64,000 bases of DNA from contig JAZRWI010000112.1 in NCBI GenBank assembly GCA_045599645.1, forward strand, positions 4,566 to 68,565, in the 5' to 3' direction. The position numbers were made by a program, and so were the translations under genes. Positions 1 through 64,000 of this stretch are shown here, piece by piece. Source of the stretch: Candidatus Avigastranaerophilus sp. GTDB taxonomy: Bacteria > Muiribacteriota > Ozemobacteria > Ozemobacterales > Ozemobacteraceae. The number at the start of each line of letters is the position of its first letter. Within the stretch, counting starts at the first letter, position 1. The notes under the pieces are model-generated. The model searched no databases. It was not told where the DNA came from and saw only the letters and a program-made list of their open reading frames with translations.

Positions 1-38
1 CTTTCCGGCTTCCGACTAACGACTTCCGTCTTTCGTCT

Positions 39-2477
39 TCACGCAGGGATGCTGTTGCTATAGAAGCTTTCCCAAACTTCTCTCTCTTCGTTGAGAACAT
101 AGAGAGCAAATTCCATCTTAAGCATCTTTACACAGAAATCGACGGTTACAGCATCCAATTCTTCTGTATCCTCATTAAGATACAGCATCAGAACGCCAAT
201 AAGCCTGTTCTTATCAGTCAACGGGTATGCAATGCAATCATCAATACCATTTTCTGATTTGAAGGTAACCTTATTTTCATAGTTACCCTTAAGCTGCTCA
301 ATAATTCTCTTTTCGATTATATTAAGCTCAAGTTGCTTAGAACGGTCTATTCTAGAGCATACATCTGTTGTTCCATCAGTGTGAATTCTAACAAGCATTG
401 AATCACGCAAAGGAATCAGTTTACTGATTTCATAGAGCAAGCCGCCGAAAGGTCTTACATCATTTGCGAAATCATTGAAAAGCATGGTCTTAACAGAATC
501 AAGCTTATTGTGAATCTTAACCATTTCCTGATGAAGCTCACAGTTCTTTTTCTGAGCCTTGCGATTATTAATAGCTATCTTAATAGCGCCTGCAGCCTGC
601 TTCAGATAATAACTGACCATATCAATGAGATTTTCGGAATTAGCGTCGGTGCCATATTTTTCGAGCATCATCATTCCCAGCAGTTCGTTTTCTTCTTTTA
701 CGGGAACAAAAGCTACCATTCTTCTCAAATCACCGTTACTAACAGCTATTGAAGCTGCTGACTTTTCCGGTCTGAATTCAGCGTTGAAAACGACAGGTCT
801 TCCTTCATTAAGAACCGGATCCAGAGTTTCAGGGTGATTTCTTGGAATATCAAGCAGTCTCGGAGAAACCTTTCTTATATCAAGAATTTCAGATTTCTGA
901 TGTGTAGCATCAGCTGAATTAAAGACATGGAAGCACGAATTTTCGAGACCAAACAGATTCTTTATTTTATTTTCAACCTTGCTGATAAGACCTTCCAATT
1001 CACCGCATGAATTCATCAATTCAGAAACATCATCCAAAATCATCTGGCGATTTTCAAGTTCTACCTTCAACTGGTCATTATGTGCATTTACAGCCGCAAC
1101 CTGATCCATAAGCTCAGAAATCTTATTATTCTGTTCTGAAGCCTCAATGTCCATGTCATTAACCTTGGTATTGAGAACTTCTATTTCAATTGATTTATCA
1201 GACGAAATCTTAACAAGGTCATCCAGTGATTTATGCAGTTCTGCATTTTCCTTTGTCAGCTTTTCAATACTATTGCTGGAATGAGAACATTCTGCTCTTA
1301 AAGTATCTACCAGTTCCTTGCGATTTACTTCCAAGGTCTTTTCCTGGAAACAGAGCATCAATCTGTCATTCCCGTCAAATTCCTTGTAATAGCTGATAGT
1401 CATGTCGTATATATGTTCAGATTTGTCTTTGAATCTGATTTTAACGTCGTTCAGCTTCTTAAAGCCATGCGAAGACATTACAGACTGGGCAGTAAATTCA
1501 TAATTAGCCTTAATAAGGTCAGGAATACATTCAACAATCCCCTTTCCTGTCATGTCTGATGTAAGCAATTCGCTTTCATCGCTCTTTAGGTTTAGAATCT
1601 TACCCTTCTTATCAAGAACTATCCAAGGATTATTCTGTGTTAAGGCAACATGCTTAAAGGAAACAGATGTTGAACGGCTTTCATAGAGAGATTTATCAAG
1701 ATCATCTACCTTATCTTTAAAAGCCTGAGTAAGCTTATGGGAAATCATAGCGAAAGCACCGAGTGAAATCGTGGCTACCATTGTATAGGAAGCAATCCAA
1801 CCATCACAGGAATGCAAATCACCAAATATTGGGCCATAGAACTTTATATGTTCCATAACGCCGTATCTAATAAGCATTGAATTGGTAAACCATCCGCCAC
1901 AGGCAATTACAGCGTAAACAATACCGGCCTTGGTGTTAACAACAGAACCTGCTACAGCTACCGGAATAGCAGCCAGGAAAAACATCGGGCTTTCTGTAGA
2001 ACCGGTATATCTTGTTAAGCAAAGAATCACAGCCAGATCAAAAAGAATCTGGGTGTGCATTATATTATTCAAGGAAAGAGGATTTATTGGGAAATCCTTT
2101 AAGGTTTCAAGAATCATAAGGTAGATAATTGAAGCTACCTTAATCATAACAGTAGGAATACCTGCCAGACCTCTCAAGCCTTTGGTCTTAAAGCTTCCAA
2201 AAAACTGTGAAAGCACCTTAAGCATTACGCGCTTAAGAGTAGCAAGACCCTTGGTAACAGAGAGCTGGCGACCTATCATAGATATATGAAGTGTCAAATA
2301 TAGATTAAACAGTGCTATGGCACAACAAATAATATAGATTGGTTCAAGCTTAAAGCTCATCTTAAAGCCATAAATAAAGGCAAGACAAAAACCAAATATA
2401 ACAGGAATACTCGCCCATCTCAGGGTCACAAGATTGCGAGCTATTTGAAATTCTCTTCTATAAAGATTTATAGACAT
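39..2477 (-). CDS. Polytopic membrane sensor-like protein: N-terminal multi-TM region, central coiled-coil/PAS-like segment, C-terminal GAF-like domain; no recognisable kinase/GGDEF output domain
   Basis: 812-aa ORF; hydrophobic N-terminal ~250 aa with several predicted TM helices; long heptad-rich (E/K/L) middle; C-terminal region resembles GAF small-molecule binding folds. Domain calls by eye only. Confidence 0.5.
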   Translation of the reverse strand: MSINLYRREFQIARNLVTLRWASIPVIFGFCLAFIYGFKMSFKLEPIYIICCAIALFNLYLTLHISMIGRQLSVTKGLATLKRVMLKVLSQFFGSFKTKGLRGLAGIPTVMIKVASIIYLMILETLKDFPINPLSLNNIMHTQILFDLAVILCLTRYTGSTESPMFFLAAIPVAVAGSVVNTKAGIVYAVIACGGWFTNSMLIRYGVMEHIKFYGPIFGDLHSCDGWIASYTMVATISLGAFAMISHKLTQAFKDKVDDLDKSLYESRSTSVSFKHVALTQNNPWIVLDKKGKILNLKSDESELLTSDMTGKGIVECIPDLIKANYEFTAQSVMSSHGFKKLNDVKIRFKDKSEHIYDMTISYYKEFDGNDRLMLCFQEKTLEVNRKELVDTLRAECSHSSNSIEKLTKENAELHKSLDDLVKISSDKSIEIEVLNTKVNDMDIEASEQNNKISELMDQVAAVNAHNDQLKVELENRQMILDDVSELMNSCGELEGLISKVENKIKNLFGLENSCFHVFNSADATHQKSEILDIRKVSPRLLDIPRNHPETLDPVLNEGRPVVFNAEFRPEKSAASIAVSNGDLRRMVAFVPVKEENELLGMMMLEKYGTDANSENLIDMVSYYLKQAAGAIKIAINNRKAQKKNCELHQEMVKIHNKLDSVKTMLFNDFANDVRPFGGLLYEISKLIPLRDSMLVRIHTDGTTDVCSRIDRSKQLELNIIEKRIIEQLKGNYENKVTFKSENGIDDCIAYPLTDKNRLIGVLMLYLNEDTEELDAVTVDFCVKMLKMEFALYVLNEEREVWESFYSNSIPA

Positions 2478-2548
2478 AGCAACTCCTATAGTGCGAAGAA
2501 TCTACACTTCAAGTTGCGGTATCGACAAGAAGAAGAAATTTATTAACG

Positions 2549-2584
2549 AAAAAAAAGCACCGTTTAAACGGTGCTTTCTTTTTA
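2549..2584. terminator. Bidirectional rho-independent terminator hairpin (agcaccgtttaaacggtgct) flanked by A-run and T-run
   Basis: Perfect 8-bp stem with 4-nt loop at 2556-2575, A7 upstream and T-rich downstream. Sits between convergent/adjacent genes ending at 2477 and 2593. Confidence 0.6.
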
Positions 2585-2592
2585 GGCTTTTA

Positions 2593-3858
2593 TCAGCTAT
2601 TTAACCACTGATTGAACTTAGAGAATATATTCTGGCTACCCTGTTTTACAACATCTGTCAGCTTTTCGCCTGTAATGCCAGTGATTATGTTTGCAATATC
2701 ACTCTTGAACTTACCCTGGCTGCTGCTTTCAAACAACATCTTACCGTCATTGATAAGGTCAGTGCAAGCTCTCCAGTCTTCATGAACAGTGTATTTTATC
2801 TTGCAATTCTGCTTGCTGAGCATAGCGTCAATCTGGTCTGCAGGAATAGCCACAGCCTGATCTGCTCTGTTGAGAATCAGGTTTATCTTTTCCTTAGGAT
2901 ACTTCAAGCCTTCCATAACATTTAAACAATCGTGGATAGCTACAGAATTTATTACATCAGGATTCATAACAAGCATAATAAAATCTGAAATATCCAGAGT
3001 ATTGATGGTCATATCATGGAGCAAAGAGTGAGTATCGATGACTATATAATCGAACTGATTCTTGCAGAGAGAAATAATCTTTCTAAGATGACTTGAATCT
3101 ACATTTTCTGACTGTTCTGTTTTCAATGGAGATGGCAACAGGCATATTCCAGAATCATGGTTCAAAATAGCATGCTTAATATCATCGTAGGATTTATAGG
3201 AAGCACTCTCTGTTAAATCTGCAATTGTGTTCTTGGCTTTCAGCTTAAGCATGAAATCAATTCCACCAAACTGCAAATCCAAGTCTATAAGCAAAACTTT
3301 CTTTTTCAGGTATTTTGCAATGCCTGCAGCTACGCTGACAGCAAGTGTTGTCTTCCCGGAACCACCCTTGGGGCTGAAGAAGGATATAATCTTTGCAGAA
3401 AGCTGATTGTTTTCGGTTGCAGCAACAGCAGGAGCAATATTGTCGGCTCTTAGACGCTTAGTCAAAGCAGTCATAATGCGCAAAGCTATGAATGAATTGA
3501 TACGCAGAAGCATATCAAAGTTCTTCTTTTCTATTTCAAGAATTTCGCATTCAGTCTTTGCAATAATGGTGGCATTTCTTGGAAGACCTTCTATTAAAGC
3601 CATTTCACCGAAGAAACAGTTTTCATCAGAAGCTTTAATAATTGACAAAAGCTTTTTAGTTCCGTTTTCGTTCTTTAGAACTTCAACTTCGCCCTTATTC
3701 AGGACATAAAAGGCATCACCAATATCGCCTTCCTTAAAGAACTCTGTGCCAACAGGAATAGTGCCTGTTTCGACAACCTGAGCGATTTTATCAATATCAG
3801 ATTCTTGAAGGCCATTGAACAGGGATATCTTCTTGAGCAATTCTTTAATTTCAGCCAC
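2593..3858 (-). CDS. Cyclic-nucleotide-binding (CAP-family) domain fused to ParA/MinD-type (CpaE/FlhG-like) P-loop ATPase
   Basis: N-terminal cNMP-binding signature FFGEMALIEGLPRNATIIA; C-terminal deviant Walker A FFSPKGGSGKTTLAVSVAAGIA typical of ParA/MinD/CpaE ATPases. Confidence 0.7.
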   Translation of the reverse strand: MAEIKELLKKISLFNGLQESDIDKIAQVVETGTIPVGTEFFKEGDIGDAFYVLNKGEVEVLKNENGTKKLLSIIKASDENCFFGEMALIEGLPRNATIIAKTECEILEIEKKNFDMLLRINSFIALRIMTALTKRLRADNIAPAVAATENNQLSAKIISFFSPKGGSGKTTLAVSVAAGIAKYLKKKVLLIDLDLQFGGIDFMLKLKAKNTIADLTESASYKSYDDIKHAILNHDSGICLLPSPLKTEQSENVDSSHLRKIISLCKNQFDYIVIDTHSLLHDMTINTLDISDFIMLVMNPDVINSVAIHDCLNVMEGLKYPKEKINLILNRADQAVAIPADQIDAMLSKQNCKIKYTVHEDWRACTDLINDGKMLFESSSQGKFKSDIANIITGITGEKLTDVVKQGSQNIFSKFNQWLNS

Positions 3859-3880
3859 GATAATGTCCTCTCATTAAGCC

Positions 3881-4288
3881 TTACTTGCTTTCGTCTACAA
3901 CTTCAGCATCGGAGGTTTTTGCATCAGCGTCATTGCTACCAGTATCTTTAGCTATACCCATAATCTTGTTATAAACCTTTTCCCCTACTTCAGGTGTAAG
4001 GATGCGTTCCCAAACGGTTTCCTTTTCTCTGAGGGAAATGAGCTTAACTTCCTTATCGCTTACAACAAGAAATGCAACTGGTTCGAGAGTAGCACCACCA
4101 CCTGAACCACCGCCAAAATTAGCATCGTTTTTGCCTTGCCCACCACCGGCACCAAAACCAAAAGAAACCTTAGTAACGGGAATAACTGTCCATTTTCCAC
4201 AAACAGTCGGTTCGCCAATAACAGTCTTAGAGTTAATAGCAACCTTCATTTCAGATAATACAGTTTTAATCAAAGCATCGATAGCCAT
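3881..4288 (-). CDS. GerW/YtfJ-family protein (Spore_YtfJ-like)
   Basis: 135 aa; conserved GEP..PV.KVSFGFGAGGG....GGGSGGG...EPVAFLVV pattern characteristic of the YtfJ/GerW family. Confidence 0.7.
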   Translation of the reverse strand: MAIDALIKTVLSEMKVAINSKTVIGEPTVCGKWTVIPVTKVSFGFGAGGGQGKNDANFGGGSGGGATLEPVAFLVVSDKEVKLISLREKETVWERILTPEVGEKVYNKIMGIAKDTGSNDADAKTSDAEVVDESK

Positions 4289-4413
4289 TTCGACATAAAC
4301 CTCCTAGTAGCTTTTCAATTCTACCAAATTATTCTTTATATTCAAAGTACTTTCTTTATTCAGCACATAGTGGGTTAATCCAACTAATAAAGCCATATTT
4401 AACAATAAATTCT

Positions 4414-5598
4414 TTAGTTATTATCAGCCTTTTCAGATTTTTCTTTTGATTTCTTAGCTTTCTTAGCCTTCTTAAACTGATACAGCCAATATATTTCCTT
4501 GTACAGATTCTTTTCAAACAGAAGACAGATCACAGCCCAAATCAGCATATAAGGTCTTATATCAATATGCCATGAAGCTCTGGAATGAATACTGGCCCCC
4601 GGCTTATCGGGGAAAATCGGAACCGGTTCCCAGTTAACCCCATATTGCTTTGCAAATCCAACTGTTGGTGCAAGATATCCGCACATCATACCTGTAAGAT
4701 GATGTTCATCAAGGGAATACTTGATTTTCAAAGACGCATCATGAAATTTGAAACCTTTTTTACCTCTATTCCAAAAACGTTTTACAACAGGCCATAAAGA
4801 GTTCCATTTCTGTCTAACCAGACGTATTTTACCACTTAACTGGTCATATCGCCTGTTGAAATCCTTCTTAAATTTGCGAAGCTTGTTATTCCAATCATTG
4901 CCAGACTTCTTAGCTTCTTCTTTCTTTTCTTCAGCTTCAAGAATATTCTGCAATTCAGCTAACTGTTCCGGGGTCGCTTCAACCTTATATTCTGGTTCTT
5001 CATTTTGAACTTCAGCATCAGATTCTGCTTCATCAGTTTCCGAAGCAACTTCTTTTTCTGTTACAGATTCTTCTTGCTTAGACTCTGAAGCTTCATCATT
5101 GGCAGCAACTTCATCATTAGAAACAACTTCTTCATTGGAAACAGCTTCTTCAGTTGTCTCAGATGCTTCATTCTGTTCTTCATTATCATGAGAATCTTCA
5201 ACAGAGGCAGGAAGATTTTCATCAGGAACCTGTCCTTTAATCTCATTCTTAGTTTCTGATTCTTCCTCAGAAACTTTCTGCTCATCAACAACAGATGGTT
5301 CATATGTCGCAGGCTTTGAAACCTTTCTTACTGTATCACGCTGCAATAGCTTTCTCCATTTAAAGATTTCAAGCCATACATCCTGTGTGTGAACCGTGGC
5401 AATATATCTAATCCTGATAATATTAAATAAATAACTGAACCTGACTTCACCGCGCTGCCCTTTAACAGACGCCCTTCCATGGATAGAAAAATAAAGCGGG
5501 TGAAAAACTGCTATGAGCAAAACAACTAAGGCAAAACTGCCACCAATGATGGCAGCCCACTTAATAATCGCCCATAATATTGCCCAAAAAGCGCTCAT
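4414..5598 (-). CDS. Membrane-anchored protein with long acidic low-complexity linker; tentatively YtfI/DUF2953-like partner of the YtfJ-family gene
   Basis: 394 aa; N-terminal TM helix followed by an IRIRY motif; central E/S/N/V-rich acidic stretch; basic C-terminal tail. DUF2953 assignment is inferred from synteny with ytfJ and weak pattern similarity only. Confidence 0.4.
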   Translation of the reverse strand: MSAFWAILWAIIKWAAIIGGSFALVVLLIAVFHPLYFSIHGRASVKGQRGEVRFSYLFNIIRIRYIATVHTQDVWLEIFKWRKLLQRDTVRKVSKPATYEPSVVDEQKVSEEESETKNEIKGQVPDENLPASVEDSHDNEEQNEASETTEEAVSNEEVVSNDEVAANDEASESKQEESVTEKEVASETDEAESDAEVQNEEPEYKVEATPEQLAELQNILEAEEKKEEAKKSGNDWNNKLRKFKKDFNRRYDQLSGKIRLVRQKWNSLWPVVKRFWNRGKKGFKFHDASLKIKYSLDEHHLTGMMCGYLAPTVGFAKQYGVNWEPVPIFPDKPGASIHSRASWHIDIRPYMLIWAVICLLFEKNLYKEIYWLYQFKKAKKAKKSKEKSEKADNN

Positions 5599-6539
5599 GT
5601 AGTCATTATTTTCTGACCAAGATGCTTAACACCTATTTCAAAGCTCTTTTCCGGTCCGAAAACCTCACCATCCAATTCATACATGGTTGGCTTCGAAGCC
5701 GTTACTTTAAAGCTATGACCAGTTAATTTCAAAGCAACTTCATCAGGAAAGCTTCCTTTTCCATATGCATATTTTACTAGTTTCAATAAAGATAGCAAAT
5801 TAAATTTTTTAAGCAGCACAAGGTTCATTATTCCATCATCATGGCGAGCTTCAGGATCAAAATATAATTCTCCGCCGTATCTTCGCATATTTGGGAATAT
5901 AGCAAAATCACCCTCTACTACTTTTCCATCTTCGCATTCAATCGTAAGTCTGGCAGGTTTATACGTCAGAATTGTCTTTACTGCCGCAACACCATATGCA
6001 GCCTGCCCCAAATAGGTTTTCAATTTCTTTGAAACAGCATCAGCACATACAGCATCAAAGCCTATTCCACAAACAAAAGCGAATTTTTTATCATTACAGA
6101 TTCCAAGGTCTATCGTCTGAACAGCACCAGTAAGCAAAAGCTTGAACGCATCACGTATCCTTGAAGGTAAACCAAGCTCTCTTGCAACCACATTGGCTGT
6201 GCCGGTAGGAATCAACCCCAAAACAGCATCTTCAGCCATTTCATTTAAAGCAAGATTCAAAGTTCCGTCACCACCGGCAACGGCTAACAATGTTTTTGGA
6301 TCTGAAGAAAAGGCTTTAACTTTTTTAATAAAATCATCAATACCAGTTGTATAAATAAGCTCACAAGGCCTGAATTTGCAGAGATGCTCACATGCACTTT
6401 TCAGCCCGGCCTCATCTATATGCTTTGACTTTGCCATTGAATTTATTAAAACAACTGTCTTTTCGAACATACTTAGTCCTACCTCTAATGAGCTAATATA
6501 TCTATGTTTTCTGTAATTATCAATAATATTTTTACCCAA
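5595..6539 (-). CDS. YegS/DagK/BmrU-family lipid kinase (diacylglycerol kinase catalytic domain)
   Basis: GGDGT motif (LLAVAGGDGTLNLALNEM); a DAGK_cat-like N-terminus begins at the internal Met MFEKTVVLIN (alternative start near 6470 with GAGGTAGG upstream). 4-bp overlap with the upstream gene. Confidence 0.7.
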   Translation of the reverse strand: MGKNIIDNYRKHRYISSLEVGLSMFEKTVVLINSMAKSKHIDEAGLKSACEHLCKFRPCELIYTTGIDDFIKKVKAFSSDPKTLLAVAGGDGTLNLALNEMAEDAVLGLIPTGTANVVARELGLPSRIRDAFKLLLTGAVQTIDLGICNDKKFAFVCGIGFDAVCADAVSKKLKTYLGQAAYGVAAVKTILTYKPARLTIECEDGKVVEGDFAIFPNMRRYGGELYFDPEARHDDGIMNLVLLKKFNLLSLLKLVKYAYGKGSFPDEVALKLTGHSFKVTASKPTMYELDGEVFGPEKSFEIGVKHLGQKIMTT

Positions 6540-7754
6540 TCAGGCCACTGCGGTTTGTAATATTACTTTAACGGCCTCAGGTGTTATGCTTCGATTTTCT
6601 CCCAGCTTGACCATTTTATGGGAAGCTAGCTGCTTAACGATTTTTTCTATATCCTTATTGTTTATTCCATAATCCTTGAGGCTTGTCTTAAAACCTAGCA
6701 TTTCAAAGAATTCATTAGTCTTTTTAAGAGCTAGTTCCACACATTTATCCTCTGAAAAACCATAAATATCCCACACACGCCTTCCATACTGCAAAAGCTT
6801 TTCTTTTTTAGCTTCCCTGCAATAATTCAAATATGGAGGAACTACTACAGCAAGGGCTCTTGCATGGTGAATGCCTATTAATGAAGTTATTTCATGGCTT
6901 ATCATATGAGAAGCCCAATCCATCGGAACACCAGCCCTTAGAAAACCATTCATTGCCATAACTGCAGAAAGCATGATATTCGAACGTGCCTCATAATTAT
7001 CTGGTTCCTTCAATACAACAGGCGCTTCTTCAATTAATGTCTGAAGAATACCTTCTGCAAATCTATCCTGAAGCTTTCCATTTGCAGGAATAGTCAGATA
7101 TTGCTCCAAAACATGAACAAAGATATCAAGAATCCCGTTGGTAGTCTGTTCGACAGGCAAAGTAAAGGTTAATTCAGGATCTAAAACAGAGAATTGAGGA
7201 TAGACACATAGATTCCCCATTGGTAGCTTTGCTTTTTTCGAAGCTCTGGAAATAACAGCATCCCTGTTAACTTCAGAACCAGATGCAGGTAATGTAACAA
7301 TTGTTGCTATTGGCAAAGCAGCTTTGGCACATGCGCCAAAGGTTTCTGCAATATTCCATGGTTCACCATCATACATGGCCGCCATGGCTATAAACTTAGC
7401 AGCATCAATGACAGAACCGCCACCTGCCGCGAGTAAGTAATCAACCTTATTTTTATTGGCTAATTCAATGGCTTCAAGTAATATTTTATATTCCGGGTCA
7501 GGGCCGATTCCGGAAAATTCACAAATTATCCTGCTTCCCAATAAAGCTTTTATTTTTTCATAAACTCCATTTGATTTTAAGCTATTACAGCCATAAACAA
7601 GCATTATACGCTTATCATCCGGAATTTCTCTTTTTATTGCCCCTGTTGCTCCACGGCCAAAAATAATCTTCGTAGGCGTCTGCAGGGTAAAATTCTTAAT
7701 CATAATTGTTTTTGTGGTTAAGCGCAGAATTTCTGCACTTAACCTGCTTATCAA
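6540..7754 (-). CDS. Iron-containing (group III) alcohol dehydrogenase family protein
   Basis: Fe-ADH glycine-rich NAD motif LLAAGGGSVIDAAKFIA and conserved His-rich C-terminal half. Probable true start at MIKNFTLQTPTKIIFGRG (about 7706). Confidence 0.75.
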   Translation of the reverse strand: MISRLSAEILRLTTKTIMIKNFTLQTPTKIIFGRGATGAIKREIPDDKRIMLVYGCNSLKSNGVYEKIKALLGSRIICEFSGIGPDPEYKILLEAIELANKNKVDYLLAAGGGSVIDAAKFIAMAAMYDGEPWNIAETFGACAKAALPIATIVTLPASGSEVNRDAVISRASKKAKLPMGNLCVYPQFSVLDPELTFTLPVEQTTNGILDIFVHVLEQYLTIPANGKLQDRFAEGILQTLIEEAPVVLKEPDNYEARSNIMLSAVMAMNGFLRAGVPMDWASHMISHEITSLIGIHHARALAVVVPPYLNYCREAKKEKLLQYGRRVWDIYGFSEDKCVELALKKTNEFFEMLGFKTSLKDYGINNKDIEKIVKQLASHKMVKLGENRSITPEAVKVILQTAVA

Positions 7755-9796
7755 TAATTCTTAGATTCTTTGATTACTGCTTTCGCCATTCTGTAGAGGG
7801 TAAGACGTTCTTCAGTCAGTAAACGTTTAAGATTGTCTTCTGACATGCCCATCTTCTTTGCTACATAACGCAGCATTTCTATTTCGCTCTTGGCAATCTT
7901 GCCATCAGCATAAGCAACCCTGATAATGGCACGCATTAATTCTTCATCTGCTGGTAATTCAGTAGACATAATTACATAATCTACAGGCGAATTCTGAGTC
8001 CTGATTTCAGTAATAATACTATCAATCTTTTCTCTGCTCATACCACGACGAACACCAACATCATAAATCAAAGAGATTTCGTTTGAATCAATCTGACCAT
8101 CTGCCAGCATCATAGCAATCATCCACTTAACCATGGTCAAAGCAGAAACAGAGTTCATGCTGCTGGAATAATCGCTAACGGTGTAATTACGTCTAATGCC
8201 ACCAGACTTGGCTGCTGCTGCACCAGCCTTATTGGCACGATAAGCATTATCGGCTTCCTTTACAAGCATCAAAGCCTTTGTAATATTAGCGTCATATTGA
8301 TCAACAACAGCTTCAAGAGTCCAATCCTTTGCACCGTCATTCATTACATTGCCGCAATATTCACAGCTATTTGCCAGGGAATCGCTTTCAGGTGCGCCGC
8401 AGAACGGACAATGACCACTGACAAGTGTAGTTTTTGAATCAGACCTTACACCGTGCTTTCTTCTAAGAACAAATACATTCTTCTGGTTAACAGAACCAAA
8501 GCCAGAAGTTATTTCATTGTTAGATTTTTTCTTAGAAGGCTTTCCACTCCAGGTCACTCTTGCAAAAACATAATCGTCAACTTTACTGCTGTCAGCATCA
8601 ACTGCAATTAATTGTATAGCGCCAATAGCACAATCTGCGTAGAACTTTCTAGAACCTGATTCATCTGGAGCATACCATTTTTTCTGTGCTTCACAATATT
8701 CATCGCAGGCGATTTTGCGCATAGGATCAATCTTACCGATACGTTCTGCTTCATTTTTGCGCCAGAACATCAAAGAAACACGGTCTTCAATATGCTGAAC
8801 ATTGAAATACGGGTCAACTTCAAGATATCTCTTTACGCCAGGAATAGATGCATTTGTTCCCTTAGACCATTCACAAGCCTGAGTGATATTTGCAAGAACC
8901 CAGTCGTGCTCACCTGAACGCAATATTGAACCGCATGAAGTACACTTAGCATGTCTTCCCATGCTTATAGGAGCACCACAGTTTGGACAAAAACCTTCAA
9001 CCAGGCCGGGCTTACCAAGGGTTTTGGTTCCTGTCCTGCGAATAAATGTCCAGACTTCTGAAAATGCTGTTCTGGCTCTATCGCCTTCAATATAAGCCTT
9101 TGTCTTTTCATTAGCTCGATAGTTCTTGGCAGTAGCTGTTATACCAAGGAATATAGAATCAAAATTATTATCGGACTCAAAGCCTAATAAAAATGTAGAA
9201 TCTATGGTCATGTCTTCCATGATATCTACAATATGCTTTTCCTTATATTCATTTATCTGAATAAGGAATTGTTCATAGGTTCCGTCAGCCAGAAAAGCTT
9301 CGGCTTTTCGCAAATCACGTTCACACCAGGCTTTCTGAACAATATTGAAAGCCTTCTTCATTCTTTCATAGAAATCAATTTCATTGAAAGCAGGATCTTT
9401 GGCCTTTATTTTAGATAAAGCAACCTGCTCAGCAACACCAGGATAAAGACTGTTACCCTTTTGTATTGTATGAGAGACATACTTATTGTCGCCATATTTA
9501 TATATAGCCCACAATACAACTAATATTATTATGGTTAGCGGAATACCTTGTTCAGGTCTTCTAATACACAAATCGAACAGATTTGCTACCAACCTGACTA
9601 ATATGACAACGTCGATACTGCCACCGCCGCCACTGCCGCCACCACCACTGTAGCCATGACCGCCACCAGCTCTGGCATCAGCTGTTTCACAAACAAATAG
9701 CATCATCCCAAGAACGAGATAAAGCATTAATGAAAAGCTTAATACTTTACAGAATTTATTTTTGCCAGACATATATCCTCCGGTGGCTAATAACAC
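7751..9796 (-). CDS. Membrane-anchored multidomain protein with Gly-rich segment, two zinc-ribbon motifs and C-terminal tandem TerB-like domains
   Basis: N-terminal signal/TM; GGGHGYSGGGGSGGGGS; CPNCGAP...CTSCG and CPFCGAP...CEYCG zinc ribbons; C-terminal MIAMMLADGQID / AYADGKIAKSEIEML repeats typical of the TerB fold. Confidence 0.55.
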   Translation of the reverse strand: MLLATGGYMSGKNKFCKVLSFSLMLYLVLGMMLFVCETADARAGGGHGYSGGGGSGGGGSIDVVILVRLVANLFDLCIRRPEQGIPLTIIILVVLWAIYKYGDNKYVSHTIQKGNSLYPGVAEQVALSKIKAKDPAFNEIDFYERMKKAFNIVQKAWCERDLRKAEAFLADGTYEQFLIQINEYKEKHIVDIMEDMTIDSTFLLGFESDNNFDSIFLGITATAKNYRANEKTKAYIEGDRARTAFSEVWTFIRRTGTKTLGKPGLVEGFCPNCGAPISMGRHAKCTSCGSILRSGEHDWVLANITQACEWSKGTNASIPGVKRYLEVDPYFNVQHIEDRVSLMFWRKNEAERIGKIDPMRKIACDEYCEAQKKWYAPDESGSRKFYADCAIGAIQLIAVDADSSKVDDYVFARVTWSGKPSKKKSNNEITSGFGSVNQKNVFVLRRKHGVRSDSKTTLVSGHCPFCGAPESDSLANSCEYCGNVMNDGAKDWTLEAVVDQYDANITKALMLVKEADNAYRANKAGAAAAKSGGIRRNYTVSDYSSSMNSVSALTMVKWMIAMMLADGQIDSNEISLIYDVGVRRGMSREKIDSIITEIRTQNSPVDYVIMSTELPADEELMRAIIRVAYADGKIAKSEIEMLRYVAKKMGMSEDNLKRLLTEERLTLYRMAKAVIKESKNY

Positions 9797-10056
9797 TTAA
9801 CTAAATATTAACAATTTTAATGTTCATTGTAAAGTATGATAACAAGAAACAACTAAGGTTATAACAAAGGAATATTCGGCATTAACTGTAGCTTTTAGAT
9901 AAAAATTATCTATTATAAGCAGTTAATATGCCGTATTTTTCGCAAGGCACGGCGTAAAGATTTTTTTACCCTTTGCAAATCCGTTGTTTATAGACCTTTA
10001 CGAAGCACCCACCCATACCATTTTTCTGAAAATATGAATTTTAGTATATTTTCCAC

Positions 10057-10085
10057 TTGTCATATTATCAAGATATATGTATAAT
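10057..10085 (+). promoter_or_regulatory. Consensus sigma70-type promoter for HU gene: TTGTCA -17 bp- TATAAT
   Basis: ttgtca at 10057-10062, 17-nt spacer, tataat at 10080-10085. A perfect AGGAGG RBS lies at 10106-10111 and GTG at 10118. Confidence 0.5.
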
Positions 10086-10117
10086 CGAATTTGACCAAAT
10101 TTTGTAGGAGGGTTCAA

Positions 10118-10417
10118 GTGAATAAATCAGAACTCGTAAAAGCAATTGCTAAAAAAGCAGAAGTAACTAACGTAGCAGCTCAGGCTGTCCTTGATGCTTT
10201 CGTAGAAGCAGTAAAGGGTTCACTCAAGAAGGGCGACAAAGTTCAGCTCATCGGCTTTGGTTCTTTCTCAACTGTAAAGCGTGATGCTCGCAAGGGCGTT
10301 AACCCACAGACCAAGAAACCTATCAAAATCGCTGCTAAGAAAGTTGCCAAGTTCATCCCAGGCAAAGACCTCAAGGAACTTGTTAACGGTTCTACTTGTA
10401 AAAAGTGCAAAAAGTAA
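10118..10417 (+). CDS. hup: HU-family DNA-binding protein with lysine-rich C-terminal tail
   Basis: MNKSELVKAIA...GFGSFSTVKRDARKGVNPQTKKPIKIAAKKV is the canonical HU/IHF fold sequence. GTG start chosen because of the AGGAGG RBS 6 nt upstream; the ORF-track start at 10091 would bury this RBS. Confidence 0.85.
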   Translation: MNKSELVKAIAKKAEVTNVAAQAVLDAFVEAVKGSLKKGDKVQLIGFGSFSTVKRDARKGVNPQTKKPIKIAAKKVAKFIPGKDLKELVNGSTCKKCKK

Positions 10418-10442
10418 TTTTATTTACTGACCTTTAGCAAAT

Positions 10443-10477
10443 AAAAAAGACCTGAGCAATCAGGTCTTTTTTATTTT
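10443..10477 (+). terminator. Rho-independent terminator after HU gene
   Basis: Stem agacctg / caggtct with 6-nt loop, followed by TTTTTTATTTTT. Confidence 0.7.
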
Positions 10478-10605
10478 TACTTGACTTAAAAAATTAAATA
10501 ATTAGATTTTTAAAGTGCTATGGGTATCTATACATTACAACTATAAATATCCATGGAAATCATTTACTTAGTAGCAACTAAGAACCTTTTATTTCGGACA
10601 ACCAA

Positions 10606-11421
10606 ATGAAGCTTAGCAGTAAAACCCATACAGGTATTGTCAGGAAAAACAACGAAGACTCTCTTCTTGTTATTGCTCCATGGAGCAGTCTTGCCTTAGA
10701 AAAAAAAGCCTGCTTGTTTATTGTCGCTGACGGTATGGGCGGCCAGAATGCCGGGGAAGTAGCTTCAGGAATGGCAGCAAGCACTGCTAAAGATTGGTTT
10801 AAAAACAGCGATTTTGATAGTCTTACTTCTAAGCATATGGAGGATTTAATCACCCTGGTAAATGAAAAAGTCTGGAACTATTCAATGGAACATCCTGAAA
10901 CCAAAGGAATGGGAACCACATTTTCAGCCATCCTATTTAAAGACGATAAGGCCATAATAGGACACATTGGTGATTCTAGAATCTATAGATTAAGAAACAA
11001 TGAATTATTACAATTAACCAGTGACCATTCCATAGTAGGAGAACAGGTCAGACTAGGAAAGCTCACTCCTGAACAGGCAAGAGTAAGCCCTGTCCGCAAT
11101 ATATTAAGCAAAGTATTAGGTGCAAGACAGTTTATTCAACCTGATATTTTTGAAACATCAATAGAAATCAATGATGAATTCGTTTTGTGTTCTGATGGTG
11201 TTTACACGATGATTGAATGTGAAGAAATGGAACACATCATCAAGACCACTCCAACAGAAAAGCTTGCAAAGACATTGATCAGCAACGCAAATGCTGGTGG
11301 TGGGAAAGACAATTCCACCGTTATAGCACTCAAGATAACAGATTTTCCATTAAAAATTCCATCCCCCTACTCGCCGCGGCGAATTTTTAAGCTACTTTTT
11401 AACAATTGCGATAATATTTAG
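10606..11421 (+). CDS. PP2C-family Ser/Thr protein phosphatase
   Basis: NEDS...VADGMGG...GEVAS...GMGTT...DG motifs of the PPM/PP2C fold. Confidence 0.8.
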   Translation: MKLSSKTHTGIVRKNNEDSLLVIAPWSSLALEKKACLFIVADGMGGQNAGEVASGMAASTAKDWFKNSDFDSLTSKHMEDLITLVNEKVWNYSMEHPETKGMGTTFSAILFKDDKAIIGHIGDSRIYRLRNNELLQLTSDHSIVGEQVRLGKLTPEQARVSPVRNILSKVLGARQFIQPDIFETSIEINDEFVLCSDGVYTMIECEEMEHIIKTTPTEKLAKTLISNANAGGGKDNSTVIALKITDFPLKIPSPYSPRRIFKLLFNNCDNI

Positions 11422-11500
11422 TTAAAGTTTTCACAAAAGAGTAGCATTTATTTGAAATTTAAAGTATATTTTTATAGATATTCTGGAGGTTTTCGGTACT

Positions 11501-12079
11501 ATGGATACAACATTAATTATTATCATAGCAGTAGCAGTAGTGGTTGTTATTGCCCTGATAGTTTTTCTATTTGCTGGCGGCGGAGATAAAAATCCGGATG
11601 CAGCGAACAATACTACTAAAACAGGCAGGAAATCTGGTGTAACAACTGCCATCGAAGAAGACGAAGATACATCAAAACGTTTTTCAGAAGCTTTATCCAA
11701 TGAATCAATTTCAAATGCAATGGATAAGGAAGCTGATGAAATATTGACCAAATATACATCAGGAACCGGTGAAGGCATCAATGAAGTAGAAAAACTTCTT
11801 GAAGGCGACCCGAACAATGTTGACCTTCTCGATTGGCTTGCTTTTATGTATTACAGCAATGCTAACATTGACAAAGCCATCGAAACCTACAAAAGAGCTC
11901 TATCAATCAAATCTGACAACGAAAATCAGCACTATTACTTAGCTAACAGCTATTACAAAAAAGGCATGATGTCAGAAGCAAAGAAAGAATGGAGTGAAGT
12001 AATCAGACTTAATCCAAATTCCAAGATAGCCAAGAACGCTCAGGAACGTATTGATTATTTGGTTTCACAGGGCAAGTAA
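11501..12079 (+). CDS. TM-anchored TPR-repeat protein
   Basis: N-terminal hydrophobic helix; C-terminal W-LG-Y-A-F-P-like 34-aa repeats (AFMYYSNANIDKAIETYKRALSIKSDN..., YYLANSYYKKGMMSEAKKEW). Confidence 0.6.
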   Translation: MDTTLIIIIAVAVVVVIALIVFLFAGGGDKNPDAANNTTKTGRKSGVTTAIEEDEDTSKRFSEALSNESISNAMDKEADEILTKYTSGTGEGINEVEKLLEGDPNNVDLLDWLAFMYYSNANIDKAIETYKRALSIKSDNENQHYYLANSYYKKGMMSEAKKEWSEVIRLNPNSKIAKNAQERIDYLVSQGK

Positions 12080-12097
12080 TTACAGTAAAGGGCGAGT

Positions 12098-13720
12098 ATG
12101 CCGATATTAGAACCTCCAGAGTTACCTAATTATCATCTGCTTGACCTCATTGGGTGCGGCGGAATGGGCTCAGTTTACATAGCCTATCAGCTTTCTTCTG
12201 AAAAGCTTGTCGCCGTTAAATTTCTAGAACCCAATGTTGCAGAAAACAAGGTTATTTATGACCAGTTCAAGCAGGAAGGCGACATACTTCGTCAATTAGA
12301 TCATCCCAACATAGTAAAATTCGTAGACCAGGGTGTAGTTAACGGCCTTAACTTCCTTATAATGGACTACGTAAAAGGCTTGTCGCTAGACAATTTCCCA
12401 TTAGGGAATTCAATGACAACCATCGGTGCCAAACAGACTCTTCCAACAATGGAAGAGTATATAAATGTTTTCATTGGTTGTTTCACTGCACTCAGTTACA
12501 TTCACAAAAAAGGGCTCATACACCGCGACATAAAACCCCAGAATATCATTCTTCGCGGTGCTGAATACAAACCCTGTCTCATAGACTTCGGTATCGCTAC
12601 CTTTACCGATAAAGACGACGATTTAAACATTAATCCGGACAGAATGTGCACAGTAGCCTACGCAAGTCCGGAACAATTAACTAACAAGCCAATTGAAGCA
12701 GCTTCTGATTTATTCTCTTTTGGCGTCGTCATGTATGAAAAGCTTACAGGTCATTTGCCCTTCAAAGGCAAAAGAGCCATGGAAGTCTTCATTGAACAGA
12801 CAAAATGGAAATTTCCACCACCCCGTCAGTTCAATCCAAATATTCCACAAAAGCTTGAACAAATAGTATTAAAGCTACTGGCTAAGGACCCGAATCTGCG
12901 TTATCCAACAGCAGATATGGTTCTCGGTGAACTTGAACGCCTGCTTGAAATAACCAAACAAGGTAAAACCGGTCTTGCCTTAAGCAACATCTCTAATGAA
13001 ATCCGTGGCGTTAACCTTGAACGCAAAGGCTTCAAGAAGAGAACACTTGCCGAAGAACAGGCAATGCTTAAAAAGCAGCGCGCCGAATTACTCGAAACCA
13101 AGCAGCGTCTTAGAATGGAAATGGTTAGAGTTGTTCCAGACCAGGAAAAGGTTTGGAATCTTAAGGAACTCTGTAACACATTACAAGCAGATTACAACCG
13201 CCTCGAAAAACAGATTCAGATGGTATTAGGCTTCAAGAGCCAACCTGTTGTTATAGACAAATTCAATGCTATTTTCAAGCTTGAAACAATAGCCTTCGAA
13301 AAACGCGGTATTCCATTCACTATCAATACTTTGGAACAAAAGCTTACAACAACAGAAGGCGAAGACATAATTGTTGGTAAAATTAATTTCACAGAACGAG
13401 CAAAACGTATCTTTACTATAAACAAAAAAGATACCTATCTTGCATGGGATAACAGCAACTGGTATTTCTCTTCCTTTGAAGAAAAAGACTTCCCAATCTT
13501 CCTGATGATAGGCGACAAGAGTATGCCACGCGCCCCCAAAGGCTTCAGAGGTTTCTTCTGGCCAATAGAATTCCTATATGCTGTTAAGAAGCTTGGCTGG
13601 ACTGGCGTATCAATTGTAGAAACTTTCAGAGGTGTAGACAGAAGTGGTCGTGCAACATTCTCTGAACACAAAGAAACCATTCTGTTCTCACAAAATCTTT
13701 TTGAAAAAATAGGAGCATAA
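12098..13720 (+). CDS. Hanks-type Ser/Thr protein kinase with ~240-aa C-terminal domain of unknown function
   Basis: GxGxxG-like LIGCGGMGSVY, VAVK, HRDIKPQNIIL, DFGIA, APE motifs. The C-terminal half has no PASTA or other recognisable domain. Confidence 0.8.
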   Translation: MPILEPPELPNYHLLDLIGCGGMGSVYIAYQLSSEKLVAVKFLEPNVAENKVIYDQFKQEGDILRQLDHPNIVKFVDQGVVNGLNFLIMDYVKGLSLDNFPLGNSMTTIGAKQTLPTMEEYINVFIGCFTALSYIHKKGLIHRDIKPQNIILRGAEYKPCLIDFGIATFTDKDDDLNINPDRMCTVAYASPEQLTNKPIEAASDLFSFGVVMYEKLTGHLPFKGKRAMEVFIEQTKWKFPPPRQFNPNIPQKLEQIVLKLLAKDPNLRYPTADMVLGELERLLEITKQGKTGLALSNISNEIRGVNLERKGFKKRTLAEEQAMLKKQRAELLETKQRLRMEMVRVVPDQEKVWNLKELCNTLQADYNRLEKQIQMVLGFKSQPVVIDKFNAIFKLETIAFEKRGIPFTINTLEQKLTTTEGEDIIVGKINFTERAKRIFTINKKDTYLAWDNSNWYFSSFEEKDFPIFLMIGDKSMPRAPKGFRGFFWPIEFLYAVKKLGWTGVSIVETFRGVDRSGRATFSEHKETILFSQNLFEKIGA

Positions 13721-13723
13721 ACC

Positions 13724-14182
13724 ATGTCACTGGAAAATCATTATGAAAGCCTGGTTAAATCCTATGATCAGTTACGTAAAGCGAATGAAAACTATCTTAT
13801 TAATAATTCAGGCATAGATGGTTTCACAGAACTAATAGACATACGTGCAGCCATATTAGATGACTTAGAAATCTTGCACGAAGAACTAATTAGCGAATTA
13901 GCCTCTTTAAAAGCTAATATAGATTACGATTCCTTATCCCTGATAGAATTAATCAGAGAGCTTCCTAAGCTTTATCCACAACTGCTACCATACAAAAATA
14001 AAGTAATAGAAGCATTAGAAAATCTGATGAAATCAGAAAACAATGTATCAGAAATAGCCAAGGAAGAACGCAACGAATTAAAAAAGCAGCTTGGTCATGC
14101 AAGAACAGGTCAACAGACATTAAATGCCTATAAACCTTTAACGGGATATAACGGAAGCCATTTCATAGATAGTAAGAAATAA
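13724..14182 (+). CDS. Hypothetical helical protein, translationally coupled to the kinase gene
   Basis: 152-aa ORF starting 4 nt after the kinase stop; no recognisable motif. Confidence 0.45.
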   Translation: MSLENHYESLVKSYDQLRKANENYLINNSGIDGFTELIDIRAAILDDLEILHEELISELASLKANIDYDSLSLIELIRELPKLYPQLLPYKNKVIEALENLMKSENNVSEIAKEERNELKKQLGHARTGQQTLNAYKPLTGYNGSHFIDSKK

Positions 14183-14216
14183 AAAAAGAGCCCTCATAAG
14201 AGGGCTCTTTTTTTAT
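14181..14216. terminator. Bidirectional rho-independent terminator (agagccctc ataag agggctct) between convergent genes
   Basis: 9-bp perfect stem, A-run upstream and T-run downstream. Confidence 0.7.
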
Positions 14217-14225
14217 TAGCATTTA

Positions 14226-14564
14226 TCAGAACATACCAGGAATATTCATACCACCGGTAATGTCACTCATTTCGCTCTGAACCATTTCCTTAGACTTAGC
14301 CAAGCCTGCATTAACAGCAGACTTTACAAGGTCCTGAAGTCCTTCTACGTCTTCTGGATCAACAGCTTCTTTATCAATAACGATTGAAACGAGTTCCTGA
14401 GAACCGTTGAAAACGACCTTTATAGCACCACCGCCAACAGTAGCTTCAACTTCTTTGCTCTTCAGTTCTTCCTGAGCACTCTGTATTTTTTCCTGCATTT
14501 TCTGAGCCTGACGCATCAGACCCTGCATATTAAAACCGTTTGGCATACTGAATCCACGACCCAT
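14226..14564 (-). CDS. ybaB: YbaB/EbfC-family nucleoid-associated protein
   Basis: MQGLMRQAQKMQEKIQSAQEEL...GGGAIKVVFNG is the characteristic YbaB sequence. Confidence 0.8.
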   Translation of the reverse strand: MGRGFSMPNGFNMQGLMRQAQKMQEKIQSAQEELKSKEVEATVGGGAIKVVFNGSQELVSIVIDKEAVDPEDVEGLQDLVKSAVNAGLAKSKEMVQSEMSDITGGMNIPGMF

Positions 14565-14632
14565 AATGAACTCCTTAAAATAATTATAATAATGTAGAAT
14601 AATAGCAAATAATACTAATTACGGTCAATACA

Positions 14633-17600
14633 TTATCGAAGGACAGCGAATTTTCCTTTAACCATCTTTGCATGCGTATAAAAGTCACCGGTGCCCATAG
14701 ATTTAACTCTGTAGATATAGGCCCCATTAGCTAGCTTTCGAGGGAAATTCCAGCGGACAATATTTTCCCCTTCCCTGCCGTCCATTTCTATTGTATCAAC
14801 CCTGTGACCAGCTACATCATAAATTGTAATCTTAATACCTGTTGGGAAATTTAAGAAGTATCTGAAATTTACATAGTTTCTTCTTGCCGGGCTCGGGTAA
14901 GGCGTAAAATTAATTATTTCCGCTTTAGGATAATATCTGACGCTCAACCTGATATTTGGATTAGTTACAGATGTGACAGTAACACGTTTTCCGAAAGAAA
15001 CCTTCAACATCTTTGCTGCAGCATCTGTTGTTTTTTCACTTAACGTAATCATACCGCGGAACAAATCAGAATGTGTTCCATTTTCATTAAGTTCCAGTAT
15101 AAAGCCGGTTCTATCGTCATCAGAAGTAACTCTTACTTTTGTAATATCCTCGGTCAACCAGTTCAAGTCTTCTGCTTCAACTTCTATATAAAGACTTGGA
15201 TTATTTATTTCATCAGTAACCTTTCTAACAAAAGTCTTTTCAGAGAAAAATCTGATATCTTTGATTACTTCTGGCTCAGTTCCGGATGAATATCTATAAT
15301 AAAATAGAATTTCATGTGATGTAAGTTGCGGCGCACTAAGCTTTACCCATTCACCAGGATACAGACCCAATGGATAACCAGGAATATCACTACTCATAGT
15401 ATCAGCTAATTTCAAGCTGCATCTGAAATTACGATCAGAGCCTTCAACTGGTGCAAGCTTCAAATGAATTGTTTCCGTAGCTGTTCCTCTTAGAAGATCA
15501 ATATAATAATCTTTACCGCTTGTAGCAACACTGCCAGAAGCAACAACTTCGACATATATTTCTGAATTAGAAATAGTTTCTTCTGTTATTTTTTCAGAGA
15601 AATTACTATCACTGTAAATATAGATATTATGCTCATTACCACAATAAAATCTATAGCTTATCGGATCTATATCCAAACCTAAGTAATCCTTTAACCCTGA
15701 AATAGTAAGGTCATACAAATAGCTATTAGAAAGACCTACCTTAGGCTTCCAGGTAAGCTCACTGCTTTCTTTTTCACTTGTAATAAGGCTACAGGAAATA
15801 GTAGACGAAGCTTCATTCACGACCTTTGTTGAATTCTTGGCAGATTCCGTATATATCTTTCTTGAATAAATAGCGCTAATATTAGCATTGCCAGTTATTT
15901 TTTCATTTTCACCAGGATATATGGAAACAGCAGTAGTCTTTGTAGCAACATCGAATTTCAGCTGGTATTTAGGCCCGAACATTACTTCTGCCTTCATTGG
16001 CGGTGTAATAAAATCATCACCAACAGTTATTGTTGCCACATACAGATTTGAATTTAACGCTGTTTCAGTTAACTCAATATCCTTAGAATAATTCATGTCC
16101 GACAAATGCAGTATTCTGCTTTCAAGTGATTTTTCAAACATATCACTTGTACTAATGGCAATACCGAGCTGCCCTTTCACTATTTCCGCAGTTTCAGAAA
16201 CCTTATGACCATCGCATGGAGCAATACCAGTGTATAATTCCAGGGACACTCCTGATTCGTATTTAGTCATAAAACTACAATTAAAAGCTTCTACAGGCTG
16301 CGAAATACTATCTACCAGATATGTTGTAGAATAAATTGAATATGTCTCACCTGCTTTTAAAACAGAAGACGGCTTAATAGTAAGCTTCAAGCCATCAGCG
16401 CTGAGACTATAATCAGCAGCAACAGTCTCATCAGCAGCATTCACAAACTTAATCTTATTCTGAAAATCGCCATCAGAAATCTTGTTTGAAAAATCAAGAT
16501 AAAACTCAGTATCAAGGTAAATATTTTCAGAACCTGAAGCAGGGCTGATATTCGCCAATACTACTGGTTTTGCAACATCAAGAACAATATATTTCGAAGG
16601 CTCAGACTGAGGAACCAAAGTCAGCTTTGTTCCAACCTCCAAAGTTGGCTTTAATTGATAAACAAGCCTGAAAATCTTAGAGGAAGCACTTGTTTCTATA
16701 AGTTCTAATGGTTCGTTTACATAGATTTCCCCATCATCAGAATCCATGATTACATTTATTTTTTCTAATGCAGTTGTTGATGTATTCTCTGCTTTTATCT
16801 GCAAATACAATTTACCACCAGCAAAGGCAGAGGTTGAAGTTTGCTGATAATCAGCGTTCACATAGTTGTTAAAGGTCAAACCTGTCGGAGGCAAAGGAGG
16901 AAGCTGAGTTTTAAAGGTTACAGTCTTACCTGTACCTAGTTTCTTGCCCTTAGTATCTTCTAAGTCAGCAGACAGAACCATTTTATATTGGGTTTCCTTT
17001 TCAAGCATAGAATCCGGTTTGAAGCGCACCTGATTACCCGTTGCCCCGCTAAGAGAAAGAGAGCCATCTATTAGCAAATTGTCAGAAACTCTATATAAAG
17101 CGAAATTAGATGTCGTAAGCTGTGATTCTGGAATCCTACGGCTGAAATTCCATGTCGGCCAGACATCGGCAGGGACATTAATGGCATTATCCGCTGGAGA
17201 ATAGCTTTCCAAAACAAAAGCACTAAGAATATCCAGAGAAATTATTTTTTCCGGGAAATCCTTTGGACAAACATTCAATATCGTATTAACAGAGGCTGGA
17301 ACAACAAAGCTGCCTCTATAAATTCCAGTAGCGTTACCTGTTTCCGTTACCATAAAACTATTGGAATCATCTGCAGCAGAATAAACAATTTCCAGTTGAT
17401 CAGCCTGGCTTGTCATGTCACTGCCTTTTATTTCACAGTATAGTGTAACACCAGGGCCTATATCCTGACCGTTTACCACCTTATTCGCATAACCACTGTC
17501 TGTATAAAGGTTAAATGCTTCAACTGTCAGTGCTTTGGTTGTAAATTTGTATGTAAATGGCAATATTGGCTGACTAGCAGAATCCTTTAATGCAGCAGAG

Positions 17601-20600
17601 ATATAATATGTTTCGCTTGCAATCAGGTTCTCATTAGGAGTTATAACAACTTTCTTATTGCTTGATTCAAAACTATAGCTATAAGCCGCTGCTTCACCGT
17701 TTGATCTGCTCAGCTTCAGCGCAGAAGGCATACAACTTGTTAATAAACCTGAAGAAACTAAGACATAAGGCTTTTCATCAAGATAAACACCCACAGTGCC
17801 TGAAGCAGGGTTAAGAGAAACAAGCTTAGTCAGATTGTTTACTTTAACCTGAATTTTCTTATCAACCTGAGCCTGTGGAGTTATGGTAATTACTGTTCCT
17901 TCGGGCAAAGTAACATCAATAGCCAACCGGAAAATACCTGATGGTGGATTTGTTTCTATCAGCTTAACAGAAACACCTTCGTAGGTTCCATCTGAAGAAT
18001 CCATGAACACACGTGTAGATTCATAAGTTGAAAAAGAAGTATCTTCTGCCACAAGCTGCAGATAAAGCTTTCCATTAGGCGCAACACTATCTGTTTCTAC
18101 GTTATAGCTATCGTCGGAATAATTAGCAAAAGTAAATACGTTGCTAGGCGGCAATGGCGGTGGTTGAGTAGTAAAGGTTGCCACAAATGCTGTTCCCAGC
18201 TTTTTACCATTTTCACTTTCCAAATCAGCAGATAAACGCATTTCATATTTCGTGTTGGTATCAAACATTGCTACCGGCTGGAAACGAACCTGTTTACCAG
18301 ATATACCCAAACTCAACTCACCTGAAATCTTAGATGTTCCATTTTTATAAATGGCAAAATTAGTATCCGTAAGCTGACTTTCGGTTATTTTATAATTGAA
18401 ATTCCATATTGGCCAAGTGTCTAATGCCACGCCAACAGCCTTGTCTTCGGGATAATATGAAACCAATGCAAAAGCTTCCGCAATACTTAGAGTCTTCTTG
18501 TTAGTAAATCCGGTAGGACCTACATTCAACACTTTACCTGGCGCATTAGGAACAATAAAACTTCCTTTATAAACTCCTGCAGAATCTTCGGTCAAAGTGA
18601 AATCACCTGATGCACCGCCAGTTACAGAGTAACTCATAGCCAGAGTATCCAAGACATCTTTATTTAAATCAGTTGCTTCTATTATACAATATACAGTCTG
18701 GGCTGTATCAACACTGCTATTATTATCTATTTCAGTTGAATAACCAGAATCGGAATATATCTTGAAACCGGTTACACTCAAGGCCCTTGTAGAATAATCA
18801 GCAACAACTAACGGGAACGCCAGGCCGGAAGTGTCGCGTATAGCACTGCTTAAAGCAAGCTTAATCTGATCATCAGTAGAAGCAGAATTCAAGGCTACTG
18901 TTATTTCCTTGTCACCTGTCTTGGTTACAGAATAATCTAATGCCTTAGTGCTTTCTAAGCAGATATTTGCCTTATTTACCGTTGCAGCGTCTACCGGCTT
19001 GTTGGCGGTTATTACAATCTTGTCATTCAAATACAGATCACTTGTAGCAGATGCAGGGGTAAAGGTTTCGAATATGGGGTAAGGTTCGGTATGTAGTGTC
19101 AATGTTTCACTATAACCAGAAATAGATATTTCAACAGCAATTCCCCCGTTTATAGGAACCTTTATCTCACCTTTGAAGACATTATCAGCAACACCTGTTT
19201 CTTCTATCTTAAAATCTTCCCAAGATGTCGTCGAAAGATTCTTCACAGATATAGCAACATAATCGATTGTACTAGTATGGGTAACAGATGAAGATGTAAC
19301 TTTAACCCACAATGTGCATCCAGGAACTATTATATCACCGTTGCTCAGAGCAGTATCAGAATAATCGCTAGTAGTATACACATACATCCCAGAAATGTTA
19401 GAAGCAGGGTATGTTGTATCCTGAGTTGAAAAGTTAATTTCACTATTATTAACTAAATTACCTACAAAATCCATCAAACCAGTTATGGTAACCTTGTATT
19501 CTGTTGTTTTTTCTAACCCTTCTAACGGAATTATTATTATTTCTTTACTGGTAGAATTAAAACTATATCTATATTGTATTTCTTGAGATGGAGTAGTCTG
19601 TTTTACAAGTTTAATATTGTTTATTGACTCTAGATTAATACCTTCAGACATAGCTATTGTGATATTACTAGCTATAGGAACTTCAACAGTTCCATTTGTT
19701 GGAGTCATAGCAACAATATAAGGAGTAGTCAATATAAGCTTAACGTTAATAGATGTGGAAACTTCAGAAGTACATGTCAATGCATAGTCATCACTAATAG
19801 TGCATTGATATAAACCTCTAAAAATATCAGAATCAGCAGCTGTTTCAATCAGTTCAATTCTAGCAAGTTGAATACTACCACTAGATATAACAACAAAAGT
19901 ATTGTCTATTGTATTTTTTGCACTACCTGCACCTTTAGCTTCTATATAAAGAATTCCATTTTTATTGAAATCACCATTATCAGCAACCTTTGAAGCTTCT
20001 GAATATGAAGAATCAGAATAAAGATTCAATTCTGTTATGCTTGTAGGTTCTGTCTTTGCCTTCTGGGTATTAAAGCTCAGACTCATGCTGCCTTTTATTG
20101 GGTTACCTGTTTCATCCTTTATACCGTTGCTTCCATATAAAACATTTAATGTAATATTTGAATCAAACGGCAGATTACTTTCAGGAGTAATTGTTATAGT
20201 CTTTTTGTCTTCTGCAAGAGACCAGTTAATAGGCAGATTAGTGCTTCCATTTGTCAGCATTAATGATTCTGAAGTTAATGTTGATGCATCTAAATTATCA
20301 GAAAATTCTAACGTCAGCGCGGTATCAACATATACATTAGAAGCACCATCCGTAGCAGCATTTCCCGAAGTTGTTTTTACATTAGAATTAACAAGACTTG
20401 GAAAAGCTGTTTTTAATGCAGTGTTTACTGCCGGAGTCTGAGTAGAATAGAAATTAATTTCATAATTATCAGCAAGCGGTTCTGGAGTTGGATATCCATA
20501 AAGATTCAAATCAGACAAAGGTAACGAACCAGTAAAAATGCCACCTGAATTGGAAGCTGTTTCATATAAAATTATATTTCTATTCAAAGAACCATTAAGC

Positions 20601-23503
20601 TTTACCCCAACGGTTGCAATATCAACAGTCAAAGGCGAAGCATCTTCTGCATTAAGCTTTATATATACCTGAGTATCTGCACTTATTTTTTCATTATTAA
20701 TGAAAGCATCTGACAGAACAGAATCCCGGTATAAGGTAATAGAATTAATTGCGGAAGGTGCTGTATGTTCAGATTGAGTATTAAAGCTATAAGAATACGC
20801 TGTAGCAAGGTGATTACCAGAATAATCTGTTACATTTGTAGATACATCAATCTTGTAAAGACTGCCTGTCCTTAAGCCATCGTCAAGCATTAAATAAATC
20901 TTATTCTGTTCCGTTACAAAAGAATAATTGCAGCTTGAACCGTTACAGGTCAGCTTGATATTTGATTTTGTAATAGTAGAAGGAGCAATTTCTTCAGAAA
21001 ATGTTATATATGGCTTAGAGTCTATAGTTACGTTAGCTGCTCCATTGGCGGGGTAACATCCAGTAACTGTCGGAGCCGTAATATCACTGGTAGAAAAATA
21101 GTAAATCAAAGGAGTAACCTGTTTGTTACCTGCCTTATCAATCATATTTTCTACAGTCACATAATAGTTTTTTTCTGAACCCAGAGAAGCATTTGGAGAA
21201 ATCAGAATCTTTTTATTTGTGCTGTCATAGCTTATAGTAGACGCAACAACTGTTGATAATTGCAAAAGCTTTATATTTTCAGAATTTACGCTTGAAGTGT
21301 TTAATTCTTCACTAGTAGAAATTTCTATGGCACCAAGCGTTGTCGGATTTACGTTTACTGCAGCTGAAGCTGGATTTAACGGCTTCATTACAGGATAAGT
21401 AACCTTTAAAGGTAAATATTTCTTATTATTTACAGTCTGAAAAGTCCATTCAGAATCAATATCCAATGGAGCTGAAAGCTGATACTCACCATAAAAATAA
21501 TTACTGGAAGCTGTTTTTTGAGTCAAAGTCAGCGTAGTAACCAGACTGCCATCTTTCTTAACATCAACAGCTGTTGTGTCTACTGTATTAAAGGCAGGGT
21601 CATACGCATTTACACGTAAATATATTTTTTTATTCGAAATAACGTCACTACCAGAAGCAATGACAGTAGTACAAGCGGAATCAGAAAAGGCTTCTATATC
21701 AATTACTCCTTCAGAGTCCAGAGAAGTGGATGAAAGCTGGGTTTTAAACTTCAGTGCTTCATCCTTATATATCTGTGAGCCAACAGCGTCAACAACACCG
21801 CTGGCTATATTAATTACATATTCTGTATTCAGTTTAAGATCTGTAGATGGCTTAAAAACAAGCTTTCCAGATGAACTGGCAACCTCAGCAAGTGTAATCT
21901 GGGTATTTGTTCCTGATTCCTTTAATTTAATAAACGTATTTAATTCAGACGACAACAAACCTGTATTCATGCTCTTATCAAAATCAAGGGCAAAATAACA
22001 TGTACTGGAACTGGCAATTACTGCCTTGCCACCAGCTACATTATAGGTACTGTCAAAGCTTCTTACCCCACCTAGGAACTCAGAATTAACACATCTTGCC
22101 AAGGTCTTTGCAGGAACCATTTCTGCAAATTTAACCTGTATGTTTACTTTTGTATTTAACCTAGGAGGACCTTCTATATGCAGCTTCTTATTTTCAGCCT
22201 GCCAAGAACAAGCCTGTGGATATTCAAGCTTTCTTTTGAAAAAATTAATAGTTTCAAATCCAGAAGAACAAACACAGCCAGAATAATAATTGCCATCTTC
22301 ATAATACTGAAAAGCCATTGCATATTTTATATATGCTGAAGTGCCGCTTTCAGTTACAAGAGTCTGAGATATTGGAGACCGATCACCGCAAATACAGTAA
22401 TTTTTTATTGATTTATCATCACTTATTGTAAAACTTGTTTCAAAGTTGTTATAACTGCCTCCACTTATACAAGCATAAGTAGGATTAGAATCACTTACAG
22501 AGCATAATTTCGTCTCGCTGGAAGAAAACGCAAATCTATTTGAAGCTCCAGAAGAAAATGTTCCTGTTTTATAATAGGCATTATCACTACTTAACCACCC
22601 TAAATAAACTTTTCCACTTCTAGGATTTTGTGTTATGGTCATTTGTGCGCCAGTTATATTATTATTAAGAACAATAGTTGAATCTTTCTTATTTGTTGTA
22701 CTGTAAGCACCATCCTTGAAAGACAATAAATTAACATGGTTAGCATCACTAAGATAGGCAACAACAATATATTCCTCATTGCCACCTTTTAAAAGGCAAC
22801 CAGTAAGTCCCCAAGTATCTACAAAATTAGAAGTCTCAACTGTTATAGCACTAGACCATGAAGAACCATTAAATATAGACATACGCAAGACAGGAGATTC
22901 TCCTGACGGCTTATATGAATAGAAACAGTATGCTTGGGTTTTACTGACAACAACAGAAAATGCTTTCGCACCACAAGTGTCAATATTTCCGGAATAACAA
23001 TCAACAAACTCACTAGGTTTATTACAAATACCATACAATAGGGTGGCCGGCGCCAGTGACATACCACAAACAAGAAACTTATTTCTAAGTGATGAATTAG
23101 AATAGTCATAAGGGAACTGCACTATCTGCATATAGTTATAACGTTGAGTTGATTGAGTCTTATTATTAATAATTCTATCCCAACTATTAATTGGATACCC
23201 ATTGTCCCAAGGCACAAAGTCATTTGTATAAGCAGGCACAGGTGTAGTTGTTGCTACTCTGCCAGTAGTATCAAAGGATGCAGCTTCTGGGTATATGTTT
23301 TTACGACTGCTTAATGGAGATATGTTAAAGCTAAAGGAGCTGACAGAATATTCAGTCGCAGTCAGGCTGACATTCTCTGTTACAGCACCATACAAAGGTG
23401 TAAGGCAAAAAATCCCTACCCACAAAAGAATGACAAGGGAAATTTTCCCTTGTGTTTTTTCCGATTTATTGAAAAACATCATATGATAAATAAATAATAG
23501 CAC
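14633..23503 (-). CDS. Giant (2956 aa) secreted surface/adhesin-like protein: signal peptide, Cys-containing N-terminal module, many Ig-like (SbsA/Big-type) domains, C-terminal T9SS-type (Por_Secre_tail / FlgD-Ig-like) sorting domain
   Basis: Signal peptide VILLWVGIFCLTPLYGA; recurring P.NGA.NV......I.FSE motifs that open Ig-like domains; C-terminal ITIYDVAGHRVDTIEMDGREGENIVRWNF...NGAYIYRVKSMGTGDFYTHAKMV matches the T9SS CTD pattern. Confidence 0.75.
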   Translation of the reverse strand: MLLFIYHMMFFNKSEKTQGKISLVILLWVGIFCLTPLYGAVTENVSLTATEYSVSSFSFNISPLSSRKNIYPEAASFDTTGRVATTTPVPAYTNDFVPWDNGYPINSWDRIINNKTQSTQRYNYMQIVQFPYDYSNSSLRNKFLVCGMSLAPATLLYGICNKPSEFVDCYSGNIDTCGAKAFSVVVSKTQAYCFYSYKPSGESPVLRMSIFNGSSWSSAITVETSNFVDTWGLTGCLLKGGNEEYIVVAYLSDANHVNLLSFKDGAYSTTNKKDSTIVLNNNITGAQMTITQNPRSGKVYLGWLSSDNAYYKTGTFSSGASNRFAFSSSETKLCSVSDSNPTYACISGGSYNNFETSFTISDDKSIKNYCICGDRSPISQTLVTESGTSAYIKYAMAFQYYEDGNYYSGCVCSSGFETINFFKRKLEYPQACSWQAENKKLHIEGPPRLNTKVNIQVKFAEMVPAKTLARCVNSEFLGGVRSFDSTYNVAGGKAVIASSSTCYFALDFDKSMNTGLLSSELNTFIKLKESGTNTQITLAEVASSSGKLVFKPSTDLKLNTEYVINIASGVVDAVGSQIYKDEALKFKTQLSSTSLDSEGVIDIEAFSDSACTTVIASGSDVISNKKIYLRVNAYDPAFNTVDTTAVDVKKDGSLVTTLTLTQKTASSNYFYGEYQLSAPLDIDSEWTFQTVNNKKYLPLKVTYPVMKPLNPASAAVNVNPTTLGAIEISTSEELNTSSVNSENIKLLQLSTVVASTISYDSTNKKILISPNASLGSEKNYYVTVENMIDKAGNKQVTPLIYYFSTSDITAPTVTGCYPANGAANVTIDSKPYITFSEEIAPSTITKSNIKLTCNGSSCNYSFVTEQNKIYLMLDDGLRTGSLYKIDVSTNVTDYSGNHLATAYSYSFNTQSEHTAPSAINSITLYRDSVLSDAFINNEKISADTQVYIKLNAEDASPLTVDIATVGVKLNGSLNRNIILYETASNSGGIFTGSLPLSDLNLYGYPTPEPLADNYEINFYSTQTPAVNTALKTAFPSLVNSNVKTTSGNAATDGASNVYVDTALTLEFSDNLDASTLTSESLMLTNGSTNLPINWSLAEDKKTITITPESNLPFDSNITLNVLYGSNGIKDETGNPIKGSMSLSFNTQKAKTEPTSITELNLYSDSSYSEASKVADNGDFNKNGILYIEAKGAGSAKNTIDNTFVVISSGSIQLARIELIETAADSDIFRGLYQCTISDDYALTCTSEVSTSINVKLILTTPYIVAMTPTNGTVEVPIASNITIAMSEGINLESINNIKLVKQTTPSQEIQYRYSFNSTSKEIIIIPLEGLEKTTEYKVTITGLMDFVGNLVNNSEINFSTQDTTYPASNISGMYVYTTSDYSDTALSNGDIIVPGCTLWVKVTSSSVTHTSTIDYVAISVKNLSTTSWEDFKIEETGVADNVFKGEIKVPINGGIAVEISISGYSETLTLHTEPYPIFETFTPASATSDLYLNDKIVITANKPVDAATVNKANICLESTKALDYSVTKTGDKEITVALNSASTDDQIKLALSSAIRDTSGLAFPLVVADYSTRALSVTGFKIYSDSGYSTEIDNNSSVDTAQTVYCIIEATDLNKDVLDTLAMSYSVTGGASGDFTLTEDSAGVYKGSFIVPNAPGKVLNVGPTGFTNKKTLSIAEAFALVSYYPEDKAVGVALDTWPIWNFNYKITESQLTDTNFAIYKNGTSKISGELSLGISGKQVRFQPVAMFDTNTKYEMRLSADLESENGKKLGTAFVATFTTQPPPLPPSNVFTFANYSDDSYNVETDSVAPNGKLYLQLVAEDTSFSTYESTRVFMDSSDGTYEGVSVKLIETNPPSGIFRLAIDVTLPEGTVITITPQAQVDKKIQVKVNNLTKLVSLNPASGTVGVYLDEKPYVLVSSGLLTSCMPSALKLSRSNGEAAAYSYSFESSNKKVVITPNENLIASETYYISAALKDSASQPILPFTYKFTTKALTVEAFNLYTDSGYANKVVNGQDIGPGVTLYCEIKGSDMTSQADQLEIVYSAADDSNSFMVTETGNATGIYRGSFVVPASVNTILNVCPKDFPEKIISLDILSAFVLESYSPADNAINVPADVWPTWNFSRRIPESQLTTSNFALYRVSDNLLIDGSLSLSGATGNQVRFKPDSMLEKETQYKMVLSADLEDTKGKKLGTGKTVTFKTQLPPLPPTGLTFNNYVNADYQQTSTSAFAGGKLYLQIKAENTSTTALEKINVIMDSDDGEIYVNEPLELIETSASSKIFRLVYQLKPTLEVGTKLTLVPQSEPSKYIVLDVAKPVVLANISPASGSENIYLDTEFYLDFSNKISDGDFQNKIKFVNAADETVAADYSLSADGLKLTIKPSSVLKAGETYSIYSTTYLVDSISQPVEAFNCSFMTKYESGVSLELYTGIAPCDGHKVSETAEIVKGQLGIAISTSDMFEKSLESRILHLSDMNYSKDIELTETALNSNLYVATITVGDDFITPPMKAEVMFGPKYQLKFDVATKTTAVSIYPGENEKITGNANISAIYSRKIYTESAKNSTKVVNEASSTISCSLITSEKESSELTWKPKVGLSNSYLYDLTISGLKDYLGLDIDPISYRFYCGNEHNIYIYSDSNFSEKITEETISNSEIYVEVVASGSVATSGKDYYIDLLRGTATETIHLKLAPVEGSDRNFRCSLKLADTMSSDIPGYPLGLYPGEWVKLSAPQLTSHEILFYYRYSSGTEPEVIKDIRFFSEKTFVRKVTDEINNPSLYIEVEAEDLNWLTEDITKVRVTSDDDRTGFILELNENGTHSDLFRGMITLSEKTTDAAAKMLKVSFGKRVTVTSVTNPNIRLSVRYYPKAEIINFTPYPSPARRNYVNFRYFLNFPTGIKITIYDVAGHRVDTIEMDGREGENIVRWNFPRKLANGAYIYRVKSMGTGDFYTHAKMVKGKFAVLR
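15950..18900 (-). repeat. Intragenic tandem duplication (about 2.3 copies of a ~1.26-kb / ~420-aa unit) within the giant protein gene
   Basis: Units are anchored by QPPPLPPSNVFTF (about 18150) and QLPPLPPTGLTF (about 16890). Flanking blocks are collinear and similar (SYYPEDKAVGVALDTWPIWNF vs SYSPADNAINVPADVWPTWNF; GKKLGT in both). Boundaries are approximate. Confidence 0.6.
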
Positions 23504-23579
23504 AAAATCAGACTAGGTACAATTCTTGCTTATATATTTTATGAGCCAATTTTTCTTAAACGTTAAGGAGTACATAACC

Positions 23580-25034
23580 ATGAACCGAAATTTGATTTTT
23601 TCAATATTAATGATAGTTGTTGCATCATTATTAGTAGGTTGTGGTAGTGGTGGCGGTTCCTCTAACCCTGTCAGCACCAATATTACTGCTCAGTCCTCGG
23701 CTCAGGATGACGCTAACTTTGTACGTGCCTGCATTGCTCCTGTAACAAAAAGAAAATTCCACTTCAACAAATGCTCATATAAAGTAGCCCAGACAGTAAG
23801 AGCCGGTATGAAAGCCCTTGCAGCCAAGATTAGACTTGCTTTCCTTTCTAATTCTGATACAGAAGACATCCAGCTGGTTGTTAATTCTGTAATGATAAAA
23901 AGCAATACTAATCAGAAATATACATTTAATGATGAAGGAACAGTTAGCCTTTCTGGCAATGGTATTTCTCAGTTTCTGTCAGATAAAGAACTTCCGGAAG
24001 GTATTTATAACTATTTTGAATTTTCTGTTAAGAGTGCAACCATAAAAGAAGGCAATGATACCTTCGAAATTAAAGTTCCAGCTGAAAAGCTTCGCTTCAC
24101 TGGTAATTTTGAACTCAAAAACGGTTTTGCTACCACTCTTAAAATTGATTTCGCCCATAAGCTTGTAAAGACTGTTGGTTTTGTAGCTTACGAAAAAATA
24201 CAAAACCCAGTTTTAAAAGCAATAGAATGGGAAGCTATGAAAGTCCTCAACAAAGGCCATGTTTACAAGTATATTCTTGTTCCAACAGTAAAATTCAGTT
24301 CAGAATTAACAGCTCTTGAACCAGAAGAACCAGCAGTTAGAGATGGTGACGTAAAGGGCACAATAGCCAATCTTATTAATTCCGACAAGCTTACTAATAT
24401 TACAGTGGCTCTTGAAGGAACAGAATTCAATAACACTACCGCAACAAATGCCAACGGTGAATTCGGTTTTGACAAAGTAAAAGCTGGTAAATATACATTA
24501 AAAGCCACAAACAACGATTATCTTGATGCAACCTATCAGGTTGAAGTAATTGCTGGTCAGGTTTCTAACATCGAAATGCAGATGAATCCTGCTGTAGTTG
24601 AAAGCACTGTTGGTGAAACCGGTTGGTTCTCAGAATATTTCCCATTAGCTGATATTAATGGAGCTTATGGTGAAACCAGTATGGAAACTCCAATAAGAAT
24701 TGATTTCGTAAGCATGGCTTTCACAAAAGCAGAAATATCTTTTAAAGCAACATACCATGACAATGGAACAGCTCGTTTTTATGCCTTCCTAGGTTCAGAC
24801 CAACAAGTAAGTGCTGATACCCAGATAGGTAATTGGTGGGCAGGTAATACTTGCAACGCTCAAAATGGTCTTGGCGAATTCTTAGCAGCTAGTGATGTTG
24901 GTTATAACTACACTGTAGATATAACAGAAGAACTCAGAGCTTATCCAAGCAATATTTATTACTTAGCTGCTAGAAACTTAGATATTGTTGATATCAAACT
25001 TAGCGATATCAAGATTACAGTTTATTACAAGTAA
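23580..25034 (+). CDS. Lipoprotein with C-terminal carboxypeptidase-regulatory-like (CarbopepD_reg / DUF4382-like) domains
   Basis: Start chosen at MNRNLIFSILMIVVASLLVGC (lipobox LVGC) with AAGGAG RBS; GTIANL...NANGEFGFDKVKAGKYTLKATN is a Cna-B/CarboxypepD_reg-like beta-sandwich signature. Confidence 0.6.
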   Translation: MNRNLIFSILMIVVASLLVGCGSGGGSSNPVSTNITAQSSAQDDANFVRACIAPVTKRKFHFNKCSYKVAQTVRAGMKALAAKIRLAFLSNSDTEDIQLVVNSVMIKSNTNQKYTFNDEGTVSLSGNGISQFLSDKELPEGIYNYFEFSVKSATIKEGNDTFEIKVPAEKLRFTGNFELKNGFATTLKIDFAHKLVKTVGFVAYEKIQNPVLKAIEWEAMKVLNKGHVYKYILVPTVKFSSELTALEPEEPAVRDGDVKGTIANLINSDKLTNITVALEGTEFNNTTATNANGEFGFDKVKAGKYTLKATNNDYLDATYQVEVIAGQVSNIEMQMNPAVVESTVGETGWFSEYFPLADINGAYGETSMETPIRIDFVSMAFTKAEISFKATYHDNGTARFYAFLGSDQQVSADTQIGNWWAGNTCNAQNGLGEFLAASDVGYNYTVDITEELRAYPSNIYYLAARNLDIVDIKLSDIKITVYYK

Positions 25035-25078
25035 CTTAATTAGTTATCAACTAATTGACATAACATCCCAAATTCCTT

Positions 25079-25110
25079 CCCCGGTCCCTAAAACCGGGGA
25101 AATTTTTGTC
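25079..25110 (+). terminator. Rho-independent terminator (ccccggt ccctaaa accgggg + T-run)
   Basis: 7-bp GC-rich stem followed by aaatttttgt on the plus strand. Confidence 0.55.
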
Positions 25111-25123
25111 AACTTTTTGTCTA

Positions 25124-26200
25124 TTAGAAAGCAACAAGCTTTGCACAGAAAATAGTAAGTGCAACAAGTGAAAGCATAATACCTACTGTCCAGAATCTGA
25201 TAACGACCTTTTCCTCTGGCCACCCACAGAGTTCGAAATGATGGTGAATAGGACTCATCTTGAATATTCTCTTACCATGAGTAGCCTTAAAATAGCTTAC
25301 CTGCATAATAACAGAAAGTGCTTCAGCAACAAAAATGCCACCGGCAATTATCAGGTAGAATTCAGTCTTGCTGCACATTGCAATAGCACCGATTGCACCG
25401 CCAAGAGCAAGAGAACCGGTATCTCCCATAAATACAGCAGCAGGATGGGAATTGTGCCATAAGAATCCTAGACAACCACCGATTACAGCAGCACACATTA
25501 CAGATAATTCCCCGACACCAGGAATAAAAGCAACTCCAAGATGCTTAGCAAAGACTGCGTGACCACAAATGTAGCTGATAACAAGGAATGGATTAATTGC
25601 AACAGTCATTGTACCAGCCGCAAGACCATCCAAGCCATCTGTCAGATTTACGGCATTGGTTGTACCAACAATTACAAAAACAGCGAACGGAATATATAAC
25701 CAGTCAAGATCAAACGTTCCACAGACAGGCAACTGTATAGCGGAGGAGACAATAGCTTCGCCTGCTGCTGTTTCAAATCTCAAACCAGGCCAAAGCTTCA
25801 TAAATAATGCCGCAGCCAGGCCGACAATAATCTGACCAATAAGCTTCTGTCTTGCTGTCAAACCAAGAGAACGTGCGTTTACAACCTTTGTAATATCGTC
25901 GAAGAAACCAATAAGCCCCATAGCCACAGTAACAGCCACACTGAACCAGATAAAGAAATTCAGCTTAGCCCATAAAAGTGTGGTTACCAATAGTGGAATA
26001 AGTATAATTACCCCACCCATTGTCGGGGTACCTGTCTTTTTCAGGTGTTCCTTAACCCCTTCTTCACGTACAGATTGTCCAATCTGGCGCAGCTTCAGGT
26101 TAGATATAACCCTTGGCGCAATAATCATTGCAAGCAAAAAAGACGTGACGATCGAAAAAATCATTCGAATCGACAAAGGCTCAAACATTGAACTAAACAA
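25124..26200 (-). CDS. mraY: Phospho-N-acetylmuramoyl-pentapeptide transferase
   Basis: Ten-TM MraY architecture with conserved DD, NAVNLTDGLDGLA and HHHFE motifs. Confidence 0.9.
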   Translation of the reverse strand: MFSSMFEPLSIRMIFSIVTSFLLAMIIAPRVISNLKLRQIGQSVREEGVKEHLKKTGTPTMGGVIILIPLLVTTLLWAKLNFFIWFSVAVTVAMGLIGFFDDITKVVNARSLGLTARQKLIGQIIVGLAAALFMKLWPGLRFETAAGEAIVSSAIQLPVCGTFDLDWLYIPFAVFVIVGTTNAVNLTDGLDGLAAGTMTVAINPFLVISYICGHAVFAKHLGVAFIPGVGELSVMCAAVIGGCLGFLWHNSHPAAVFMGDTGSLALGGAIGAIAMCSKTEFYLIIAGGIFVAEALSVIMQVSYFKATHGKRIFKMSPIHHHFELCGWPEEKVVIRFWTVGIMLSLVALTIFCAKLVAF

Positions 26201-26280
26201 AACGAAACCCTCCGTTACAGTGAGCTAGGCTTCACTGTGACGAAGGGCTTGCTAATTTTTCTTAAGGAGTATTGTGAGCT

Positions 26281-27669
26281 TTAATGCAAGTCCATCTTCA
26301 AATCAGGCCACAAGGCATGCACAATTTTTTCAAAGTGCAAACCGCGGCTAGCCTTAAAGAGTACAGTGACACCTTTTTCCATCTGTCCTTTTAGTAAATC
26401 GGCTGTATCTTCACAAGAATTTACTAATATTACAGAATTCGGGTTCATTCCGTTATCGATTGCGGAGTCAACTGTAGCCTTAACACATTCACCTACACAT
26501 ACAAGCATATCGAGTTTTGCAGCTGCTGCCTGCTGTCCAAGCTTGCGATGGAGTTCTTCAGACATTGTTCCTAATTCTCGCATATCGCCCAACACAGCAA
26601 TTTTACGACCAGAGCAGATAGAGAGATATCTCAATGCTTCCTGCATTGAAGCAGGATTTGCATTATAGCAGTCGAGCAGGATCTCTACCCCACCCTTGTT
26701 GATACGTTCCATTCTGGCACCTACCGGAGCAAAGGTTTTAATGCGTTCAATTGCCTTGTCAAGATCGCAGCCAACCTTGTGACAAATTGCCAATGCAGCA
26801 GCGGCATTAAAAGCATTGTGATGACCGGCCAGACCAAGCTCAACCTTCTTCTTTCCAGCAGGAGTTACAAATACGAAATCAACAGAATCAGCCTTCATAT
26901 TTAATTCAGTGATTCTATAATCATTACCTTCGTTTTCACCAAAGGTTGAATAATTGGCGTCTTTTGCAACCTTTTTCAAGAGGTCTATATATTCGCTATC
27001 ACCTGGCAATACAGCAGGACTTCCTGGCTTAAGCTGTTCAAGAATTTCTGATTTTGCCTTAGCAATATTTTCAAGGCTACCAAGAATACCAATGTGTGCA
27101 GGGCCTACATTACTGATTACAGCAGCATCGGGAGTAGCAATATTGCAAAGAGTCCTGATTTCTCCTGGATGATTCATACCCATTTCAAGAACGGAATATT
27201 TGCTATCAGGAGAAATTCCCATAATAGTAAGAGGCAAACCAATATGATTGTTGAGATTTCCACTGGTCGTGCTGCTCTTGGCAAAAGCCGACAATATGTG
27301 GTTAATCATAGAACGGGTTGTAGTTTTACCATTACTGCCTGTGACAGCAATAAAGTAAGACTCCAGCATCCCTCGCCTTGCGTGTGCAAGCTTCTGAAGA
27401 GCTACCAGAGTATCATCTACCTTAATAACAGCAGCATCACCGGTGTCACCAATATTGTCTGAGGAAACAAGAACTGCTGAAGCCCCATTTTGAACAGCAG
27501 AAGCAACAAACTTGTGTGCATCGTGGGTTTCACCAATAAGAGCTACAAAGAGGTCACCATTTTCAACCTTGCGGTTATCAATGCATACGTTATTTATTTC
27601 AACGTTGCTACCTTTTACTACCTTGCCTCCACAGATTTCTGCAATCTGAGCGGATGTGAATTTCTTCAT
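26281..27669 (-). CDS. murF: UDP-N-acetylmuramoyl-tripeptide--D-alanyl-D-alanine ligase
   Basis: Mur ligase fold; GSNGKTT P-loop; typical MurF N-terminus. Confidence 0.85.
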   Translation of the reverse strand: MKKFTSAQIAEICGGKVVKGSNVEINNVCIDNRKVENGDLFVALIGETHDAHKFVASAVQNGASAVLVSSDNIGDTGDAAVIKVDDTLVALQKLAHARRGMLESYFIAVTGSNGKTTTRSMINHILSAFAKSSTTSGNLNNHIGLPLTIMGISPDSKYSVLEMGMNHPGEIRTLCNIATPDAAVISNVGPAHIGILGSLENIAKAKSEILEQLKPGSPAVLPGDSEYIDLLKKVAKDANYSTFGENEGNDYRITELNMKADSVDFVFVTPAGKKKVELGLAGHHNAFNAAAALAICHKVGCDLDKAIERIKTFAPVGARMERINKGGVEILLDCYNANPASMQEALRYLSICSGRKIAVLGDMRELGTMSEELHRKLGQQAAAAKLDMLVCVGECVKATVDSAIDNGMNPNSVILVNSCEDTADLLKGQMEKGVTVLFKASRGLHFEKIVHALWPDLKMDLH

Positions 27670-27681
27670 AATTTTACCCTT

Positions 27682-29157
27682 TTATTTATTAAAAAAACTT
27701 CTAGCTACTTCTCTATCGTCAAATGGGATGGTATGGTCAGCAAAATACTGCCCTACTTCATGCCCTTTACCTGCTATAAGAACAGTATCACCTGCTTCAG
27801 CCATGGCAAGAGCCTTGTATATAGCGTCCTTTCGGTCAGCGTCCCTGATAACCTTTTTATTTTCAGAAGCATTGGCAGAATCAATTCCTACCATTATCTC
27901 ATCAATGATCGATTCAGGATTTTCTGTGCGTGGATTATCAGAGGTAACAACAACTACTTCTGAACCATCCAATGCTATTTTTCCCATAACAGGACGCTTT
28001 TCCCTTGAACGGTCACCACCACAGCCGAATACAGTAATAATACGTTTTTCAGTGACTGGTCTCAAAGCTGATAATACATTCAACAAAGCATCTGGGCTGT
28101 GGGCATAATCAACAACAACGTTTATACCCTTATTGTTTTCTATAGCTTCCAAACGCCCAGGAACAGCCTTCAAAGCTTCAAGACCTGCACATATATCATC
28201 AATTCCAACACCTAATGCGCTGCACATTCCGGCTGCCATAAGTGCATTAAATACGTTGTATTCTCCACCCATATTAATACGGCAGTGCTTTTCTTCGCCA
28301 TTGCAATGAATCTTGAAGATACTTTCAGACCCCTTAATTACAGGATTTACAGCATGAACATCTGCTGTCTGGTCATGCACTGAAACAGTTGTTGTTGCAA
28401 GACCAGCGTCCTTACATTCCTTGAGCATTTTTGGGCCATATTCATTATCAATACCAATAACGTTTTTCTTTGATTTAAACGGCAATTCAACAAACAAACG
28501 TCTCTTAGCATTGAAATAATCTTCCATATCCGGGTGGAAATCAGTGTGTTCAAGACTTAAATTAGTAAAACCGGCAACAGAGAAATTAATATTTTCAACT
28601 CTCCACATTTTTAAAGAGTGGGAGCTTACTTCGATTACACCGTGATCAATACCGTTTTTCAAGGCTTCAGACATTAAAGAATGAAGAACCTGTGATTCTG
28701 GTGTAGTATTCTTAGCTTCAATAACAGCATATCCCATATCATAATCAATGGTCCCCATTCTGAAAGCCTGCTTATATGCCTTTTTCAGAATACTCTGAAC
28801 CATATATGAAATAGTGGTTTTACCTTTTGTTCCAGTAATACCAATCAGCTTAATCTTTTCTGAAGGGTTATCATAGAATTTTGCGGAAACTTCAGATAAA
28901 GCAGCTCTTGCATTTTTAACCTTAATAACAGGTATAGAACTGTTATTTATATTTCCTTCGACTAATGCTGCAGCAGCACCATGAGAAACGGCATCTGCCA
29001 CGAAAGTACTTCCATCTATACTGTGACCACTAAGAGCAACAAACAGGTTCCCTTTCTGCACCTGTCTTGAATCGAAGCAAATACCAGTAATTTCTACATT
29101 CAGATTGCCAATAGCTTCGATGACATCTGAAGGAATAATATCTTTTAATAATTTCAT
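27682..29157 (-). CDS. murE: UDP-N-acetylmuramoyl-L-alanyl-D-glutamate--2,6-diaminopimelate ligase (DNPR motif, meso-DAP type)
   Basis: GITGTKGKTT P-loop; DNPR motif (VTSDNPRTENP) indicates meso-DAP rather than L-Lys specificity. Confidence 0.85.
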   Translation of the reverse strand: MKLLKDIIPSDVIEAIGNLNVEITGICFDSRQVQKGNLFVALSGHSIDGSTFVADAVSHGAAAALVEGNINNSSIPVIKVKNARAALSEVSAKFYDNPSEKIKLIGITGTKGKTTISYMVQSILKKAYKQAFRMGTIDYDMGYAVIEAKNTTPESQVLHSLMSEALKNGIDHGVIEVSSHSLKMWRVENINFSVAGFTNLSLEHTDFHPDMEDYFNAKRRLFVELPFKSKKNVIGIDNEYGPKMLKECKDAGLATTTVSVHDQTADVHAVNPVIKGSESIFKIHCNGEEKHCRINMGGEYNVFNALMAAGMCSALGVGIDDICAGLEALKAVPGRLEAIENNKGINVVVDYAHSPDALLNVLSALRPVTEKRIITVFGCGGDRSREKRPVMGKIALDGSEVVVVTSDNPRTENPESIIDEIMVGIDSANASENKKVIRDADRKDAIYKALAMAEAGDTVLIAGKGHEVGQYFADHTIPFDDREVARSFFNK

Positions 29158-29179
29158 TTATCTCTCCGAAGAGGTTAAT

Positions 29180-31201
29180 TTACTCATTTAAAGCAGCAGA
29201 CAGCTTAATTCTAAGAATTTTTGAGGCTGGGAATGGTTTGCCTGGTGGCGGCATCTGCCTTACTACTACGCCATCTCCATCATAGATAGCCTTTAAGCCC
29301 ATGCTATTAACAACCTGCATGGCTCCTTTCAAAGACTTACCCATTAAATTTGGAACACAATTGATACCTACAGGTGGCGGGCCATTCAAAGTAGTTTCAT
29401 TTGCAGCAACAGATTCCATTGTCTGAGGAATATATCCTATTTCACCATGAGCAACAGTAGTTTCAACCAACTGACTGACACCACCGGCAACTTCAGGCTT
29501 TACACCTTTATCCGGCGGAACTTTCATGTATTTAAGTATTTTTTCTGCAATAACACCAAAAGAAGGAGCAGCCAAGCGGCTACCAAACATAGTCTTAGTA
29601 TCGCCCTTAGGTTCGTTCAATGCAACAAATACAACAATCTTTGGGTCCATTGCCGGTGCCATGCCTATAAATGATGTGACAAGCTTTGTGTTAGAATAAC
29701 CGCCTTTTCCATCAGGCTTTTGGGCAGTACTTGTCTTACCACCGCAAGTATAATCTTCCATGGCTGCTCTTTTACCACCGCCTTCTTCGACTACGCCTCT
29801 AAGCATAGAACGAAGCTTTCTGGCAAGTGGAGCAGAAACTACCTTTCGTAATACTTCCGGTTCGAAATTCTGTTTAAATTCACCGTCTGCAGAGGAAATT
29901 CTCTTAATAAGCCTTGGTCTTATCAGATTACCACCATTTGCAATAGCGCAATAGGCTTGAATAACCTGAAGAGCGGTAACAGTCATTTCCTGACCAATAC
30001 ACAAAGACGAAGGAGAAAACAATGACCATCTTGAAGGTGGTCTTAGAATACCACTGCTTTCTGCCAGGACTTCAACACCGGTAGGTTCACCAAAACCGAA
30101 TTTCTTATACATACGATAAATCATATCAGGTTCAACTAACTGAGAAAGTTGCAACATTGCAGCATTGCAAGAGTTGGCAACCGCACCGTTTATATCAAGA
30201 AGTCCGTGGTGACCTGTGCATTTCATTTTTCGGCCTGGCATTTCGCCATAGCCTTTACAATAAAAACGTGTTCCTGAGTCTACCTTGTGATTTTCCAGAG
30301 CTGTAGCCGCAGCAACAATCTTAATACATGAACCCGGTTCAAACATATCTGTAGCTGGTCTGTTTTTAATATCCCAAGGTCTGCTTCTACCAAAATTATT
30401 AAGGTCATAAGTTGGATAACAAGCCATACCAAGAATTTCACCAGTATATGGGTCTGCTGCTATTGCTGTGCTATCCATCGGGTCATATTTCTTATGTATT
30501 TCAAGCAGTTCATTTTCCAAAACATGCTGAATAAAAGCATCTATAGTCAGGGTTATATTACTGCCGCCCATTGCCGGGGTAATATTTCTGACTTTATTAG
30601 CTGTTGAGTTATCGCTTAAGGTAACATCCTCCTGAATTGCCATGCCAGGATATCCTTTAAGGGTCTTGTCATAAAGCTTTTCTATGCCTTCAAGACCTTC
30701 CTGTTCAGCACCGCAGAAACCAATCAGGTTTGCTGATAATGTATTCTGAGGATAATATCTCTGGAAATGGCTTTCCAAACGAATGCCAGGCACATTTAAT
30801 GATTTAAGTTTATTGGCAAGATTCAATTCAATGTTTTTACACAATAGGGCATATTTACCTTTTTTACATTTTTCAAGAATTTCATCCTTGGTTATTGGAA
30901 GCACTGAAGCCAGTTTTTCTGCAACTTCTCCAAGGTTCTTTATTTCTTTTGTATAAAGGTAAACATGATATGTTTCAACAGATATTGCCAGTTCCATACC
31001 GTGTCTGTCGAAAATAGTACCTCGTTTTACTTCTAATACACGCTTGCTCTGATGGTTTTTTGTTGAAAGCTTAGACCATTGATCAAACTGGTAAATCTGC
31101 AAATAGCAAAGACGGACAATAAAAACCACAAGAACAAATGCTGCTACAAGCAGCAGAAATATTACTCTGAAAATTCTCGGTCTTAGTGGCTTTTTACGCA
31201 T
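29180..31201 (-). CDS. ftsI: Penicillin-binding protein / peptidoglycan D,D-transpeptidase FtsI with C-terminal PASTA-like domain
   Basis: N-terminal TM; dimerisation domain; transpeptidase S-C-I-K (SxxK), SxN and KTS(G) motifs; C-terminal VPNLMGKSLKGAMQVVNSMGLKAIYDGDGVVVRQ resembles a PASTA domain. Confidence 0.85.
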   Translation of the reverse strand: MRKKPLRPRIFRVIFLLLVAAFVLVVFIVRLCYLQIYQFDQWSKLSTKNHQSKRVLEVKRGTIFDRHGMELAISVETYHVYLYTKEIKNLGEVAEKLASVLPITKDEILEKCKKGKYALLCKNIELNLANKLKSLNVPGIRLESHFQRYYPQNTLSANLIGFCGAEQEGLEGIEKLYDKTLKGYPGMAIQEDVTLSDNSTANKVRNITPAMGGSNITLTIDAFIQHVLENELLEIHKKYDPMDSTAIAADPYTGEILGMACYPTYDLNNFGRSRPWDIKNRPATDMFEPGSCIKIVAAATALENHKVDSGTRFYCKGYGEMPGRKMKCTGHHGLLDINGAVANSCNAAMLQLSQLVEPDMIYRMYKKFGFGEPTGVEVLAESSGILRPPSRWSLFSPSSLCIGQEMTVTALQVIQAYCAIANGGNLIRPRLIKRISSADGEFKQNFEPEVLRKVVSAPLARKLRSMLRGVVEEGGGKRAAMEDYTCGGKTSTAQKPDGKGGYSNTKLVTSFIGMAPAMDPKIVVFVALNEPKGDTKTMFGSRLAAPSFGVIAEKILKYMKVPPDKGVKPEVAGGVSQLVETTVAHGEIGYIPQTMESVAANETTLNGPPPVGINCVPNLMGKSLKGAMQVVNSMGLKAIYDGDGVVVRQMPPPGKPFPASKILRIKLSAALNE

Positions 31202-31213
31202 AAAATCCTTCTT

Positions 31214-32155
31214 TTAAAGCTTAACTACACTTCTCAATCTTGCTGAACGGGAACGTGGATTTTGAGAAATTTCTTCTTCAGTGGCAAAAACAGCCTTTCT
31301 TGTTAGCAGACTAATAGTCGGCTTTTTACCACAGACACATACAGGGAACTGAGGTGGGCACACACAGCCCTTGGCGTTTTTCTGAATAAAATTCTTTACC
31401 AATCTATCTTCTAATGAATGGAAGGAAATAATGCTCAGATGTCCACCTTTATTCAAGCAGCTCAAAGCTATTTCTAAAAAGTCGCTGATTTCTTCCAATT
31501 CATGATTTACAGCTATTCTTAGAGCCTGGAAGGTTCTTGTTGCCGGATGAATATGCTTCTGATTCTTAGGAGAAGCCGGAACCACGTCGCAAACAACCTT
31601 TGCTAATTCATCAGTGGTTTCAAAAGGCTTAGTTTCCCTGAATTTCAGAATAGCTTCAGCAATTTTGCGACCGAATCTTTCTTCGCCATATTCAAATATA
31701 ATCTTTTCCAATTCTTCCTTAGAAAGGGTATTTACTAAATCTGCTGCTGTCTGGCCTTCATTAGCATTCATGCGCATATCAAGAGGTCCTGGTTTAGAAA
31801 AAGAAAAGCCTCTGTCCGGATTATCAAGCTGATATGAAGAAACACCTAAGTCTAATAATATGCCGTCAACACCTTTTAAGCCGGCAACTTCAAGAACTTT
31901 TGGCAAATCCGAAGCATTAGCCTGATACAGGCTTAATCTTGGTTCGTCAAAGGTATCTCTTGCATAACCAAGAATTTCAGCATCTCGGTCTATACCCATT
32001 GCCAATTCAACAGAAGGATATGCTTTGAGAATTGCCCTTGTGTGACCACCTAATCCAAAAGTGCCATCAACAAAGGTTTTACCATTTTCTGGCAAAGCAT
32101 ATTTTACTACTTCTTCTAATAAAACAGACTTATGTTCAGGTTTTACGTTACTCAT
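31214..32155 (-). CDS. rsmH: 16S rRNA (cytosine1402-N4)-methyltransferase RsmH (MraW)
   Basis: FVDGTFGLGGHT SAM-binding signature; position immediately upstream of ftsI. Confidence 0.9.
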   Translation of the reverse strand: MSNVKPEHKSVLLEEVVKYALPENGKTFVDGTFGLGGHTRAILKAYPSVELAMGIDRDAEILGYARDTFDEPRLSLYQANASDLPKVLEVAGLKGVDGILLDLGVSSYQLDNPDRGFSFSKPGPLDMRMNANEGQTAADLVNTLSKEELEKIIFEYGEERFGRKIAEAILKFRETKPFETTDELAKVVCDVVPASPKNQKHIHPATRTFQALRIAVNHELEEISDFLEIALSCLNKGGHLSIISFHSLEDRLVKNFIQKNAKGCVCPPQFPVCVCGKKPTISLLTRKAVFATEEEISQNPRSRSARLRSVVKL

Positions 32156-32555
32156 AAATACTCTTCCAATTCTTGGGTAGCTTTATATAAATTGGCTTTC
32201 CAGGTTCTACCATTCCCAATTCGCTCTTAGCTCTTTCAGATATTTTAATAATGGAATGGAGCTTTGTTATTTCTGCCTTTATATCTTCGTTGCTGCTTTC
32301 TAAGCCTTCTCTTGTAGAAGTGAGATTCTTTATGCGCAGCTTTATTTCAACCATCTTGGTTGATTGCCATATATATACTGTGAGCATTGAGCTCAGCAGC
32401 AATATTGCTGTTATATAAAGTCTAATAATATGCCTTCGTCTTGCTACATCTTCCAGAGTAACATCTTCACGGGCCGCAGCTATCTTTGGCTCGGTCTGTT
32501 CTGGCAATACTACTGAAATTTTCCTATTCAAGCTACACCTACTATTTTTGTACAT
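32148..32555 (-). CDS. FtsL/FtsB-like septum-formation initiator (single TM + coiled coil), located upstream of rsmH
   Basis: 135 aa; TM helix RLYITAILLLSSMLTVYIW followed by a coiled coil; overlaps rsmH start by 8 nt. Assignment is by architecture and context only. Confidence 0.5.
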   Translation of the reverse strand: MYKNSRCSLNRKISVVLPEQTEPKIAAAREDVTLEDVARRRHIIRLYITAILLLSSMLTVYIWQSTKMVEIKLRIKNLTSTREGLESSNEDIKAEITKLHSIIKISERAKSELGMVEPGKPIYIKLPKNWKSIYE

Positions 32556-32619
32556 AACAGAGGGAGAACCCTTTATGGATTCTCCCTCTGAAATTTTTTC
32601 GGATATCAGAGAACGAATA

Positions 32620-35421
32620 TCATTCTTCTAATGTACCATGTTGTACGTCAAAATCCAAGAGACTACGAACTTTTTTTTCAAGTTCTGTTACAGCCTTGCG
32701 TTCATCTGCGTTCAATTCAGAGAATGACTTAAGAAGTTTTACGCCGCTGTTTGGATCAGCCTTGTATTCTTCCTTAATCTGGTTCATAAGTCTTTCTTCT
32801 ACATTTGAAAGCAAATCAGCACGTTCTATAACAACACGTTCTGAAGTTTCTACACTTCTGCTGAGATTTGGTCTTCTTGCTGAAGCTCTTGCCAGATTCT
32901 TAACTTCATCACTGCTCTTTGGCTGCATGAAGCTGCTGATGTATTTCATCAATTCATTTCTCTGTGGCTTGCTGTTAACTGATTCAATAGCGAAACCGAA
33001 TAACATAAGTCTGTAGCCATCAAGAACCTTAACTGCTGCAGCGCCTGAAGAAGAAACACCGCGTGAGAAGGAACCCGGTTTGTGGTTTGGACCATTCATT
33101 TCGCGTTCATCTGCCATGTCGCGAGCGCCTTCTTCATACTTGAAGATTGCTTCAGCGCCAGACAATGGGTCGATTTCATCAGGCCACTTCTGGTTGTTAG
33201 CACCGTCACCGCCAAAAATCTGGAACTGGTGGCCGCCACATACCTTAATACCAGAAACAACGTGAACATTTACGTCGTCCTGAACAAATCTGCACTTACA
33301 TCTTGTTCTCAGGAATTCATGATCTCTGAGACAGAATGCCATATCCTGACCATCAAGAACTACTCTGCCACCAATCTTAAGGAACTGGTCGATAGCGTCA
33401 ATTTCTTCATCAGTCAAGCTCTGATCTGGAGTTGAATCCTGACAGCAGATTAATACCCAACCGTCTGAATAGCGCTTCAGAACTTCAGGTCTTACGTCAC
33501 CGTCAAAGAATCTATCCCAAGTATCATACTGGATACCAGCATCCTTGAGCATCTGTTCAAGAACAACAGCGCCAGCAGACTGATTGTCTGTATATACCAG
33601 AAGAACATGACCGTCACTAGCAAACTGTTCCTTAACGGCAAAACCAGCTCTTAATCTAGAAGCAGGCATATCCTTACCCTTAAGAGTGAAACCCATTTTT
33701 ACTTCTGCGCCAGCCTTGGCATCTTCAAGAACATTGAACTTATATGCAGTTAAAGTTTTGCTCTTGCCAGGTGCAGGCATACCCTTGAGGGTAAGCTCAC
33801 ACTTAAGGTTATCAATAAGCTTAATATTGGTATAGCCGCCGAACATTACGCTGTCAGCGCTCTTCTTACCGATATTCTTAATTTTTGCCTTAACAGTAAC
33901 TTCTTCACCTGCAGAAATACGGCCGTCCTTATTCTTGTCTTCGAAGATAATATCTTCAAGCTTGAGATAAGGAATATTTGGATTAGCAACTTCAGCCAAG
34001 AAACTGAACCAGAGAGTATCCTTTGCAAGAGAATGAGCTTTGTATCTGGTCTGGAAGGTCTTCAAGCCCTGTCTTGTCGGGAAGAAGATTGAAAGACCAC
34101 GGCTCTGCTTAAATTTGTCACCGTTGTAGGCCAATCTATAGACATAGCCGTTATGACCATTTTCGCCACACATTACTTTAAGTAAGCGAGTTGCTGCCTG
34201 CTTTACAGGAGCCTTAGCATGAGTCTTCTGAATAAGCAAAGCCAGGAAGTGACCTAAGTCAATGTAATCACCGTAAGAATACTTAAGAGCGCCATCGCGG
34301 GCAAATTCAAACTTGTCTACATCGCTAATGTTAGCTATTGCAGTCTTACAGAAATTATCAAGAGCTGCCTTGAAGCTGTCAGCCTTAGAATGGTCAACAA
34401 CAGAAATGGCAACTGCGGTATTACCCTGAGCACCAGCGCCACCGCTATAAGACTTGGCATAAGCGTCAGTAATAAGCTTGGCTAGTTCCAAACCGTCATA
34501 TTCTGGATTAGCAGTTACAGCTGCAGCGACCTTATCATAAGGCCAACCGCGTTCTGGTTCAAGATCCGGGGAACCAATCTGACACTTTGCAAATTCCTTT
34601 GTAGACCATGCAACTTCAGCCATCTGCATCAAGCAAGCGTCAAAAGCCATAATTTCAAGAGGTTTACCAGTAATAGAAACGATCTTAGCAAGAGTCTTTT
34701 CTAGTGTTGGTATATTCATTGAAGTCTTAGATGTGTCATCATAAGAGATGTTGAAGTTAATCTGAGGATTGAAAGCATGCTGCTTCTTTTTACCCTGGTT
34801 AGCTACACCTTCTAAGCCTGATGGCAGACCGATTTCGCCGAATTCGTCACTTTCCATTACATCCGGGTTGATTTCCTTCCAGCCAGTGCCGTGATTCCAA
34901 AGAATCAAGCAATATTTCTTGGCAGGATAGTTAGTTACAGCCCATTTAACGAAATCAGTAAGGGTCTTTGGATCAGCCATATCGATATCACCAAGAGTTT
35001 CAACTGCCGGTGATGTCATTTTCTTGGGGCTGCTATCTTTCTTAATATAGAAACGTCTAGCGCCAGACCACTTAAGTTCAGAATCCTTTGAATACTTACC
35101 ATTGCGGTCAATCTGTGCGACAAAATTAACCTGGTCGGTAGAACCGTATTTTTCAAGTTCGTTTATATCAAGGGAGGTTGCTGCTTCGAGGTTGTTATCG
35201 GCAGCCATGAAAAGCATAAAAGTCCATTCTTTTTCAACTGCTTCCCTATGAGTATTAGAAGTAGTAGACGGTCTACTAGTTGAAGAAGTTGTAGTTTTTG
35301 GCTTAGTTGTCTTTGGCTTAGTGCTAGTTGAAGTTGTTGCTGCATCTGCTGCAAAGGCTGCAAAGCAGAAGAACATAACAAACATAGCCATAAGCGAGGT
35401 TCTTGTAGACTTATTTAACAC
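32620..35421 (-). CDS. Secreted clostripain-like cysteine peptidase (family C11) with Ser/Thr-rich linker and long C-terminal extension
   Basis: Signal peptide; TTSTSTKPKTTKPKTTTSSTS linker; catalytic His in YCLILWNHGTGW and Cys in MAFDACLMQMAE, the clostripain/C11 dyad context. Confidence 0.8.
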   Translation of the reverse strand: MLNKSTRTSLMAMFVMFFCFAAFAADAATTSTSTKPKTTKPKTTTSSTSRPSTTSNTHREAVEKEWTFMLFMAADNNLEAATSLDINELEKYGSTDQVNFVAQIDRNGKYSKDSELKWSGARRFYIKKDSSPKKMTSPAVETLGDIDMADPKTLTDFVKWAVTNYPAKKYCLILWNHGTGWKEINPDVMESDEFGEIGLPSGLEGVANQGKKKQHAFNPQINFNISYDDTSKTSMNIPTLEKTLAKIVSITGKPLEIMAFDACLMQMAEVAWSTKEFAKCQIGSPDLEPERGWPYDKVAAAVTANPEYDGLELAKLITDAYAKSYSGGAGAQGNTAVAISVVDHSKADSFKAALDNFCKTAIANISDVDKFEFARDGALKYSYGDYIDLGHFLALLIQKTHAKAPVKQAATRLLKVMCGENGHNGYVYRLAYNGDKFKQSRGLSIFFPTRQGLKTFQTRYKAHSLAKDTLWFSFLAEVANPNIPYLKLEDIIFEDKNKDGRISAGEEVTVKAKIKNIGKKSADSVMFGGYTNIKLIDNLKCELTLKGMPAPGKSKTLTAYKFNVLEDAKAGAEVKMGFTLKGKDMPASRLRAGFAVKEQFASDGHVLLVYTDNQSAGAVVLEQMLKDAGIQYDTWDRFFDGDVRPEVLKRYSDGWVLICCQDSTPDQSLTDEEIDAIDQFLKIGGRVVLDGQDMAFCLRDHEFLRTRCKCRFVQDDVNVHVVSGIKVCGGHQFQIFGGDGANNQKWPDEIDPLSGAEAIFKYEEGARDMADEREMNGPNHKPGSFSRGVSSSGAAAVKVLDGYRLMLFGFAIESVNSKPQRNELMKYISSFMQPKSSDEVKNLARASARRPNLSRSVETSERVVIERADLLSNVEERLMNQIKEEYKADPNSGVKLLKSFSELNADERKAVTELEKKVRSLLDFDVQHGTLEE

Positions 35422-35479
35422 GCTTATTTCCTCCAGTTGATGTGTCGCACATCATATCAATTATAATAATCGGTACAAC

Positions 35480-36292
35480 ATGTGTCAAGTAAACAATGGT
35501 TTAAAGCATGATAAATCTATGCTAAAATACAAAATCATGAAAGAACTGAAATTTCTGAAAAAATATTCTGAAAGCTTTGGGAAACCTATGCTCAGAGCCA
35601 TAAAGAATTACAGCATGATAAAAAACGGCGACAGGATAGCAGTCGGTCTCTCCGGCGGGAAAGACAGTATAGCTTTACTTTATCTTCTTGCCTGGCTGCA
35701 AAAGTTTTCGCATCTTGAATTTGATCTATCTGCCATTCATATAAATACCTTCGGCAATCATGATAATCAAATTATTCAAAAGCTTTGCGAAGATTTGAAT
35801 ATAAAACTTTTCGAGGAGCATCTTCAAAGACCAGATGACCTGCCACCTAAGTCAATCTGTTCTGTCTGCGCCAGATTAAAACGCGGAGCCATGAGAAATA
35901 TCTGTGAAGCAAATAAAATCAGCACTCTGGCCTTTGGTCATCATGCCACGGACGCTGCTGAAACATTACTAATGAATATGCTGATAAACAAAAAGCTTGG
36001 CAGCTTCTGCCCTGTCGTAAGCATTCCTGATTCTGATATTAAAATCATCAGGCCAATGATTTACCTGACTGAAAACAAAATAATCAATCTCAATAAAGAA
36101 TTTGACCTGCCTGTAGCAGAACATCACTGTCCTTACGAAGACAAAAACCAGCGCAGTAAATACAAAAGTCTTCTCATGAGCATCTCAGAAAATTCAGGTA
36201 TCCCAGATTCTGAGCTCCAGATTGTCAGTGCCCTTGAAAACATCGACGAAGCAAACCGATATTCAAATGTTGCAGCAATTCTAAGTCACTAA
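35480..36292 (+). CDS. ttcA: tRNA 2-thiocytidine(32) synthetase TtcA-like PP-loop ATPase
   Basis: PP-loop GLSGGKDS; CxxC pairs (CSVCARL, HHCPYED) typical of TtcA. True start may be an internal Met (about 35519-35537). Confidence 0.75.
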   Translation: MCQVNNGLKHDKSMLKYKIMKELKFLKKYSESFGKPMLRAIKNYSMIKNGDRIAVGLSGGKDSIALLYLLAWLQKFSHLEFDLSAIHINTFGNHDNQIIQKLCEDLNIKLFEEHLQRPDDLPPKSICSVCARLKRGAMRNICEANKISTLAFGHHATDAAETLLMNMLINKKLGSFCPVVSIPDSDIKIIRPMIYLTENKIINLNKEFDLPVAEHHCPYEDKNQRSKYKSLLMSISENSGIPDSELQIVSALENIDEANRYSNVAAILSH

Positions 36293-36305
36293 TTACAGAT
36301 TTCTA

Positions 36306-36677
36306 TCAGTCTTTTTTTTCTATTATTTCCGCGCCAAAAGGAAGAAGCGAAAGCTGAGCCAGCTTAAAGCACTGAATCCCGACAGGAATACCAACAATAG
36401 AAATGCACCAGCACAGGCCCAAAGAAGCATAGGTCAATGCCAGTTCCCACCCGAAAAGGATTATCCAGATTACATTGGCGATAATAGGCACAGAACTGTT
36501 TTTATATACAATTTCTTTACCAAATGGACAGAGAGTCAGTTCAGCATTCTTAAAGCACTGACGGCCAAGAGGTATGCCAATCACAGTTATATAACAAAGC
36601 AAACCGCCTATCCACCAGGCAATGGCAGTCCATAAACCAGTTAAAAGGAACCAAAGTATATTTAAAATTAAATTCAT
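36306..36677 (-). CDS. yccF: YccF-family inner membrane protein (tandem DUF307 repeats)
   Basis: Duplicated IGIPLGRQCFKNAELTLCPFGKEI / VGIPVGIQCFKLAQLSLLPFGAEI motifs. Confidence 0.8.
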   Translation of the reverse strand: MNLILNILWFLLTGLWTAIAWWIGGLLCYITVIGIPLGRQCFKNAELTLCPFGKEIVYKNSSVPIIANVIWIILFGWELALTYASLGLCWCISIVGIPVGIQCFKLAQLSLLPFGAEIIEKKD

Positions 36678-36752
36678 TTCTTTATGACCTCATTTTCATT
36701 ATTCACAATTTTATATAATACTCTAACTAAAAATCTCTTCAAAATAAAATTA

Positions 36753-37670
36753 TTATTTGCTACCAATATATAAAAATACAAGAGCTAGCAATACCAAAAT
36801 CAAATCCAGCGCCTTAGACCTAAGATTCTTTTCATGGAATATCAAAACTCCGCAAAGGAAGCTTACAACAACGCTGCTGCGTCGAATCATGGACATAATA
36901 CTCAACAATGCATCCGGAAATGTTAACGCGTAAAAATATGAAAAATCAGATAAGGTTATAAAAACACTGATTAACGGAATGCTCCATTTCCAAACAAAGG
37001 GTGTAGAGCTTTTGCGTTTTGGCCACCACAATAACGCAACCACAGGAATCATCATAAAAAACTGATAAATATTGAACCAGCATAAAACAGACATCTTATT
37101 TATTCCTAAGCCGCCAGCACTGGGTGGAATAATAAGATATTTGTCATAAACAGCAGAACAAGCACCAAAAATATTAGACAATATGATACAGATTATCCAT
37201 TTATTGTGCTTAAAATCTATTCCTTCCTTTTTGCCAGAGCAAGATAGTAAATAGAAAGCAACTATAGCTGTTACTACCCCAATAATCTGCCAAACATTCA
37301 ATCTTTCAGAGAACAAGGTTAAAGCCCCCATAATAACCATTACTGGTCTGGTAGCATTAATTGGCCCAACGATAGTTATTGGCAGATACTTCAAGCCAAT
37401 GTATCCAAAAATCCAACTGGAAAGAACGATGCAGGATTTTACCAGAATAAATTTCTGCTGATCCCAGCAATATGGGGCTGTGTAAACAATTGAGTTTTCA
37501 GTGAATACACCGTTTGCCGAAAAAGCAACAAATGGCAAAAGAATCAAAGATGAAAAAAGCGTATTCAGCAACAACACCGGGAAAACTGCATTATCCTTCA
37601 ATGACTGCTTCTTAGAAGCATCATAAAAGCCGGCAGTAATACAAGATAGTGTTATCAAAATCAACCACAT
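36753..37670 (-). CDS. EamA/DMT-superfamily transporter (10 TM)
   Basis: Two EamA-like halves ending in GALTLFSERLN and GVLIFHEKNL. Confidence 0.65.
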   Translation of the reverse strand: MWLILITLSCITAGFYDASKKQSLKDNAVFPVLLLNTLFSSLILLPFVAFSANGVFTENSIVYTAPYCWDQQKFILVKSCIVLSSWIFGYIGLKYLPITIVGPINATRPVMVIMGALTLFSERLNVWQIIGVVTAIVAFYLLSCSGKKEGIDFKHNKWIICIILSNIFGACSAVYDKYLIIPPSAGGLGINKMSVLCWFNIYQFFMMIPVVALLWWPKRKSSTPFVWKWSIPLISVFITLSDFSYFYALTFPDALLSIMSMIRRSSVVVSFLCGVLIFHEKNLRSKALDLILVLLALVFLYIGSK

Positions 37671-37671
37671 A

Positions 37672-37697
37672 ATAAAAAAGCCCCTTTACAGGGGCCT
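37672..37697 (-). terminator. Rho-independent terminator downstream of the hydrolase gene (minus strand)
   Basis: gcccctgtaaaggggc hairpin followed by TTTTTTATT when read on the minus strand. Confidence 0.6.
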
Positions 37698-37721
37698 AAG
37701 TATAACACTCTTTTGATGAAA

Positions 37722-38870
37722 TTAAAAATCAAAGCTGTAGTGATGATCCCAGAGGCGGCGCTGAACCATATCAGCATTCAATTTGGTATTGCTAAAAACA
37801 ACAGACCACTGGGTGTTGCTTGTAACAGATTCAGGATTTGGGGCAGATGATGAGGCTTGCAAAGCTTCCCAGGCAACATCCTTGGTAAGATTTTCTTTAT
37901 TCTTTTCCAAAACATCAACAACCTTGTCATAGCGTTCACGACCGTGGCCATAAACCCCGTTTCTCTGGTAAGACTTAACCTGGTCTATATACTTAGCATA
38001 GAAGTTTGTAATAGCATTAATCTTTGTTTCAACCATTTCACGGGTTGGGCTCATGCAATCCCATTCCACAACACGGCTATCACCTGTTGAATCAGCAATA
38101 AAGAAATGATAATCTCTGCCATTTACAGCAAGCATGTCATATTCCTTCAAGATATCAACAGCCTTCTGGGTCGAATCTGCCTTATCAAGAACCAGTCTTA
38201 TAGCCAGTGAAGTAGCAATCTTTTTCTTCCCATTGTTCTGGTTTGTTGGTTCGCTATCGAGGGTTAATACGGCAATAGAAACACCTTTTTCATTAACGCC
38301 GTCATTACAGATATATGGACCAAACAAGCATGCCAGTTTAGTCATAATAGAACTGTCGGCATTGTCTGCCCCAACATTATTCAATGCAGCAAAACCAATT
38401 GACCTATAACCATCTTTGGGGTTGCATCTAACCAGCAAAGCAGAGGTATCAAGCTTAAAATCATAATTTCTGCCAGTAAAAACTTCACCGTTTTTATCAC
38501 GCATGATAAATGCTGTGCAGCCATAATTCGGCAGCTTCAATTCAAATGGGAGATTTGGCAAAGCCTCAGCGGCAACTGCTTTTACAAATGATTCTGTATC
38601 TGTAAAATTTCCGATTATATTATCTGAATTATAATCGTATTTTATTTCCATTTCGTAGACATTATAGTCAGGCTTTGAAGGCTCTAACTTCTTCAAGGTT
38701 TCAATACTGGCCATCCTGCTCTTATAAGCATCACTGGCAAGTATAGCCTGCAGCTTTTCTTCATCAGAAGAATCTGCAGCATAAGACCAATTACATCCAG
38801 CAAAAACAGCAAATCCCAAAACAAGACCCAATAACAATCTATTCTTTCGCATAAACCCCTCCCCCCTCAA
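37722..38870 (-). CDS. Choloylglycine-hydrolase-family (linear amide C-N hydrolase, Ntn/C59) lipoprotein
   Basis: Lipobox FAGC; Ntn nucleophile context GCTAFIMRDKNGEVFTGRNYDF (C-T...GRN.D) typical of the CBAH/PVA family. Confidence 0.65.
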   Translation of the reverse strand: MRGEGFMRKNRLLLGLVLGFAVFAGCNWSYAADSSDEEKLQAILASDAYKSRMASIETLKKLEPSKPDYNVYEMEIKYDYNSDNIIGNFTDTESFVKAVAAEALPNLPFELKLPNYGCTAFIMRDKNGEVFTGRNYDFKLDTSALLVRCNPKDGYRSIGFAALNNVGADNADSSIMTKLACLFGPYICNDGVNEKGVSIAVLTLDSEPTNQNNGKKKIATSLAIRLVLDKADSTQKAVDILKEYDMLAVNGRDYHFFIADSTGDSRVVEWDCMSPTREMVETKINAITNFYAKYIDQVKSYQRNGVYGHGRERYDKVVDVLEKNKENLTKDVAWEALQASSSAPNPESVTSNTQWSVVFSNTKLNADMVQRRLWDHHYSFDF

Positions 38871-38910
38871 GCGTTATAACACAACTACTGCACAAATTTC
38901 AACCACCAAC

Positions 38911-38987
38911 TATGACCTTATTTTCTATGGTTTTATCTATGTGAGCTAGATCTGTTCCTGAAAGAGAAGACAGAGCCACCTCAATAA
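38911..38987 (-). pseudogene. Fragment (~77 bp, ~85% identical) of the XRE-DUF4065 antitoxin gene found intact at 56172-56933
   Basis: Direct alignment of 38911-38987 with 56305-56384; the fragment contains an in-frame stop and cannot encode a protein. Confidence 0.6.
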
Positions 38988-39151
38988 AAGACAATAAGTT
39001 GGATTCACAGCAGATGAAGTAAAAGCATTGAGTCAGCAATCATGATTGAAAATAATAGCTCAATAAATACTGCTTATTTGTCTTGAATAAATGTTAAAAC
39101 AATATTAGAATACGTAAAAGCAGCAATAATGGGTCTTTCTAGGAGGAAAAA

Positions 39152-40303
39152 ATGGATAATAAAATAAAAATATTTGATACAACTTTAAGAGACGGCGAAC
39201 AATCTCCAAAATGCAGCATGACTATAGAAGAAAAAGTAAAAATAGCAAAAAAACTGGAAGAATTGGGAGTAGATATAATTGAAGCAGGTTTTGCAGCATC
39301 TTCAACAAAAGATTTTGAAGCAATACAAGAAATATCTCAAAATGTAGATAAACCAATTATTACTGCATTAGCAAGACTTATAAAAAATGATATAGATAAA
39401 GCAGAAGAATCATTGAAATATGCAAAGAAAAAAAGAATACATGTATTTATCGCAACAAGTGATATTCATATAAAAGATAAACTGCATATGACAAAAGAAG
39501 AAGTAATTAATAGAACAAAAGAAATGGTAAGCTATGCCAAGAGCAAATGTGAAGATATAGAATTTTCTATAGAAGACGCAACAAGAACAAATCCGGAATT
39601 TATGGCACAAGTAATTGCAACAGCAATAAATTGTGGAGCAACTACAATAAATCTTGCAGATACAGTTGGATTTATTACGCCAGAAGAATTTAAAAATTTA
39701 ATAGAATATATAAAAGTAAATGTTCCAAATATAGATAATGTAGCATTAGGTTGTCATTGCCATAATGATTTAAATTTGGCTACTTCTAATTCATTAGCAG
39801 CAATAGAAAGTGGAGTAACACAAGTAGAATGCTGTGTAAATGGAATAGGAGAAAGAGCAGGGATTACAGCTCTTGAACAAATCGTAATGGCACTGCATGT
39901 AAGAAAAGACCATTATAAAAAAGAAACAAATGTGGATATATCAAAATTACTTGAAACAAGTAAATTAGTAGCAGATATAGTAAATGAAAAATTAGAAAGA
40001 ACAAGACCAGTAGTAGGAGAAAACGTAAATATACATTCATCAGGCATGCATCAGGATGGAATATTAAAAAATAAAAATACATATGAAATAATTAATTTTG
40101 AAGAATTAGGTAAAAACAATGAAAAAATACTGATAGATATTCATTCTGGGAAAGCTGCAATTAAATATATTCTAAACAAACACAATATATATCCACAAGA
40201 AGACATAAGCGATTTTGTAACCTGTATAAAAGAGTATTTGAAATCAAATAAAGATATTTCAGAAGAAGAAATATGCAATATGTATAAAAAGCTGAAAATA
40301 TAA
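39152..40303 (+). CDS. LeuA-like DRE-TIM synthase (2-isopropylmalate / citramalate / homocitrate synthase catalytic domain only), strongly AT-rich
   Basis: LRDGEQ, HCHND and GER motifs of the HMGL-like family (FDTTLRDGEQSP, LGCHCHNDLNLATSNSLAAI). Only 383 aa, so it lacks the LeuA C-terminal regulatory domain. K/I/N-rich composition differs from neighbouring genes. Confidence 0.75.
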   Translation: MDNKIKIFDTTLRDGEQSPKCSMTIEEKVKIAKKLEELGVDIIEAGFAASSTKDFEAIQEISQNVDKPIITALARLIKNDIDKAEESLKYAKKKRIHVFIATSDIHIKDKLHMTKEEVINRTKEMVSYAKSKCEDIEFSIEDATRTNPEFMAQVIATAINCGATTINLADTVGFITPEEFKNLIEYIKVNVPNIDNVALGCHCHNDLNLATSNSLAAIESGVTQVECCVNGIGERAGITALEQIVMALHVRKDHYKKETNVDISKLLETSKLVADIVNEKLERTRPVVGENVNIHSSGMHQDGILKNKNTYEIINFEELGKNNEKILIDIHSGKAAIKYILNKHNIYPQEDISDFVTCIKEYLKSNKDISEEEICNMYKKLKI

Positions 40304-40402
40304 TGTGAGCTTCTAGTTGTCTTTGGGGTTATTATGAGAAAACATGGCAACACATTGCAATAGTTGTATTGCAGCAGTTACAAATTTAATGTCACTGTTT
40401 CA

Positions 40403-41665
40403 TTAAATAAATTCGACAGGGACGGCAAATACCTCTGGAGATATAGCAATAGGCTTTGAGCAGTTGCAGATGATTATTCCGGTTTCTATCTGCATATTAT
40501 TGATTCTATTAGTGATATAGAAATTTTTGGCGTCTTCCGAATTTGGGGTAGCTGTTTTCTTTATTTCAATGGGATAAAGAGTATTATTCTGATAAATCAT
40601 CAGGTCTATTTCAACCTTATCTTTGTCTCTGTAAAAATAAATAGGTGCTTCAATCCCCTGGTTGGCAAATGATTTGATTATTTCACTCACTACGTAGGTT
40701 TCAAAAAAAGCTCCGCCCATAGCACCGGTTCTCATAACTTCAGGGCTGGTCCATCTTGTGAGATACGCAGCAAAACCTGTATCCATAAAATACAATTTTG
40801 GTGTCTTTACAATTCGCTTTTCAACATTAATGGAAAAAGGTTTAAGTAAATATACTAATCCTGAAGTAATGAGCAGGGATAACCATTTTTTTGCCGTTAC
40901 TTCACTGATTCCAACTTCTTTACCAAGATCGCCATAGTTTACTAATTGCCCGGTTCTTGAAGCAACGACGGTAATAAATTGCAGGAATTGCATTTCATCA
41001 GTTATTTGGGTAATTTTTCTGATGTCGCGTTCTATATAGGTTTTTAAATAATTTCCATAAAAATCGTTTGTATTTATTTTTCCCTTAACAACTTCTGGAT
41101 AACCTCCAGTAAAAATAGCTTTCCAGGTCTTATTAACGGAAGCTTCCTTACCTGATAAAGCTTTGCTTCTCTGAATAATGTATTTCTTTGATGGAAGAAA
41201 TGGCTTGTCAAATTTATCCTTTCTGATTTCTCTAGCAGATAGCGGATATAACTCTAACATACCTATACGGCCGGCAAGACTCTCTGTTGCTTTTTCCATG
41301 AGATTAAACGGCTGACTTCCGGTAAGGTAATACATTCCATTTTTTCTATTGCCATCTATATTCATTTTCAAGTAGCGGAATAATTCCGGAACGTATTGAA
41401 TTTCATCAAAAACATATGGACAAGGGTGCAATTCTAAGAAAGCCTTAGGATCTGATTTGGCAGATACTTCTTCTAATGGATCATCAAAAGTGAGATATTG
41501 AGCAGGCTTAATAGCCATCAAATTCTGCAAAAGAGTTGTCTTTCCTGTTTGTCTTGCTCCAGTAACAAGACAGGCAGGGAACTCCTTAGATAATCGTTTA
41601 ATAGTTGCCGTTGCATGTCTTTCTATAAATTTCACGAAACACCTCATGGGATAATCCAAAGTCAT
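40403..41665 (-). CDS. DUF4143-family AAA+ ATPase (copy 1)
   Basis: Walker A GARQTGKTT; C-terminal LYPIEIKK motif shared with the paralog at 54452-55675. Confidence 0.75.
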   Translation of the reverse strand: MTLDYPMRCFVKFIERHATATIKRLSKEFPACLVTGARQTGKTTLLQNLMAIKPAQYLTFDDPLEEVSAKSDPKAFLELHPCPYVFDEIQYVPELFRYLKMNIDGNRKNGMYYLTGSQPFNLMEKATESLAGRIGMLELYPLSAREIRKDKFDKPFLPSKKYIIQRSKALSGKEASVNKTWKAIFTGGYPEVVKGKINTNDFYGNYLKTYIERDIRKITQITDEMQFLQFITVVASRTGQLVNYGDLGKEVGISEVTAKKWLSLLITSGLVYLLKPFSINVEKRIVKTPKLYFMDTGFAAYLTRWTSPEVMRTGAMGGAFFETYVVSEIIKSFANQGIEAPIYFYRDKDKVEIDLMIYQNNTLYPIEIKKTATPNSEDAKNFYITNRINNMQIETGIIICNCSKPIAISPEVFAVPVEFI

Positions 41666-41708
41666 AGTTAATATTATCCCACAGCCCAGAAATTAGCAAG
41701 ATTTATTT

Positions 41709-41800
41709 CTACTTGCTTCCAATATACAAAAATACCAGAGCAAGCAATACAAGGAGCAGATCCAGAGCCTTAGACTTCAGGTTCTTTTCATGGAAAATCA
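41709..41800 (-). pseudogene. Orphan duplicate of the 3' end of the eamA gene (about 80% identical to 36753-36845)
   Basis: The ORF fragment ends ...IFHEKNLKSKALDLLLVLLALVFLYIGSK, versus eamA ...IFHEKNLRSKALDLILVLLALVFLYIGSK; the nucleotide alignment extends about 10 bp past the stop. Confidence 0.65.
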
Positions 41801-42243
41801 GAGACAGCCTCCATGCGGGCACTCTAAGCAGAATCGACGGCGGTTGCTGTTTTACCTTTTCTAATGATTTTATTAAATCTGATATAAAAAATCTGACATT
41901 TAATCTTAATAAAAGCAATCCAAATCTTCGCTTCATTGGTCATAACCAGAAAAAGCAACCAGACTTATGGTTTCAAAACTTATAGCCAATTTTGAAAAGA
42001 ACTTAAAACTTATAGAAAACATACCTATGCCGCCCAAGACCCTAGATAAGCAATACAGCCTAATGAGCAAACGAATCAATCACCTTAAAAGTATATATTG
42101 ATTCCATCTGTTTTCAGCTGGTTTTCATTCCAAGGAAAAATTCAAAACGCCCTGCCCTATTTGTCGAACTTAAGTATAACAAAAATACAGATTCCGCCAT
42201 TAGGCAGATTCAAGAAAAGCATATAATTGTCTAATTAAAAAAT

Positions 42244-42338
42244 TTGACCTAAGCCGAACGGCTAAATTATAATATATCTATTAAATTTAAGCCGTTCGCC
42301 TAAATATTGGTATATACAATCAAATTTCGCCGAACGAC
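42244..42338 (+). promoter_or_regulatory. hipBA promoter (TTGACC -18- TATAAT) with three CGAACG/CGTTCG-type operator half-site repeats
   Basis: ttgacc at 42244-49 and tataat at 42268-73. Palindrome agccgaacggct (42252-63) lies in the spacer; related sites gccgttcgcc (42291-300) and gccgaacgac (42329-38). Confidence 0.45.
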
Positions 42339-42364
42339 TAATACTCGGTTTCAGGAGAAATCCC

Positions 42365-42583
42365 ATGAAAATAACTGATGCAACCTCCTTAGGAAACGCC
42401 ATTCGCGCACGAAGAAAAAAACTTAAATATACTCAGGGCTATATTTCCGAAATTACAGGTCTTAGCATAAGTTTTTTATCTGATCTTGAAAACGGGAAAC
42501 AAACTGCTGAAATCGGCAAAACAATCGAAGTAATCAATCTTCTCGGGTTGGATATTTTAGTAGAGGCAAGGGAAGATGAGTAA
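42365..42583 (+). CDS. hipB: HipB-like XRE-family HTH antitoxin
   Basis: 72-aa HTH_XRE protein; 8-nt overlap with the downstream HipA-like gene. Confidence 0.75.
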   Translation: MKITDATSLGNAIRARRKKLKYTQGYISEITGLSISFLSDLENGKQTAEIGKTIEVINLLGLDILVEAREDE

Positions 42584-43868
42584 TATTTCTTTAACGGTTC
42601 AGATTGAAATAAACGGAATGATGACAAAAGTTGGTTCAATTACAGGTACCAGCTATAAAGATGCTGTGTTTGCATACGATGAATCATATACAACTGATAA
42701 AAATCATCGTCCAATCTCCATCAGCCTTCCTTTCTCAAAGCAGGCTTTTACTTCAGATGCAACCAGAAATTATTTTGAGGGACTCTTACCTGAAGGTTTT
42801 ACCCGTAAAAGCATAGCAGAATCCATACATACAGACTTAGATGACTATATTTCAATTTTAAAAGAACTTGGTCGCGAATGTCTTGGTGCTATTCAAATTA
42901 TGGACGAATCCAATCAGACAACAGAAGAGAACTACAAAAAACTTACCCCAAAAGAAGTAAAGGCTTTGGCCGAAGAAGGTGCAAGTCTTGCGGTAAATCT
43001 TGTAATAGAGTCTCATCTCTCGCTTACAGGTGCTTCTGGGAAAACGGGTCTATACTATGATGAAAAAAAGAGGAAATGGTATCAACCGATAGGTTCTGCT
43101 CCTAGTAACTATATTGTAAAACAAAGTCATGTCCGGTTAAGCAACATTGTTGTAAATGAACAACTCTGTCTTCTAACAGCCAAGAAACTTGGAATAGAAA
43201 TACCAGACAGCTTCATCATCCAGACAAGGAAAAATAAAAGTAAAGACGCAGACATCTTATTTGCGACAAAAAGATTTGATAGATATGTTGACCGTGATTC
43301 AAGAGAATTGAACACTTTACCGATTCCTTACAGGCTCCATCAGGAGGATTTTGCACAGGCTCTTGGAATAAATTCTTCTAATAAATACGAAAAAGACGGT
43401 AAGCATTATTTAAAACAGATGTTCAATATCATCCGTTCATATTCCGCAAATCCTATCGAAGACCAATTTAAACTATGGCGAATTACAGTATTCAATTTTC
43501 TTATTGGCAATACTGACAATCACATAAAAAACTATTCACTTCTATATAGTAAAGATTTGCGAACTTTACGGCTTGCACCATGTTATGATGTAGTAAGTAC
43601 CAAAGTTTATAAAAATGATATAAATGAAATGTCTCTTAGTATTAATGAAAAATTAAACATGGATGAAGTTACACGAGCGGACTTTGAACTTGAGGCAAAA
43701 TCAGTTGGCCTTGGTGCTAAGTTTGCCATGAACATTTTTGATGAAGTCCAGAATGGACTGCTGGAAGCATTACAGGCAAGCGTAAGAGAACTGGAAGAAA
43801 AAGGTTTTACTCAAGCAGGTAATATCGCTAATAAAATTGAAAAAAATTTTAAACACAGAAAATCATAA
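42576..43868 (+). CDS. hipA: HipA-family Ser/Thr kinase toxin
   Basis: HipA N- and C-terminal domains; catalytic-loop motif IGNTDNHIKNYSLLY (D-H-KN). Confidence 0.8.
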   Translation: MSNISLTVQIEINGMMTKVGSITGTSYKDAVFAYDESYTTDKNHRPISISLPFSKQAFTSDATRNYFEGLLPEGFTRKSIAESIHTDLDDYISILKELGRECLGAIQIMDESNQTTEENYKKLTPKEVKALAEEGASLAVNLVIESHLSLTGASGKTGLYYDEKKRKWYQPIGSAPSNYIVKQSHVRLSNIVVNEQLCLLTAKKLGIEIPDSFIIQTRKNKSKDADILFATKRFDRYVDRDSRELNTLPIPYRLHQEDFAQALGINSSNKYEKDGKHYLKQMFNIIRSYSANPIEDQFKLWRITVFNFLIGNTDNHIKNYSLLYSKDLRTLRLAPCYDVVSTKVYKNDINEMSLSINEKLNMDEVTRADFELEAKSVGLGAKFAMNIFDEVQNGLLEALQASVRELEEKGFTQAGNIANKIEKNFKHRKS

Positions 43869-43882
43869 AAATGCTACCAGTA

Positions 43883-43934
43883 TAAAATAATGCAATTCTT
43901 TATTCGGCATATTCCCTCACAGAAGTATCTGAAT
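43883..43934. repeat. 52-bp sequence identical to the antitoxin/toxin gene junction at 56154-56205
   Basis: Exact match, base for base. It encodes the last codons of the DUF4065 antitoxin and the first 9 codons (MPNKELHYF) of the toxin, followed by a frame-terminating tail. Confidence 0.8.
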
Positions 43935-43941
43935 GAATGAT

Positions 43942-44331
43942 TTAACTAACATCAGAAACAAGAACATTTGTATCGATTACAGCATAATATGCCATACTAT
44001 TTTGTTTTTTTCTCACCATTTCTATTTCTGCGTTGATTTCTTCCAAGCCCATGTCACTTATGCCATTTTTCGCAGCTAACATGCTTGCAGCTTTCATGGC
44101 CGCCAAACCCTTGTTTCCTTTTTGCTGTAACTGTAATGGAAAAGGAACCCCATTGTCATGAACCAATCGCACAACGCATATACGCATATATGTTGGCAAA
44201 TCCATTCCTAACTGTTCACAAATGCTCATCGCCTTCGCTTTTAAAGAATCATCCATTCGAAATTGAACAAAAGAACTAGGCATATTCACCTCCAAACTAT
44301 ACCTAATATAATTATAACATTTTACAATCAA
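43942..44331 (-). pseudogene. Decayed type II TA locus: RelB/DinJ-like antitoxin fused in frame to the first 16 codons of a PIN-domain (VapC-like) toxin that is then truncated
   Basis: N-terminal FVQFRMDDSLKAKAMSICEQLGMDLPTYMRICVVRLV resembles RelB/DinJ; the C-terminus MAYYAVIDTNVLVSDVS* is a canonical PIN start (IDTNVL) that terminates abruptly beside the 52-bp repeat. Confidence 0.55.
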
Positions 44332-44579
44332 AAGTAATCATTTGATTACATATTTTTTTTAACTCCGTAACTTACAGCAAAATATCTTTAAATTATGCTT
44401 AATTTCAAATTCAGCCACTTTTAAAGAAACGACAATATTACTTTTGTTAAATGTGTCATTAGCATTTCCTGCAGCACATATTGTCTGCTTTCTTGTATCA
44501 TTCAATACTCACCACGGCTTGGTTAATTTATCGTTTATGTCTTGTCGTGAAAGCACTTTTGAAGAAAGTTTCTAAAAAG

Positions 44580-47324
44580 CTATTGCCAACCTTTCAACAA
44601 TTTTGCCAATTTTTCTTGTTTATCAAGAACAACTGCGCATTTATCCCAGTCTTCGGTAACAGGCGGCACAGATTCATATTTTAGAGCAAAAGCATTCTGT
44701 TTTGGTAAAGAATTAATTTTATTGCGCGCCTCAGCTTCGTTGTTTAAAGCAATATCAATCCAAACATCTTCTAGAGTATCTGGTATTTGTCCAAACATAT
44801 TGAATATATCGTTCAAACGACTTGATAACGCTTGATGAACTTTATCTTCTACAGAATCTTTATATCTCATGTTAAATATTCTTATAGTATTACTTAATTG
44901 CCCTATTCTCTGAATACGACCTTTTCTCTGTTCCAATCTTGTAGGATTCCAAGGTAAGTCCAAATTTATCAAAGTTGATAAAGTTTGTAGGTTTAAACCT
45001 TCACTTGCAGCATCAGTACCAACAAGTATTTTTATTTCATGATTTCTTACAGAGTCTTTTAAATCATCTTTTAACTTCTTTTCAAAAATGCCATTTACGA
45101 ACACCCCAGATTTATCGCCACCAGCATATAAACCAACTCTACAATCAGCAATATCTTTTGATAATGTTTCTGCAATATAACGAGCACTATCATAATATTG
45201 CGAGAAAATAATACAACCCCTATCTTTCCATGGCGTATTATCTTCTGTTATACCATTCAACAAAATATCCAATACTTTTGCATACTTTGGATCTTTATCT
45301 TTATTTAAGCTTAATACTTTTACTAAGTCCTCAAGACATTCAATTTCATCCGGAGTCAAGTTCTTGATTTCGCTTTGTTCTTCGTCTGTTTCATCATCTT
45401 CAAATTCAGTATCAAATTCATCCAAAAGAATTTGCCTACCTTCTTCTGTCCAGGCTAGCATTTTTTTGGCTGTGTTTTCTCCAGCAAGAATAGTACTACC
45501 AATACGTCTAAGCATAAGAGTAGACATAAATCCACCAGCCTTAACTCTTTTGGACAATAACTTACAAAACTCTTCTGCTTTTTCGTAACCTTGTCGGCAA
45601 TAACCTTCCAAAGCAATGGCATCGTCATTGTTTTCACCGAATAATTTAACTTCAATTTTTTGTAAATAAGGTAAACCAGTCTTAGGATTAATGCTATTTT
45701 CCAAAAATTCTCTAGTTCGTCTTACAATATGTCTTATATAGGGATTATATTTTTTTACAAATTCATCTGTTATATACAAATCCCTTAGTGAATTCCGGAT
45801 AGACATTCTGCAATCATTGAATAATGCAGCAGGTAAGACAAAATCATTATCACTTAAATCCAATTTATCACGCAAAGTTTTTATCTTAAATGATGTCTGG
45901 GTTTTATCTGGAAATGGATTTCTCATAATGTCCCACATCGTGACTTCACTTTCGGGAACAGGCTCTTTGCCACACACAATATCCAACATATGTTGGGGTT
46001 TTGTATTCCATTCGCTGTAAATATCTCCAAATACTTTCTCATTAGGCAATGCCAATGCGTGTAACAAGTCATAAGCCTCAATGGTATTTACTTGCACAGG
46101 CGTAGCTGTGGCAAGAAGCATACTCTTAGTTTTCATGCTTATTTCATTTAAAAAACGTAATAAGAAATTGCAATCCGCTTTATGATTATCAGGATCGCTG
46201 CTAGGATTTCTCCTTCTGGCCCTATGGCTTTCATCACATATAACACATTCATATTCTTGTTGTAGAAGTAAAGCAGATGCTTCTGTTCTACGTGCAACCA
46301 GACCTTGCGATACAATGCCTATTCTTCTAGGACATCTATGAATTGACTTTATTGATTCTGCCGGATAAAAATAACCTGATTCGTCTTGCCAACCTCTACC
46401 AGTCCAAACAGCACTTGGCATATCTAACAAATTTTTCATTTCATCCTGCCATTGAAAAACCAGAGTTTTTGGTACAATTATTAAAATTGGTTTTTCTCCA
46501 TATACGGCCATTAACTTTGCCGACATAGCAAGTTGAATAGTTTTACCAAGACCTACCTGGTCCGCCAACAAAAATCTAGCTCCACCTTCTTTTTGATGTT
46601 CTTTGAATGCAAGCTCTACAAAATATTTCTGATGATCCCAAAGTCCGAATTCTTTTCGAAAAACAGGTTCTTCAACAGCAATGGCAGGTATCTCAACCTC
46701 TTTTTCATTACGCCACTTTTCAAGGGGTATTATTACTCTTCTGGAAATTCTATCAATATCATCAATAATAGAATCGCTTAATGGTTTAGCATATTTATTA
46801 TTCCAAAAGAAATCAAATTCGTCTTGAACCCAGTTTATAGCCTCAATTGAGTCATCTTCCCATATCATTTCATAATTCAGTTTAAAAGCACTTTTTGTTT
46901 CGTTTATACTACCAATAAAACAGGTTTTAGAATCATCCTTGTATGTTATTATCCCAGCTTTTCCGTGCATTAAGCCATATATTTCGTCAGGTATTACTCT
47001 TATTTGCATTTTACCGCTTTTCAACAAACGATATAAACGAGCAAGTCTTTGAGAACTTTGTGGTGTCGAATATTCTTCTTCTGGTTTAAATCCACACCAT
47101 TCCTGTTTTATTCGCTGAGCCACTTCAATATCTTCTTTTGCCAAGCCGGAATTACATATTATGCGAATATTACCTTCTATAGACTCAATGCTTTCTCCTG
47201 CTACTTCCAATATTGAAGAACAGAAGTAACCAGCAATTCTATCGTATTTTTTGGCACCAACTAATTTTTTATTTAGAAAAGCCTCATCTAGCTTTTGTAA
47301 TCTTGATGAATAACGTTTAATCAC
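44580..47324 (-). CDS. PLD-family nuclease domain fused to SNF2/DEAD-like helicase (defence-operon gene 4)
   Basis: N-terminal HxK(x4)D-GSxN motif LMHGKAGIITYKDDSKTCFIGSINETKSAF; helicase motif I LADQVGLGKTIQ, motif II DESHRARR, helicase-C region LVGTDAASEGLNLQ and QRKGRIQRIGQ. Confidence 0.8.
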   Translation of the reverse strand: MIKRYSSRLQKLDEAFLNKKLVGAKKYDRIAGYFCSSILEVAGESIESIEGNIRIICNSGLAKEDIEVAQRIKQEWCGFKPEEEYSTPQSSQRLARLYRLLKSGKMQIRVIPDEIYGLMHGKAGIITYKDDSKTCFIGSINETKSAFKLNYEMIWEDDSIEAINWVQDEFDFFWNNKYAKPLSDSIIDDIDRISRRVIIPLEKWRNEKEVEIPAIAVEEPVFRKEFGLWDHQKYFVELAFKEHQKEGGARFLLADQVGLGKTIQLAMSAKLMAVYGEKPILIIVPKTLVFQWQDEMKNLLDMPSAVWTGRGWQDESGYFYPAESIKSIHRCPRRIGIVSQGLVARRTEASALLLQQEYECVICDESHRARRRNPSSDPDNHKADCNFLLRFLNEISMKTKSMLLATATPVQVNTIEAYDLLHALALPNEKVFGDIYSEWNTKPQHMLDIVCGKEPVPESEVTMWDIMRNPFPDKTQTSFKIKTLRDKLDLSDNDFVLPAALFNDCRMSIRNSLRDLYITDEFVKKYNPYIRHIVRRTREFLENSINPKTGLPYLQKIEVKLFGENNDDAIALEGYCRQGYEKAEEFCKLLSKRVKAGGFMSTLMLRRIGSTILAGENTAKKMLAWTEEGRQILLDEFDTEFEDDETDEEQSEIKNLTPDEIECLEDLVKVLSLNKDKDPKYAKVLDILLNGITEDNTPWKDRGCIIFSQYYDSARYIAETLSKDIADCRVGLYAGGDKSGVFVNGIFEKKLKDDLKDSVRNHEIKILVGTDAASEGLNLQTLSTLINLDLPWNPTRLEQRKGRIQRIGQLSNTIRIFNMRYKDSVEDKVHQALSSRLNDIFNMFGQIPDTLEDVWIDIALNNEAEARNKINSLPKQNAFALKYESVPPVTEDWDKCAVVLDKQEKLAKLLKGWQ

Positions 47325-47343
47325 AACTAACCTCCAATAATTC

Positions 47344-50238
47344 TTATATACTATCGTGAGTTACCATAGACAGCAGCATTTCTGCCATTTCACCGCATTC
47401 TGCCCAATGTGACTTCATATTATCAATGTCTTTTACGTCACAAAGGAAAGCCAAAATCTGCTTTATCATTTCTCGCTTTTCCCAATAGCTTAAACCTATT
47501 TCGCTTTTTATATAATTCAATGCTGTAGCAGGTTTATTATCGTCTTTTATACCAGCATAAATGCCTGCAAAAACAATTCTTGTTATTGATTTTTCAAAAT
47601 CAGGTATTTCATTTATTGTTCTGGCACCTAATTCATAAGGAGTCTTCAACCTAGCAGTATTTGCCTTTTCGCTAGCCATTAACTGAGAATAGCCACCGAT
47701 AGAAAAACCACGTGCAAATTCCTGATAAGTACTTATTTGGTAATCGCCATGCTTTTCTGATTCCAAACCTTTAATATAGAATTTTTCAGAATTTGTTAGT
47801 TCCTTCCAAAGTAAACTTTCAAAATTTATAGGAATAACACAGTCATAAGCAATTTTCTTTGCATTTTCAATAATGGAAACAATCTTACTTCCAGCTGGAT
47901 TCTTTATAGCCTGATTTAATTCAAAATCCAAATCAAGGTCTTCTATTGAAGAATAAGAAGTCAAAACTTTTAAAGAAGCCGCATAAGCAGCCAATACATA
48001 ATCTGGGTCAGAAAAATTGGGTTCTTCTTTATCATCTAATTTCTGCATGCTATCAATTTGATTCTTTACTTCCGACCTTATATCAGCATTTATTTCATCC
48101 AAGAAAGCACAATCACTACCTGTCTGTTTTCTTAATACAAGCAATACAGTGCCTTTTACATAATTGCCTTTTTTAAGACCCGAAGCATCTGTTTCCGTTG
48201 CTATATTCCATGCTGCAGTAACCTTTAAACCTGCTTTCCACATTATAACCGCTAATTGTGCCCAAACGGCAGGGTCACTATGAGTAAACATAACAACTTG
48301 CATACCGTCATCAGGCATGTGTTTTGCAAGATTAGAATAAATTTCAATCATTGCATGAGAAAAATTATCATCACCTTTTATTGCCAAAATTCTCTTGCTA
48401 TCAGTATACCATTCCGGGAAAGCCTTTTTTAGTAATTCTTTGTCCCAAGCTAGAAAATATTCAGACAATTCATGATAATTAACTGCATCTGCATAAGGTG
48501 GATCCGTAACCCAAAAATCGCAATTATTATCTATATTTCTTGCATCAATTAGTTCTACCTCGCTAAATTTATTAGTATTATAACAATTTACTGACCAATT
48601 CCAAACTTCCCTTAGCATATAAAAACTACGCTCACCCCAATTAACCATGGGATTTAAAGCTTGATTGTAAAAAGTATTTGTCGAAATATCAACTGATGCA
48701 GCCCAGCTGCAGAGCTTTGAAGCAAAATCAGAACATTTATTTAAACCAAGTGCCCCAACTACAATAAACTTGGGGTCATCTGAATTTAAAATATATTTAT
48801 TTAATAAGCTTAAATAAAGCAAATGTCTTGCCCCAAACAATTGATGCCAATACTTCCAACCTCGTTCTCTGATAATCTGATCTGTATTATAACCACTTTC
48901 AATGCAAGAACTTGGAATGAGACCATCAAATTGCCAATCCTTCAAATTATCAGCAACAATACTCCTTATTTTTTCCTCATTCCTCAAATCAAATTCATCT
49001 GGTTTTTTATAATATCTACTTTTATCGTTTCGTAAATATCTTATCGCGTATAACCGTTCAGTGAATACATCATCATTCGAATAACAATATTCTTTTTGAT
49101 CTAGTTTTCTAATACCACTAATTATCTGACCATTTTCGTCCCACTTATCACCACGAATTTTATTAATGGGTGTCGTTTTTCCACAATTTGGACAAAATAC
49201 AATACCTTTGAAAAAGGTATGATTGTTCTCTGCTTTTTTAAAAGCCATTTCACTCACATTGGACAAAATTTCAATATCAAAACAATTTTTATTCTCATTC
49301 TTTTTCAATTCAAGAACAACTCTACCTGCTCTTTTACCTACCACAAAAGAAGATAATAACGGTATCTTTACTCCACATTCGGGGCAAATTGTTTCATTAC
49401 AAAATAAATAGCCTAAAGCTTGATGACCTTCATTACTTAAATCTATTCCCAACTCTTTTATATCTTTTTCAACTTTTGAATAAATATCATTTTGAAAATA
49501 ATGTATTTTATCTAATTCTTTATTAGAAACACCACATACATTTATGCTAGCCCAAGTAAGTAAACCTGCTATAGGATTTAAATCACTAGCCAAAGATTGA
49601 CACCCAATTCTCGCAGCTTCAAAAGGTATTGAGCCACCACCACAAAAACAATCACCAACTTTTACAGTATGACCAAATCTTTTTATAGATAATTCTTCAA
49701 CTAATTCGGGCAATGAATGTGCGCTAGTATGCAAATGTTGGTTAACTTCGTTCCAGGTTTGTTCACTTAAATTGTTGAGATGTTCAGGCCTCATGCACAT
49801 TGCTAACTTATCATCTATAGATAATGTTTCAAAGCAACTCTTTTCTATGTCTGTTCTTGGTGAATCTTTTTCTAATTTAACCTTACCTTTTTCATCAACC
49901 TTAAAAAACTTAAGATATTGATTAGACAACTTTTTATTGCTACGAACTATTTCATAAAGCTCTTTGAGAGTAAAATTCTTTTCCTTACGTAGCCAAAGTC
50001 CTTCTTTATCCATTGAAAGCAACTTTTGAAAGATTTCCATATCTTTCTTTGGATTATCAGAAGAAGGCATTAAGCAACCTAATATTGCGGCTCTTACCAG
50101 AATAAGAGGCTTTCTTCCCCACCAACGTCCCATTCCTGTTAATGTTTGACTTTGAACAGCTTTTCTTTCTTTATAGCTTTCTTTGCTTATTTTACTCACT
50201 GGAAATTGTTTTTCTATGAATGATATCTGATTATTCAT
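47344..50238 (-). CDS. DUF1156-type N6-adenine DNA methyltransferase (PglX-like; defence-operon gene 3)
   Basis: 964 aa; SAM motif I FCGGGSIPFEAARIG; catalytic motif IV DPPY (WVTDPPYADAVNY); N-terminus typical of DUF1156 proteins (QTLTGMGRWWGRKP). Confidence 0.75.
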   Translation of the reverse strand: MNNQISFIEKQFPVSKISKESYKERKAVQSQTLTGMGRWWGRKPLILVRAAILGCLMPSSDNPKKDMEIFQKLLSMDKEGLWLRKEKNFTLKELYEIVRSNKKLSNQYLKFFKVDEKGKVKLEKDSPRTDIEKSCFETLSIDDKLAMCMRPEHLNNLSEQTWNEVNQHLHTSAHSLPELVEELSIKRFGHTVKVGDCFCGGGSIPFEAARIGCQSLASDLNPIAGLLTWASINVCGVSNKELDKIHYFQNDIYSKVEKDIKELGIDLSNEGHQALGYLFCNETICPECGVKIPLLSSFVVGKRAGRVVLELKKNENKNCFDIEILSNVSEMAFKKAENNHTFFKGIVFCPNCGKTTPINKIRGDKWDENGQIISGIRKLDQKEYCYSNDDVFTERLYAIRYLRNDKSRYYKKPDEFDLRNEEKIRSIVADNLKDWQFDGLIPSSCIESGYNTDQIIRERGWKYWHQLFGARHLLYLSLLNKYILNSDDPKFIVVGALGLNKCSDFASKLCSWAASVDISTNTFYNQALNPMVNWGERSFYMLREVWNWSVNCYNTNKFSEVELIDARNIDNNCDFWVTDPPYADAVNYHELSEYFLAWDKELLKKAFPEWYTDSKRILAIKGDDNFSHAMIEIYSNLAKHMPDDGMQVVMFTHSDPAVWAQLAVIMWKAGLKVTAAWNIATETDASGLKKGNYVKGTVLLVLRKQTGSDCAFLDEINADIRSEVKNQIDSMQKLDDKEEPNFSDPDYVLAAYAASLKVLTSYSSIEDLDLDFELNQAIKNPAGSKIVSIIENAKKIAYDCVIPINFESLLWKELTNSEKFYIKGLESEKHGDYQISTYQEFARGFSIGGYSQLMASEKANTARLKTPYELGARTINEIPDFEKSITRIVFAGIYAGIKDDNKPATALNYIKSEIGLSYWEKREMIKQILAFLCDVKDIDNMKSHWAECGEMAEMLLSMVTHDSI

Positions 50239-50782
50239 TTTTTTCTTCTCCTAAATAATCCATAAGTAGTTGATTGAACTCGTTGACAGGGTTATCACAA
50301 AGAATAAATTTCAAAGCCATCCGCCAACCTCTTTTGTTGTTGTAAATGTCACCAGTACTGGCATTTGTCATGGTGTAAAGCCACCATCGTTCTTCGGGAG
50401 TTAAACCTAGCCAGTTTCTTATAGCTACTGGTATGCCTGCAACCTCATTATTTTCAATACCCCACAAAAGAATCATCAATTCTTTTCCCATTAATTTCTC
50501 TACAGGGGTTCCACCAACAACAAATTTACCAACAAGCTTCTTTTCTGCTTTCAGCCTGCTATTAAACTCAGCAGTAACATTCTTTACAACCTTTACCCAT
50601 CTTGAATAAGTTATTTTAAGCTTAAGAACATCTTTTTGTTCACTTATTTGTTGTTCACCTTCATGCTCCCAATGAAACCTTTCATAAATTTCAATATCTT
50701 TGCGCCCACCAGGATTAACAACATAAAAATGGTTTTCTGTTTCAGAAGGGTTAAAACCAAATCCAATGAATTCCTTTTTCAT
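50231..50782 (-). CDS. DUF3780-like small protein (defence-operon gene 2)
   Basis: 183 aa; overlaps both neighbours by 4-8 nt (translational coupling). Family call rests on size, position and recollection of the DUF499-DUF3780-DUF1156 gene neighbourhood. Confidence 0.5.
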   Translation of the reverse strand: MKKEFIGFGFNPSETENHFYVVNPGGRKDIEIYERFHWEHEGEQQISEQKDVLKLKITYSRWVKVVKNVTAEFNSRLKAEKKLVGKFVVGGTPVEKLMGKELMILLWGIENNEVAGIPVAIRNWLGLTPEERWWLYTMTNASTGDIYNNKRGWRMALKFILCDNPVNEFNQLLMDYLGEEKNE

Positions 50783-53700
50783 TGGATAATTTCTCCGTTC
50801 TTTTTCAGATTATCAAGATCAACCTTACTTAACTCTACCCAGTCATTAAAATTCTGACCTGTTCTGAAAATCAACTCTTTGTATTCAAAAGTTACGGTTG
50901 TATCTTTGCCTTCAAGGCTTGTTTCCCTGATTTTATCTATTAATTGCTGCAATATAATTGGTTTATATGCTACATTAGCGGCACATTCAACATAGGCAGC
51001 TTCATCCTGCTTATCATAAACATATATAGTAGTATTCTTAATTTGTAAACCGTCTATCTTACTGAGCAATTCTAATTCTTTATAGCTTGTTTCCGTATCC
51101 GATAACTGTTTCTTGCTTTTCATTTTGTAAACGAGTGTTTTGTTTACATCAACAGAAAAAACGGCTTCAGCGTCTTCGTTAGTTATCTCAATATCTCTAG
51201 CATCAATTACTTGGCCTTTAAACAAAGTAACAGTTCTTACATATTTACAGTCTTTGGGTAGAACTATTTCCCCATTATACAAGCCGCCATTTTCTTTGGG
51301 TTCACTCCCGTCGGTTGTATATCTAATTTCATAGTTATCATTAGCTTGTAATGTCAATACTCTGCCATTAGGCGTGGTTCTTTGTTCATATTTTGTTGGC
51401 GCCTTACATACAAACTCAACAACACGTCCGGTTTTTCTTTCTTTGTTCGGGTCGATGCACACAAAGTTTGCACAAGGTTCCTTTGTGACAAAAACACTGT
51501 CATTCAATTCTGTAGATGCTTCGGTTGGGTCAGCACCAACATCATAGTAAACACGGCCGCCAACACCTTTTACACGCAAAGTGAATTCCTGAGTCTTTTC
51601 ATCATAATATGTCTGCGTAACAGAAACACTGGTTGGTTCTTTTTCAAAAGGCCCCTTTACCAAATATCCACTGATTTCTCTCCATTTGTCCTTTTTAATA
51701 CAATCAGCACGCAAACTATCTAACTGATCAGGATGATACCATTGCCAAGAGGTTTCTGTTGCAGCTCTATCACAAATCTGTGAATAGGTCATTTCTTTTG
51801 TAGTAAAAAGACGTGCTTCACATTTCTTACGCATGGTTTCCAGGAAATTGTCATCCTTAGAAAATTCTTCGTATTTCATGTTGCTTTTTAAGAGTTTAAT
51901 AATCTGGTCTTCGCCATCAAATTTATTATCTTTAAACTCTAATTTAAAATCAGCTGAGGTAATCCCATTCTTGGTGGGATAATATAAGCTGACAAATGTT
52001 TCACGTATTGTTGAAAATAAGGCCTGTGTCGCTTTGTCTACCTGAGCTTCAGCTTCTTTATATTGCTGGTCCAGTGCTGAAATTCCTTCGCTTTTCATTG
52101 TTTCAATAATAGTTTTTATTGCCTTTAGCTTTTTACTATTAATGAAAAGCTTTTCCATTACACTTCGTTCCCCCGACAAGAACATTACTCTGTTTTTCTG
52201 TGACTTTCCGTTATAGAATTCCATCAATTCAGGATGTAATTTATTGCCAGGATATGGCTCGTAGATTACCAAAGATATTTTTTTATTATCTAAATTTATT
52301 TCATCAATTGCAGGCAAAACATATAACTGTTCATAGCATGTTTTTAATTTTGGACTGAAATTTTCACTCAAAATACCCTTTAATTCTTTTCTTGCATTAT
52401 CATTAGTATAAGAATCAATCAAGGTATTCATTTCTGCCACCATGTTTTTGGTGTTCTGAAAATACAAACGACCTCTATTATCTGTCTTGATATACCAACA
52501 AAGTGACTTTAATTCTTCTAAGCAACTCTTTACACTATCAATATCTACATCTGGAGCACTCATAAAGCCCAAAACTTCTGGTTCGGTTAAACCTAACAAT
52601 GCGTGATGTACTGTAGAAAGCGAAGAGACAAGAAGTAGTTTTGCTACTTGTTGCGCATTTTCACCTTTTTCTGGTCTATCGTAGTCAATCAATTCTGCAA
52701 CAGATTTCTTTGATTGAGAAATGTCATGGCTTATTGCTTCTTCCAATTCAGGTTTTATCTGCCTAAATATGGACATCATGTTTGGATTGTTAAGGTCGAC
52801 ATCGAAAACATTTATTAAATAAGATGTGTCTGCTTTTTTGCTTTCAAAAAACTGACGGACAATCTGGCGCATCAGTTTAATAAGACCACGTGTCTGTTGA
52901 AAATTCTGATTTTCTTTAAATCTTGCATATAACTCTTTTATAGAAGGGTGAAACGGGTATGAATCAATAATACCTTTATAAACTGCTTCACCTGTATATG
53001 ACGTAAAGCCTAGATTTTTAGATTTGGATACAGCTTCTTTAAAAGCAATTGCGATTTCATTTTTTTGCCCTGAATAATCAACAGGTATCGGATCGTCTTT
53101 AAATAAACGCTTACGTAAAATAGAATAAACTTCATCACTGTTTAGGGCAACAGGTGCTATTTCTAAGGCTACACGATTGGCTTCTCCTTCCAATTCTTTA
53201 AAGCTGGATTGAAGGAGTTCACTACCAGATTCATAAGCAGCCCTTAAATCAGAAAATACTAAACAAACGTTAGATAACTGCGCTTTGCCTAATGCACTGA
53301 ATAAATTAGCTAGGGCAGTCATTGTAACCTTGCTTAAATCAGAATTACCAATGGTAATTGAACGGGCATTTTCCAAGTAAGGTGGTAATTCGTCAAACAA
53401 AAGCAGAATTTTATCATTCTGTAATAAATTAATCCAAGACTTTTCACCAGGTGCTCTTAGTGGTGAATAATATTCACTAAACAATTCTTTTTTGCCGAGT
53501 TGTTCTGCTATACTACCCCAAATACCATATTCAGCATTTTCCCTTCCCGAGAAAGTTATAACCTTTATTTTTCCAATATCTTTGTATTTGGGCCCAAGTA
53601 TCTTTGTTCTTAATTCAACGTTTTCAGCCAACAAAGCCAATGCCAACATACTATGAGTTTTACCACCACCCATAGCCTGAGTTAATTTTATTACCCCAGT

Positions 53701-53895
53701 ATCTGATTCGCCTAAAAAACGTTTAAACGCAGTATCAAACAACATACCCATACCCTGAGTCTTATAGTTTTCAGAAAAGAATTTTTCAGCGTCAATTCTA
53801 CCTTCGCCATAGTCTGAAAGATTTAAAGTATCTTCTCTTGTTGTATCTTGGAAAACAGATTCACGGGGTTTAAGCATCTGAGCAATGGCTTTCAT
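50779..53895 (-). CDS. DUF499-family AAA+ ATPase (BrxC/PglY-like; defence-operon gene 1)
   Basis: 1038 aa; Walker A LTQAMGGGKTHSMLALALLA; Walker B LLLFDELPPYL; a large alpha-helical C-terminal region typical of BrxC/PglY-like proteins. Confidence 0.7.
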   Translation of the reverse strand: MKAIAQMLKPRESVFQDTTREDTLNLSDYGEGRIDAEKFFSENYKTQGMGMLFDTAFKRFLGESDTGVIKLTQAMGGGKTHSMLALALLAENVELRTKILGPKYKDIGKIKVITFSGRENAEYGIWGSIAEQLGKKELFSEYYSPLRAPGEKSWINLLQNDKILLLFDELPPYLENARSITIGNSDLSKVTMTALANLFSALGKAQLSNVCLVFSDLRAAYESGSELLQSSFKELEGEANRVALEIAPVALNSDEVYSILRKRLFKDDPIPVDYSGQKNEIAIAFKEAVSKSKNLGFTSYTGEAVYKGIIDSYPFHPSIKELYARFKENQNFQQTRGLIKLMRQIVRQFFESKKADTSYLINVFDVDLNNPNMMSIFRQIKPELEEAISHDISQSKKSVAELIDYDRPEKGENAQQVAKLLLVSSLSTVHHALLGLTEPEVLGFMSAPDVDIDSVKSCLEELKSLCWYIKTDNRGRLYFQNTKNMVAEMNTLIDSYTNDNARKELKGILSENFSPKLKTCYEQLYVLPAIDEINLDNKKISLVIYEPYPGNKLHPELMEFYNGKSQKNRVMFLSGERSVMEKLFINSKKLKAIKTIIETMKSEGISALDQQYKEAEAQVDKATQALFSTIRETFVSLYYPTKNGITSADFKLEFKDNKFDGEDQIIKLLKSNMKYEEFSKDDNFLETMRKKCEARLFTTKEMTYSQICDRAATETSWQWYHPDQLDSLRADCIKKDKWREISGYLVKGPFEKEPTSVSVTQTYYDEKTQEFTLRVKGVGGRVYYDVGADPTEASTELNDSVFVTKEPCANFVCIDPNKERKTGRVVEFVCKAPTKYEQRTTPNGRVLTLQANDNYEIRYTTDGSEPKENGGLYNGEIVLPKDCKYVRTVTLFKGQVIDARDIEITNEDAEAVFSVDVNKTLVYKMKSKKQLSDTETSYKELELLSKIDGLQIKNTTIYVYDKQDEAAYVECAANVAYKPIILQQLIDKIRETSLEGKDTTVTFEYKELIFRTGQNFNDWVELSKVDLDNLKKNGEIIQ

Positions 53896-53935
53896 AAACT
53901 CAATCCTTTATTTTTAGTTGTATTAGCCAAGCCCA

Positions 53936-53985
53936 TTAACTCAAAAGAGTTAATGAGCTTTATCATCTTAACTCTTTTGAGTTAA
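53936..53985. promoter_or_regulatory. Pair of mutually reverse-complementary 18-bp palindromes (TTAACTCAAAAGAGTTAA / TTAACTCTTTTGAGTTAA) in the divergent promoter between the defence operon and the XRE regulator
   Basis: 53936-53953 and 53968-53985; each is itself near-palindromic, and they are separated by 14 bp. Confidence 0.55.
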
Positions 53986-54037
53986 TTTTTGCAACAAAAA
54001 ATTGCCTATGATGTACCGTACATTGGAGAAAAACAAT

Positions 54038-54280
54038 ATGGACATAGGCGAAGCCGTAAAACTAAGAATACAAGAGCTTTTAGATGAGCGTAAAATTACA
54101 TTGAATCATCTAAGTTATTTATGCGGCATTACTCAATCCACGCTCAACAACATAATAAGCGGAAGAAATAAGGGTACAACCATTACTACAATAAAAAAGA
54201 TATGCGATGGTCTTGATATAACAATTATTCAGTTTTTTGAATCCAAGCTTTTTGAAAAATTAGACCAGGAAATCAAATAA
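54038..54280 (+). CDS. XRE-family HTH transcriptional regulator
   Basis: HTH_XRE signature ITLNHLSYLCGITQSTLNNIISGRNKGTTITTIKKICDGL. ATG at 54038 has a GGAG RBS; the ORF-track start at 54002 is a TTG. Confidence 0.7.
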   Translation: MDIGEAVKLRIQELLDERKITLNHLSYLCGITQSTLNNIISGRNKGTTITTIKKICDGLDITIIQFFESKLFEKLDQEIK

Positions 54281-54451
54281 CCAATAAGTTTAAATAGAAA
54301 AACACAAACCGAAACCTTGGGAGCCAAAAAGCCAAAGGCTTAATCGTTACTCCGCAACAATGGCAGAAAAGAATGTTTAGATTTTTGATTTGATTTTCGT
54401 TAAATTTTCGGCTATTTTAATATTGAATATTAAAATAGCCGGAGAATAGAT

Positions 54452-55675
54452 ATGTATATTTATAGGCATGTTGAGCCAACAATCAAAAAACTGGCAAAAA
54501 TGTTTGGCGCTGTTTTGGTCGCAGGGCCAAGACAAGTTGGGAAAACAACTACACTTAAAGTAGTGACCAAAAACATAAACTACATATCTCTTGATGATCC
54601 AATATTATTGGCCAGTGCCTTAGACACAACAATTACATTTTTTAAGGACAATCCCCCACCAGTCTTTGTAGACGAAGTTCAAAAGGCTGCCAACCTCTTT
54701 CCTCAGATTAAACTCTATATCGATGAAATCAAAAAAAAGGGATTGTTCTTTTTATGCGGTTCTCAGCAATTCCAAATGATGAAAAACGTAAGCGAATCTC
54801 TTTCCGGCAGATTAGGCCTAGTAACATTACTCGGTTTGTCAATGCGCGAAAAATACAACTGCAGATTTACCGATGCCTTTATTCCAACAGACGATTATTT
54901 TGCAAAACGACGTAAGCAATTCAAAGAAATCACTTATTCTGATGTATGGGAAAATATACACCGCGGTAGCATGCCTGAACTATACTCTAACCCGGATTTT
55001 GACTGGCAAATGTTTTATGGGGCATACGTCAGAACCTATATAGAACGTGACGTTAGAGAATTAGCCAATATTGGTGATGAAGTGAAATTCACCAGATTCA
55101 TGACAGTCTTAGCCTCAAGAACAGGCCAACTGCTAAACCTTAATTCAGTAGCCAATGATGTTGGAATAAGCCAGCCGACTGCTGACAGATGGCTATCTAT
55201 TCTTATTGCTTCCAACATAGTTTATTTGTTAAAACCCTATTACAACAATCTAACCAAGAGACTGATAAAAGCACCAAAACTTTATTTTCTAGATACAGGT
55301 CTTGCTGCATATCTTACGAAGTGGAACACCTCTGAAGTCTTAAGAAATGGAGCGATGGCCGGAGAATTCTTTGAAAGCTTTGTCATATCAGAAATTATTA
55401 AAAGCTATTACAATCAGGGAATCTTAGAACCACCTATTTATTTTTATCGAGACAAAGAAATGAAAGAAATAGACTTGCTCATAGAGCAGGGGGACACACT
55501 ATACCCCATAGAAATTAAGAAGCACGCTGACCCCACAGTTAAAGATATAGACAACTTCAAGGTTCTTGACAATATGAAAGGAATAAAGCGTGGTTCCGGC
55601 GGCGTAATATGCACCTATGACAAGCTTATAACCCTCAAGGGCAACGACCGAATAATCCCGATAACCCACATATAA
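54452..55675 (+). CDS. DUF4143-family AAA+ ATPase (copy 2)
   Basis: Walker A GPRQVGKTTT; paralog of 40403-41665 across the full length (shared FFE.....SEIIKS and LYPIEIKK motifs). Confidence 0.75.
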   Translation: MYIYRHVEPTIKKLAKMFGAVLVAGPRQVGKTTTLKVVTKNINYISLDDPILLASALDTTITFFKDNPPPVFVDEVQKAANLFPQIKLYIDEIKKKGLFFLCGSQQFQMMKNVSESLSGRLGLVTLLGLSMREKYNCRFTDAFIPTDDYFAKRRKQFKEITYSDVWENIHRGSMPELYSNPDFDWQMFYGAYVRTYIERDVRELANIGDEVKFTRFMTVLASRTGQLLNLNSVANDVGISQPTADRWLSILIASNIVYLLKPYYNNLTKRLIKAPKLYFLDTGLAAYLTKWNTSEVLRNGAMAGEFFESFVISEIIKSYYNQGILEPPIYFYRDKEMKEIDLLIEQGDTLYPIEIKKHADPTVKDIDNFKVLDNMKGIKRGSGGVICTYDKLITLKGNDRIIPITHI

Positions 55676-55804
55676 GCCAAGCCGAATCACATTATATCTT
55701 CAATCTGTAAATCAATTTCTGTATATTCCATAAAACCCATTAATCAATTAAGTCTTTAAACAACGTCAGAAGTTTCTAATTTATGCTAATTCCAGCAATT
55801 CTGT

Positions 55805-56182
55805 TCATAATGATTCTAGAAATTGTTTTAAGCGATAACGGTCTTCGTTTTCTTTATCGCCTTTAAAATATATTTCAACGAATGTTATTTTTAGAGCTTC
55901 TGGCTCAAAAACAAAAATAACTCTGATACCTGTTCGGTTACCGAGGTTTTTTAAGGCCATGCAAGCAAATTTTCTAACCTTCAAGGATTCATAATTTTCT
56001 GAACAATAACCTTCTATAGGAACAAAAGCTATAGTTGGAACACCTTTTAAATAATGAGTTTCAAGAGAATATTTTTTCATTATTTCGAAATCTTTTGGAA
56101 GTGTTCTAAATCTTTTTTGAAGCCGCTTGAAATCCTTTTCAAATTCTGGAATTGTAAAATAATGCAATTCTTTATTCGGCAT
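55805..56182 (-). CDS. Type II toxin (125 aa; RelE/ParE/HigB-like fold suspected), translationally overlapped with the upstream antitoxin
   Basis: Small basic ORF that overlaps the antitoxin stop by 11 nt. No definitive family motif is visible, so the toxin role is inferred from context. Confidence 0.5.
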   Translation of the reverse strand: MPNKELHYFTIPEFEKDFKRLQKRFRTLPKDFEIMKKYSLETHYLKGVPTIAFVPIEGYCSENYESLKVRKFACMALKNLGNRTGIRVIFVFEPEALKITFVEIYFKGDKENEDRYRLKQFLESL

Positions 56183-56933
56183 ATTCCCTCACAGAAGTAT
56201 CTGAATTTCTGTAGAAAACGGCTTCATAATCAATTATTTCTTTATCATTAGCACCAATCCAGGGAATATCTTTATGGGAATAATCAGATAATTCTTTGGC
56301 ACTTTTATGACCATATTTTTCTATGGTTTTATTTATGTGAGCAAGCTCTGTTCCTGAAAGGAAAGACAGATCTGCCTCAACTAACGGCAAATACTTAGTC
56401 ATATCGTGAGTGAATCTTTTTGTTTTTACAATTTCAATTTCTCCAGATTTTTCCATTTCCTTTGTCAGTCGAGCAAAATCTACAGGAGTAGGTCCAAAGG
56501 TATTTTTTATATAAACAAGCCCCATAAGCTGTTTTTCATATAATTCGTAAAAGTCAAAATCAATAAAGTAAAGAATCTTATATAAAACAGTCTGACCAAC
56601 ATTAGGTCTTGCACCTATTTTATTTATTATATAAAGAAATACCTGTTTAAATTTTTTGATATTATTAGAAGGGATGTTTATCCTAAAATCAATGTCTGTA
56701 GCATCTTCTTTGACAACATTATATTCAACCTGCTGTGGCAATTTATTATCAATTATACAACGATAATCGACTTCAAATAACCGTGATAAAGCCTTTATTA
56801 CATCAACAGTCGGCTTTGTTTCAAGATTTTCATATTTCAAATACGTCTGTCGTGAAACGCCTATTTTTTCAGCAACCTCACTCTGCTGCAAACCAGCTTC
56901 TTCCCTTAAGTTTTTTAAGACTGACTTAATCAT
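56172..56933 (-). CDS. XRE-HTH::DUF4065 (Panacea/SocA-like) antitoxin
   Basis: N-terminal HTH_XRE (LQQSEVAEKIGVSRQTYLKYENLETKPTVDVIKALSRLF); the C-terminal ~150 aa resembles DUF4065 phage-associated antitoxin domains. Confidence 0.6.
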   Translation of the reverse strand: MIKSVLKNLREEAGLQQSEVAEKIGVSRQTYLKYENLETKPTVDVIKALSRLFEVDYRCIIDNKLPQQVEYNVVKEDATDIDFRINIPSNNIKKFKQVFLYIINKIGARPNVGQTVLYKILYFIDFDFYELYEKQLMGLVYIKNTFGPTPVDFARLTKEMEKSGEIEIVKTKRFTHDMTKYLPLVEADLSFLSGTELAHINKTIEKYGHKSAKELSDYSHKDIPWIGANDKEIIDYEAVFYRNSDTSVREYAE

Positions 56934-56968
56934 GTTTCCCTCTTCCCCTTACTTTAAGTATAAGGAAA

Positions 56969-56984
56969 GTGACATTTATATGTC
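56969..56984. promoter_or_regulatory. Palindrome TGACAT-TTAT-ATGTCA upstream of the XRE-DUF4065 antitoxin gene (candidate autoregulatory operator)
   Basis: Perfect 6-bp inverted repeat 35 bp upstream of the antitoxin start codon, on the promoter side. Confidence 0.4.
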
Positions 56985-57026
56985 AACCAAAACTAACTTT
57001 TCATCATTAATATTATCAACGTATTT

Positions 57027-58355
57027 TTATTGTTCTGAGAACTTGAAATACAACTCGCCATAAGAGCGATTATTGCTGGGGATTCCGAATTCATAATAGA
57101 ATTTATCATGATAAAGAGTGTAACCGTTTACTTCAAAGAATTTGTATGGTTTACCGGTAATTCTATCAATCGGTAATGATTGCCCAAACCATTTTTCTAA
57201 TTCTTCCATAGAAGCAGGAACACGTCCGTTTTCTGCATGGAAGGAATTGTAGGCCAGAGCAATTGCGGTAAATTCCATTTTTGCGAGTTTCATTTCGACA
57301 GAAGCAATAAAGCTGTTGAAGTCAGGAATCATAAGCACTAATTCATTTCCAATATCAATTATGGGGAAGAATGTCGTATATAATATTGCTGCTATTCCTT
57401 TTTTTGATCTTGAAGGATCATTTATATCATCATAAAAAACCTTAAAATATTTTTGTAATTCATTTTTATATTCATAGTATTTTTTATTATCTATACTTTC
57501 CATGAATTCCGTATAAATTTTCGATTTGCTTTTCCATTCACTACTTAATAAAGCCAATATTGCAGAAATATTACAACGTTTTGCCAGGCTTTTTACATAA
57601 CGTTCAAATATTAGTAACTGTAGTTTCATAGATTCGGAAACTGGTGGTTCATTTGCCACCAACAGAAGCAGGTCTTTTGCCAGCAATTTACTATATTTTG
57701 CAGAATTTTTCTGTGGCTTTTCAGCCCATTGAAGCAATTCATTAATTGAAGCTGATACATAATTGCTGCACAGTAATCTATAAAGCTGAAGCATACCAGT
57801 CTGGTAATTATTCTGAGAATCTAAGGCTATATAAATGGGTGCATAGGCAGTGAGTAATGATTCTGTATCGAAACCTTCCCGTCTCAAAAGAATGCTTACA
57901 TGAGCCCACATTCTTGCAGTTGTCCTAAAAATCACAGACTTAGGCATACCCGGTAGTTTGTTTAATTCATCGAAACTGCGTTTATTATATTCCTTAGGTT
58001 CGTCTATGCGACTTAAAACATACTTAGGAAAATCAGTTTTATATTTTCCATAGTTTTCAGGGATAAAATCATCTTTGCGTTTACCCTGCCTGTCAGTTTG
58101 TTCATTTCTTGTTTTTGCAGTAACGGTTCTATCTGTAAGTTTAAATTCTAGATTTCTATCATCTGAATAGTATTCTCTTACATCTTCCGGGATAGCATCT
58201 ATTTTTTGAAATTCTTTGTCAAAGAAAGCAGTTTTAATCTGGCCTTCCGAACTATAAAATGCTTTCAAGAAAGCTATTTTCTGATAATGTAGTATTATTC
58301 CGGCAAAAAAGAAGAATAAAAATATTCCCCAAAATATCATTCTTTTACGTGACAT
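57027..58355 (-). CDS. Hypothetical N-terminally membrane-anchored alpha-helical protein (442 aa), no recognisable domain
   Basis: Single N-terminal TM (IFWGIFLFFFFAGIIL); the rest is helical and K/E-rich with no motif hit. Confidence 0.5.
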   Translation of the reverse strand: MSRKRMIFWGIFLFFFFAGIILHYQKIAFLKAFYSSEGQIKTAFFDKEFQKIDAIPEDVREYYSDDRNLEFKLTDRTVTAKTRNEQTDRQGKRKDDFIPENYGKYKTDFPKYVLSRIDEPKEYNKRSFDELNKLPGMPKSVIFRTTARMWAHVSILLRREGFDTESLLTAYAPIYIALDSQNNYQTGMLQLYRLLCSNYVSASINELLQWAEKPQKNSAKYSKLLAKDLLLLVANEPPVSESMKLQLLIFERYVKSLAKRCNISAILALLSSEWKSKSKIYTEFMESIDNKKYYEYKNELQKYFKVFYDDINDPSRSKKGIAAILYTTFFPIIDIGNELVLMIPDFNSFIASVEMKLAKMEFTAIALAYNSFHAENGRVPASMEELEKWFGQSLPIDRITGKPYKFFEVNGYTLYHDKFYYEFGIPSNNRSYGELYFKFSEQ

Positions 58356-58547
58356 GGTTAATTCCCCGTTACTTTAAAGATTTTTCTTATCGCCTAAGAA
58401 AGCTTGGTTTTATCTTTCTGTTTCATAGATAACAGAATATTCTTTCTCGTTATCTAAATACTCACCAACATAATGCATGCCTATTGATTTCGCCGTGCAA
58501 ACTGACGGTATATTTTCTTTTTTCATGTAAATATTTCCTCAAAACCT

Positions 58548-61283
58548 TTAACTTTGGCGTAAAATAACTAAAGTCAACGGTTCCAATTCTATTGATGAAA
58601 TGGTTACTTTAATTCCTTCCGGGTTAGCAATAGAAGAAATACCAGCCTTATTTGCATCAGCAATAACTTCAGCATTTGTCAAATCATCAGAAAGAGTAAA
58701 TTTCCTGCTTTGCTTATCACCGTTTGCAAAAATATAATAAGTCTTATTTTCATTCACAGAATGGCAGCTATAAGCTATTGCCAAATCTTCTTCCTTAATT
58801 TCAGGAATTTCCAATAGTTTCATATTTGCATCAACAGCTTCATTAGAACCTAATCTGAAAACATCTGTTGCTCGTCTTAAAGCAATCATTCCCTTGGAAT
58901 ATTCCACTGTTTTTACACATTCCGGGTATTTTTCTACATTGGTTGCCTTTTCCCAGTCGAATTTATTTATCGCATCAGAAGAAGCATAGGAATCACGGAT
59001 AAAATATGGGTGCATAAAAGGTTTATCATCTTTATCAGCAAACTTAACCCACTTTTGTTCTGGTTCACCAAAGGTCAGCCATTGCTTTGTCTTTCCATAT
59101 TCCAAGCCTGCCTGGAATAATATTGTTCCTTGAGCAGTAAGAATCAGACCAATCCCCATTCTCAACCTACGCTGTAATTCAGCATATTTTTCTGGAACTT
59201 CAGGATCAAGCCCTGTAGCCTTTGCGATACTGTCGAAGGCTGTCATATTATCGTGTGCTTCGATATACTGAACAGCAGAACCCGGGGAAGATGTCTTAAA
59301 GCCTGTTGGCTGCCCCTTAAGATTAGCAAACAGCTTTGCAATTTTTCTAGCTCCACCGCTTATAAACCTTGGGTCGCCTTCACCAAAATGCAGATAGCCA
59401 GACTTTATTTCGTCACGGATTTCATCATTATAACCGCCAACATCCTTTGTTTTATATAGCCAGTCAAGATCTGCCATTTTATCTGCCAGAGCTGGTTCTG
59501 CCTGCAAAACAGATGTAGTTTTATATGCTTCACCAATAAAAATAGCGTCCGGATTAATTCTTCTGACTTCATTGAAGCTGTTTTGAACGACTTCAGCAAC
59601 AGCATCACCCATCATATCCCAGCGCATACCATCAATTCCATATTCCCTGAACCAAAATTTTACGGAATCAACAATAAGCTTGGCAGCCATTTTGTGAGTT
59701 GTGGCTACATTATTGCCAAAAGCGCCTACCAGATTGCCATTGGAATCTTTAAAGAAATAATAATCAGGTATAATATTATTCAAAAATACTGTATTTGCCA
59801 TGTGGGTATAAACGGCATCAAGAATAACCCCAATACCTTCTTTATGGGCGGCATTAATAAATTCTCTTAATTCATTTATACGAAGTTCGGCATCTGCAGG
59901 ATTTTCAGAATATGCGCCATCTGGTGTGAAATAATTCTGAGGGTCATAACCCCAGTTATAATTACAATTTTTGGATTTATATGCATATTCCGGCTCATCC
60001 ATTTTTGTTTCATCGCCATAATACCAGGACATAACCGGTAATAATTCAATATGGGTAAAACCAAGACTCTTAACATAAGGTAACTGCCCTATCAAAGCTT
60101 TAAAGCTGCTGAATCTTCCTGAGCGTTTATCGTTTAAATTCTGGTCAGAGGTAAAATCTCTGACATGAACTTCGTAAATTATTGCATCTTCTCTTCTACT
60201 GTAACCGGCAATCTTCACAGTTGTTTTTTCTGTAGTTATAGCCTTCATATCAATTATGGCAGCCTTACCAACGAAATCACCACTGGAACCGGCACTTACA
60301 GCACCAGCATTTACAGTAACAGGCGCCATAGATTTTGCATACGGGTCTAAGCACTTCAAGGGTTCCTTGCCAGGATTCTTTATTTCAAACTGATAATAAT
60401 ATCCGATTAAAGAATTAATTTTCTTTCCGGCAATTTCTACATCTCTTAGAGTAATTCTGCAGGACCATACACCTCTGTCACCCATTGTCATAGGCTTTTG
60501 AAGCATTAATTTTGTCTGTTCCAATTTATCATAAATACAGAGAGTCACAGATTCTGCCAATGGGCTCCAAACCTTAATTATGGCATCATCGCCAACAACC
60601 GTGCAGCCAAGATCATCGCCATCATAAGCAAATTCTCTATCTATAAAACGCCAATCAACAGTCGTTTCAACCTGTCTGTCATCAAATGCAACCTGCAAAG
60701 GTAAATAGCTCAATAAATCAGAATTAATTTTTATATTAATTTCTGTTTTTTCTAATACGCTTACAGAAGCAACTTTAAGACTTTCTCCATAATTATTTTT
60801 TACAATAATATTTTTCGCGAGTATTTCAGCATCTAATCCTTCCATAGAGCTGAATACTGCTTTTATTGTATTTTTATCTGTAATTATTGCCTGCCTGAGC
60901 TGTGGCTTAATCTTTAAATCATGGCTATCATATACATTCTTATCACCAGCAACAACATATACATTTCTGTTGCTACCAAGATAAACAGTATTATTGGCTT
61001 CAAGCTGCCTTGCTTCCTTGATATTGAGAATCAGAAAGCTTACTTTAGAAGGCCTCTGATTTAATTCAATATCAAAATATATCCCAAAATCATCATTACC
61101 AGTCGGCTTTGTTGCACCATCAGGCCAGTTAACAGAAAGCTGTTTTACATCCTCCCAAAACCAGATTCCTAAGTTATCGTAATTTTTGTCTGGTCTGGAA
61201 TAATGAATTCTTAAAACATTATTCTGAATTTTATCTGATTTTTTGAATATATTTTTTAATAAGCTTGAAATAGCCATAAACAC
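58548..61283 (-). CDS. pulA: Type I pullulanase (GH13), no signal peptide; paralog 1
   Basis: YNWGYDPQNYF, GVILDAVYTHM, GIDGMRWDMMG, IGEAY and VQYIEAHDN conserved regions of GH13 pullulanases; N-terminal CBM-like beta domains. Confidence 0.85.
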   Translation of the reverse strand: MFMAISSLLKNIFKKSDKIQNNVLRIHYSRPDKNYDNLGIWFWEDVKQLSVNWPDGATKPTGNDDFGIYFDIELNQRPSKVSFLILNIKEARQLEANNTVYLGSNRNVYVVAGDKNVYDSHDLKIKPQLRQAIITDKNTIKAVFSSMEGLDAEILAKNIIVKNNYGESLKVASVSVLEKTEINIKINSDLLSYLPLQVAFDDRQVETTVDWRFIDREFAYDGDDLGCTVVGDDAIIKVWSPLAESVTLCIYDKLEQTKLMLQKPMTMGDRGVWSCRITLRDVEIAGKKINSLIGYYYQFEIKNPGKEPLKCLDPYAKSMAPVTVNAGAVSAGSSGDFVGKAAIIDMKAITTEKTTVKIAGYSRREDAIIYEVHVRDFTSDQNLNDKRSGRFSSFKALIGQLPYVKSLGFTHIELLPVMSWYYGDETKMDEPEYAYKSKNCNYNWGYDPQNYFTPDGAYSENPADAELRINELREFINAAHKEGIGVILDAVYTHMANTVFLNNIIPDYYFFKDSNGNLVGAFGNNVATTHKMAAKLIVDSVKFWFREYGIDGMRWDMMGDAVAEVVQNSFNEVRRINPDAIFIGEAYKTTSVLQAEPALADKMADLDWLYKTKDVGGYNDEIRDEIKSGYLHFGEGDPRFISGGARKIAKLFANLKGQPTGFKTSSPGSAVQYIEAHDNMTAFDSIAKATGLDPEVPEKYAELQRRLRMGIGLILTAQGTILFQAGLEYGKTKQWLTFGEPEQKWVKFADKDDKPFMHPYFIRDSYASSDAINKFDWEKATNVEKYPECVKTVEYSKGMIALRRATDVFRLGSNEAVDANMKLLEIPEIKEEDLAIAYSCHSVNENKTYYIFANGDKQSRKFTLSDDLTNAEVIADANKAGISSIANPEGIKVTISSIELEPLTLVILRQS

Positions 61284-61345
61284 ACCTGTTTATTTGCCGT
61301 CCGAATACTCGGACAGCTTTGATAGTGGACTCGGATGAGTAGTAA

Positions 61346-64000
61346 TTATTTTTTTATAATTGCTACTGTTAATGGTTCTAAAACGATTGAATCAGACTTA
61401 AAAACAATACCCTTTGGATTTTCTATTGCTTTAACACCTGATTTTTCTGCGTCAACGAGAACCGAAGCCCCTGTTAAATCTTCTGTTAAAGTGAATTTTC
61501 TCTGTTTTGCATCACAATTTGCAAAAACATAGTAAACATCACCAGTTTCAACAGAACGGCAGCTATATGCAATAGCCAGGTCTTCCTTTTTAATTTCAGG
61601 AATTTCCAGCAGCTTAACATTATCGTCAACAGCTTCAATAGTACCAAGTCTGAAAGCGTCTGTAGATTTTCTAAGAGCAATTAATCCCTTTGCATATTCA
61701 ACGGTTGCAACGCTGACAGGAGATTTTTCTGCATTCATAGCTCTGAGCCAGTCAAATTTATTTACTGCGTCAGAAGAGTCATATGAGTCATGAATGAAAT
61801 AAGGATGTTTAAATGGATTGCCATTCTTATCAGACAATTCATGATATTTCTGTTCAGGAACACCGTCAGTTAGCCACTGCTTAGTGCGGCCATATTCCTG
61901 ACCGGCATGAATAAATGCAGTTCCCTGAGAGGTCAATACAAATGCCAAGCCAAGACGTGCTCTCTTATGCAATTCAGCATAGTTCTGAGAGTTTTCCGGA
62001 TCAAGTTTAGTAGCCTGAGCAATGCAGTCAAATGAAGTCAGGTTGTCATGAGCTTCAATATACTGAACAACAGAACCAGGAGATGAAGTCTTGAAATTAG
62101 TTGGCTGGCCTTTAATATTATTGAAAATCAGCTCAATGCTTCTTGCGCCACCAGTTAAGAATCTTGGTTCACCTTCACTACCAAAACCGGATTTCATTTC
62201 GTTGCGCATTTCATCGCTGAAAGCACCAACATCCATGGTTTTGCACATCCAATCCTGATCAGCACCTTTTCCTGCCAGAGCAGAATCTTCCTGATTACCC
62301 TTGAAGGTTCTCCAGCCTTCACCAATAAATATTGCCTTGGGATTAATTTCCTTTGCTGCGTCATAGCAAGCCTGAACAGCATCAGCAGTAGCATCGCCCA
62401 TCATATCCCAGCGCATGCCATCAATTCCGTATTCCCTGAACCAATGCTTAACAGAATCGGTCATAAGCTTTAAAGCCATTTTTCTGTTAGTAGCCAGGTT
62501 ATTTCCGAAATCGCCTACAAAATTACCGTTCTGGTCTTTAAAGAAATAATAGTCTGGAACTATGTTATTCAAGAAGGTTGCATTGGCCATGTGGGTATAA
62601 ACAACGTCAAGAATTACGCCCATTCCGGCTTCGTGGATTGCATTAATTAATTCGCGCAATTCAGCTATTCTTAATTCAGCATCTTCCGGGTTTTCTGAAT
62701 AAGCACCGTCCGGGGAAAAATAGTTCTGAGGGTCATAACCCCAGTTATAATTACAGTTGCGAGCCTTATAGGTGTATTCAGGTTCACCCATTTTATATTC
62801 ATCCCCGTAAAGCCATGCCATTACTGGGAGCAACTGAACATGGGTTACACCAAGCTTTTTGAGATAAGGCAGACGACCGATAAATGCCTTAAAGCTACCG
62901 AATCTACCAGTAAGATTTTTGGCTATTCTTGGGTCTGAAGTAAAATCTCTTACATGGACTTCATAAATAATAGCGTCTTCTCGGCGGTTATAGCCCTTAA
63001 TATCGGCCTTTGTAACACCTGGTTTAATATCTTTGATATTTACGATGGCAGCTTTTCCCATCAAATCATCACTTTCGCCGCCGTCGGAAGCATTAGGATT
63101 TACAGTTACAGGAGCCATAGACTTCGCATAAGGATCAAGCGCCTTAACAACTTCGCGGCCAGGATTCTTGATTTCATACTGGTAATAGCAGCCTCTGAGG
63201 GAATCAACCTTACCAGCCATGTCTTCCAGGCTGACCTTTATTGCCCATACTCCCCTATCCTCGCGGTTCATTGTCTTCTTGGTAATGAAAGTATTCTGGG
63301 AATCCTTGCTATAGAAGCAAACAGAAACTTCCTCAGCCAATGGAGCCCAAAGCTTAATTACTGCTTCGTCATTTACCATGTTGCAGCCAAGGTCGTCACC
63401 GTCATATGCATAAACATCATCAATAAAACGCCAATCAAGAGCTGATGACAGGTTTCTTACACCATAATTCAAAACCAAAGGAAGCTTATCTGTAATTTTT
63501 CTGACGGTCTTAATTTCAACATCATAGCCTTCCAGAACAGTTACAGATTCTATTTCAACAGGCTTCTTGTCAGAATCGGTAATATTTATTTCCTTTGCAA
63601 GCTTCTGAGCGTCCAAACCATCTTTTACGTTAAAAGTAACTCTTATTGTGTCTTCACCAATAATCATTGCTTTTTTCATGGTAGCTGTAAAGGTTAAATC
63701 CGGACTGTCATAAATATTGCTGTCGTTAGCGCGGAGATACACATCGCGACTGTCTGTAAGATAAACAGTTCTGTTATCTTCCAGCTTGTTTCCATCTTTT
63801 GTATTCAAAATAAGAAAACTAACCTGTGAAGGCTTTGAATTTAATTCAACTTCAAAATAAGCGCCAAATGAATCTTTACCAGCTATCTTTGTTGCACCTG
63901 TAGGCCAGTCTCTGGAAGGATTCTTAACATGATCCCAAAGCCAGATACCAAGATTATCATAGGCCATATCCGGTCTGGAATAATGTATTTTTAATATATC
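61346..64000 (-). CDS. pulA: Type I pullulanase (GH13), paralog 2, N-terminus runs off the window
   Basis: Same motifs (YNWGYDPQNYF, GVILDVVYTHM, GIDGMRWDMMG, IGEGW, VQYIEAHDN). The reading frame continues past 63967 to the window edge, matching LRIHYSRPD of paralog 1. Confidence 0.85.
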   Translation of the reverse strand, partial: DILKIHYSRPDMAYDNLGIWLWDHVKNPSRDWPTGATKIAGKDSFGAYFEVELNSKPSQVSFLILNTKDGNKLEDNRTVYLTDSRDVYLRANDSNIYDSPDLTFTATMKKAMIIGEDTIRVTFNVKDGLDAQKLAKEINITDSDKKPVEIESVTVLEGYDVEIKTVRKITDKLPLVLNYGVRNLSSALDWRFIDDVYAYDGDDLGCNMVNDEAVIKLWAPLAEEVSVCFYSKDSQNTFITKKTMNREDRGVWAIKVSLEDMAGKVDSLRGCYYQYEIKNPGREVVKALDPYAKSMAPVTVNPNASDGGESDDLMGKAAIVNIKDIKPGVTKADIKGYNRREDAIIYEVHVRDFTSDPRIAKNLTGRFGSFKAFIGRLPYLKKLGVTHVQLLPVMAWLYGDEYKMGEPEYTYKARNCNYNWGYDPQNYFSPDGAYSENPEDAELRIAELRELINAIHEAGMGVILDVVYTHMANATFLNNIVPDYYFFKDQNGNFVGDFGNNLATNRKMALKLMTDSVKHWFREYGIDGMRWDMMGDATADAVQACYDAAKEINPKAIFIGEGWRTFKGNQEDSALAGKGADQDWMCKTMDVGAFSDEMRNEMKSGFGSEGEPRFLTGGARSIELIFNNIKGQPTNFKTSSPGSVVQYIEAHDNLTSFDCIAQATKLDPENSQNYAELHKRARLGLAFVLTSQGTAFIHAGQEYGRTKQWLTDGVPEQKYHELSDKNGNPFKHPYFIHDSYDSSDAVNKFDWLRAMNAEKSPVSVATVEYAKGLIALRKSTDAFRLGTIEAVDDNVKLLEIPEIKKEDLAIAYSCRSVETGDVYYVFANCDAKQRKFTLTEDLTGASVLVDAEKSGVKAIENPKGIVFKSDSIVLEPLTVAIIKK

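Follow-up and report, generated by a model that had tools for sequence, protein, structure and literature searches.

A 52-nt direct repeat links two toxin-antitoxin (TA) modules in the 64,000-nt stretch of Candidatus Avigastranaerophilus sp. DNA that was analyzed here (hereafter the window). One copy, at 56155–56206, is the working gene junction of an intact module, and the other, at 43883–43934, is a remnant of the same junction lying 18 nt from the stump of a broken toxin gene. Our pairwise comparison confirmed the base-for-base identity of the two copies claimed by the initial annotation of this locus, which had placed the second copy one base off (56154–56205). The 52-mers are separated by 12,272 nt (~12.3 kb), and the chance expectation for a repeat of this length was nil (0 matches in 100 shuffles). 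We interpret the 43.9-kb copy as probably a non-functional duplication/deletion scar in a tandem TA array of a hypervariable defense island, recently homogenized and later abutted by a hipBA module. The features of the window on which this interpretation is built are the following.

42225–43868, plus strand: hipBA module (hipB 42365–42583, hipA 42576–43868; Pfam HipA_C, Couple_hipA and HTH), convergent on the remnant.
43869–43882, minus strand: putative decayed extension of the toxin remnant (codons 10–14), 9/14 identical to the working copy.
43883–43934, minus strand: 52-nt remnant made of the 3′ end of the PanA gene (30 nt), a ribosome-binding site and the start of the toxin gene (9 codons plus 1 nt), identical to 56155–56206.
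43935–43952, minus strand: 18-nt spacer between pin′ and the 52-mer, holding the TAA that ends the fused ORF.
43953–43995, minus strand: pin′, a pseudogene fragment that retains the opening 43 nt of a PIN_3 (VapC-like) toxin gene, or 14 codons plus 1 nt, as delimited by alignment to four intact pin genes.
44005–44011, minus strand: A7 homopolymer (A8 in all relatives), a −1 slip that deletes the relB TAG stop and fuses RelB to the PIN remnant.
44005–44283, minus strand: first 93 codons of a relB/dinJ-family antitoxin gene (Pfam PF04221) without a working partner toxin.
44431–55680, no strand assigned: inserted block of 11.25 kb that parts the toxin gene from relB, only 28 nt being present there in relatives.
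55805–56933, minus strand: intact module composed of an HTH-Panacea (PanA) antitoxin gene (56172–56933) and the gene of a 125-aa toxin (55805–56182), bearing the second 52-mer (56155–56206).

The minus-strand ORF at 43942–44331 most likely starts at the ATG at position 44283. Residues 4–65 of the ORF match RelB (PF04221) with 32.9 bits against a cut-off of 22.4, and TIGR02384 gave 41.6 bits, just under its cut-off of 45.65. The window RelB is 96–97% identical in amino acid sequence to the 95-aa RelB of relatives. Comparison of relB with its counterpart on contig L023 gave pN = 0.018 and pS = 0.146 (pN/pS of ~0.12), and the promoter regions of the two genes are identical at 136 of 147 positions. 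The window product reaches 113 aa by a frameshift, and no intact co-oriented toxin gene lies directly downstream. Its frameshifted tail of 18 residues (QNS, 14 pin′ residues and DVS) replaces a two-residue TK ending, and residues 97–110 (MAYYAVIDTNVLVS) are identical at 13 of 14 positions to the N-termini of PIN_3 toxins encoded straight after homologous RelB genes. The initial description of this ORF as a RelB/DinJ-like antitoxin running into the start of a PIN toxin is therefore correct as to both partners, the PIN part amounting to 14 residues and not 16, with DVS and the stop codon outside the homology.

Alignment of the window to four intact pin genes ends after ...GTTTCTG, at position 43953. 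The stump differs from L027 at one and from L023 at two of its 43 positions, and its descent from a PIN_3 gene is apparent from the 41 of 43 nt that it shares with the start of the L023 pin gene, the product of which has a precomputed PF13470 match. All that remains of the toxin is residues 1–14, the first Asp included; the complete PIN fold of ~130 aa is absent, and no PIN domain can fold from the 14 codons of the window. No other pin fragment was found anywhere in the window. Since 18 nt (43935–43952) lie between the end of the PIN homology and the 52-mer, the view that the module is “truncated exactly at” the repeat was overstated.

The fusion of RelB to the stump has a separate and later cause. 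At the homopolymer the window reads GTGAGAAAAAAACAAAATAGTATGG and contigs L027, L023 and L001 read GTGAGAAAAAAAACAAAATAG; in all relatives the sequence is GTGAGAAAAAAAACAAAATAGTATG, in which an A8 run is followed by the TAG stop, one base and the pin ATG. The in-frame read-through results from this 1-nt contraction (A7 versus A8) and stands apart from the recombination, and the fusion is incidental and secondary to the rearrangement. Given that L027, the closest relative, still has A8, the slip is specific to the window genome, unless the A7 run is a homopolymer sequencing error instead of a real mutation, as it could be. An exact-protein look-up of the window HipA, the PanA-associated toxin and the 113-aa RelB fusion returned no record; a 113-aa NCBI member of the RelB 90% cluster is identical to the window product. 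Judging from its sequence, the window RelB would be an orphan antitoxin with no toxin left to neutralize, which may still serve as a repressor or protect against incoming relB-pin elements.

Related genomes provided the intact ancestor type. A search with RelB led to a 90% cluster, most members of which are 95 aa long and end in ...VRKKTK*; the same search of a genome-contig collection gave one relative only, at 60%. In the relatives, the 95-aa RelB gene is followed after a gap of 1 nt by a 135-aa PIN_3 gene, and such intact pairs occur on more than 10 related contigs, drawn from ENA samples ERZ27247xxx and ERZ1767561 and from Logan runs. In more distant RelB-PIN_3 pairs (~60% identity), the two genes overlap by 4 nt. 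The window is 94.6% identical to the intact relB-pin loci over 479 nt (44430–43953), and this identity stops at the breakpoint, at 43953, which bears out the earlier reading of the locus as a decayed RelB/PIN module. The intact ancestor type, the anatomy of the locus and the frameshift can be read directly from these alignments.

The same contigs reveal that the two modules joined by the repeat are old neighbors. PanA, the toxin gene (in full or in part), relB and pin lie on one strand in L022, L023, L012–L014, L016, L017, L019 and L020. The order in L022, L023 and others is CBAH, PanA, toxin, (34-aa ORF), relB and pin, and beyond pin come XRE82 on the opposite strand, two AAA_14/DUF4143 genes and EamA. 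A blastn block map relates L023 to the window as follows.

L023 3943–5292 = window 57028–55681: PanA, toxin and downstream.
L023 5293–5320 (28 nt) in place of window 55680–44431 (11.25 kb): inserted block.
L023 5321–5799 = window 44430–43953: relB upstream region, relB and pin′.

The PanA-toxin pair of the window shares 89% nucleotide identity with that of the relatives. Because the relatives' pair sits directly upstream of relB-pin, a simple exchange between distant cassettes is not supported; the adjacency of the two cassettes is ancestral. Of the recombination between two TA cassettes that the initial annotation had put forward, what stands is that a fragment of the other module follows pin′. 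The state of the two toxin genes varies among the assemblies as listed below.

PanA-associated toxin with an internal deletion (residues 22–105): L012, L013, L014, L016, L017, L019, L020 and L026.
PanA-associated toxin intact: the window, L011, L022 and L023.
PIN intact (135 aa): nearly all relatives.
PIN cut to 14 codons: the window and L027.
PIN absent: L001, in which relB abuts a glycosyltransferase gene.

The toxin-deleted assemblies have intact PanA, RelB and PIN, the reverse of the window, and the antitoxin genes are intact in all compared assemblies. On L001 (positions 1–714), relB, with 97% amino acid identity to that of the window, enters a family-2 glycosyltransferase gene at its own stop-codon position; the L001 state is a third, independent route to the loss of pin. 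Blocks x (41798–41896) and y (42111–42221) occur in the window in an order different from that of L015, L018 and L023. Module order differs between nearly every pair of contigs, often like a circular permutation, as would be expected if duplications were repeatedly followed by deletions. No single simple path leads from any sampled relative to the window.

The module at 56 kb, initially read as an intact XRE-DUF4065/toxin pair, was recognized as such in our analysis. Its antitoxin matches SocA_Panacea (PF13274; 64.5 bits against a cut-off of 25.7) and HTH_3 (59.9 bits), and its gene overlaps the toxin gene by 11 nt, as expected of a Panacea module. Comparison with Pfam and NCBIfam gave no match for the toxin. 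We found 150 homologues; the profile of these toxin homologues matched HigB-2 from PDB weakly (E = 0.003) over the C-terminal 50 residues, and Pfam RelE (PF06296) gave weak matches in 4 of 26 homologues.

In this working copy, the 52-mer covers the last 30 nt of the PanA gene and the first 28 nt of the toxin gene. The 43.9-kb copy preserves 10 codons from the end of PanA and 9–14 from the start of the toxin gene, and encodes no Panacea module. Several searches extend the fragment beyond the exact repeat: repeat family D9 spans 66 nt at 91% by taking in a weaker 14 nt on the toxin side, tblastn aligned MPNKELHYFILVAF with MPNKELHYFTIPEF over the extension, and an nhmmer profile of the working junction aligned window positions 43934–43870 (E = 1e-14), reaching profile position 125. 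In shuffle tests, neither the 18-nt spacer nor the 20 nt on the other side of the window remnant was significantly similar to the sequences that flank the remnant in relatives, to the rest of pin or to the rest of the toxin gene; being short and AT-rich, these flanks hold too little to prove a common origin. The 52-mer had 0 matches in viral contigs, as did its 31-mer core in JGI metagenomes.

Two further candidates were discarded. A third, heavily decayed copy of the junction near hipB (~42160–42232) had weak tblastn matches and no nhmmer support, and this region is a fragment of a PDDEXK_9 gene. An integron/att-site reading was set aside on the grounds that the window has no recombinase, that the module boundaries have no common motif and that the repeat lies inside the coding sequence of a TA module. 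Among the scanned ORFs of the window, none has an integrase, transposase or recombinase domain.

On its far side the remnant meets the hipBA module, identified by HipA_C (1e-49), Couple_hipA (1e-21) and HTH_3 matches and by an 8-nt overlap between hipB and hipA. Homology to other hipBA copies ends at 43862, 6 nt before the hipA stop codon, and HipA ends in ...HRKS* in the window and in ...RRKLSHS* in L010. The boundaries of hipBA recur in eight other contexts with unrelated flanks (L009, L010, L013 and the five JGI contigs L028–L032), and the 3′ flanks in the JGI contexts are all different. hipBA is a discrete, separately mobile module. HipA homologues include proteins from Treponema MAGs. Upstream of hipB (42250–42350) lie three copies of a CCGAACGGCTAA-like motif, some of them inverted, which resemble putative HipB operator sites. 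As the junction fragment is truncated on both sides and abuts a separately mobile module on the far one, more than one event is needed to account for it.

An independent assembly carries the same arrangement. Contig JAZRZF010000286.1 of GCA_045601105.1 (L027) matches window positions 44359–43753 with 98.85% identity over 608 nt, a match that spans relB, pin′, the 18-nt spacer, the 52-mer, 20 more nt and the 3′ end of hipA. Its 52-mer is identical to that of the window at 49 of 52 positions and its homopolymer is A8; the three private substitutions indicate that the fragment is not strongly constrained. The presence of the junction in L027 implies that it predates the split of the two strains. 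Upstream of relB, L027 has a T5orf172/ResIII helicase gene, where the window has a different system. The context of the working junction is confirmed by L011, L022 and L023. Junction remnants in the window and in other contigs compare as follows.

Window, 43934–43870: 52/52 to the window 52-mer, profile span 61–125.
L027, 4878–4942: 49/52, profile span 61–125.
L022–L025, ~490 nt after pin and beyond XRE82: 40/52, profile span 61–113.
L012, second unit, at the same position as in L022–L025: 50/52, profile span 54–160.

A second unit of L012, made up of PanA′ (37 nt), tox′, relB and pin2, starts with the fragment and is 97% identical to the first unit over 1.16 kb. The left boundary of the remnants lies at profile position 61 in the window, L027 and L022–L025 and at position 54, within 7 nt, in L012, and the right boundaries fall within ~12 nt of one another; such coincidence points to a common origin of the remnants. 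Their presumed orthology leans mainly on these boundaries, as the flanks have no significant similarity. A PanA/toxin junction fragment downstream of pin is older than the window strain. Synonymous divergence between the window and L023 lineages is 0.36–0.41 for PanA and the toxin gene and 0.15 for relB, so several changes would be expected in a neutral remnant that is old and has not been refreshed. The remnant of the window has 0/52 changes relative to its own working copy, and that of the relatives has 12/52. This perfect identity would fit a short tract of gene conversion or recombination from the working junction, or a recent derivation from a working copy; conversion over a tract of 52–66 nt is something that we infer rather than observe.

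These observations are consistent with the following history, the order of events being our inference. In the ancestral state, PanA and a possibly RelE/HigB2-like toxin gene would have been followed directly by the genes of RelB and a PIN_3 toxin, in tandem on one strand, and an old duplication in this array would have left a second, 5′-truncated PanA′/toxin unit downstream of pin. In the lineage of the window and L027, a deletion would first have taken pin from codon 15 on, leaving the 43-nt stump 18 nt from the PanA′/toxin junction. Convergent hipBA would next have replaced the second unit beyond approximately toxin codon 10–14. The surviving 52 nt would then have been homogenized with the working junction, through homologous recombination or gene conversion between the two copies, if they were not derived from it only recently. 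The BREX-related block would later have been inserted between the working toxin gene and relB, pushing the 52-mers 12.3 kb apart, and finally the A8-to-A7 slip, in this strain only, would have put relB in frame with the stump and so fused the two. RecA-dependent recombination between the two 52-mers could delete or duplicate the 12.3-kb segment.

The initial annotation implied a shorter path, in which one recent event of illegitimate recombination or templated repair copied 52 nt into the pin break and no older remnant existed. The 52/52 identity with a working copy 12.3 kb away agrees with this model, as do flanks without significant homology to the relatives' remnant and the unexplained “filler” that borders the 52-mer (18 nt and 20 nt), of a kind frequent at illegitimate junctions. 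We nevertheless consider it unlikely, given that a single exchange cannot yield a fragment truncated on both sides and that the junction predates the split from L027, which has gained three substitutions there since. Moreover, its left boundary is the same to the nucleotide as that of the L022–L025 copy and within 7 nt of that of L012, and its right boundary agrees to ~12 nt, a coincidence that is improbable if the copies arose independently.

A second alternative is that the 52-mer and its short flanks travelled with hipBA, for instance on a circular or tandem intermediate, and that the insertion of hipBA destroyed pin. Between part of the 18-nt spacer (ATTTAACTAACATCA) and the flank 3′ of hipA in L010 (ATTTACTAACAGCA) there is a weak match of 13/15 with one gap, so that the fragment could be an insertion within that flank; the score was reached in 44 of 3000 shuffles, however, and the match is marginal and post hoc. 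The decayed copy of L022–L025 adjoins the HipB-like XRE82 gene, although the relatedness of XRE82 to HipB was judged by eye only, and modules look circularly permuted between genomes (hipBA/AAA410 and AAA2/PanA-toxin). No such fragment was found in the eight other hipBA contexts (L009, L010, L013 and L028–L032), which makes carriage by hipBA quite improbable.

We attach a very low probability to the remnant being a selected element, whether an antisense sequence in the hipA 3′ UTR directed against the ribosome-binding site and start codon of the toxin gene or a dedicated recombination site that excises the defense block. From 15 nt after the hipA stop codon, the hipA-sense strand is perfectly complementary over 52 nt to the translation-initiation region of the toxin gene, and a terminator-like site is absent between hipA and the remnant. 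In addition, the central 22 nt are well conserved in decayed copies (21/22), and direct repeats bracket the defense block. This reading conflicts with the 3/52 substitutions of L027 in a 608-nt match that diverges by ~1%, with the L022–L025 copy, in which 12/52 positions are changed and both the context and the orientation relative to neighboring genes differ, and with the lack of an integrase or recombinase in the window. Slightly less probable still is the specific proposal that the 52-mer has been kept identical for a function, the 3′ tail of the hipBA mRNA being a perfect antisense to the PanA-associated toxin gene at its ribosome-binding site and start codon or, separately, the repeats allowing reversible loss or amplification of 12.3 kb. 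If the antisense reading were true, expression of the toxin of one TA module would depend on transcription of another. Finally, short repeats can give chimeric joins in metagenome assemblies, but hardly any weight can be given to an artefactual joining of unrelated contigs through the 52-nt repeat, because the independent L027 assembly has the same two flanks across the pin′-52-mer-hipA junction with its own substitutions inside, and the working context is seen in L011, L022 and L023.

The inserted block makes up most of the distance between the 52-mers and contains the following genes.

44580–53895, minus strand: genes of a PLD(HKD)-SNF2 helicase (914 aa), a DUF1156 methyltransferase (964 aa), a DUF3780 protein (183 aa) and a DUF499 ATPase (1038 aa).
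54002–54280: XRE regulator.
54452–55675, plus strand: AAA_14/DUF4143 ATPase (PADLOC candidate PDC-S01).

The four-gene system matches PADLOC models PDLC02189-93, and its DUF499 ATPase has Fn3-like inserts. The same system adjoins hipBA in a different order in L009, a relative with 90% identity in HipA. A near-perfect palindrome with 16-nt arms (CGGCTATTTTAATATT G AATATTAAAATAGCCG; 54406–54441) lies directly upstream of the AAA_14/DUF4143 start codon and is 92% conserved in L009. A second AAA_14/DUF4143 paralogue is located at 40403–41665 on the minus strand, the homology blocks of both paralogues ending a few nt outside the ORFs, and in L010 and L013 their placement is circularly permuted with respect to hipBA and to the PanA-toxin pair.

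Gene fragments are found elsewhere in the island. The spacer between the CBAH hydrolase and HMGL-like genes (38911–39030) holds two of them, a 74–84-nt piece of the PanA interior (84% identity to 56317–56390, residues 182–205) and 38 nt of a PF09820/PDDEXK_9 gene, which L015 has intact and of which another piece is found at 42111–42221. The EamA transporter gene is represented by two copies of its 3′ end (36749–36844 and 41694–41803); the solitary fragment at 41.7 kb is 91% identical to the EamA gene of relatives, compared with 81% for the full-length gene of the window. L023 has a 51-nt copy of the EamA 3′ end upstream of its AAA_14/DUF4143 gene, like an old insertion-site duplication. Two tandem pullulanase-like genes at 58548–63967 share ~70–75% DNA identity over 2.7 kb (repeat families D1–D6), and a single ORF of 2956 aa occupies 14633–23503 on the minus strand.

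The locus provides a small example of TA modules eroding and reshuffling inside a defense island, for which ~20 related assemblies supply both intact and broken versions. Toxin loss is reciprocal: the PanA-associated toxin is deleted in at least eight assemblies in which PIN is intact, and the opposite holds in the window lineage. Recombination appears to have recurred at a short gene-junction fragment, and the region upstream of relB is a swappable slot in which two near-identical strains hold different defense systems. For annotation, the ORF at 43942–44331 is best described as an orphan, frameshifted relB followed by a pin pseudogene, and the set of contigs as an illustration at the population level. 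The 43.9-kb copy is a scar and not a device, the outcome of ordinary rearrangement, and involves no new kind of element or mechanism.

Comparison with known systems places each part of the locus. The make-up of “Type-2 BREX-related” (BR) systems, a DUF499 ATPase, a DUF1156 methyltransferase, DUF3780 and an HKD-helicase (PMC12839542), is exactly that of the four genes at 44580–53895; this system is the context of the 52-mer finding and not the finding itself. HTH-bearing PanAs are common (Kurata et al. 2022, PMC8832971). The 56-kb module is a candidate pair of the PanA/PanT type (PMC8832971), with which it shares the N-terminal HTH, the Panacea domain and the overlap with a downstream toxin gene; it differs in that its toxin belongs to no Pfam family and has a weak HigB-2 profile match. 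The 43.9-kb copy is a fragment of 52–66 nt, not a module. With respect to unequal crossing-over or tandem duplication at short direct repeats, and to gene conversion among paralogous fragments, the likeness lies in the second tox′-relB-pin unit of L012, which starts at the junction fragment, and in the identity of the window copies where the relatives' remnant is decayed; the differences are that the repeats are only 52 nt long and that no recombination product between the window copies was observed.

Classical VapBC antitoxins are more often of the AbrB, Phd or MazE types. The pairing of RelB/DinJ with PIN_3 is a RelB-type variant by comparison, of which the window keeps only 14 PIN codons. 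Decay of chromosomal type II TA modules with loss of the toxin, which leaves an orphan antitoxin, is the pattern behind the “anti-addiction” idea. Here too an antitoxin gene and promoter region that are intact and conserved accompany a destroyed toxin gene, and strains have lost different toxins. Two traits set the window apart from ordinary TA decay: the breakpoint is marked by a fragment of the neighboring module, and the antitoxin has gained a frameshifted tail of 18 residues.

Follow-up and report, generated by a model that had tools for sequence, protein, structure and literature searches.

A predicted complete MANTIS-type (Gao_RL/Gao_29) anti-phage operon in a Riflebacteria-like uncultured bacterium

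Four adjacent minus-strand genes for an ATPase, a DUF3780 protein, a DNA methyltransferase and a PLD nuclease-helicase raise the question of whether they form an uncharacterised variant of BREX or a defence system already known by another name. They lie in a stretch of 64,000 nucleotides (the window), the host of which is a Riflebacteria-like uncultured bacterium. A preliminary description of the locus proposed a PglZ-less, BREX-related, methylation-dependent defence with the PLD-helicase as effector, and this agrees with two published accounts of a similar gene set. One is the Type-2 DUF499-centred "BREX-Related" (BR) class, which was defined by computation only (Rakesh & Krishnan, NAR 2026; PMC12839542). 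The other is MANTIS (MtsA-D) of Pseudomonas aeruginosa AZPAE15024, for which genetics, biochemistry and structures have been presented in a preprint (bioRxiv 10.64898/2026.09.23.753747; hereafter the preprint); according to that source, Gao et al. 2020 (Science 369:1077) had tested the system as Gao_RL/Gao_29. The novelty implied in the preliminary description is thus lost, the architecture having already been characterised experimentally, and the supposed uncharacterised BREX variant is a system for which a test (2020), a classification (January 2026) and a mechanistic dissection (September 2026) already exist. Judged from its sequence, the locus very probably represents a complete, apparently functional MANTIS system (= Gao_RL, Gao_29, Type-2 DUF499-centred BREX-related). 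It is a divergent new example of a described anti-phage system, and no new kind.

Gene content, system models and conserved residues

The ORF listing and Pfam searches revealed four intact and co-directional genes between 44580 and 53895, in the order mtsA-mtsB-mtsC-mtsD (Table 1). Together with the PADLOC matches, they bear out the DUF499 ATPase, DUF3780 protein, DUF1156 methyltransferase and PLD::SNF2 helicase of the preliminary description. The end assigned there to the operon, 53985, has to be corrected, as it lies 90 nt past the mtsA start codon (53895), inside the upstream control region; this reflects either a digit slip or the inclusion of the promoter. The mtsA and mtsB genes overlap by 4 nt (ATGA), the start of mtsC lies over the stop of mtsB in an 8-nt overlap, and a 19-nt spacer separates mtsC from mtsD, so that only the last junction is free of overlap, and it is a tight one.

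Table 1. Coordinates of the mts operon and its control region, with matches to family models
Feature	Position	Strand	Description	Pfam (E-value)	PADLOC (E-value)	NCBIfam (score/cut-off, bits)
mtsD	44580..47324	-	914 aa, GTG start; N-terminal single-HKD PLD nuclease and SF2/SNF2 helicase-like ATPase	PLDc_2 6e-13; SNF2-rel_dom 1e-15; Helicase_C 1.5e-16	PDLC02193 PLD_Helicase 5.7e-242	NF042964, 1241/1100
GGAGG ribosome-binding site	47331..47335	-	In the mtsC-mtsD spacer, 6 nt 5' of the mtsD GTG; read from the sequence			
mtsC	47344..50238	-	964 aa; DUF1156 and group-alpha N6-adenine DNA methyltransferase	DUF1156 2.5e-22	PDLC02189 4.4e-257	NF042963, 1229/1000
mtsB	50231..50782	-	183 aa; standalone DUF3780	DUF3780 4e-44	PDLC02191 7.6e-40	NF042961, 144/200
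mtsA	50779..53895	-	1038 aa; DUF499 AAA+ (ORC/Cdc6-clade) ATPase	DUF499 3e-24	PDLC02192 4.6e-177	NF042962 DUF499_antiphage, 721/1200
Divergent control region	53896..54001	.	Intergenic stretch of mtsA and the XRE gene; carries TTAACTC-N4-GAGTTAA, a perfect 18-bp palindrome, twice (53936-53953 and 53968-53985)			
XRE-family HTH_26 gene	54002..54280	+	Divergent from the operon	HTH_26 1.5e-12		

All four proteins match, end to end, the system-specific PADLOC models and the NCBIfam models NF042961-NF042964, which are named "anti-phage-associated". We take the PADLOC models PDLC02189-93 to stand for the system named GAO_29, partly on the synonymy given in the preprint. With these profiles matched end to end by all four products, the window operon is the same system as Gao_RL/Gao_29 under its earlier name. 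When the curated equivalog cut-offs of NCBIfam were applied, MtsC and MtsD scored above them and MtsA and MtsB below (Table 1). The full-length pass of the equivalog model settles the family of MtsD. The cut-offs are strict, the training set probably being made up of proteobacterial members, and the position of MtsA and MtsB under them suggests that the window copy comes from a divergent clade.

The catalytic residues were examined by alignment to an annotated operon of the same four genes on the Pseudomonas fluorescens plasmid pG69, which served as a stand-in for the closely related P. aeruginosa operon; its residue numbering agrees with the preprint for MtsA, MtsB and MtsD. The two operons are 31, 37, 39 and 40% identical over full length. 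The window operon has the four genes, order and domain architecture of the P. aeruginosa system, and through pG69 the residues mutated in the preprint are all found to be kept. Those that proved necessary in the reference system, namely Walker A and B of MtsA, DPPY of MtsC and the HKD histidine and helicase Walker A of MtsD, correspond to K79, E169, D579PPY582, H120 and K261 of the window. Gene content and order, the full-length system-profile matches and the retention of the catalytic and interface residues examined in the preprint are computed for the window itself. The reference proteins differ in length for MtsB (216 aa vs 183 aa in the window) and MtsC (1015 aa vs 964 aa).

In MtsA, the motifs GGGKT (K79) and LLLFDE (E169) are present, and Walker A K79, H81, Walker B E169, Arg-finger R241 and sensor-2 R336 correspond to K80, H82, E174, R244 and R336 of P. 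fluorescens, respectively. Residues 844-890 form a beta-sandwich (Fn3_assoc/CHB_HEX_C in Pfam), and the hypervariable C-terminal tail (881-1038) is the most variable segment in the conservation profile. For MtsB, the dimer-interface residues E156, W159, S167, G177 and D188 align with E131, W134, S142, G152 and D163 of the window, and interface residue A190 of the reference is replaced by P165. The AlphaFold2 model of MtsB, built on a 20-sequence alignment, is poor (pLDDT 53), with four strands followed by six helices. MtsD carries a single HxK nuclease motif (H120/K122) with GSIN138, along with the helicase motifs GLGKT 258-262 (K261), DESH364 and motif VI QRKGRIQRIGQ 799; H122 and K260 of P. 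fluorescens map to its H120 and K261. A PDB sequence search with MtsD retrieved generic SNF2 ATPases only (RapA, 3e-14), and searches with MtsA, MtsB and MtsC did not find the MANTIS chains, the copy searched evidently lacking the structures of the preprint.

The methyltransferase MtsC begins with the DUF1156 domain (residues 11-72 in Pfam) and displays motif I (F198CGGG202) and motif IV (D579PPY582); both FxGGG and DPPY are present in the alignment with P. fluorescens MtsC. The stretch of about 221-560 between the two motifs is variable in the conservation profile, as is expected for a TRD, and this pattern fits the model. The order motif I, TRD, motif IV gives MtsC a group-alpha layout. Its assignment to the DUF1156 type in the preliminary description is correct, but not the likeness to PglX, the group-gamma enzyme of classical BREX; MtsC resembles PglXI of BREX type 3. 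From the divergence of its TRD, the window MtsC presumably has a different target site.

These features also agree with the synapomorphies of the Type-2 BR class (PMC12839542), namely a standalone DUF3780, a helicase whose N-terminus has an HKD nuclease in the place of TUDOR, a methyltransferase that starts with DUF1156 and a DUF499 protein in which an FnIII-like beta-sandwich precedes the variable C-terminus; no substantive difference from that class was recorded.

Neighbourhoods were compared in 80 loci fetched out of 468 matching GTDB-representative genome stretches. Where the flanks are long enough, essentially all related loci show A>B>C>D in this order and on a single strand, and 51 of the 80 are complete. 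De novo clustering of the neighbouring ORFs recovered the four operon families in 75, 69, 68 and 51 loci, and the next commonest neighbours were three families of 5 loci each, one of these counts taking in the window. Beyond these four genes and their order, nothing in the neighbourhoods of the 80 related loci is conserved. The closest copies are those of Firmicutes, about 70% identical to the window operon, and this similarity suggests horizontal transfer.

Control region and genomic surroundings

The intergenic region shared by mtsA and the divergent XRE gene holds the two palindromes, the centres of which are 32 bp apart. They are the only two matches to this palindrome in the window, and at least two matches occurred in 8 of 100 whole-window shuffles. 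We infer that they are putative operators through which the XRE protein could act on the operon. The XRE gene, the true start of which may be an internal ATG (e.g. at 54038), is accordingly regarded as a putative local controller. Thus, of the dedicated XRE regulator proposed earlier, the HTH_26 neighbour is real and its role is plausible because of the twin palindromes, but the gene does not belong to the conserved set of the system. The neighbourhood clustering left it a singleton, tblastn gave one weak match among the other fetched loci (L082), and the palindrome does not recur in those loci. Among 55 loci, no conserved regulator was found upstream of mtsA; small HTH proteins of several families unrelated to one another turned up, each family in 2 to 6 loci. 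The reference system has an Arc/CopG regulator, MtsR, whereas the window lacks MtsR and has the divergent XRE gene and twin palindromes instead. A scan for promoter and terminator consensus sequences yielded fewer sites in the window than in shuffles, and none within the control region. The clade may be controlled by a C-protein-like XRE protein on twin palindromic operators, a mode not described for the family.

The operon is low in GC (33-35%), whereas the housekeeping stretch (25-36 kb) has 38-44%. The toxin-antitoxin-rich context noted in the preliminary description is confirmed by HipBA, a RelB-like ORF and an HTH-Panacea antitoxin with its partner. Repeats were used to look for the borders of the island, and the arrangement of their copies is not what one simple integration event would give.

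The surroundings could indicate that the operon is an inactive relic in a decaying island, since recombination scars and truncated genes lie around it, e.g. the RelB-like ORF that ends in a PIN-like stub, and no mobility gene was seen there. However, the four ORFs are full length against more than 50 homologues (coverage 1.00), the catalytic motifs are all intact and start and stop codons still overlap, which makes a relic improbable.

Relationship to BREX and other ATPase-methyltransferase-helicase systems

The ATPase, methyltransferase and SNF2 helicase of the window are homologous to BrxC, PglXI and BrxHII of BREX type 3, which also comprises PglZ, BrxA and BrxF, and both BREX type 3 and MANTIS hemimethylate short asymmetric sites. 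The mirrored trio, along with weak PADLOC matches to PglXI (2e-13) and to BrxHI/HII (5e-40, helicase core only), could be read as a fragment or minimal form of canonical BREX, with PglZ encoded elsewhere or lost. BREX, however, needs PglZ and BrxA/BrxB-like proteins and is without a known nuclease effector, whereas the window operon has a PLD nuclease fused to its helicase, and no match to PglZ, BrxA, BrxB or BrxL was obtained with Pfam or PADLOC in the scanned ORFs. The scan took in the main ORFs up to 10 kb away on either side, where the earlier claim that PglZ, BrxA and BrxL are absent is upheld, and the majority of the large ORFs elsewhere in the window; outside it lay the dcw-cluster genes, the second of the pullulanase paralogues and a small number of ORFs between 5.6 and 11.4 kb. 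A neighbourhood survey for PglZ, as proposed in the preliminary description, did not reveal PglZ among the recurrent neighbours in 80 related loci, nor any fifth conserved gene family.

The profile matches point in the same direction, the DUF499, DUF3780, DUF1156 and PLD_Helicase profiles of PADLOC being the best by hundreds of bits. The ATPase had been described as of the BrxC/PglY type; this has to be revised, as DUF499 is a sister group of the DUF6079-type BrxC/PglY ATPases, DUF499 ATPases clade separately from BrxC, and MtsA matches the DUF499 and HmaC profiles of PADLOC but not that of BrxC. In the reference system, moreover, the four MANTIS genes alone restrict phage (bioRxiv 10.64898/2026.09.23.753747). 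The derivation from a BREX fragment is largely refuted by these observations, and it is considered very unlikely.

A Type-1 BR (Hma) system, i.e. a three-gene core of ATPase, methylase and a helicase that ends in a PD-(D/E)xK nuclease, is likewise given very little credence. It is the sister subtype of the window's system; it shares the DUF499 ATPase, DUF1156 methylase and SNF2 helicase-nuclease (HmaA was tested in Halomonas, PMC11232893), and HmaA, HmaB and HmaC match the helicase, methylase and ATPase of the window (8.5e-37, 1.4e-27 and 1.2e-47, respectively). These PADLOC matches are nevertheless partial and far weaker than those to the Type-2-specific profiles. Hma systems are without DUF3780, their ATPase often carries HEPN, and their helicase has a TUDOR N-terminus and the C-terminal nuclease. 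The window helicase, in contrast, has an N-terminal HKD/PLD module and lacks TUDOR and the C-terminal REase, and its DUF3780 is standalone; both traits define Type 2.

Mis-assignment of a system that is really DISARM-like, or of a conventional ATP-dependent one (R-M of Type I, III or ISP), is scarcely credible. The site-orientation logic of MANTIS resembles that of Type III/ISP systems and DrmD profiles match the C-terminal half of MtsD (3e-42), but the DrmD model NF038317 scores 163 bits against a cut-off of 610 bits, the DrmD and DrmA matches are partial and limited to the MtsD helicase core, DrmA and DrmB (DUF1998) are absent, as is any HsdS, HsdM or Res/Mod architecture, and it is the system-specific equivalog models that fit.

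Proposed mechanism, phage-borne mtsB and significance

With the operon assigned to MANTIS, a mechanism for the window locus can be carried over by homology from the P. aeruginosa system; on this basis we infer that it methylates a recognition sequence and restricts phage, and it would act on plasmids as well and need all four genes for restriction. The central TRD of MtsC would recognise a short asymmetric sequence, of about 6 bp in MANTIS. Unable to load on DNA alone, MtsC would be loaded by the AAA+ ATPase MtsA, the MtsB dimer would stimulate MtsC catalysis, and ATP hydrolysis by MtsA would permit turnover. The host genome would become N6-adenine hemimethylated at the MtsC site. Unmodified sites on incoming DNA would be recognised by the same MtsABC assembly, which would license an MtsD dimer, the two single-HKD halves of which would form one PLD active site atop two SF2 motors. 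MtsD would then probably translocate and cut on meeting another occupied site, and inverted unmodified pairs would consequently be restricted far more than direct repeats or single sites. As MtsD cleavage could not be reconstituted in vitro (bioRxiv 10.64898/2026.09.23.753747), this restriction step is a model even for the reference system. With sequence identity of just 31-40%, the window system could also differ in mechanistic details, such as how long the site is, which orientation is preferred and whether MtsB is needed.

Parallels for MtsD are provided by SauUSI (Type IV, PDB 7CLG) and BfiI-type single-HKD nucleases, with a dimeric PLD nuclease, its two single HKD motifs forming one active site, that is coupled to an SF2 motor. 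The reference MtsD is structurally similar according to the preprint, and the window MtsD has a single HKD motif. SauUSI is autonomous and targets modified DNA, whereas MtsD acts on unmodified DNA and in dependence on MtsABC.

Solo copies of mtsB were observed in several unrelated phages, one of which also carries the mtsA 3' end; gp4 of Proteus phage Pm34 and the solo MtsB of locus L083 are examples of such copies. They could serve in counter-defence, acting as anti-MANTIS decoys or, in the manner of Ral, as stimulators through which phage DNA would be methylated by MtsAC of the host. The MANTIS authors inferred that undiscovered anti-MANTIS mechanisms exist (bioRxiv 10.64898/2026.09.23.753747). 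The joint proposition, that an XRE protein exerts C-protein-like control in this clade and that MtsB is a component which phages exploit, is tentative and rather doubtful as a whole.

The phage-borne solo mtsB is the sole part of the present findings with real discovery potential. The window locus itself extends the range of MANTIS to a Riflebacteria-like uncultured lineage, and offers a divergent TRD, presumably with divergent specificity, as well as a putative regulator unlike that of the reference, for which the twin palindromes are clean candidate operators.

Assignment of the operon to MANTIS

The four proteins of the operon are matched end to end by the consecutive PADLOC models DUF1156_MTase, DUF3780, DUF499 and PLD_Helicase (4e-257, 8e-40, 5e-177 and 6e-242), compared with which the matches to Hma, DrmD, BrxH and PglXI are partial and far weaker. 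The four consecutive NCBIfam equivalog models NF042961-64, labelled 'anti-phage-associated' DUF3780, DUF499 and DUF1156 and 'phospholipase D-like domain-containing anti-phage protein', also match all four end to end; the methyltransferase and the helicase exceed the curated cut-offs, which the ATPase and the DUF3780 protein do not reach. [quoted passage not shown] Their Type 2 occurs in 1120 taxa; DUF3780 is a standalone protein in 98% of cases, in 83% the N-terminal TUDOR of the helicase gives way to an HKD nuclease, and in 53% FnIII-like domains precede the variable DUF499 C-terminus. The Type 2 system, which Gao et al. 2020 had tested and which was formerly known as Gao_RL or Gao_29, has been renamed MANTIS, and its mechanism worked out in Pseudomonas aeruginosa (bioRxiv preprint, 24 September 2026, 10.64898/2026.09.23.753747). 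The present operon is a divergent further member of MANTIS / Gao_RL / Type-2 BR and not a new system. The biology of the defence operon proposed in the preliminary description was essentially right, but that classification and the MANTIS preprint mean that its exact architecture was already known and experimentally characterised.

The operon consists of four head-to-tail ORFs on the minus strand. The mtsA/mtsB junction is an ATGA overlap, mtsB and mtsC overlap by 8 nt, and a 19-nt gap separates mtsC from mtsD, with GGAGG 6 nt ahead of the mtsD GTG start. MtsA carries the ATPase motifs GGGKT (K79) and LLLFDE (E169), MtsC the methyltransferase motifs FCGGG (198-202) and DPPY (579-582), and MtsD, in order, a single HxK (H120, K122), GSIN, GLGKT (K261), DESH and QRKGRIQRIGQ. 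The four minus-strand genes of the preliminary description are thereby borne out by ORFs and Pfam domains, all the motifs it named in the ATPase, methyltransferase and helicase-nuclease were found, and the profile searches it proposed (Pfam, PADLOC) confirmed DUF499, DUF3780, DUF1156, SNF2/Helicase_C and PLDc_2; the operon does lie within its span of 44580-53985, the end of which falls 90 nt beyond the mtsA start codon, in the control region. That the operon is a decayed relic is unlikely, as all four ORFs are full length and every motif is intact.

Coordinates of the features discussed (positions in the window unless a locus is named; L numbers denote loci from other genomes or phages)
Feature	Position	Strand	Remarks
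mtsA	50779-53895	minus	1038 aa; DUF499, Fn3_assoc/CHB_HEX_C beta-sandwich at residues 844-890 (Pfam)
mtsB	50231-50782	minus	183 aa; DUF3780 (Pfam)
mtsC	47344-50238	minus	964 aa; DUF1156 (Pfam)
mtsD	44580-47324	minus	914 aa; PLDc_2, SNF2-rel_dom, Helicase_C (Pfam)
XRE HTH_26 gene	54002-54280		divergent from operon
Palindrome 1	53936-53953		between XRE gene and mtsA
Palindrome 2	53968-53985		between XRE gene and mtsA
AAA_14+DUF4143 ATPase	40403-41665	minus	PADLOC candidate PDC-S01, 1e-108
AAA_14+DUF4143 paralogue	54452-55675	plus	PADLOC candidate PDC-S01, 3e-98
HipBA pair	42365-43868
RelB-like ORF	43942-44331	minus	next to convergent hipA
HTH + SocA/Panacea antitoxin	56172-56933	minus	overlaps 125-aa partner
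125-aa partner	55805-56182	minus
442-aa ORF	57027-58355	minus
2956-aa ORF	14633-23503	minus
murE	27682-29157
EamA gene 3' end, direct repeat	36749-36844 / 41705-41800
Panacea TA module fragment, direct repeat	38921-38994 / 56317-56390
Panacea TA module fragment, 66-nt direct repeat	43869-43934 / 56141-56206		91% identical
Solo mtsB, L083	9878-10555
Solo mtsB, L084	31-558
Solo mtsB, L097	9998-10471
Solo mtsB, L036	9620-10531
Solo mtsB, L037	10001-10540
Solo mtsB, L098 and L099			
Proteus phage vB_PvuS_Pm34 (KY420199.1) gp5-gp4	L103 7338-8480		solo mtsB and mtsA 3' end

Comparison was made with the annotated operon of Pseudomonas fluorescens plasmid pG69, the residue numbering of which is that of the preprint for MtsA, MtsB and MtsD. 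Full-length identities in global alignments are 31, 37, 39 and 40%, and every functionally tested residue is kept. K80, H82, E174, R244 and R336 of pG69 MtsA correspond to K79, H81, E169, R241 and R336, the MtsB interface residues E156, W159, S167, G177 and D188 to E131, W134, S142, G152 and D163, and H122 and K260 of MtsD to H120 and K261; motif I and DPPY are retained in MtsC. Conservation profiles of 50-69 homologues display two variable regions, both already described for the family (PMC12839542; bioRxiv 10.64898/2026.09.23.753747): the last ~160 residues of MtsA, its most variable part, and the centre of MtsC (221-560), which would be, as expected, the target-recognition part (TRD) between motifs I and IV. 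In the alignment of MtsB homologues, the cross-phylum identity of 55-69% is unusually high for a small defence protein, and an invariant RNW-GL-PEERWWLYTMTNA block was observed at residues 122-144 of the window protein. The published dimer-interface residues fall within this block.

Related loci and other assignments

Relatives were sampled with aligned DUF3780 homologues, followed by a scan of one genome per GTDB species, which revealed a relative encoded in 468 stretches; 80 of these loci were taken with 10-kb flanks. The order ATPase, DUF3780, methyltransferase, PLD-helicase on one strand holds in essentially all sufficiently flanked loci, as evident from tblastn with the window proteins as queries, and 51 of the 80 are complete. 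De novo ORF clustering of the 80 loci yielded four conserved families and no more (75, 69, 68 and 51 loci), with the three next commonest occurring in five loci each (the window is among the five of the DUF4143 family), and neither clustering nor Pfam revealed a fifth core gene. This survey agrees with the consistent absence of PglZ from homologue neighbourhoods that the preliminary description had proposed to check. The recurrent neighbours are other defence and mobile-element genes: Schlafen/AlbA_2-HATPase_c_4, GmrSD, nucleotidyltransferase, integrases, recombinases, AAA_21/OLD ATPases and relaxase (Pfam).

In the window, Pfam and PADLOC gave no match to PglZ, BrxA, BrxB or BrxL in the main ORFs up to 10 kb on each side, as had been described for PglZ, BrxA and BrxL, nor in most other large ORFs outside the dcw cluster, the second pullulanase paralogue and a few ORFs between 5.6 and 11.4 kb. 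A BREX fragment is ruled out, since PglZ, BrxA and BrxB are lacking among the ORFs scanned and across the relatives. Hma/Type-1 BR is ruled out too, since the operon encodes DUF3780 and its HKD nuclease is N-terminal, and so is DISARM, since neither DrmA nor DrmB is there.

Some MANTIS operons contain extra genes (L051, L052 and L059 at ~13500-14500; L066 and L069 at ~13600-15300; L054; L076), mostly between mtsC and mtsD, encoding an AAA_21 ATPase or a Schlafen-AlbA_2/HATPase_c_4 protein, in agreement with the 'auxiliary effector' proposal of Rakesh and Krishnan (PMC12839542).

Control region, neighbours and origin

The XRE gene and the operon have a common control region of 106 nt with two perfect 18-bp palindromes, TTAACTC-N4-GAGTTAA, spaced by 32 bp, the only matches in the window. 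Their number alone is not decisive, since at least two matches appeared somewhere in 8 of 100 whole-window shuffles; the pair resembles the operators of a C-protein-like controller and is putatively assigned as such. Pseudomonas MANTIS has the Arc/CopG repressor MtsR, whereas the window has this divergent XRE gene. The XRE gene taken as a dedicated regulator in the preliminary description is present and divergent from the operon, but gene and palindrome do not recur at the other related loci examined, one weak tblastn match to the XRE gene apart; the small HTH genes upstream are diverse there.

The best named relatives of the window MurE are Candidatus Riflebacteria, Rifleibacterium and Ozemobacter (62-64% identity; up to 89% to metagenome contigs), and the host appears to be an uncultured relative of these. 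For the Mts proteins, the nearest copies are those of Firmicutes (Butyrivibrio, Oscillospiraceae; 58-75%). Combined with the low GC of the operon (33-35%; the cell-division genes at 25-36 kb have 38-44%), this sequence evidence points to horizontal acquisition.

The AAA_14+DUF4143 paralogues, ~75% identical over a 95-nt stretch, flank the HipBA-to-XRE stretch in inverted orientation, and the family adjoins MANTIS in four other loci. The three direct-repeat pairs (82-91% identical) are recombination scars: 41705-41800 is a copy of the 3' end of the EamA transporter gene, and 38921-38994 and 43869-43934 are displaced pieces of the Panacea TA module. The 66-nt pair encloses a 12.27-kb segment with the operon, and the order of the copies does not match one simple integration event. 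The RelB-like ORF looks like an antitoxin joined to the stub of a truncated toxin; by eye, its C-terminal end, MAYYAVIDTNVLVSDVS, resembles a PIN/VapC toxin N-terminus. The 125-aa partner has no Pfam, NCBIfam or PADLOC match and may be the toxin, as yet undescribed, of a PanA-type TA pair. The 442-aa ORF, hydrophobic by eye at its N-terminus, has no match in the same three collections, and the giant 2956-aa ORF none in PADLOC.

Predicted mechanism and phage-borne mtsB

By homology to P. aeruginosa MANTIS (bioRxiv 10.64898/2026.09.23.753747), MtsC would be loaded by MtsA at an asymmetric site, MtsB would stimulate methyl transfer as a dimer, and ATP hydrolysis by MtsA would allow turnover, leaving the host hemimethylated. 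On unmodified sites, MtsABC would license an MtsD dimer with one composite PLD site atop two SF2 motors, inverted site pairs presumably giving the strongest restriction. The cleavage step is a model even in the reference system, as MtsD activity was not reconstituted in vitro (same preprint).

Two GTDB loci (L036, L037) and six IMG/VR loci have DUF3780 but none of the other three genes. Such solo copies occur in phage and prophage genomes, and terminase, portal, head, primase and tape-measure genes show L083 and L097 to be true phages. Compared with operonic MtsB from matching types of host, the solo copies are 64-67% identical, those of Firmicutes type to Blautia schinkii MtsB, with the signature motifs kept. 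In the cultured phage Pm34, gp4 is 67% identical to pG69 MtsB, and the adjoining gp5 matches the C-terminal 174 residues of MtsA (63% identity), the homology extending 18 codons upstream of the gp5 start, up to a stop codon (equivalent to residues 847-1038). The phage thus carries a 1.14-kb piece with the mtsA 3' end and an intact mtsB, without mtsC.

Solo mtsB is mentioned neither in the NAR paper (PMC12839542) nor in the MANTIS preprint, which infers unknown anti-MANTIS mechanisms (bioRxiv 10.64898/2026.09.23.753747). That unrelated phages captured mtsB independently suggests a role in counter-defence, in which solo MtsB might hypothetically serve as a decoy or stimulate protective methylation. 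While the operon itself is of low interest, this phage-borne mtsB lead merits a separate look.

Follow-up and report, generated by a model that had tools for sequence, protein, structure and literature searches.

We found that the open reading frame at 44580..47324 of the window (the whole stretch of 64,000 nucleotides analysed here) very probably encodes an effector of the MtsD type that belongs to a complete MANTIS system, the operon also known as Gao_RL and as the Type-2 DUF499-centred BREX-related (Type-2 BR) system. This operon is called Gao_RL or Gao_29 in papers that cite Gao et al. (Science 2020), was described as the Type-2 DUF499-centred BREX-related system by Rakesh and Krishnan (NAR 2026, PMC12839542) and was characterised as MANTIS, with the components MtsA to MtsD, in Pseudomonas aeruginosa AZPAE15024 by Shaw et al. 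(bioRxiv 10.64898/2026.09.23.753747). This gene for a 914-aa protein is thus not new: the four-gene anti-phage system to which it belongs relies on methylation and has been described before, and the gene is an ordinary member. A preliminary description had proposed a translocase coupled to a phospholipase D (PLD)-type nuclease as the effector of a methyltransferase-marked system, a proposal that is supported and that matches the published reading of the family.

Domain architecture of the effector protein

A single intact ORF fills the interval exactly on the minus strand (914 aa, stop codon included, from the ORF list and its translation), with a GTG start codon and the Shine-Dalgarno sequence GGAGG 7 nt upstream; the plus-strand reading of the same interval is riddled with stops, which places the gene on the minus strand. 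Over aa 1-913, the protein matched positions 2-895 of the 895-position NCBIfam equivalog NF042964, whose name is "phospholipase D-like domain-containing anti-phage protein" (1240.6 bits, cut-off 1100), and the PADLOC model PLD_Helicase (PDLC02193) matched across the same residues (E = 5.7e-242). The domain profiles proposed earlier as a check were each above the gathering score (PLDc_2, E = 5.9e-13, 49.2 bits versus a cut-off of 27; SNF2-rel_dom, E = 1.2e-15, 57.9 bits versus 24.9; Helicase_C, E = 1.5e-16, 61 bits versus 23.5), bearing out the description of a PLD-type nuclease fused to an SNF2 helicase (Table 1) and showing that the match is not due to chance.

Table 1. Positions in the window of the mts genes, the domains of the MtsD orthologue and the candidate regulatory features
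Feature	Window positions	Strand	Basis
mtsD orthologue, PLD(HKD)-Snf2-like helicase fusion	44580..47324	-	NCBIfam NF042964, PADLOC PLD_Helicase
N-terminal PLD-like domain, predicted nuclease, aa 24-174	46803..47255	-	Pfam PLDc_2, profile and fold matches
Single HKD catalytic core, H120-G-K122...D130...G138-S-I-N141	46902..46967	-	motif positions, alignments
Snf2-like ATPase lobe 1, aa 231-427	46044..46634	-	Pfam SNF2-rel_dom, ResIII
ATPase lobe 2, Helicase_C, aa 701-808	44901..45224	-	Pfam Helicase_C
mtsC orthologue, DUF1156 N6-adenine DNA methyltransferase, 964 aa	47344..50238	-	NCBIfam NF042963, PADLOC
mtsB orthologue, DUF3780 protein, 183 aa	50231..50782	-	Pfam DUF3780, PADLOC DUF3780
mtsA orthologue, DUF499 AAA+ ATPase, 1038 aa	50779..53895	-	Pfam DUF499, PADLOC DUF499
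Possible regulator, 80-aa XRE-type HTH (HTH_26)	54038..54280	+	Pfam HTH_26, E = 1.2e-12
Candidate operator, two copies of a 19-nt palindrome, ATTAACTCAAAAGAGTTAA / TTAACTCTTTTGAGTTAAT, 14 nt apart	53935..53986	.	mtsA-HTH intergenic region

The H-G-K and G-S-x-N signature reported earlier was present (H120, K122 and G138-S139-x-N141, in HGKAGIITYKDDSKTCFIGSINETKSAF, aa 120-147 of the MtsD orthologue), but the H-x-K-x4-D spacing given for it was wrong. The actual arrangement is H120-G-K122-x7-D130-x7-G138-S-x-N141, the canonical one being x4/x6, and profile alignments showed that the HxK-x7-D spacing is shared with SauUSI and amounts to a 4-residue insertion after HxK relative to NucT and Zucchini. 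The HxK...GSxN motif occurs only once in the whole protein and, with one HKD motif per chain, an active site needs a dimer; the protein is consistent in this respect with a predicted homodimer. Single-HKD PLD nucleases work by metal-independent catalysis through a phosphohistidine intermediate. Nuc/NucT, BfiI and Zucchini/MitoPLD likewise carry one HxK...GSxN per chain and form the active site across a dimer, but they are small stand-alone proteins or, for BfiI, fused to a DNA-binding domain, whereas the MtsD orthologue has an ATP-driven motor fused to it and a hairpin after HxK that is longer by 4 residues.

The profile of aa 1-215 matched NucT (6EHI), SauUSI (7CLG, E = 0.0018) and Zucchini (4GGJ). 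In agreement with the fold expected by the preliminary description, an AF2 model of the same residues (pLDDT 73.5, moderate confidence) showed a PLD-nuclease-type fold, with SauUSI as the best Foldseek match (7clg_A, E = 1.3e-5), followed by Zucchini, NucT, F13 and Tdp1 (E values from 1e-5 to 1e-2); PssA and TrmBL2 were also among the structural matches. The TM-scores were modest for this moderate-confidence model (0.36-0.48), and the AF2 models in general were only moderate (pLDDT 75.7 and 73.5), with weak stretches at aa 140-152, adjoining GSxN, and at aa 772-810. Motif and modelled fold together place the N-terminal domain in the nuclease branch of the PLD superfamily, as a predicted nuclease.

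In the helicase part, all strings quoted earlier for a complete set of SNF2 motifs (GLGKTIQ, DESH and QRKGRIQRIGQ) were located: Walker A GLGKT at aa 258-262 (window 46539-46553), DESH at aa 364-367 (46224-46235) and motif VI, QRKGRIQRIGQ, at aa 799-809 (44898-44930), with TATP at aa 406-409 (46098-46109). Lobe 1 was also matched by Pfam ResIII (E = 1.6e-9). The SNF2 model was covered only over positions 1-181 of 290, and a long family-specific insert lies at aa ~430-700. By sequence, the best PDB matches of the helicase part were RapA, DDM1 and Ino80; by fold, those of the full-length model were RapA, ZorD, Chd1 and ISWI. The helicase dominated the full-length Foldseek list, whose first 50 entries did not include SauUSI, so that the separate aa 1-215 model was required to see the PLD fold matches. 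By domains, motifs I-VI and fold, the helicase part belongs to the Swi2/Snf2 family of SF2 ATPases.

Across 34 family members with 30-51% identity, residues H120, K122, S139, N141, K261, D364, E365 and H367 were invariant, as were Q799, R800, G802, R803 and R806 of motif VI; computed from this alignment, the pattern indicates that the catalytic residues of the MtsD-type protein are under purifying selection. Identity to proteobacterial homologues (Pseudomonas, Acinetobacter) was only ~36-38%, and mechanistic details may therefore differ. The phage collection yielded generic helicase-lobe matches and no full-length MtsD homologue, so that in known records the mtsD gene is not phage-borne.

The four-gene operon and its relatives

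Four consecutive minus-strand ORFs, spanning 44580-53895, encode a DUF499 AAA+ ATPase, a DUF3780 protein, a DUF1156 N6-adenine methyltransferase and, last, the HKD-helicase. The methyltransferase previously said to adjoin the helicase lies directly upstream of it, and its motifs FCGGG (aa 198) and DPPY (aa 579) enclose a variable target-recognition domain (TRD); aa ~241-560 formed the least conserved block across six loci. This MtsC orthologue scored above its equivalog cut-off, as did MtsD (NF042963, 1229 bits versus 1000; PADLOC DUF1156_MTase, E = 4.4e-257), whereas the other two proteins fell under theirs: MtsB had 144 bits versus 200 with NCBIfam NF042961 (Pfam DUF3780, E = 4.2e-44; PADLOC DUF3780, E = 7.6e-40), and MtsA had 721 bits versus 1200 with NF042962 (PADLOC DUF499, E = 4.6e-177, full length). 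In addition to Pfam DUF499, MtsA matched Fn3_assoc and CHB_HEX_C_1; it has a Walker A motif GGGKT at aa 76, a Walker B motif LLLFDE at aa 164 and an FnIII-like insert around aa 844-890 of the kind found in ~53% of Type-2 systems (PMC12839542). Judged computationally from the translations, the catalytic motifs are intact in all four proteins. The mtsB gene overlaps the stop of mtsA by 4 nt and the start of mtsC by 8 nt, and the 19-nt gap between mtsC and mtsD contains GGAGG, an arrangement by which the four genes are translationally coupled.

The same four-gene order was present in six other loci examined (two Lachnospiraceae MAGs, a contig with a protein that NCBI lists under Enterocloster lavalensis, metagenome contigs and the Pseudomonas fluorescens plasmid pG69). 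A scan of genome contigs with MtsD only gave two loci, both from the Lachnospiraceae MAGs; the others came from further contigs and the plasmid collection. On the conjugative plasmid pG69, PGAP names all four genes, and the MtsD homologue there has ~910 aa. At every locus examined, mtsD formed part of the four-gene operon and was translationally coupled within it, and the identities of all four proteins co-varied across loci. Variable blocks occurred in the TRD of MtsC and at the C-terminus of MtsA, with none in MtsD among the loci compared, which fits MtsD as a generic effector that would be targeted by MtsC. An N-terminal HKD nuclease and a DUF3780 gene are the defining features of Type-2 BR, and the HKD-helicase fusion is present in 921 of 1,120 taxa (PMC12839542). 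The protein resembles MANTIS MtsD in its single N-terminal HKD followed by a Swi2/Snf2-like SF2 ATPase, in its similar length, in the same operon order and in the nearly identical position of the catalytic histidine (H120 here, H122 in P. aeruginosa), while its sequence, compared with the characterised system, is Clostridia-type.

This operon context bears on whether the protein could be a stand-alone SauUSI-like Type IV enzyme that cuts modified DNA independently of its neighbours. SauUSI of Staphylococcus aureus (ATP-dependent, PDB 7CLG) has the same domain order of an N-terminal single-HKD PLD and an SF2 ATPase, no other structure matched the PLD domain better, and the extended HxK-x7-D hairpin is common to both. 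However, SauUSI acts alone on 5mC/5hmC DNA through its own C-terminal target-recognition domain, whereas specificity and self-protection for MtsD come from the operon methyltransferase. In the protein studied here, Pfam found only PLDc_2, SNF2-rel_dom, ResIII and Helicase_C, with nothing C-terminal of Helicase_C and hence no SauUSI-type recognition domain; mtsD is the fourth gene of a conserved, coupled operon, and restriction by its homologue needs MtsA, MtsB and MtsC and targets unmethylated DNA. We therefore rejected the stand-alone SauUSI-type enzyme, which is very unlikely, on its missing C-terminal domain and its place within an operon.

Even less probable is a helicase of a Type-1 BR (Hma, HmaA-like) or Type-3 BREX (BrxHII) system. 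Hma, BREX and Type-2 BR systems are evolutionarily related; PADLOC HmaA (E = 8.5e-37) and BrxHI/BrxHII (E = 4.8e-40) matched the helicase core, and the HmaB and HmaC models matched the neighbouring methyltransferase and ATPase. Type-1 BR also places a Swi2/Snf2 helicase-nuclease fusion beside a DUF1156 methyltransferase and a DUF499 ATPase, and the anti-phage activity of HmaA from Halomonas meridiana depends on both helicase and nuclease (PMC11232893). The HmaA and BrxH matches were nevertheless partial, covering the helicase lobes only. HmaA carries its nuclease, a PD-(D/E)xK nickase, at the C-terminus and a TUDOR domain at the N-terminus, in a system without a DUF3780 gene (PMC11232893), as opposed to the N-terminal HKD and DUF3780 gene found here. 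Both Hma and BREX type 3 were rejected, as the HmaA features were absent and neither PglZ nor BrxL had a match among the neighbouring genes scanned.

In DISARM, an adenine methyltransferase is combined with an Snf2 helicase and a PLD protein, and a fusion of its DrmD helicase with its DrmC nuclease would also be a methylation-based defence joining an Snf2-like ATPase to a PLD-family protein. DrmD models did match the C-terminal helicase lobe (PADLOC, E = 3.4e-42; NCBIfam, 163 bits), but the NCBIfam score fell well short of the 610 bits set for the equivalog and the match covered only aa 630-853, whereas the specific family model NF042964 was matched over the full length. Moreover, DrmD and DrmC are separate proteins in DISARM, accompanied by DrmA and DrmB, while here there is one fused protein. 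With the DrmD cut-off missed and neither DrmA nor DrmB found among the neighbouring genes scanned (40.4-55.7 kb), membership in DISARM was rejected as exceedingly improbable.

The PADLOC PbeA models aligned to aa 3-372, covering the PLD domain and the first ATPase lobe (E = 1.7e-34), which indicates a shared PLD-ATPase module. PbeA belongs to the archaeal phosphorothioate-sensing system DndCDEA-PbeABCD; its models have ~630-680 positions and the match ends in lobe 1, and its partners are Dnd and Pbe genes as opposed to the DUF499, DUF3780 and DUF1156 partners of MtsD.

Predicted mode of action

In P. aeruginosa, restriction needs all four genes, MtsA, MtsB, MtsC and MtsD, and targets unmethylated DNA; in that species and in related systems, the MANTIS sites are asymmetric, ~6 bp long and hemimethylated (bioRxiv 10.64898/2026.09.23.753747). 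Deletion of MtsD abolishes phage restriction, as does mutation of its Walker A motif or of the PLD histidine (H122A), the outcome that the preliminary description had predicted for a His-to-Ala change in the HKD motif, and cryo-EM shows MtsD as a homodimer with one shared PLD site, resembling SauUSI (same source). In the mode of action predicted for the MtsD-type effector, which is transferred from the characterised P. aeruginosa system, MtsA with ATP would load MtsC onto a recognition sequence that is short and asymmetric, and MtsB would stimulate methylation, leaving one strand of the host sites marked with N6-methyladenine. Where incoming DNA has unmodified sites, MtsABC would license MtsD instead, a homodimer whose two single-HKD domains would form one PLD active site with H120 as the nucleophile equivalent of H122. 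Its ATPase motors would then drive movement along dsDNA, and cleavage would follow when MtsD runs into a second MtsABC bound at a site, with pairs of inverted sites giving the highest efficiency. Translocation, collision-triggered cleavage and DNA cleavage by MtsD itself are steps that we infer.

A different mechanism within the same family, in which the HKD domain nicks DNA, forms phosphohistidine-DNA adducts, blocks replication as BREX does or acts on another phosphodiester substrate, appears unlikely. Under many conditions, purified P. aeruginosa MtsD failed to cleave DNA in the presence of MtsA-C, ATP, AdoMet and metals, and an interaction between MtsD and MtsABC was not detected (bioRxiv 10.64898/2026.09.23.753747). 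The PLD superfamily also has non-nuclease members, and F13, PssA and TrmBL2 were among the structural matches. Against this, NucT, Zucchini and SauUSI, the nearest relatives of the PLD domain in sequence and structure, are all of the nuclease branch, the catalytic His, Lys, Ser and Asn are strictly conserved, the H122A mutation abolishes restriction in the homologue, and a DNA substrate is in keeping with the attached Snf2 motor, which is of the dsDNA type.

Regulation and significance of the locus

The characterised MANTIS system has an Arc/CopG gene, MtsR, which is absent here; in its place are an XRE-type HTH gene, running divergently from mtsA, and two palindromes whose arms are 100% complementary in an inverted-repeat search. 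The HTH gene is a possible regulator of the operon and the twin palindrome a candidate operator. In relatives, an HTH_26 gene also lies directly upstream of DUF499, but it points the same way as DUF499 and its product shares only 18-23% identity with the protein here, so that the assignment as a regulator stays hypothetical. A comparable long inverted repeat was not reported upstream of DUF499 in two relatives' loci (L003 and L004), and a scan of 43.8-54.5 kb for promoters and terminators gave sites no more numerous than in shuffled sequence. The XRE/twin-palindrome module could be a C-protein-like timing switch, which would be new for MANTIS. Since no MtsD-type protein has been made to cleave DNA in a reconstituted system, we also considered that the HKD is not a conventional double-strand endonuclease, with an XRE repressor and twin palindromic operators replacing MtsR and restriction acting through nicking, covalent capture or replication block; this combination is improbable.

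Elsewhere in the scanned neighbourhood (40.4-55.7 kb), the genes were toxin-antitoxin or AAA_14/DUF4143 genes. The two flanking AAA_14/DUF4143 genes are paralogues with 46% identity and not recent repeats that bound a mobile element, and that reading was rejected. The locus is compact, intact and Clostridia-type, and it lies in a small chromosomal defence island.

Since the architecture, the operon and the anti-phage role are already published, and NCBI annotation models name the system automatically, the locus carries little weight as a discovery. Its Clostridia-type MtsD is nonetheless a possible alternative orthologue for reconstituting DNA cleavage by MtsD in vitro, the step missing in the field, and the locus may help to show whether an XRE-type HTH protein takes over the regulatory role of MtsR.

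Anatomy and predicted fold of MtsD

The mtsD orthologue is a single ORF on the minus strand, whose opposite (plus) frame is riddled with stops on translation; it starts with GTG, 7 nt downstream of a GGAGG Shine-Dalgarno sequence, and encodes a protein of 914 aa. The preliminary description had read this ORF as a SNF2 helicase fused to an N-terminal HKD domain, and the fusion was confirmed: every motif string quoted was found in the one ORF, and the domain HMMs that had been suggested as a check placed PLDc_2, SNF2-rel_dom, ResIII and Helicase_C on it, all four above their gathering scores (see the table). The HKD signature itself was correct in its H-x-K and G-S-x-N elements but not in its spacing to the aspartate, which is seven residues and not four (H120-x-K122-x7-D130-x7-G138-S-x-N141). 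Each chain carries one HKD motif. Profile alignments showed a 4-residue insertion in the MtsD family relative to NucT and Zucchini, and an HxK-x7-D spacing common to the family and SauUSI. Across a 34-member MtsD alignment (identities of 30 to 51%), H120, K122, S139, N141, D364, E365 and H367 were invariant, as were G258, G260, K261 and T262 of Walker A, the TATP motif and motif VI.

Structure prediction, also proposed at the outset, gave a PLD fold for the N-terminal region. The AF2 model of aa 1 to 215 (pLDDT 73.5) matched SauUSI best (E = 1.3e-5), followed by Zucchini, NucT, vaccinia F13, TrmBL2 and Tdp1, all of which are PLD folds, and the sequence profile of the PLD domain matched NucT, SauUSI and Zucchini in the PDB. 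The best matches of the full-length model (pLDDT 75.7) were the Swi2/Snf2 enzymes RapA, ZorD, Chd1 and ISWI. Two stretches fell below a pLDDT of 50, one directly after GSxN (aa 140 to 152, window ~46869-46907) and one in helicase motifs V and VI (aa 772 to 810, window ~44895-45011), and both contain invariant residues; the low values likely reflect a shallow, low-diversity alignment or the absent dimer and DNA context.

The fusion is no orphan, judging from its matches to two family models: PADLOC PLD_Helicase aligned end to end (E = 5.7e-242), and the NCBIfam equivalog NF042964 ("phospholipase D-like domain-containing anti-phage protein") scored 1240.6 bits against a curated cut-off of 1100. 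More than 4,000 clusters at 90% identity matched MtsD at E ≤ 1e-10, the first being 94% and the second 74% identical; a 71%-identical relative from Enterocloster lavalensis bears the family name at NCBI. Lachnospiraceae and other Clostridia supply the closest relatives, from which the host would probably belong to the Clostridia. With the PLD domain alone as the query, 1222 representative proteins matched (97 of them at E ≤ 1e-30), the full-length ones being ~860 to 985 aa long with the domain N-terminal. No full-length MtsD homologue was found in the phage collection, and 22 plasmid records carry one. Computation thereby establishes how the window MtsD is built, which motifs it carries, to which family it belongs and what class of fold it has.

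The mts operon and its variation between loci

Three genes, mtsA, mtsB and mtsC, lie upstream of mtsD on the same strand. Because the junctions are 4-nt and 8-nt overlaps or a 19-nt gap, with a Shine-Dalgarno-like sequence at each gene, mtsABCD forms one operon. Two Lachnospiraceae MAGs and several metagenome contigs show the same DUF499-DUF3780-DUF1156-PLD-helicase order, and so do plasmids, among them the P. fluorescens conjugative plasmid pG69.

Features of the window and motifs and domains of MtsD
Feature	Position	Strand	Details
Big_5 protein	14633-23503	minus	giant 2956-aa ORF; 11 Big_5 bacterial Ig-like domains
dcw cluster	25124-32155	minus	RsmH/MraW, PBP transpeptidase with PASTA domain, two Mur ligases, MraY
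AAA_14 + DUF4143 ATPase	40403-41665	minus	
hipBA-type toxin-antitoxin pair	42365-43868	plus	72-aa HTH ORF overlaps start of 430-aa HipA kinase
RelB-like antitoxin	43942-44331	minus	129 aa
PLD-helicase (mtsD)	44580..47324	minus	
PLDc_2	MtsD residues 24-174		Pfam E = 5.9e-13
HGKAGIITYKDDSKTCFIGSINETKSAF	MtsD aa 120-147		HKD motif string
ResIII	MtsD residues 228-409		Pfam E = 1.6e-9
SNF2-rel_dom	MtsD residues 231-427		Pfam E = 1.2e-15
GLGKT	MtsD aa 258-262		Walker A
DESH	MtsD aa 364-367		
TATP	MtsD aa 406-409		
Helicase_C	MtsD residues 701-808		Pfam E = 1.5e-16
QRKGRIQRIGQ	MtsD aa 799-809		motif VI
DUF1156 N6-adenine methyltransferase (mtsC)	47344..50238	minus	NF042963 1229 vs 1000 bits; FCGGG aa 198, DPPY aa 579
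DUF3780 protein (mtsB)	50231..50782	minus	
DUF499 AAA+ ATPase (mtsA)	50779..53895	minus	GGGKT aa 76, LLLFDE aa 164
Palindromes	53935-53986		two perfect copies, 19 nt each, 14 nt apart
XRE/HTH_26 gene	54038-54280	plus	80 aa
AAA_14 + DUF4143 ATPase	54452-55675	plus	
HTH_3 + SocA_Panacea protein	55805-56933	minus	253 aa; overlaps 125-aa ORF with no Pfam match
ORF at low-GC island edge	57027-58355	minus	442 aa; no match in Pfam search
Pullulanase-type glycoside hydrolases	58548-63967	minus	two tandem paralogues; PUD, CBM_48, Alpha-amylase, SpuA_C

Over six related loci, MtsD is conserved fairly evenly along its length (60 to 74% overall). In MtsC the poorly conserved block is aa ~241 to 560, which is the TRD lying between motifs I and IV; in MtsA it is the last ~160 aa (~880 to 1038), where conservation is lowest in that protein. 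These variable blocks fit published reports that specificity lies in MtsC and that the MtsA C terminus is hypervariable. Since they sit in MtsC and MtsA and MtsD is evenly conserved, the alignments argue that MtsD would be a generic effector with no recognition module of its own. MtsA scored well below its NCBIfam equivalog cut-off (721 versus 1200 bits), and its Pfam matches to Fn3_assoc and CHB_HEX_C_1 (aa 844 to 890) agree with an FnIII-like beta-sandwich that, according to published work, 53% of Type-2 BR ATPases possess.

Other defence systems with similar parts were considered and rejected. The DrmD score for DISARM was 163 bits, with the cut-off set at 610, and the scan of neighbouring genes turned up neither DrmA nor DrmB. 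MtsD has no C-terminal recognition domain and its gene is embedded in an operon, which argues against a Type IV enzyme of the stand-alone SauUSI type. Hma/Type-1 BR and BREX type 3 do not agree with an N-terminal HKD in place of a C-terminal PD-(D/E)xK, with the presence of a DUF3780 gene, or with the lack of a PglZ match among the neighbouring genes scanned.

The Pseudomonas MANTIS locus has an Arc/CopG regulator, MtsR; no such gene is present at the window locus, which instead has an XRE-type HTH gene divergent from mtsA and, in the intergenic region between them, twin TTAACTCAAAAGAGTTAA-type palindromes. Going by sequence, this looks like a C-protein-like candidate operator/regulator pair standing in for MtsR. 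We put forward the regulatory role as hypothetical because the HTH_26 genes at the same place in relatives are co-directional and only 18 to 23% identical to the window HTH protein.

Genomic surroundings

The GC content is ~0.32 to 0.36 over 38 to 58 kb, the stretch holding the operon, versus 0.38 to 0.42 in the core genes at 26 to 36 kb, a drop across the defence island that is mildly suggestive of horizontal acquisition. A homocitrate/isopropylmalate-synthase-like gene and the two pullulanase genes at the island border bound the low-GC stretch. The dcw cluster places the window on the chromosome. Two AAA_14/DUF4143 ATPase genes in opposite orientations flank the MANTIS/toxin-antitoxin island; they match the PADLOC candidate system PDC-S01 (E = 1e-108 and 2.7e-98) and are 46% identical paralogues, with no recent duplication. 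Also part of the island are the hipBA pair, the RelB-like gene and the HTH-Panacea antitoxin gene with its small partner. The RelB-like antitoxin gene directly downstream of mtsD has no obvious toxin partner, and the SocA_Panacea antitoxin-type gene could form, with its overlapping ORF, a toxin-antitoxin pair of the Panacea type, the toxin of which is unclassified. Farther away, the Big_5 ORF, probably a surface or adhesin protein, adjoins a gene for a 502-aa CarboxypepD_reg-domain protein.

Related loci with the same four-gene order carry other genes beside the operon: a Wadjet JetABCD cluster and an SLFN/AlbA_2 gene (L003, 13120-21281), SIR2_2 and DUF87 (L008, 9905-12893), and an SMC-like ATPase and a GmrSD_N gene (L004, 1-3111). 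These defence genes fit with residence in defence islands.

Correspondence to MANTIS and a model of restriction

Three published descriptions cover the same four genes. They were named Gao_RL in 2020; Rakesh & Krishnan reported them as the Type-2 DUF499-centred BREX-related (BR) system in 1120 taxa, of which 921 have the HKD-helicase fusion and 98% have DUF3780 (PMC12839542); and Shaw et al. renamed the system MANTIS (MtsA-D) (bioRxiv 10.64898/2026.09.23.753747). The window MtsD is an ordinary member of a defence system already known and annotated. Genetic requirements, hemimethylation and dimer structure have been shown for a P. aeruginosa homologue and would carry over by analogy: MtsC hemimethylates an asymmetric 6-bp site and requires MtsA with ATP and MtsB; restriction requires all four Mts proteins, the MtsD Walker A and the PLD histidine (H122A) and is best with inverted site pairs; and the cryo-EM structure of MtsD (2.2 Å) is a dimer that shares one PLD site, and the protein resembles SauUSI (7CLG) (bioRxiv 10.64898/2026.09.23.753747). 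The preliminary description had cast the fusion as a DNA-degrading effector beside a methyltransferase, and that role is supported by the four-gene MANTIS operon, the family-model matches and the agreement of the homologue genetics.

The P. aeruginosa work had not yet achieved reconstitution of DNA cleavage by MtsD, nor did it detect a stable complex of MtsD with MtsABC (bioRxiv 10.64898/2026.09.23.753747). It is because of the former that we keep in view a rival reading, which we consider improbable, in which the HKD domain is something other than a classical dsDNA endonuclease. The MANTIS model, transferred from the homologue, is the best-supported account of the window operon. MtsA with ATP would load MtsC at its site, and MtsB would trigger methylation of one strand. 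At unmodified sites of foreign DNA, MtsABC would recruit or license an MtsD dimer, whose ATPase motors may move it along the DNA. A single PLD site assembled from H120, K122 and N141 of both chains would then cut both strands in sequence upon collision with another site-bound complex; for MtsD, we infer the translocation, the collision-triggered cutting and the DNA cleavage itself. Pairs of inverted sites would be cut with the highest efficiency.
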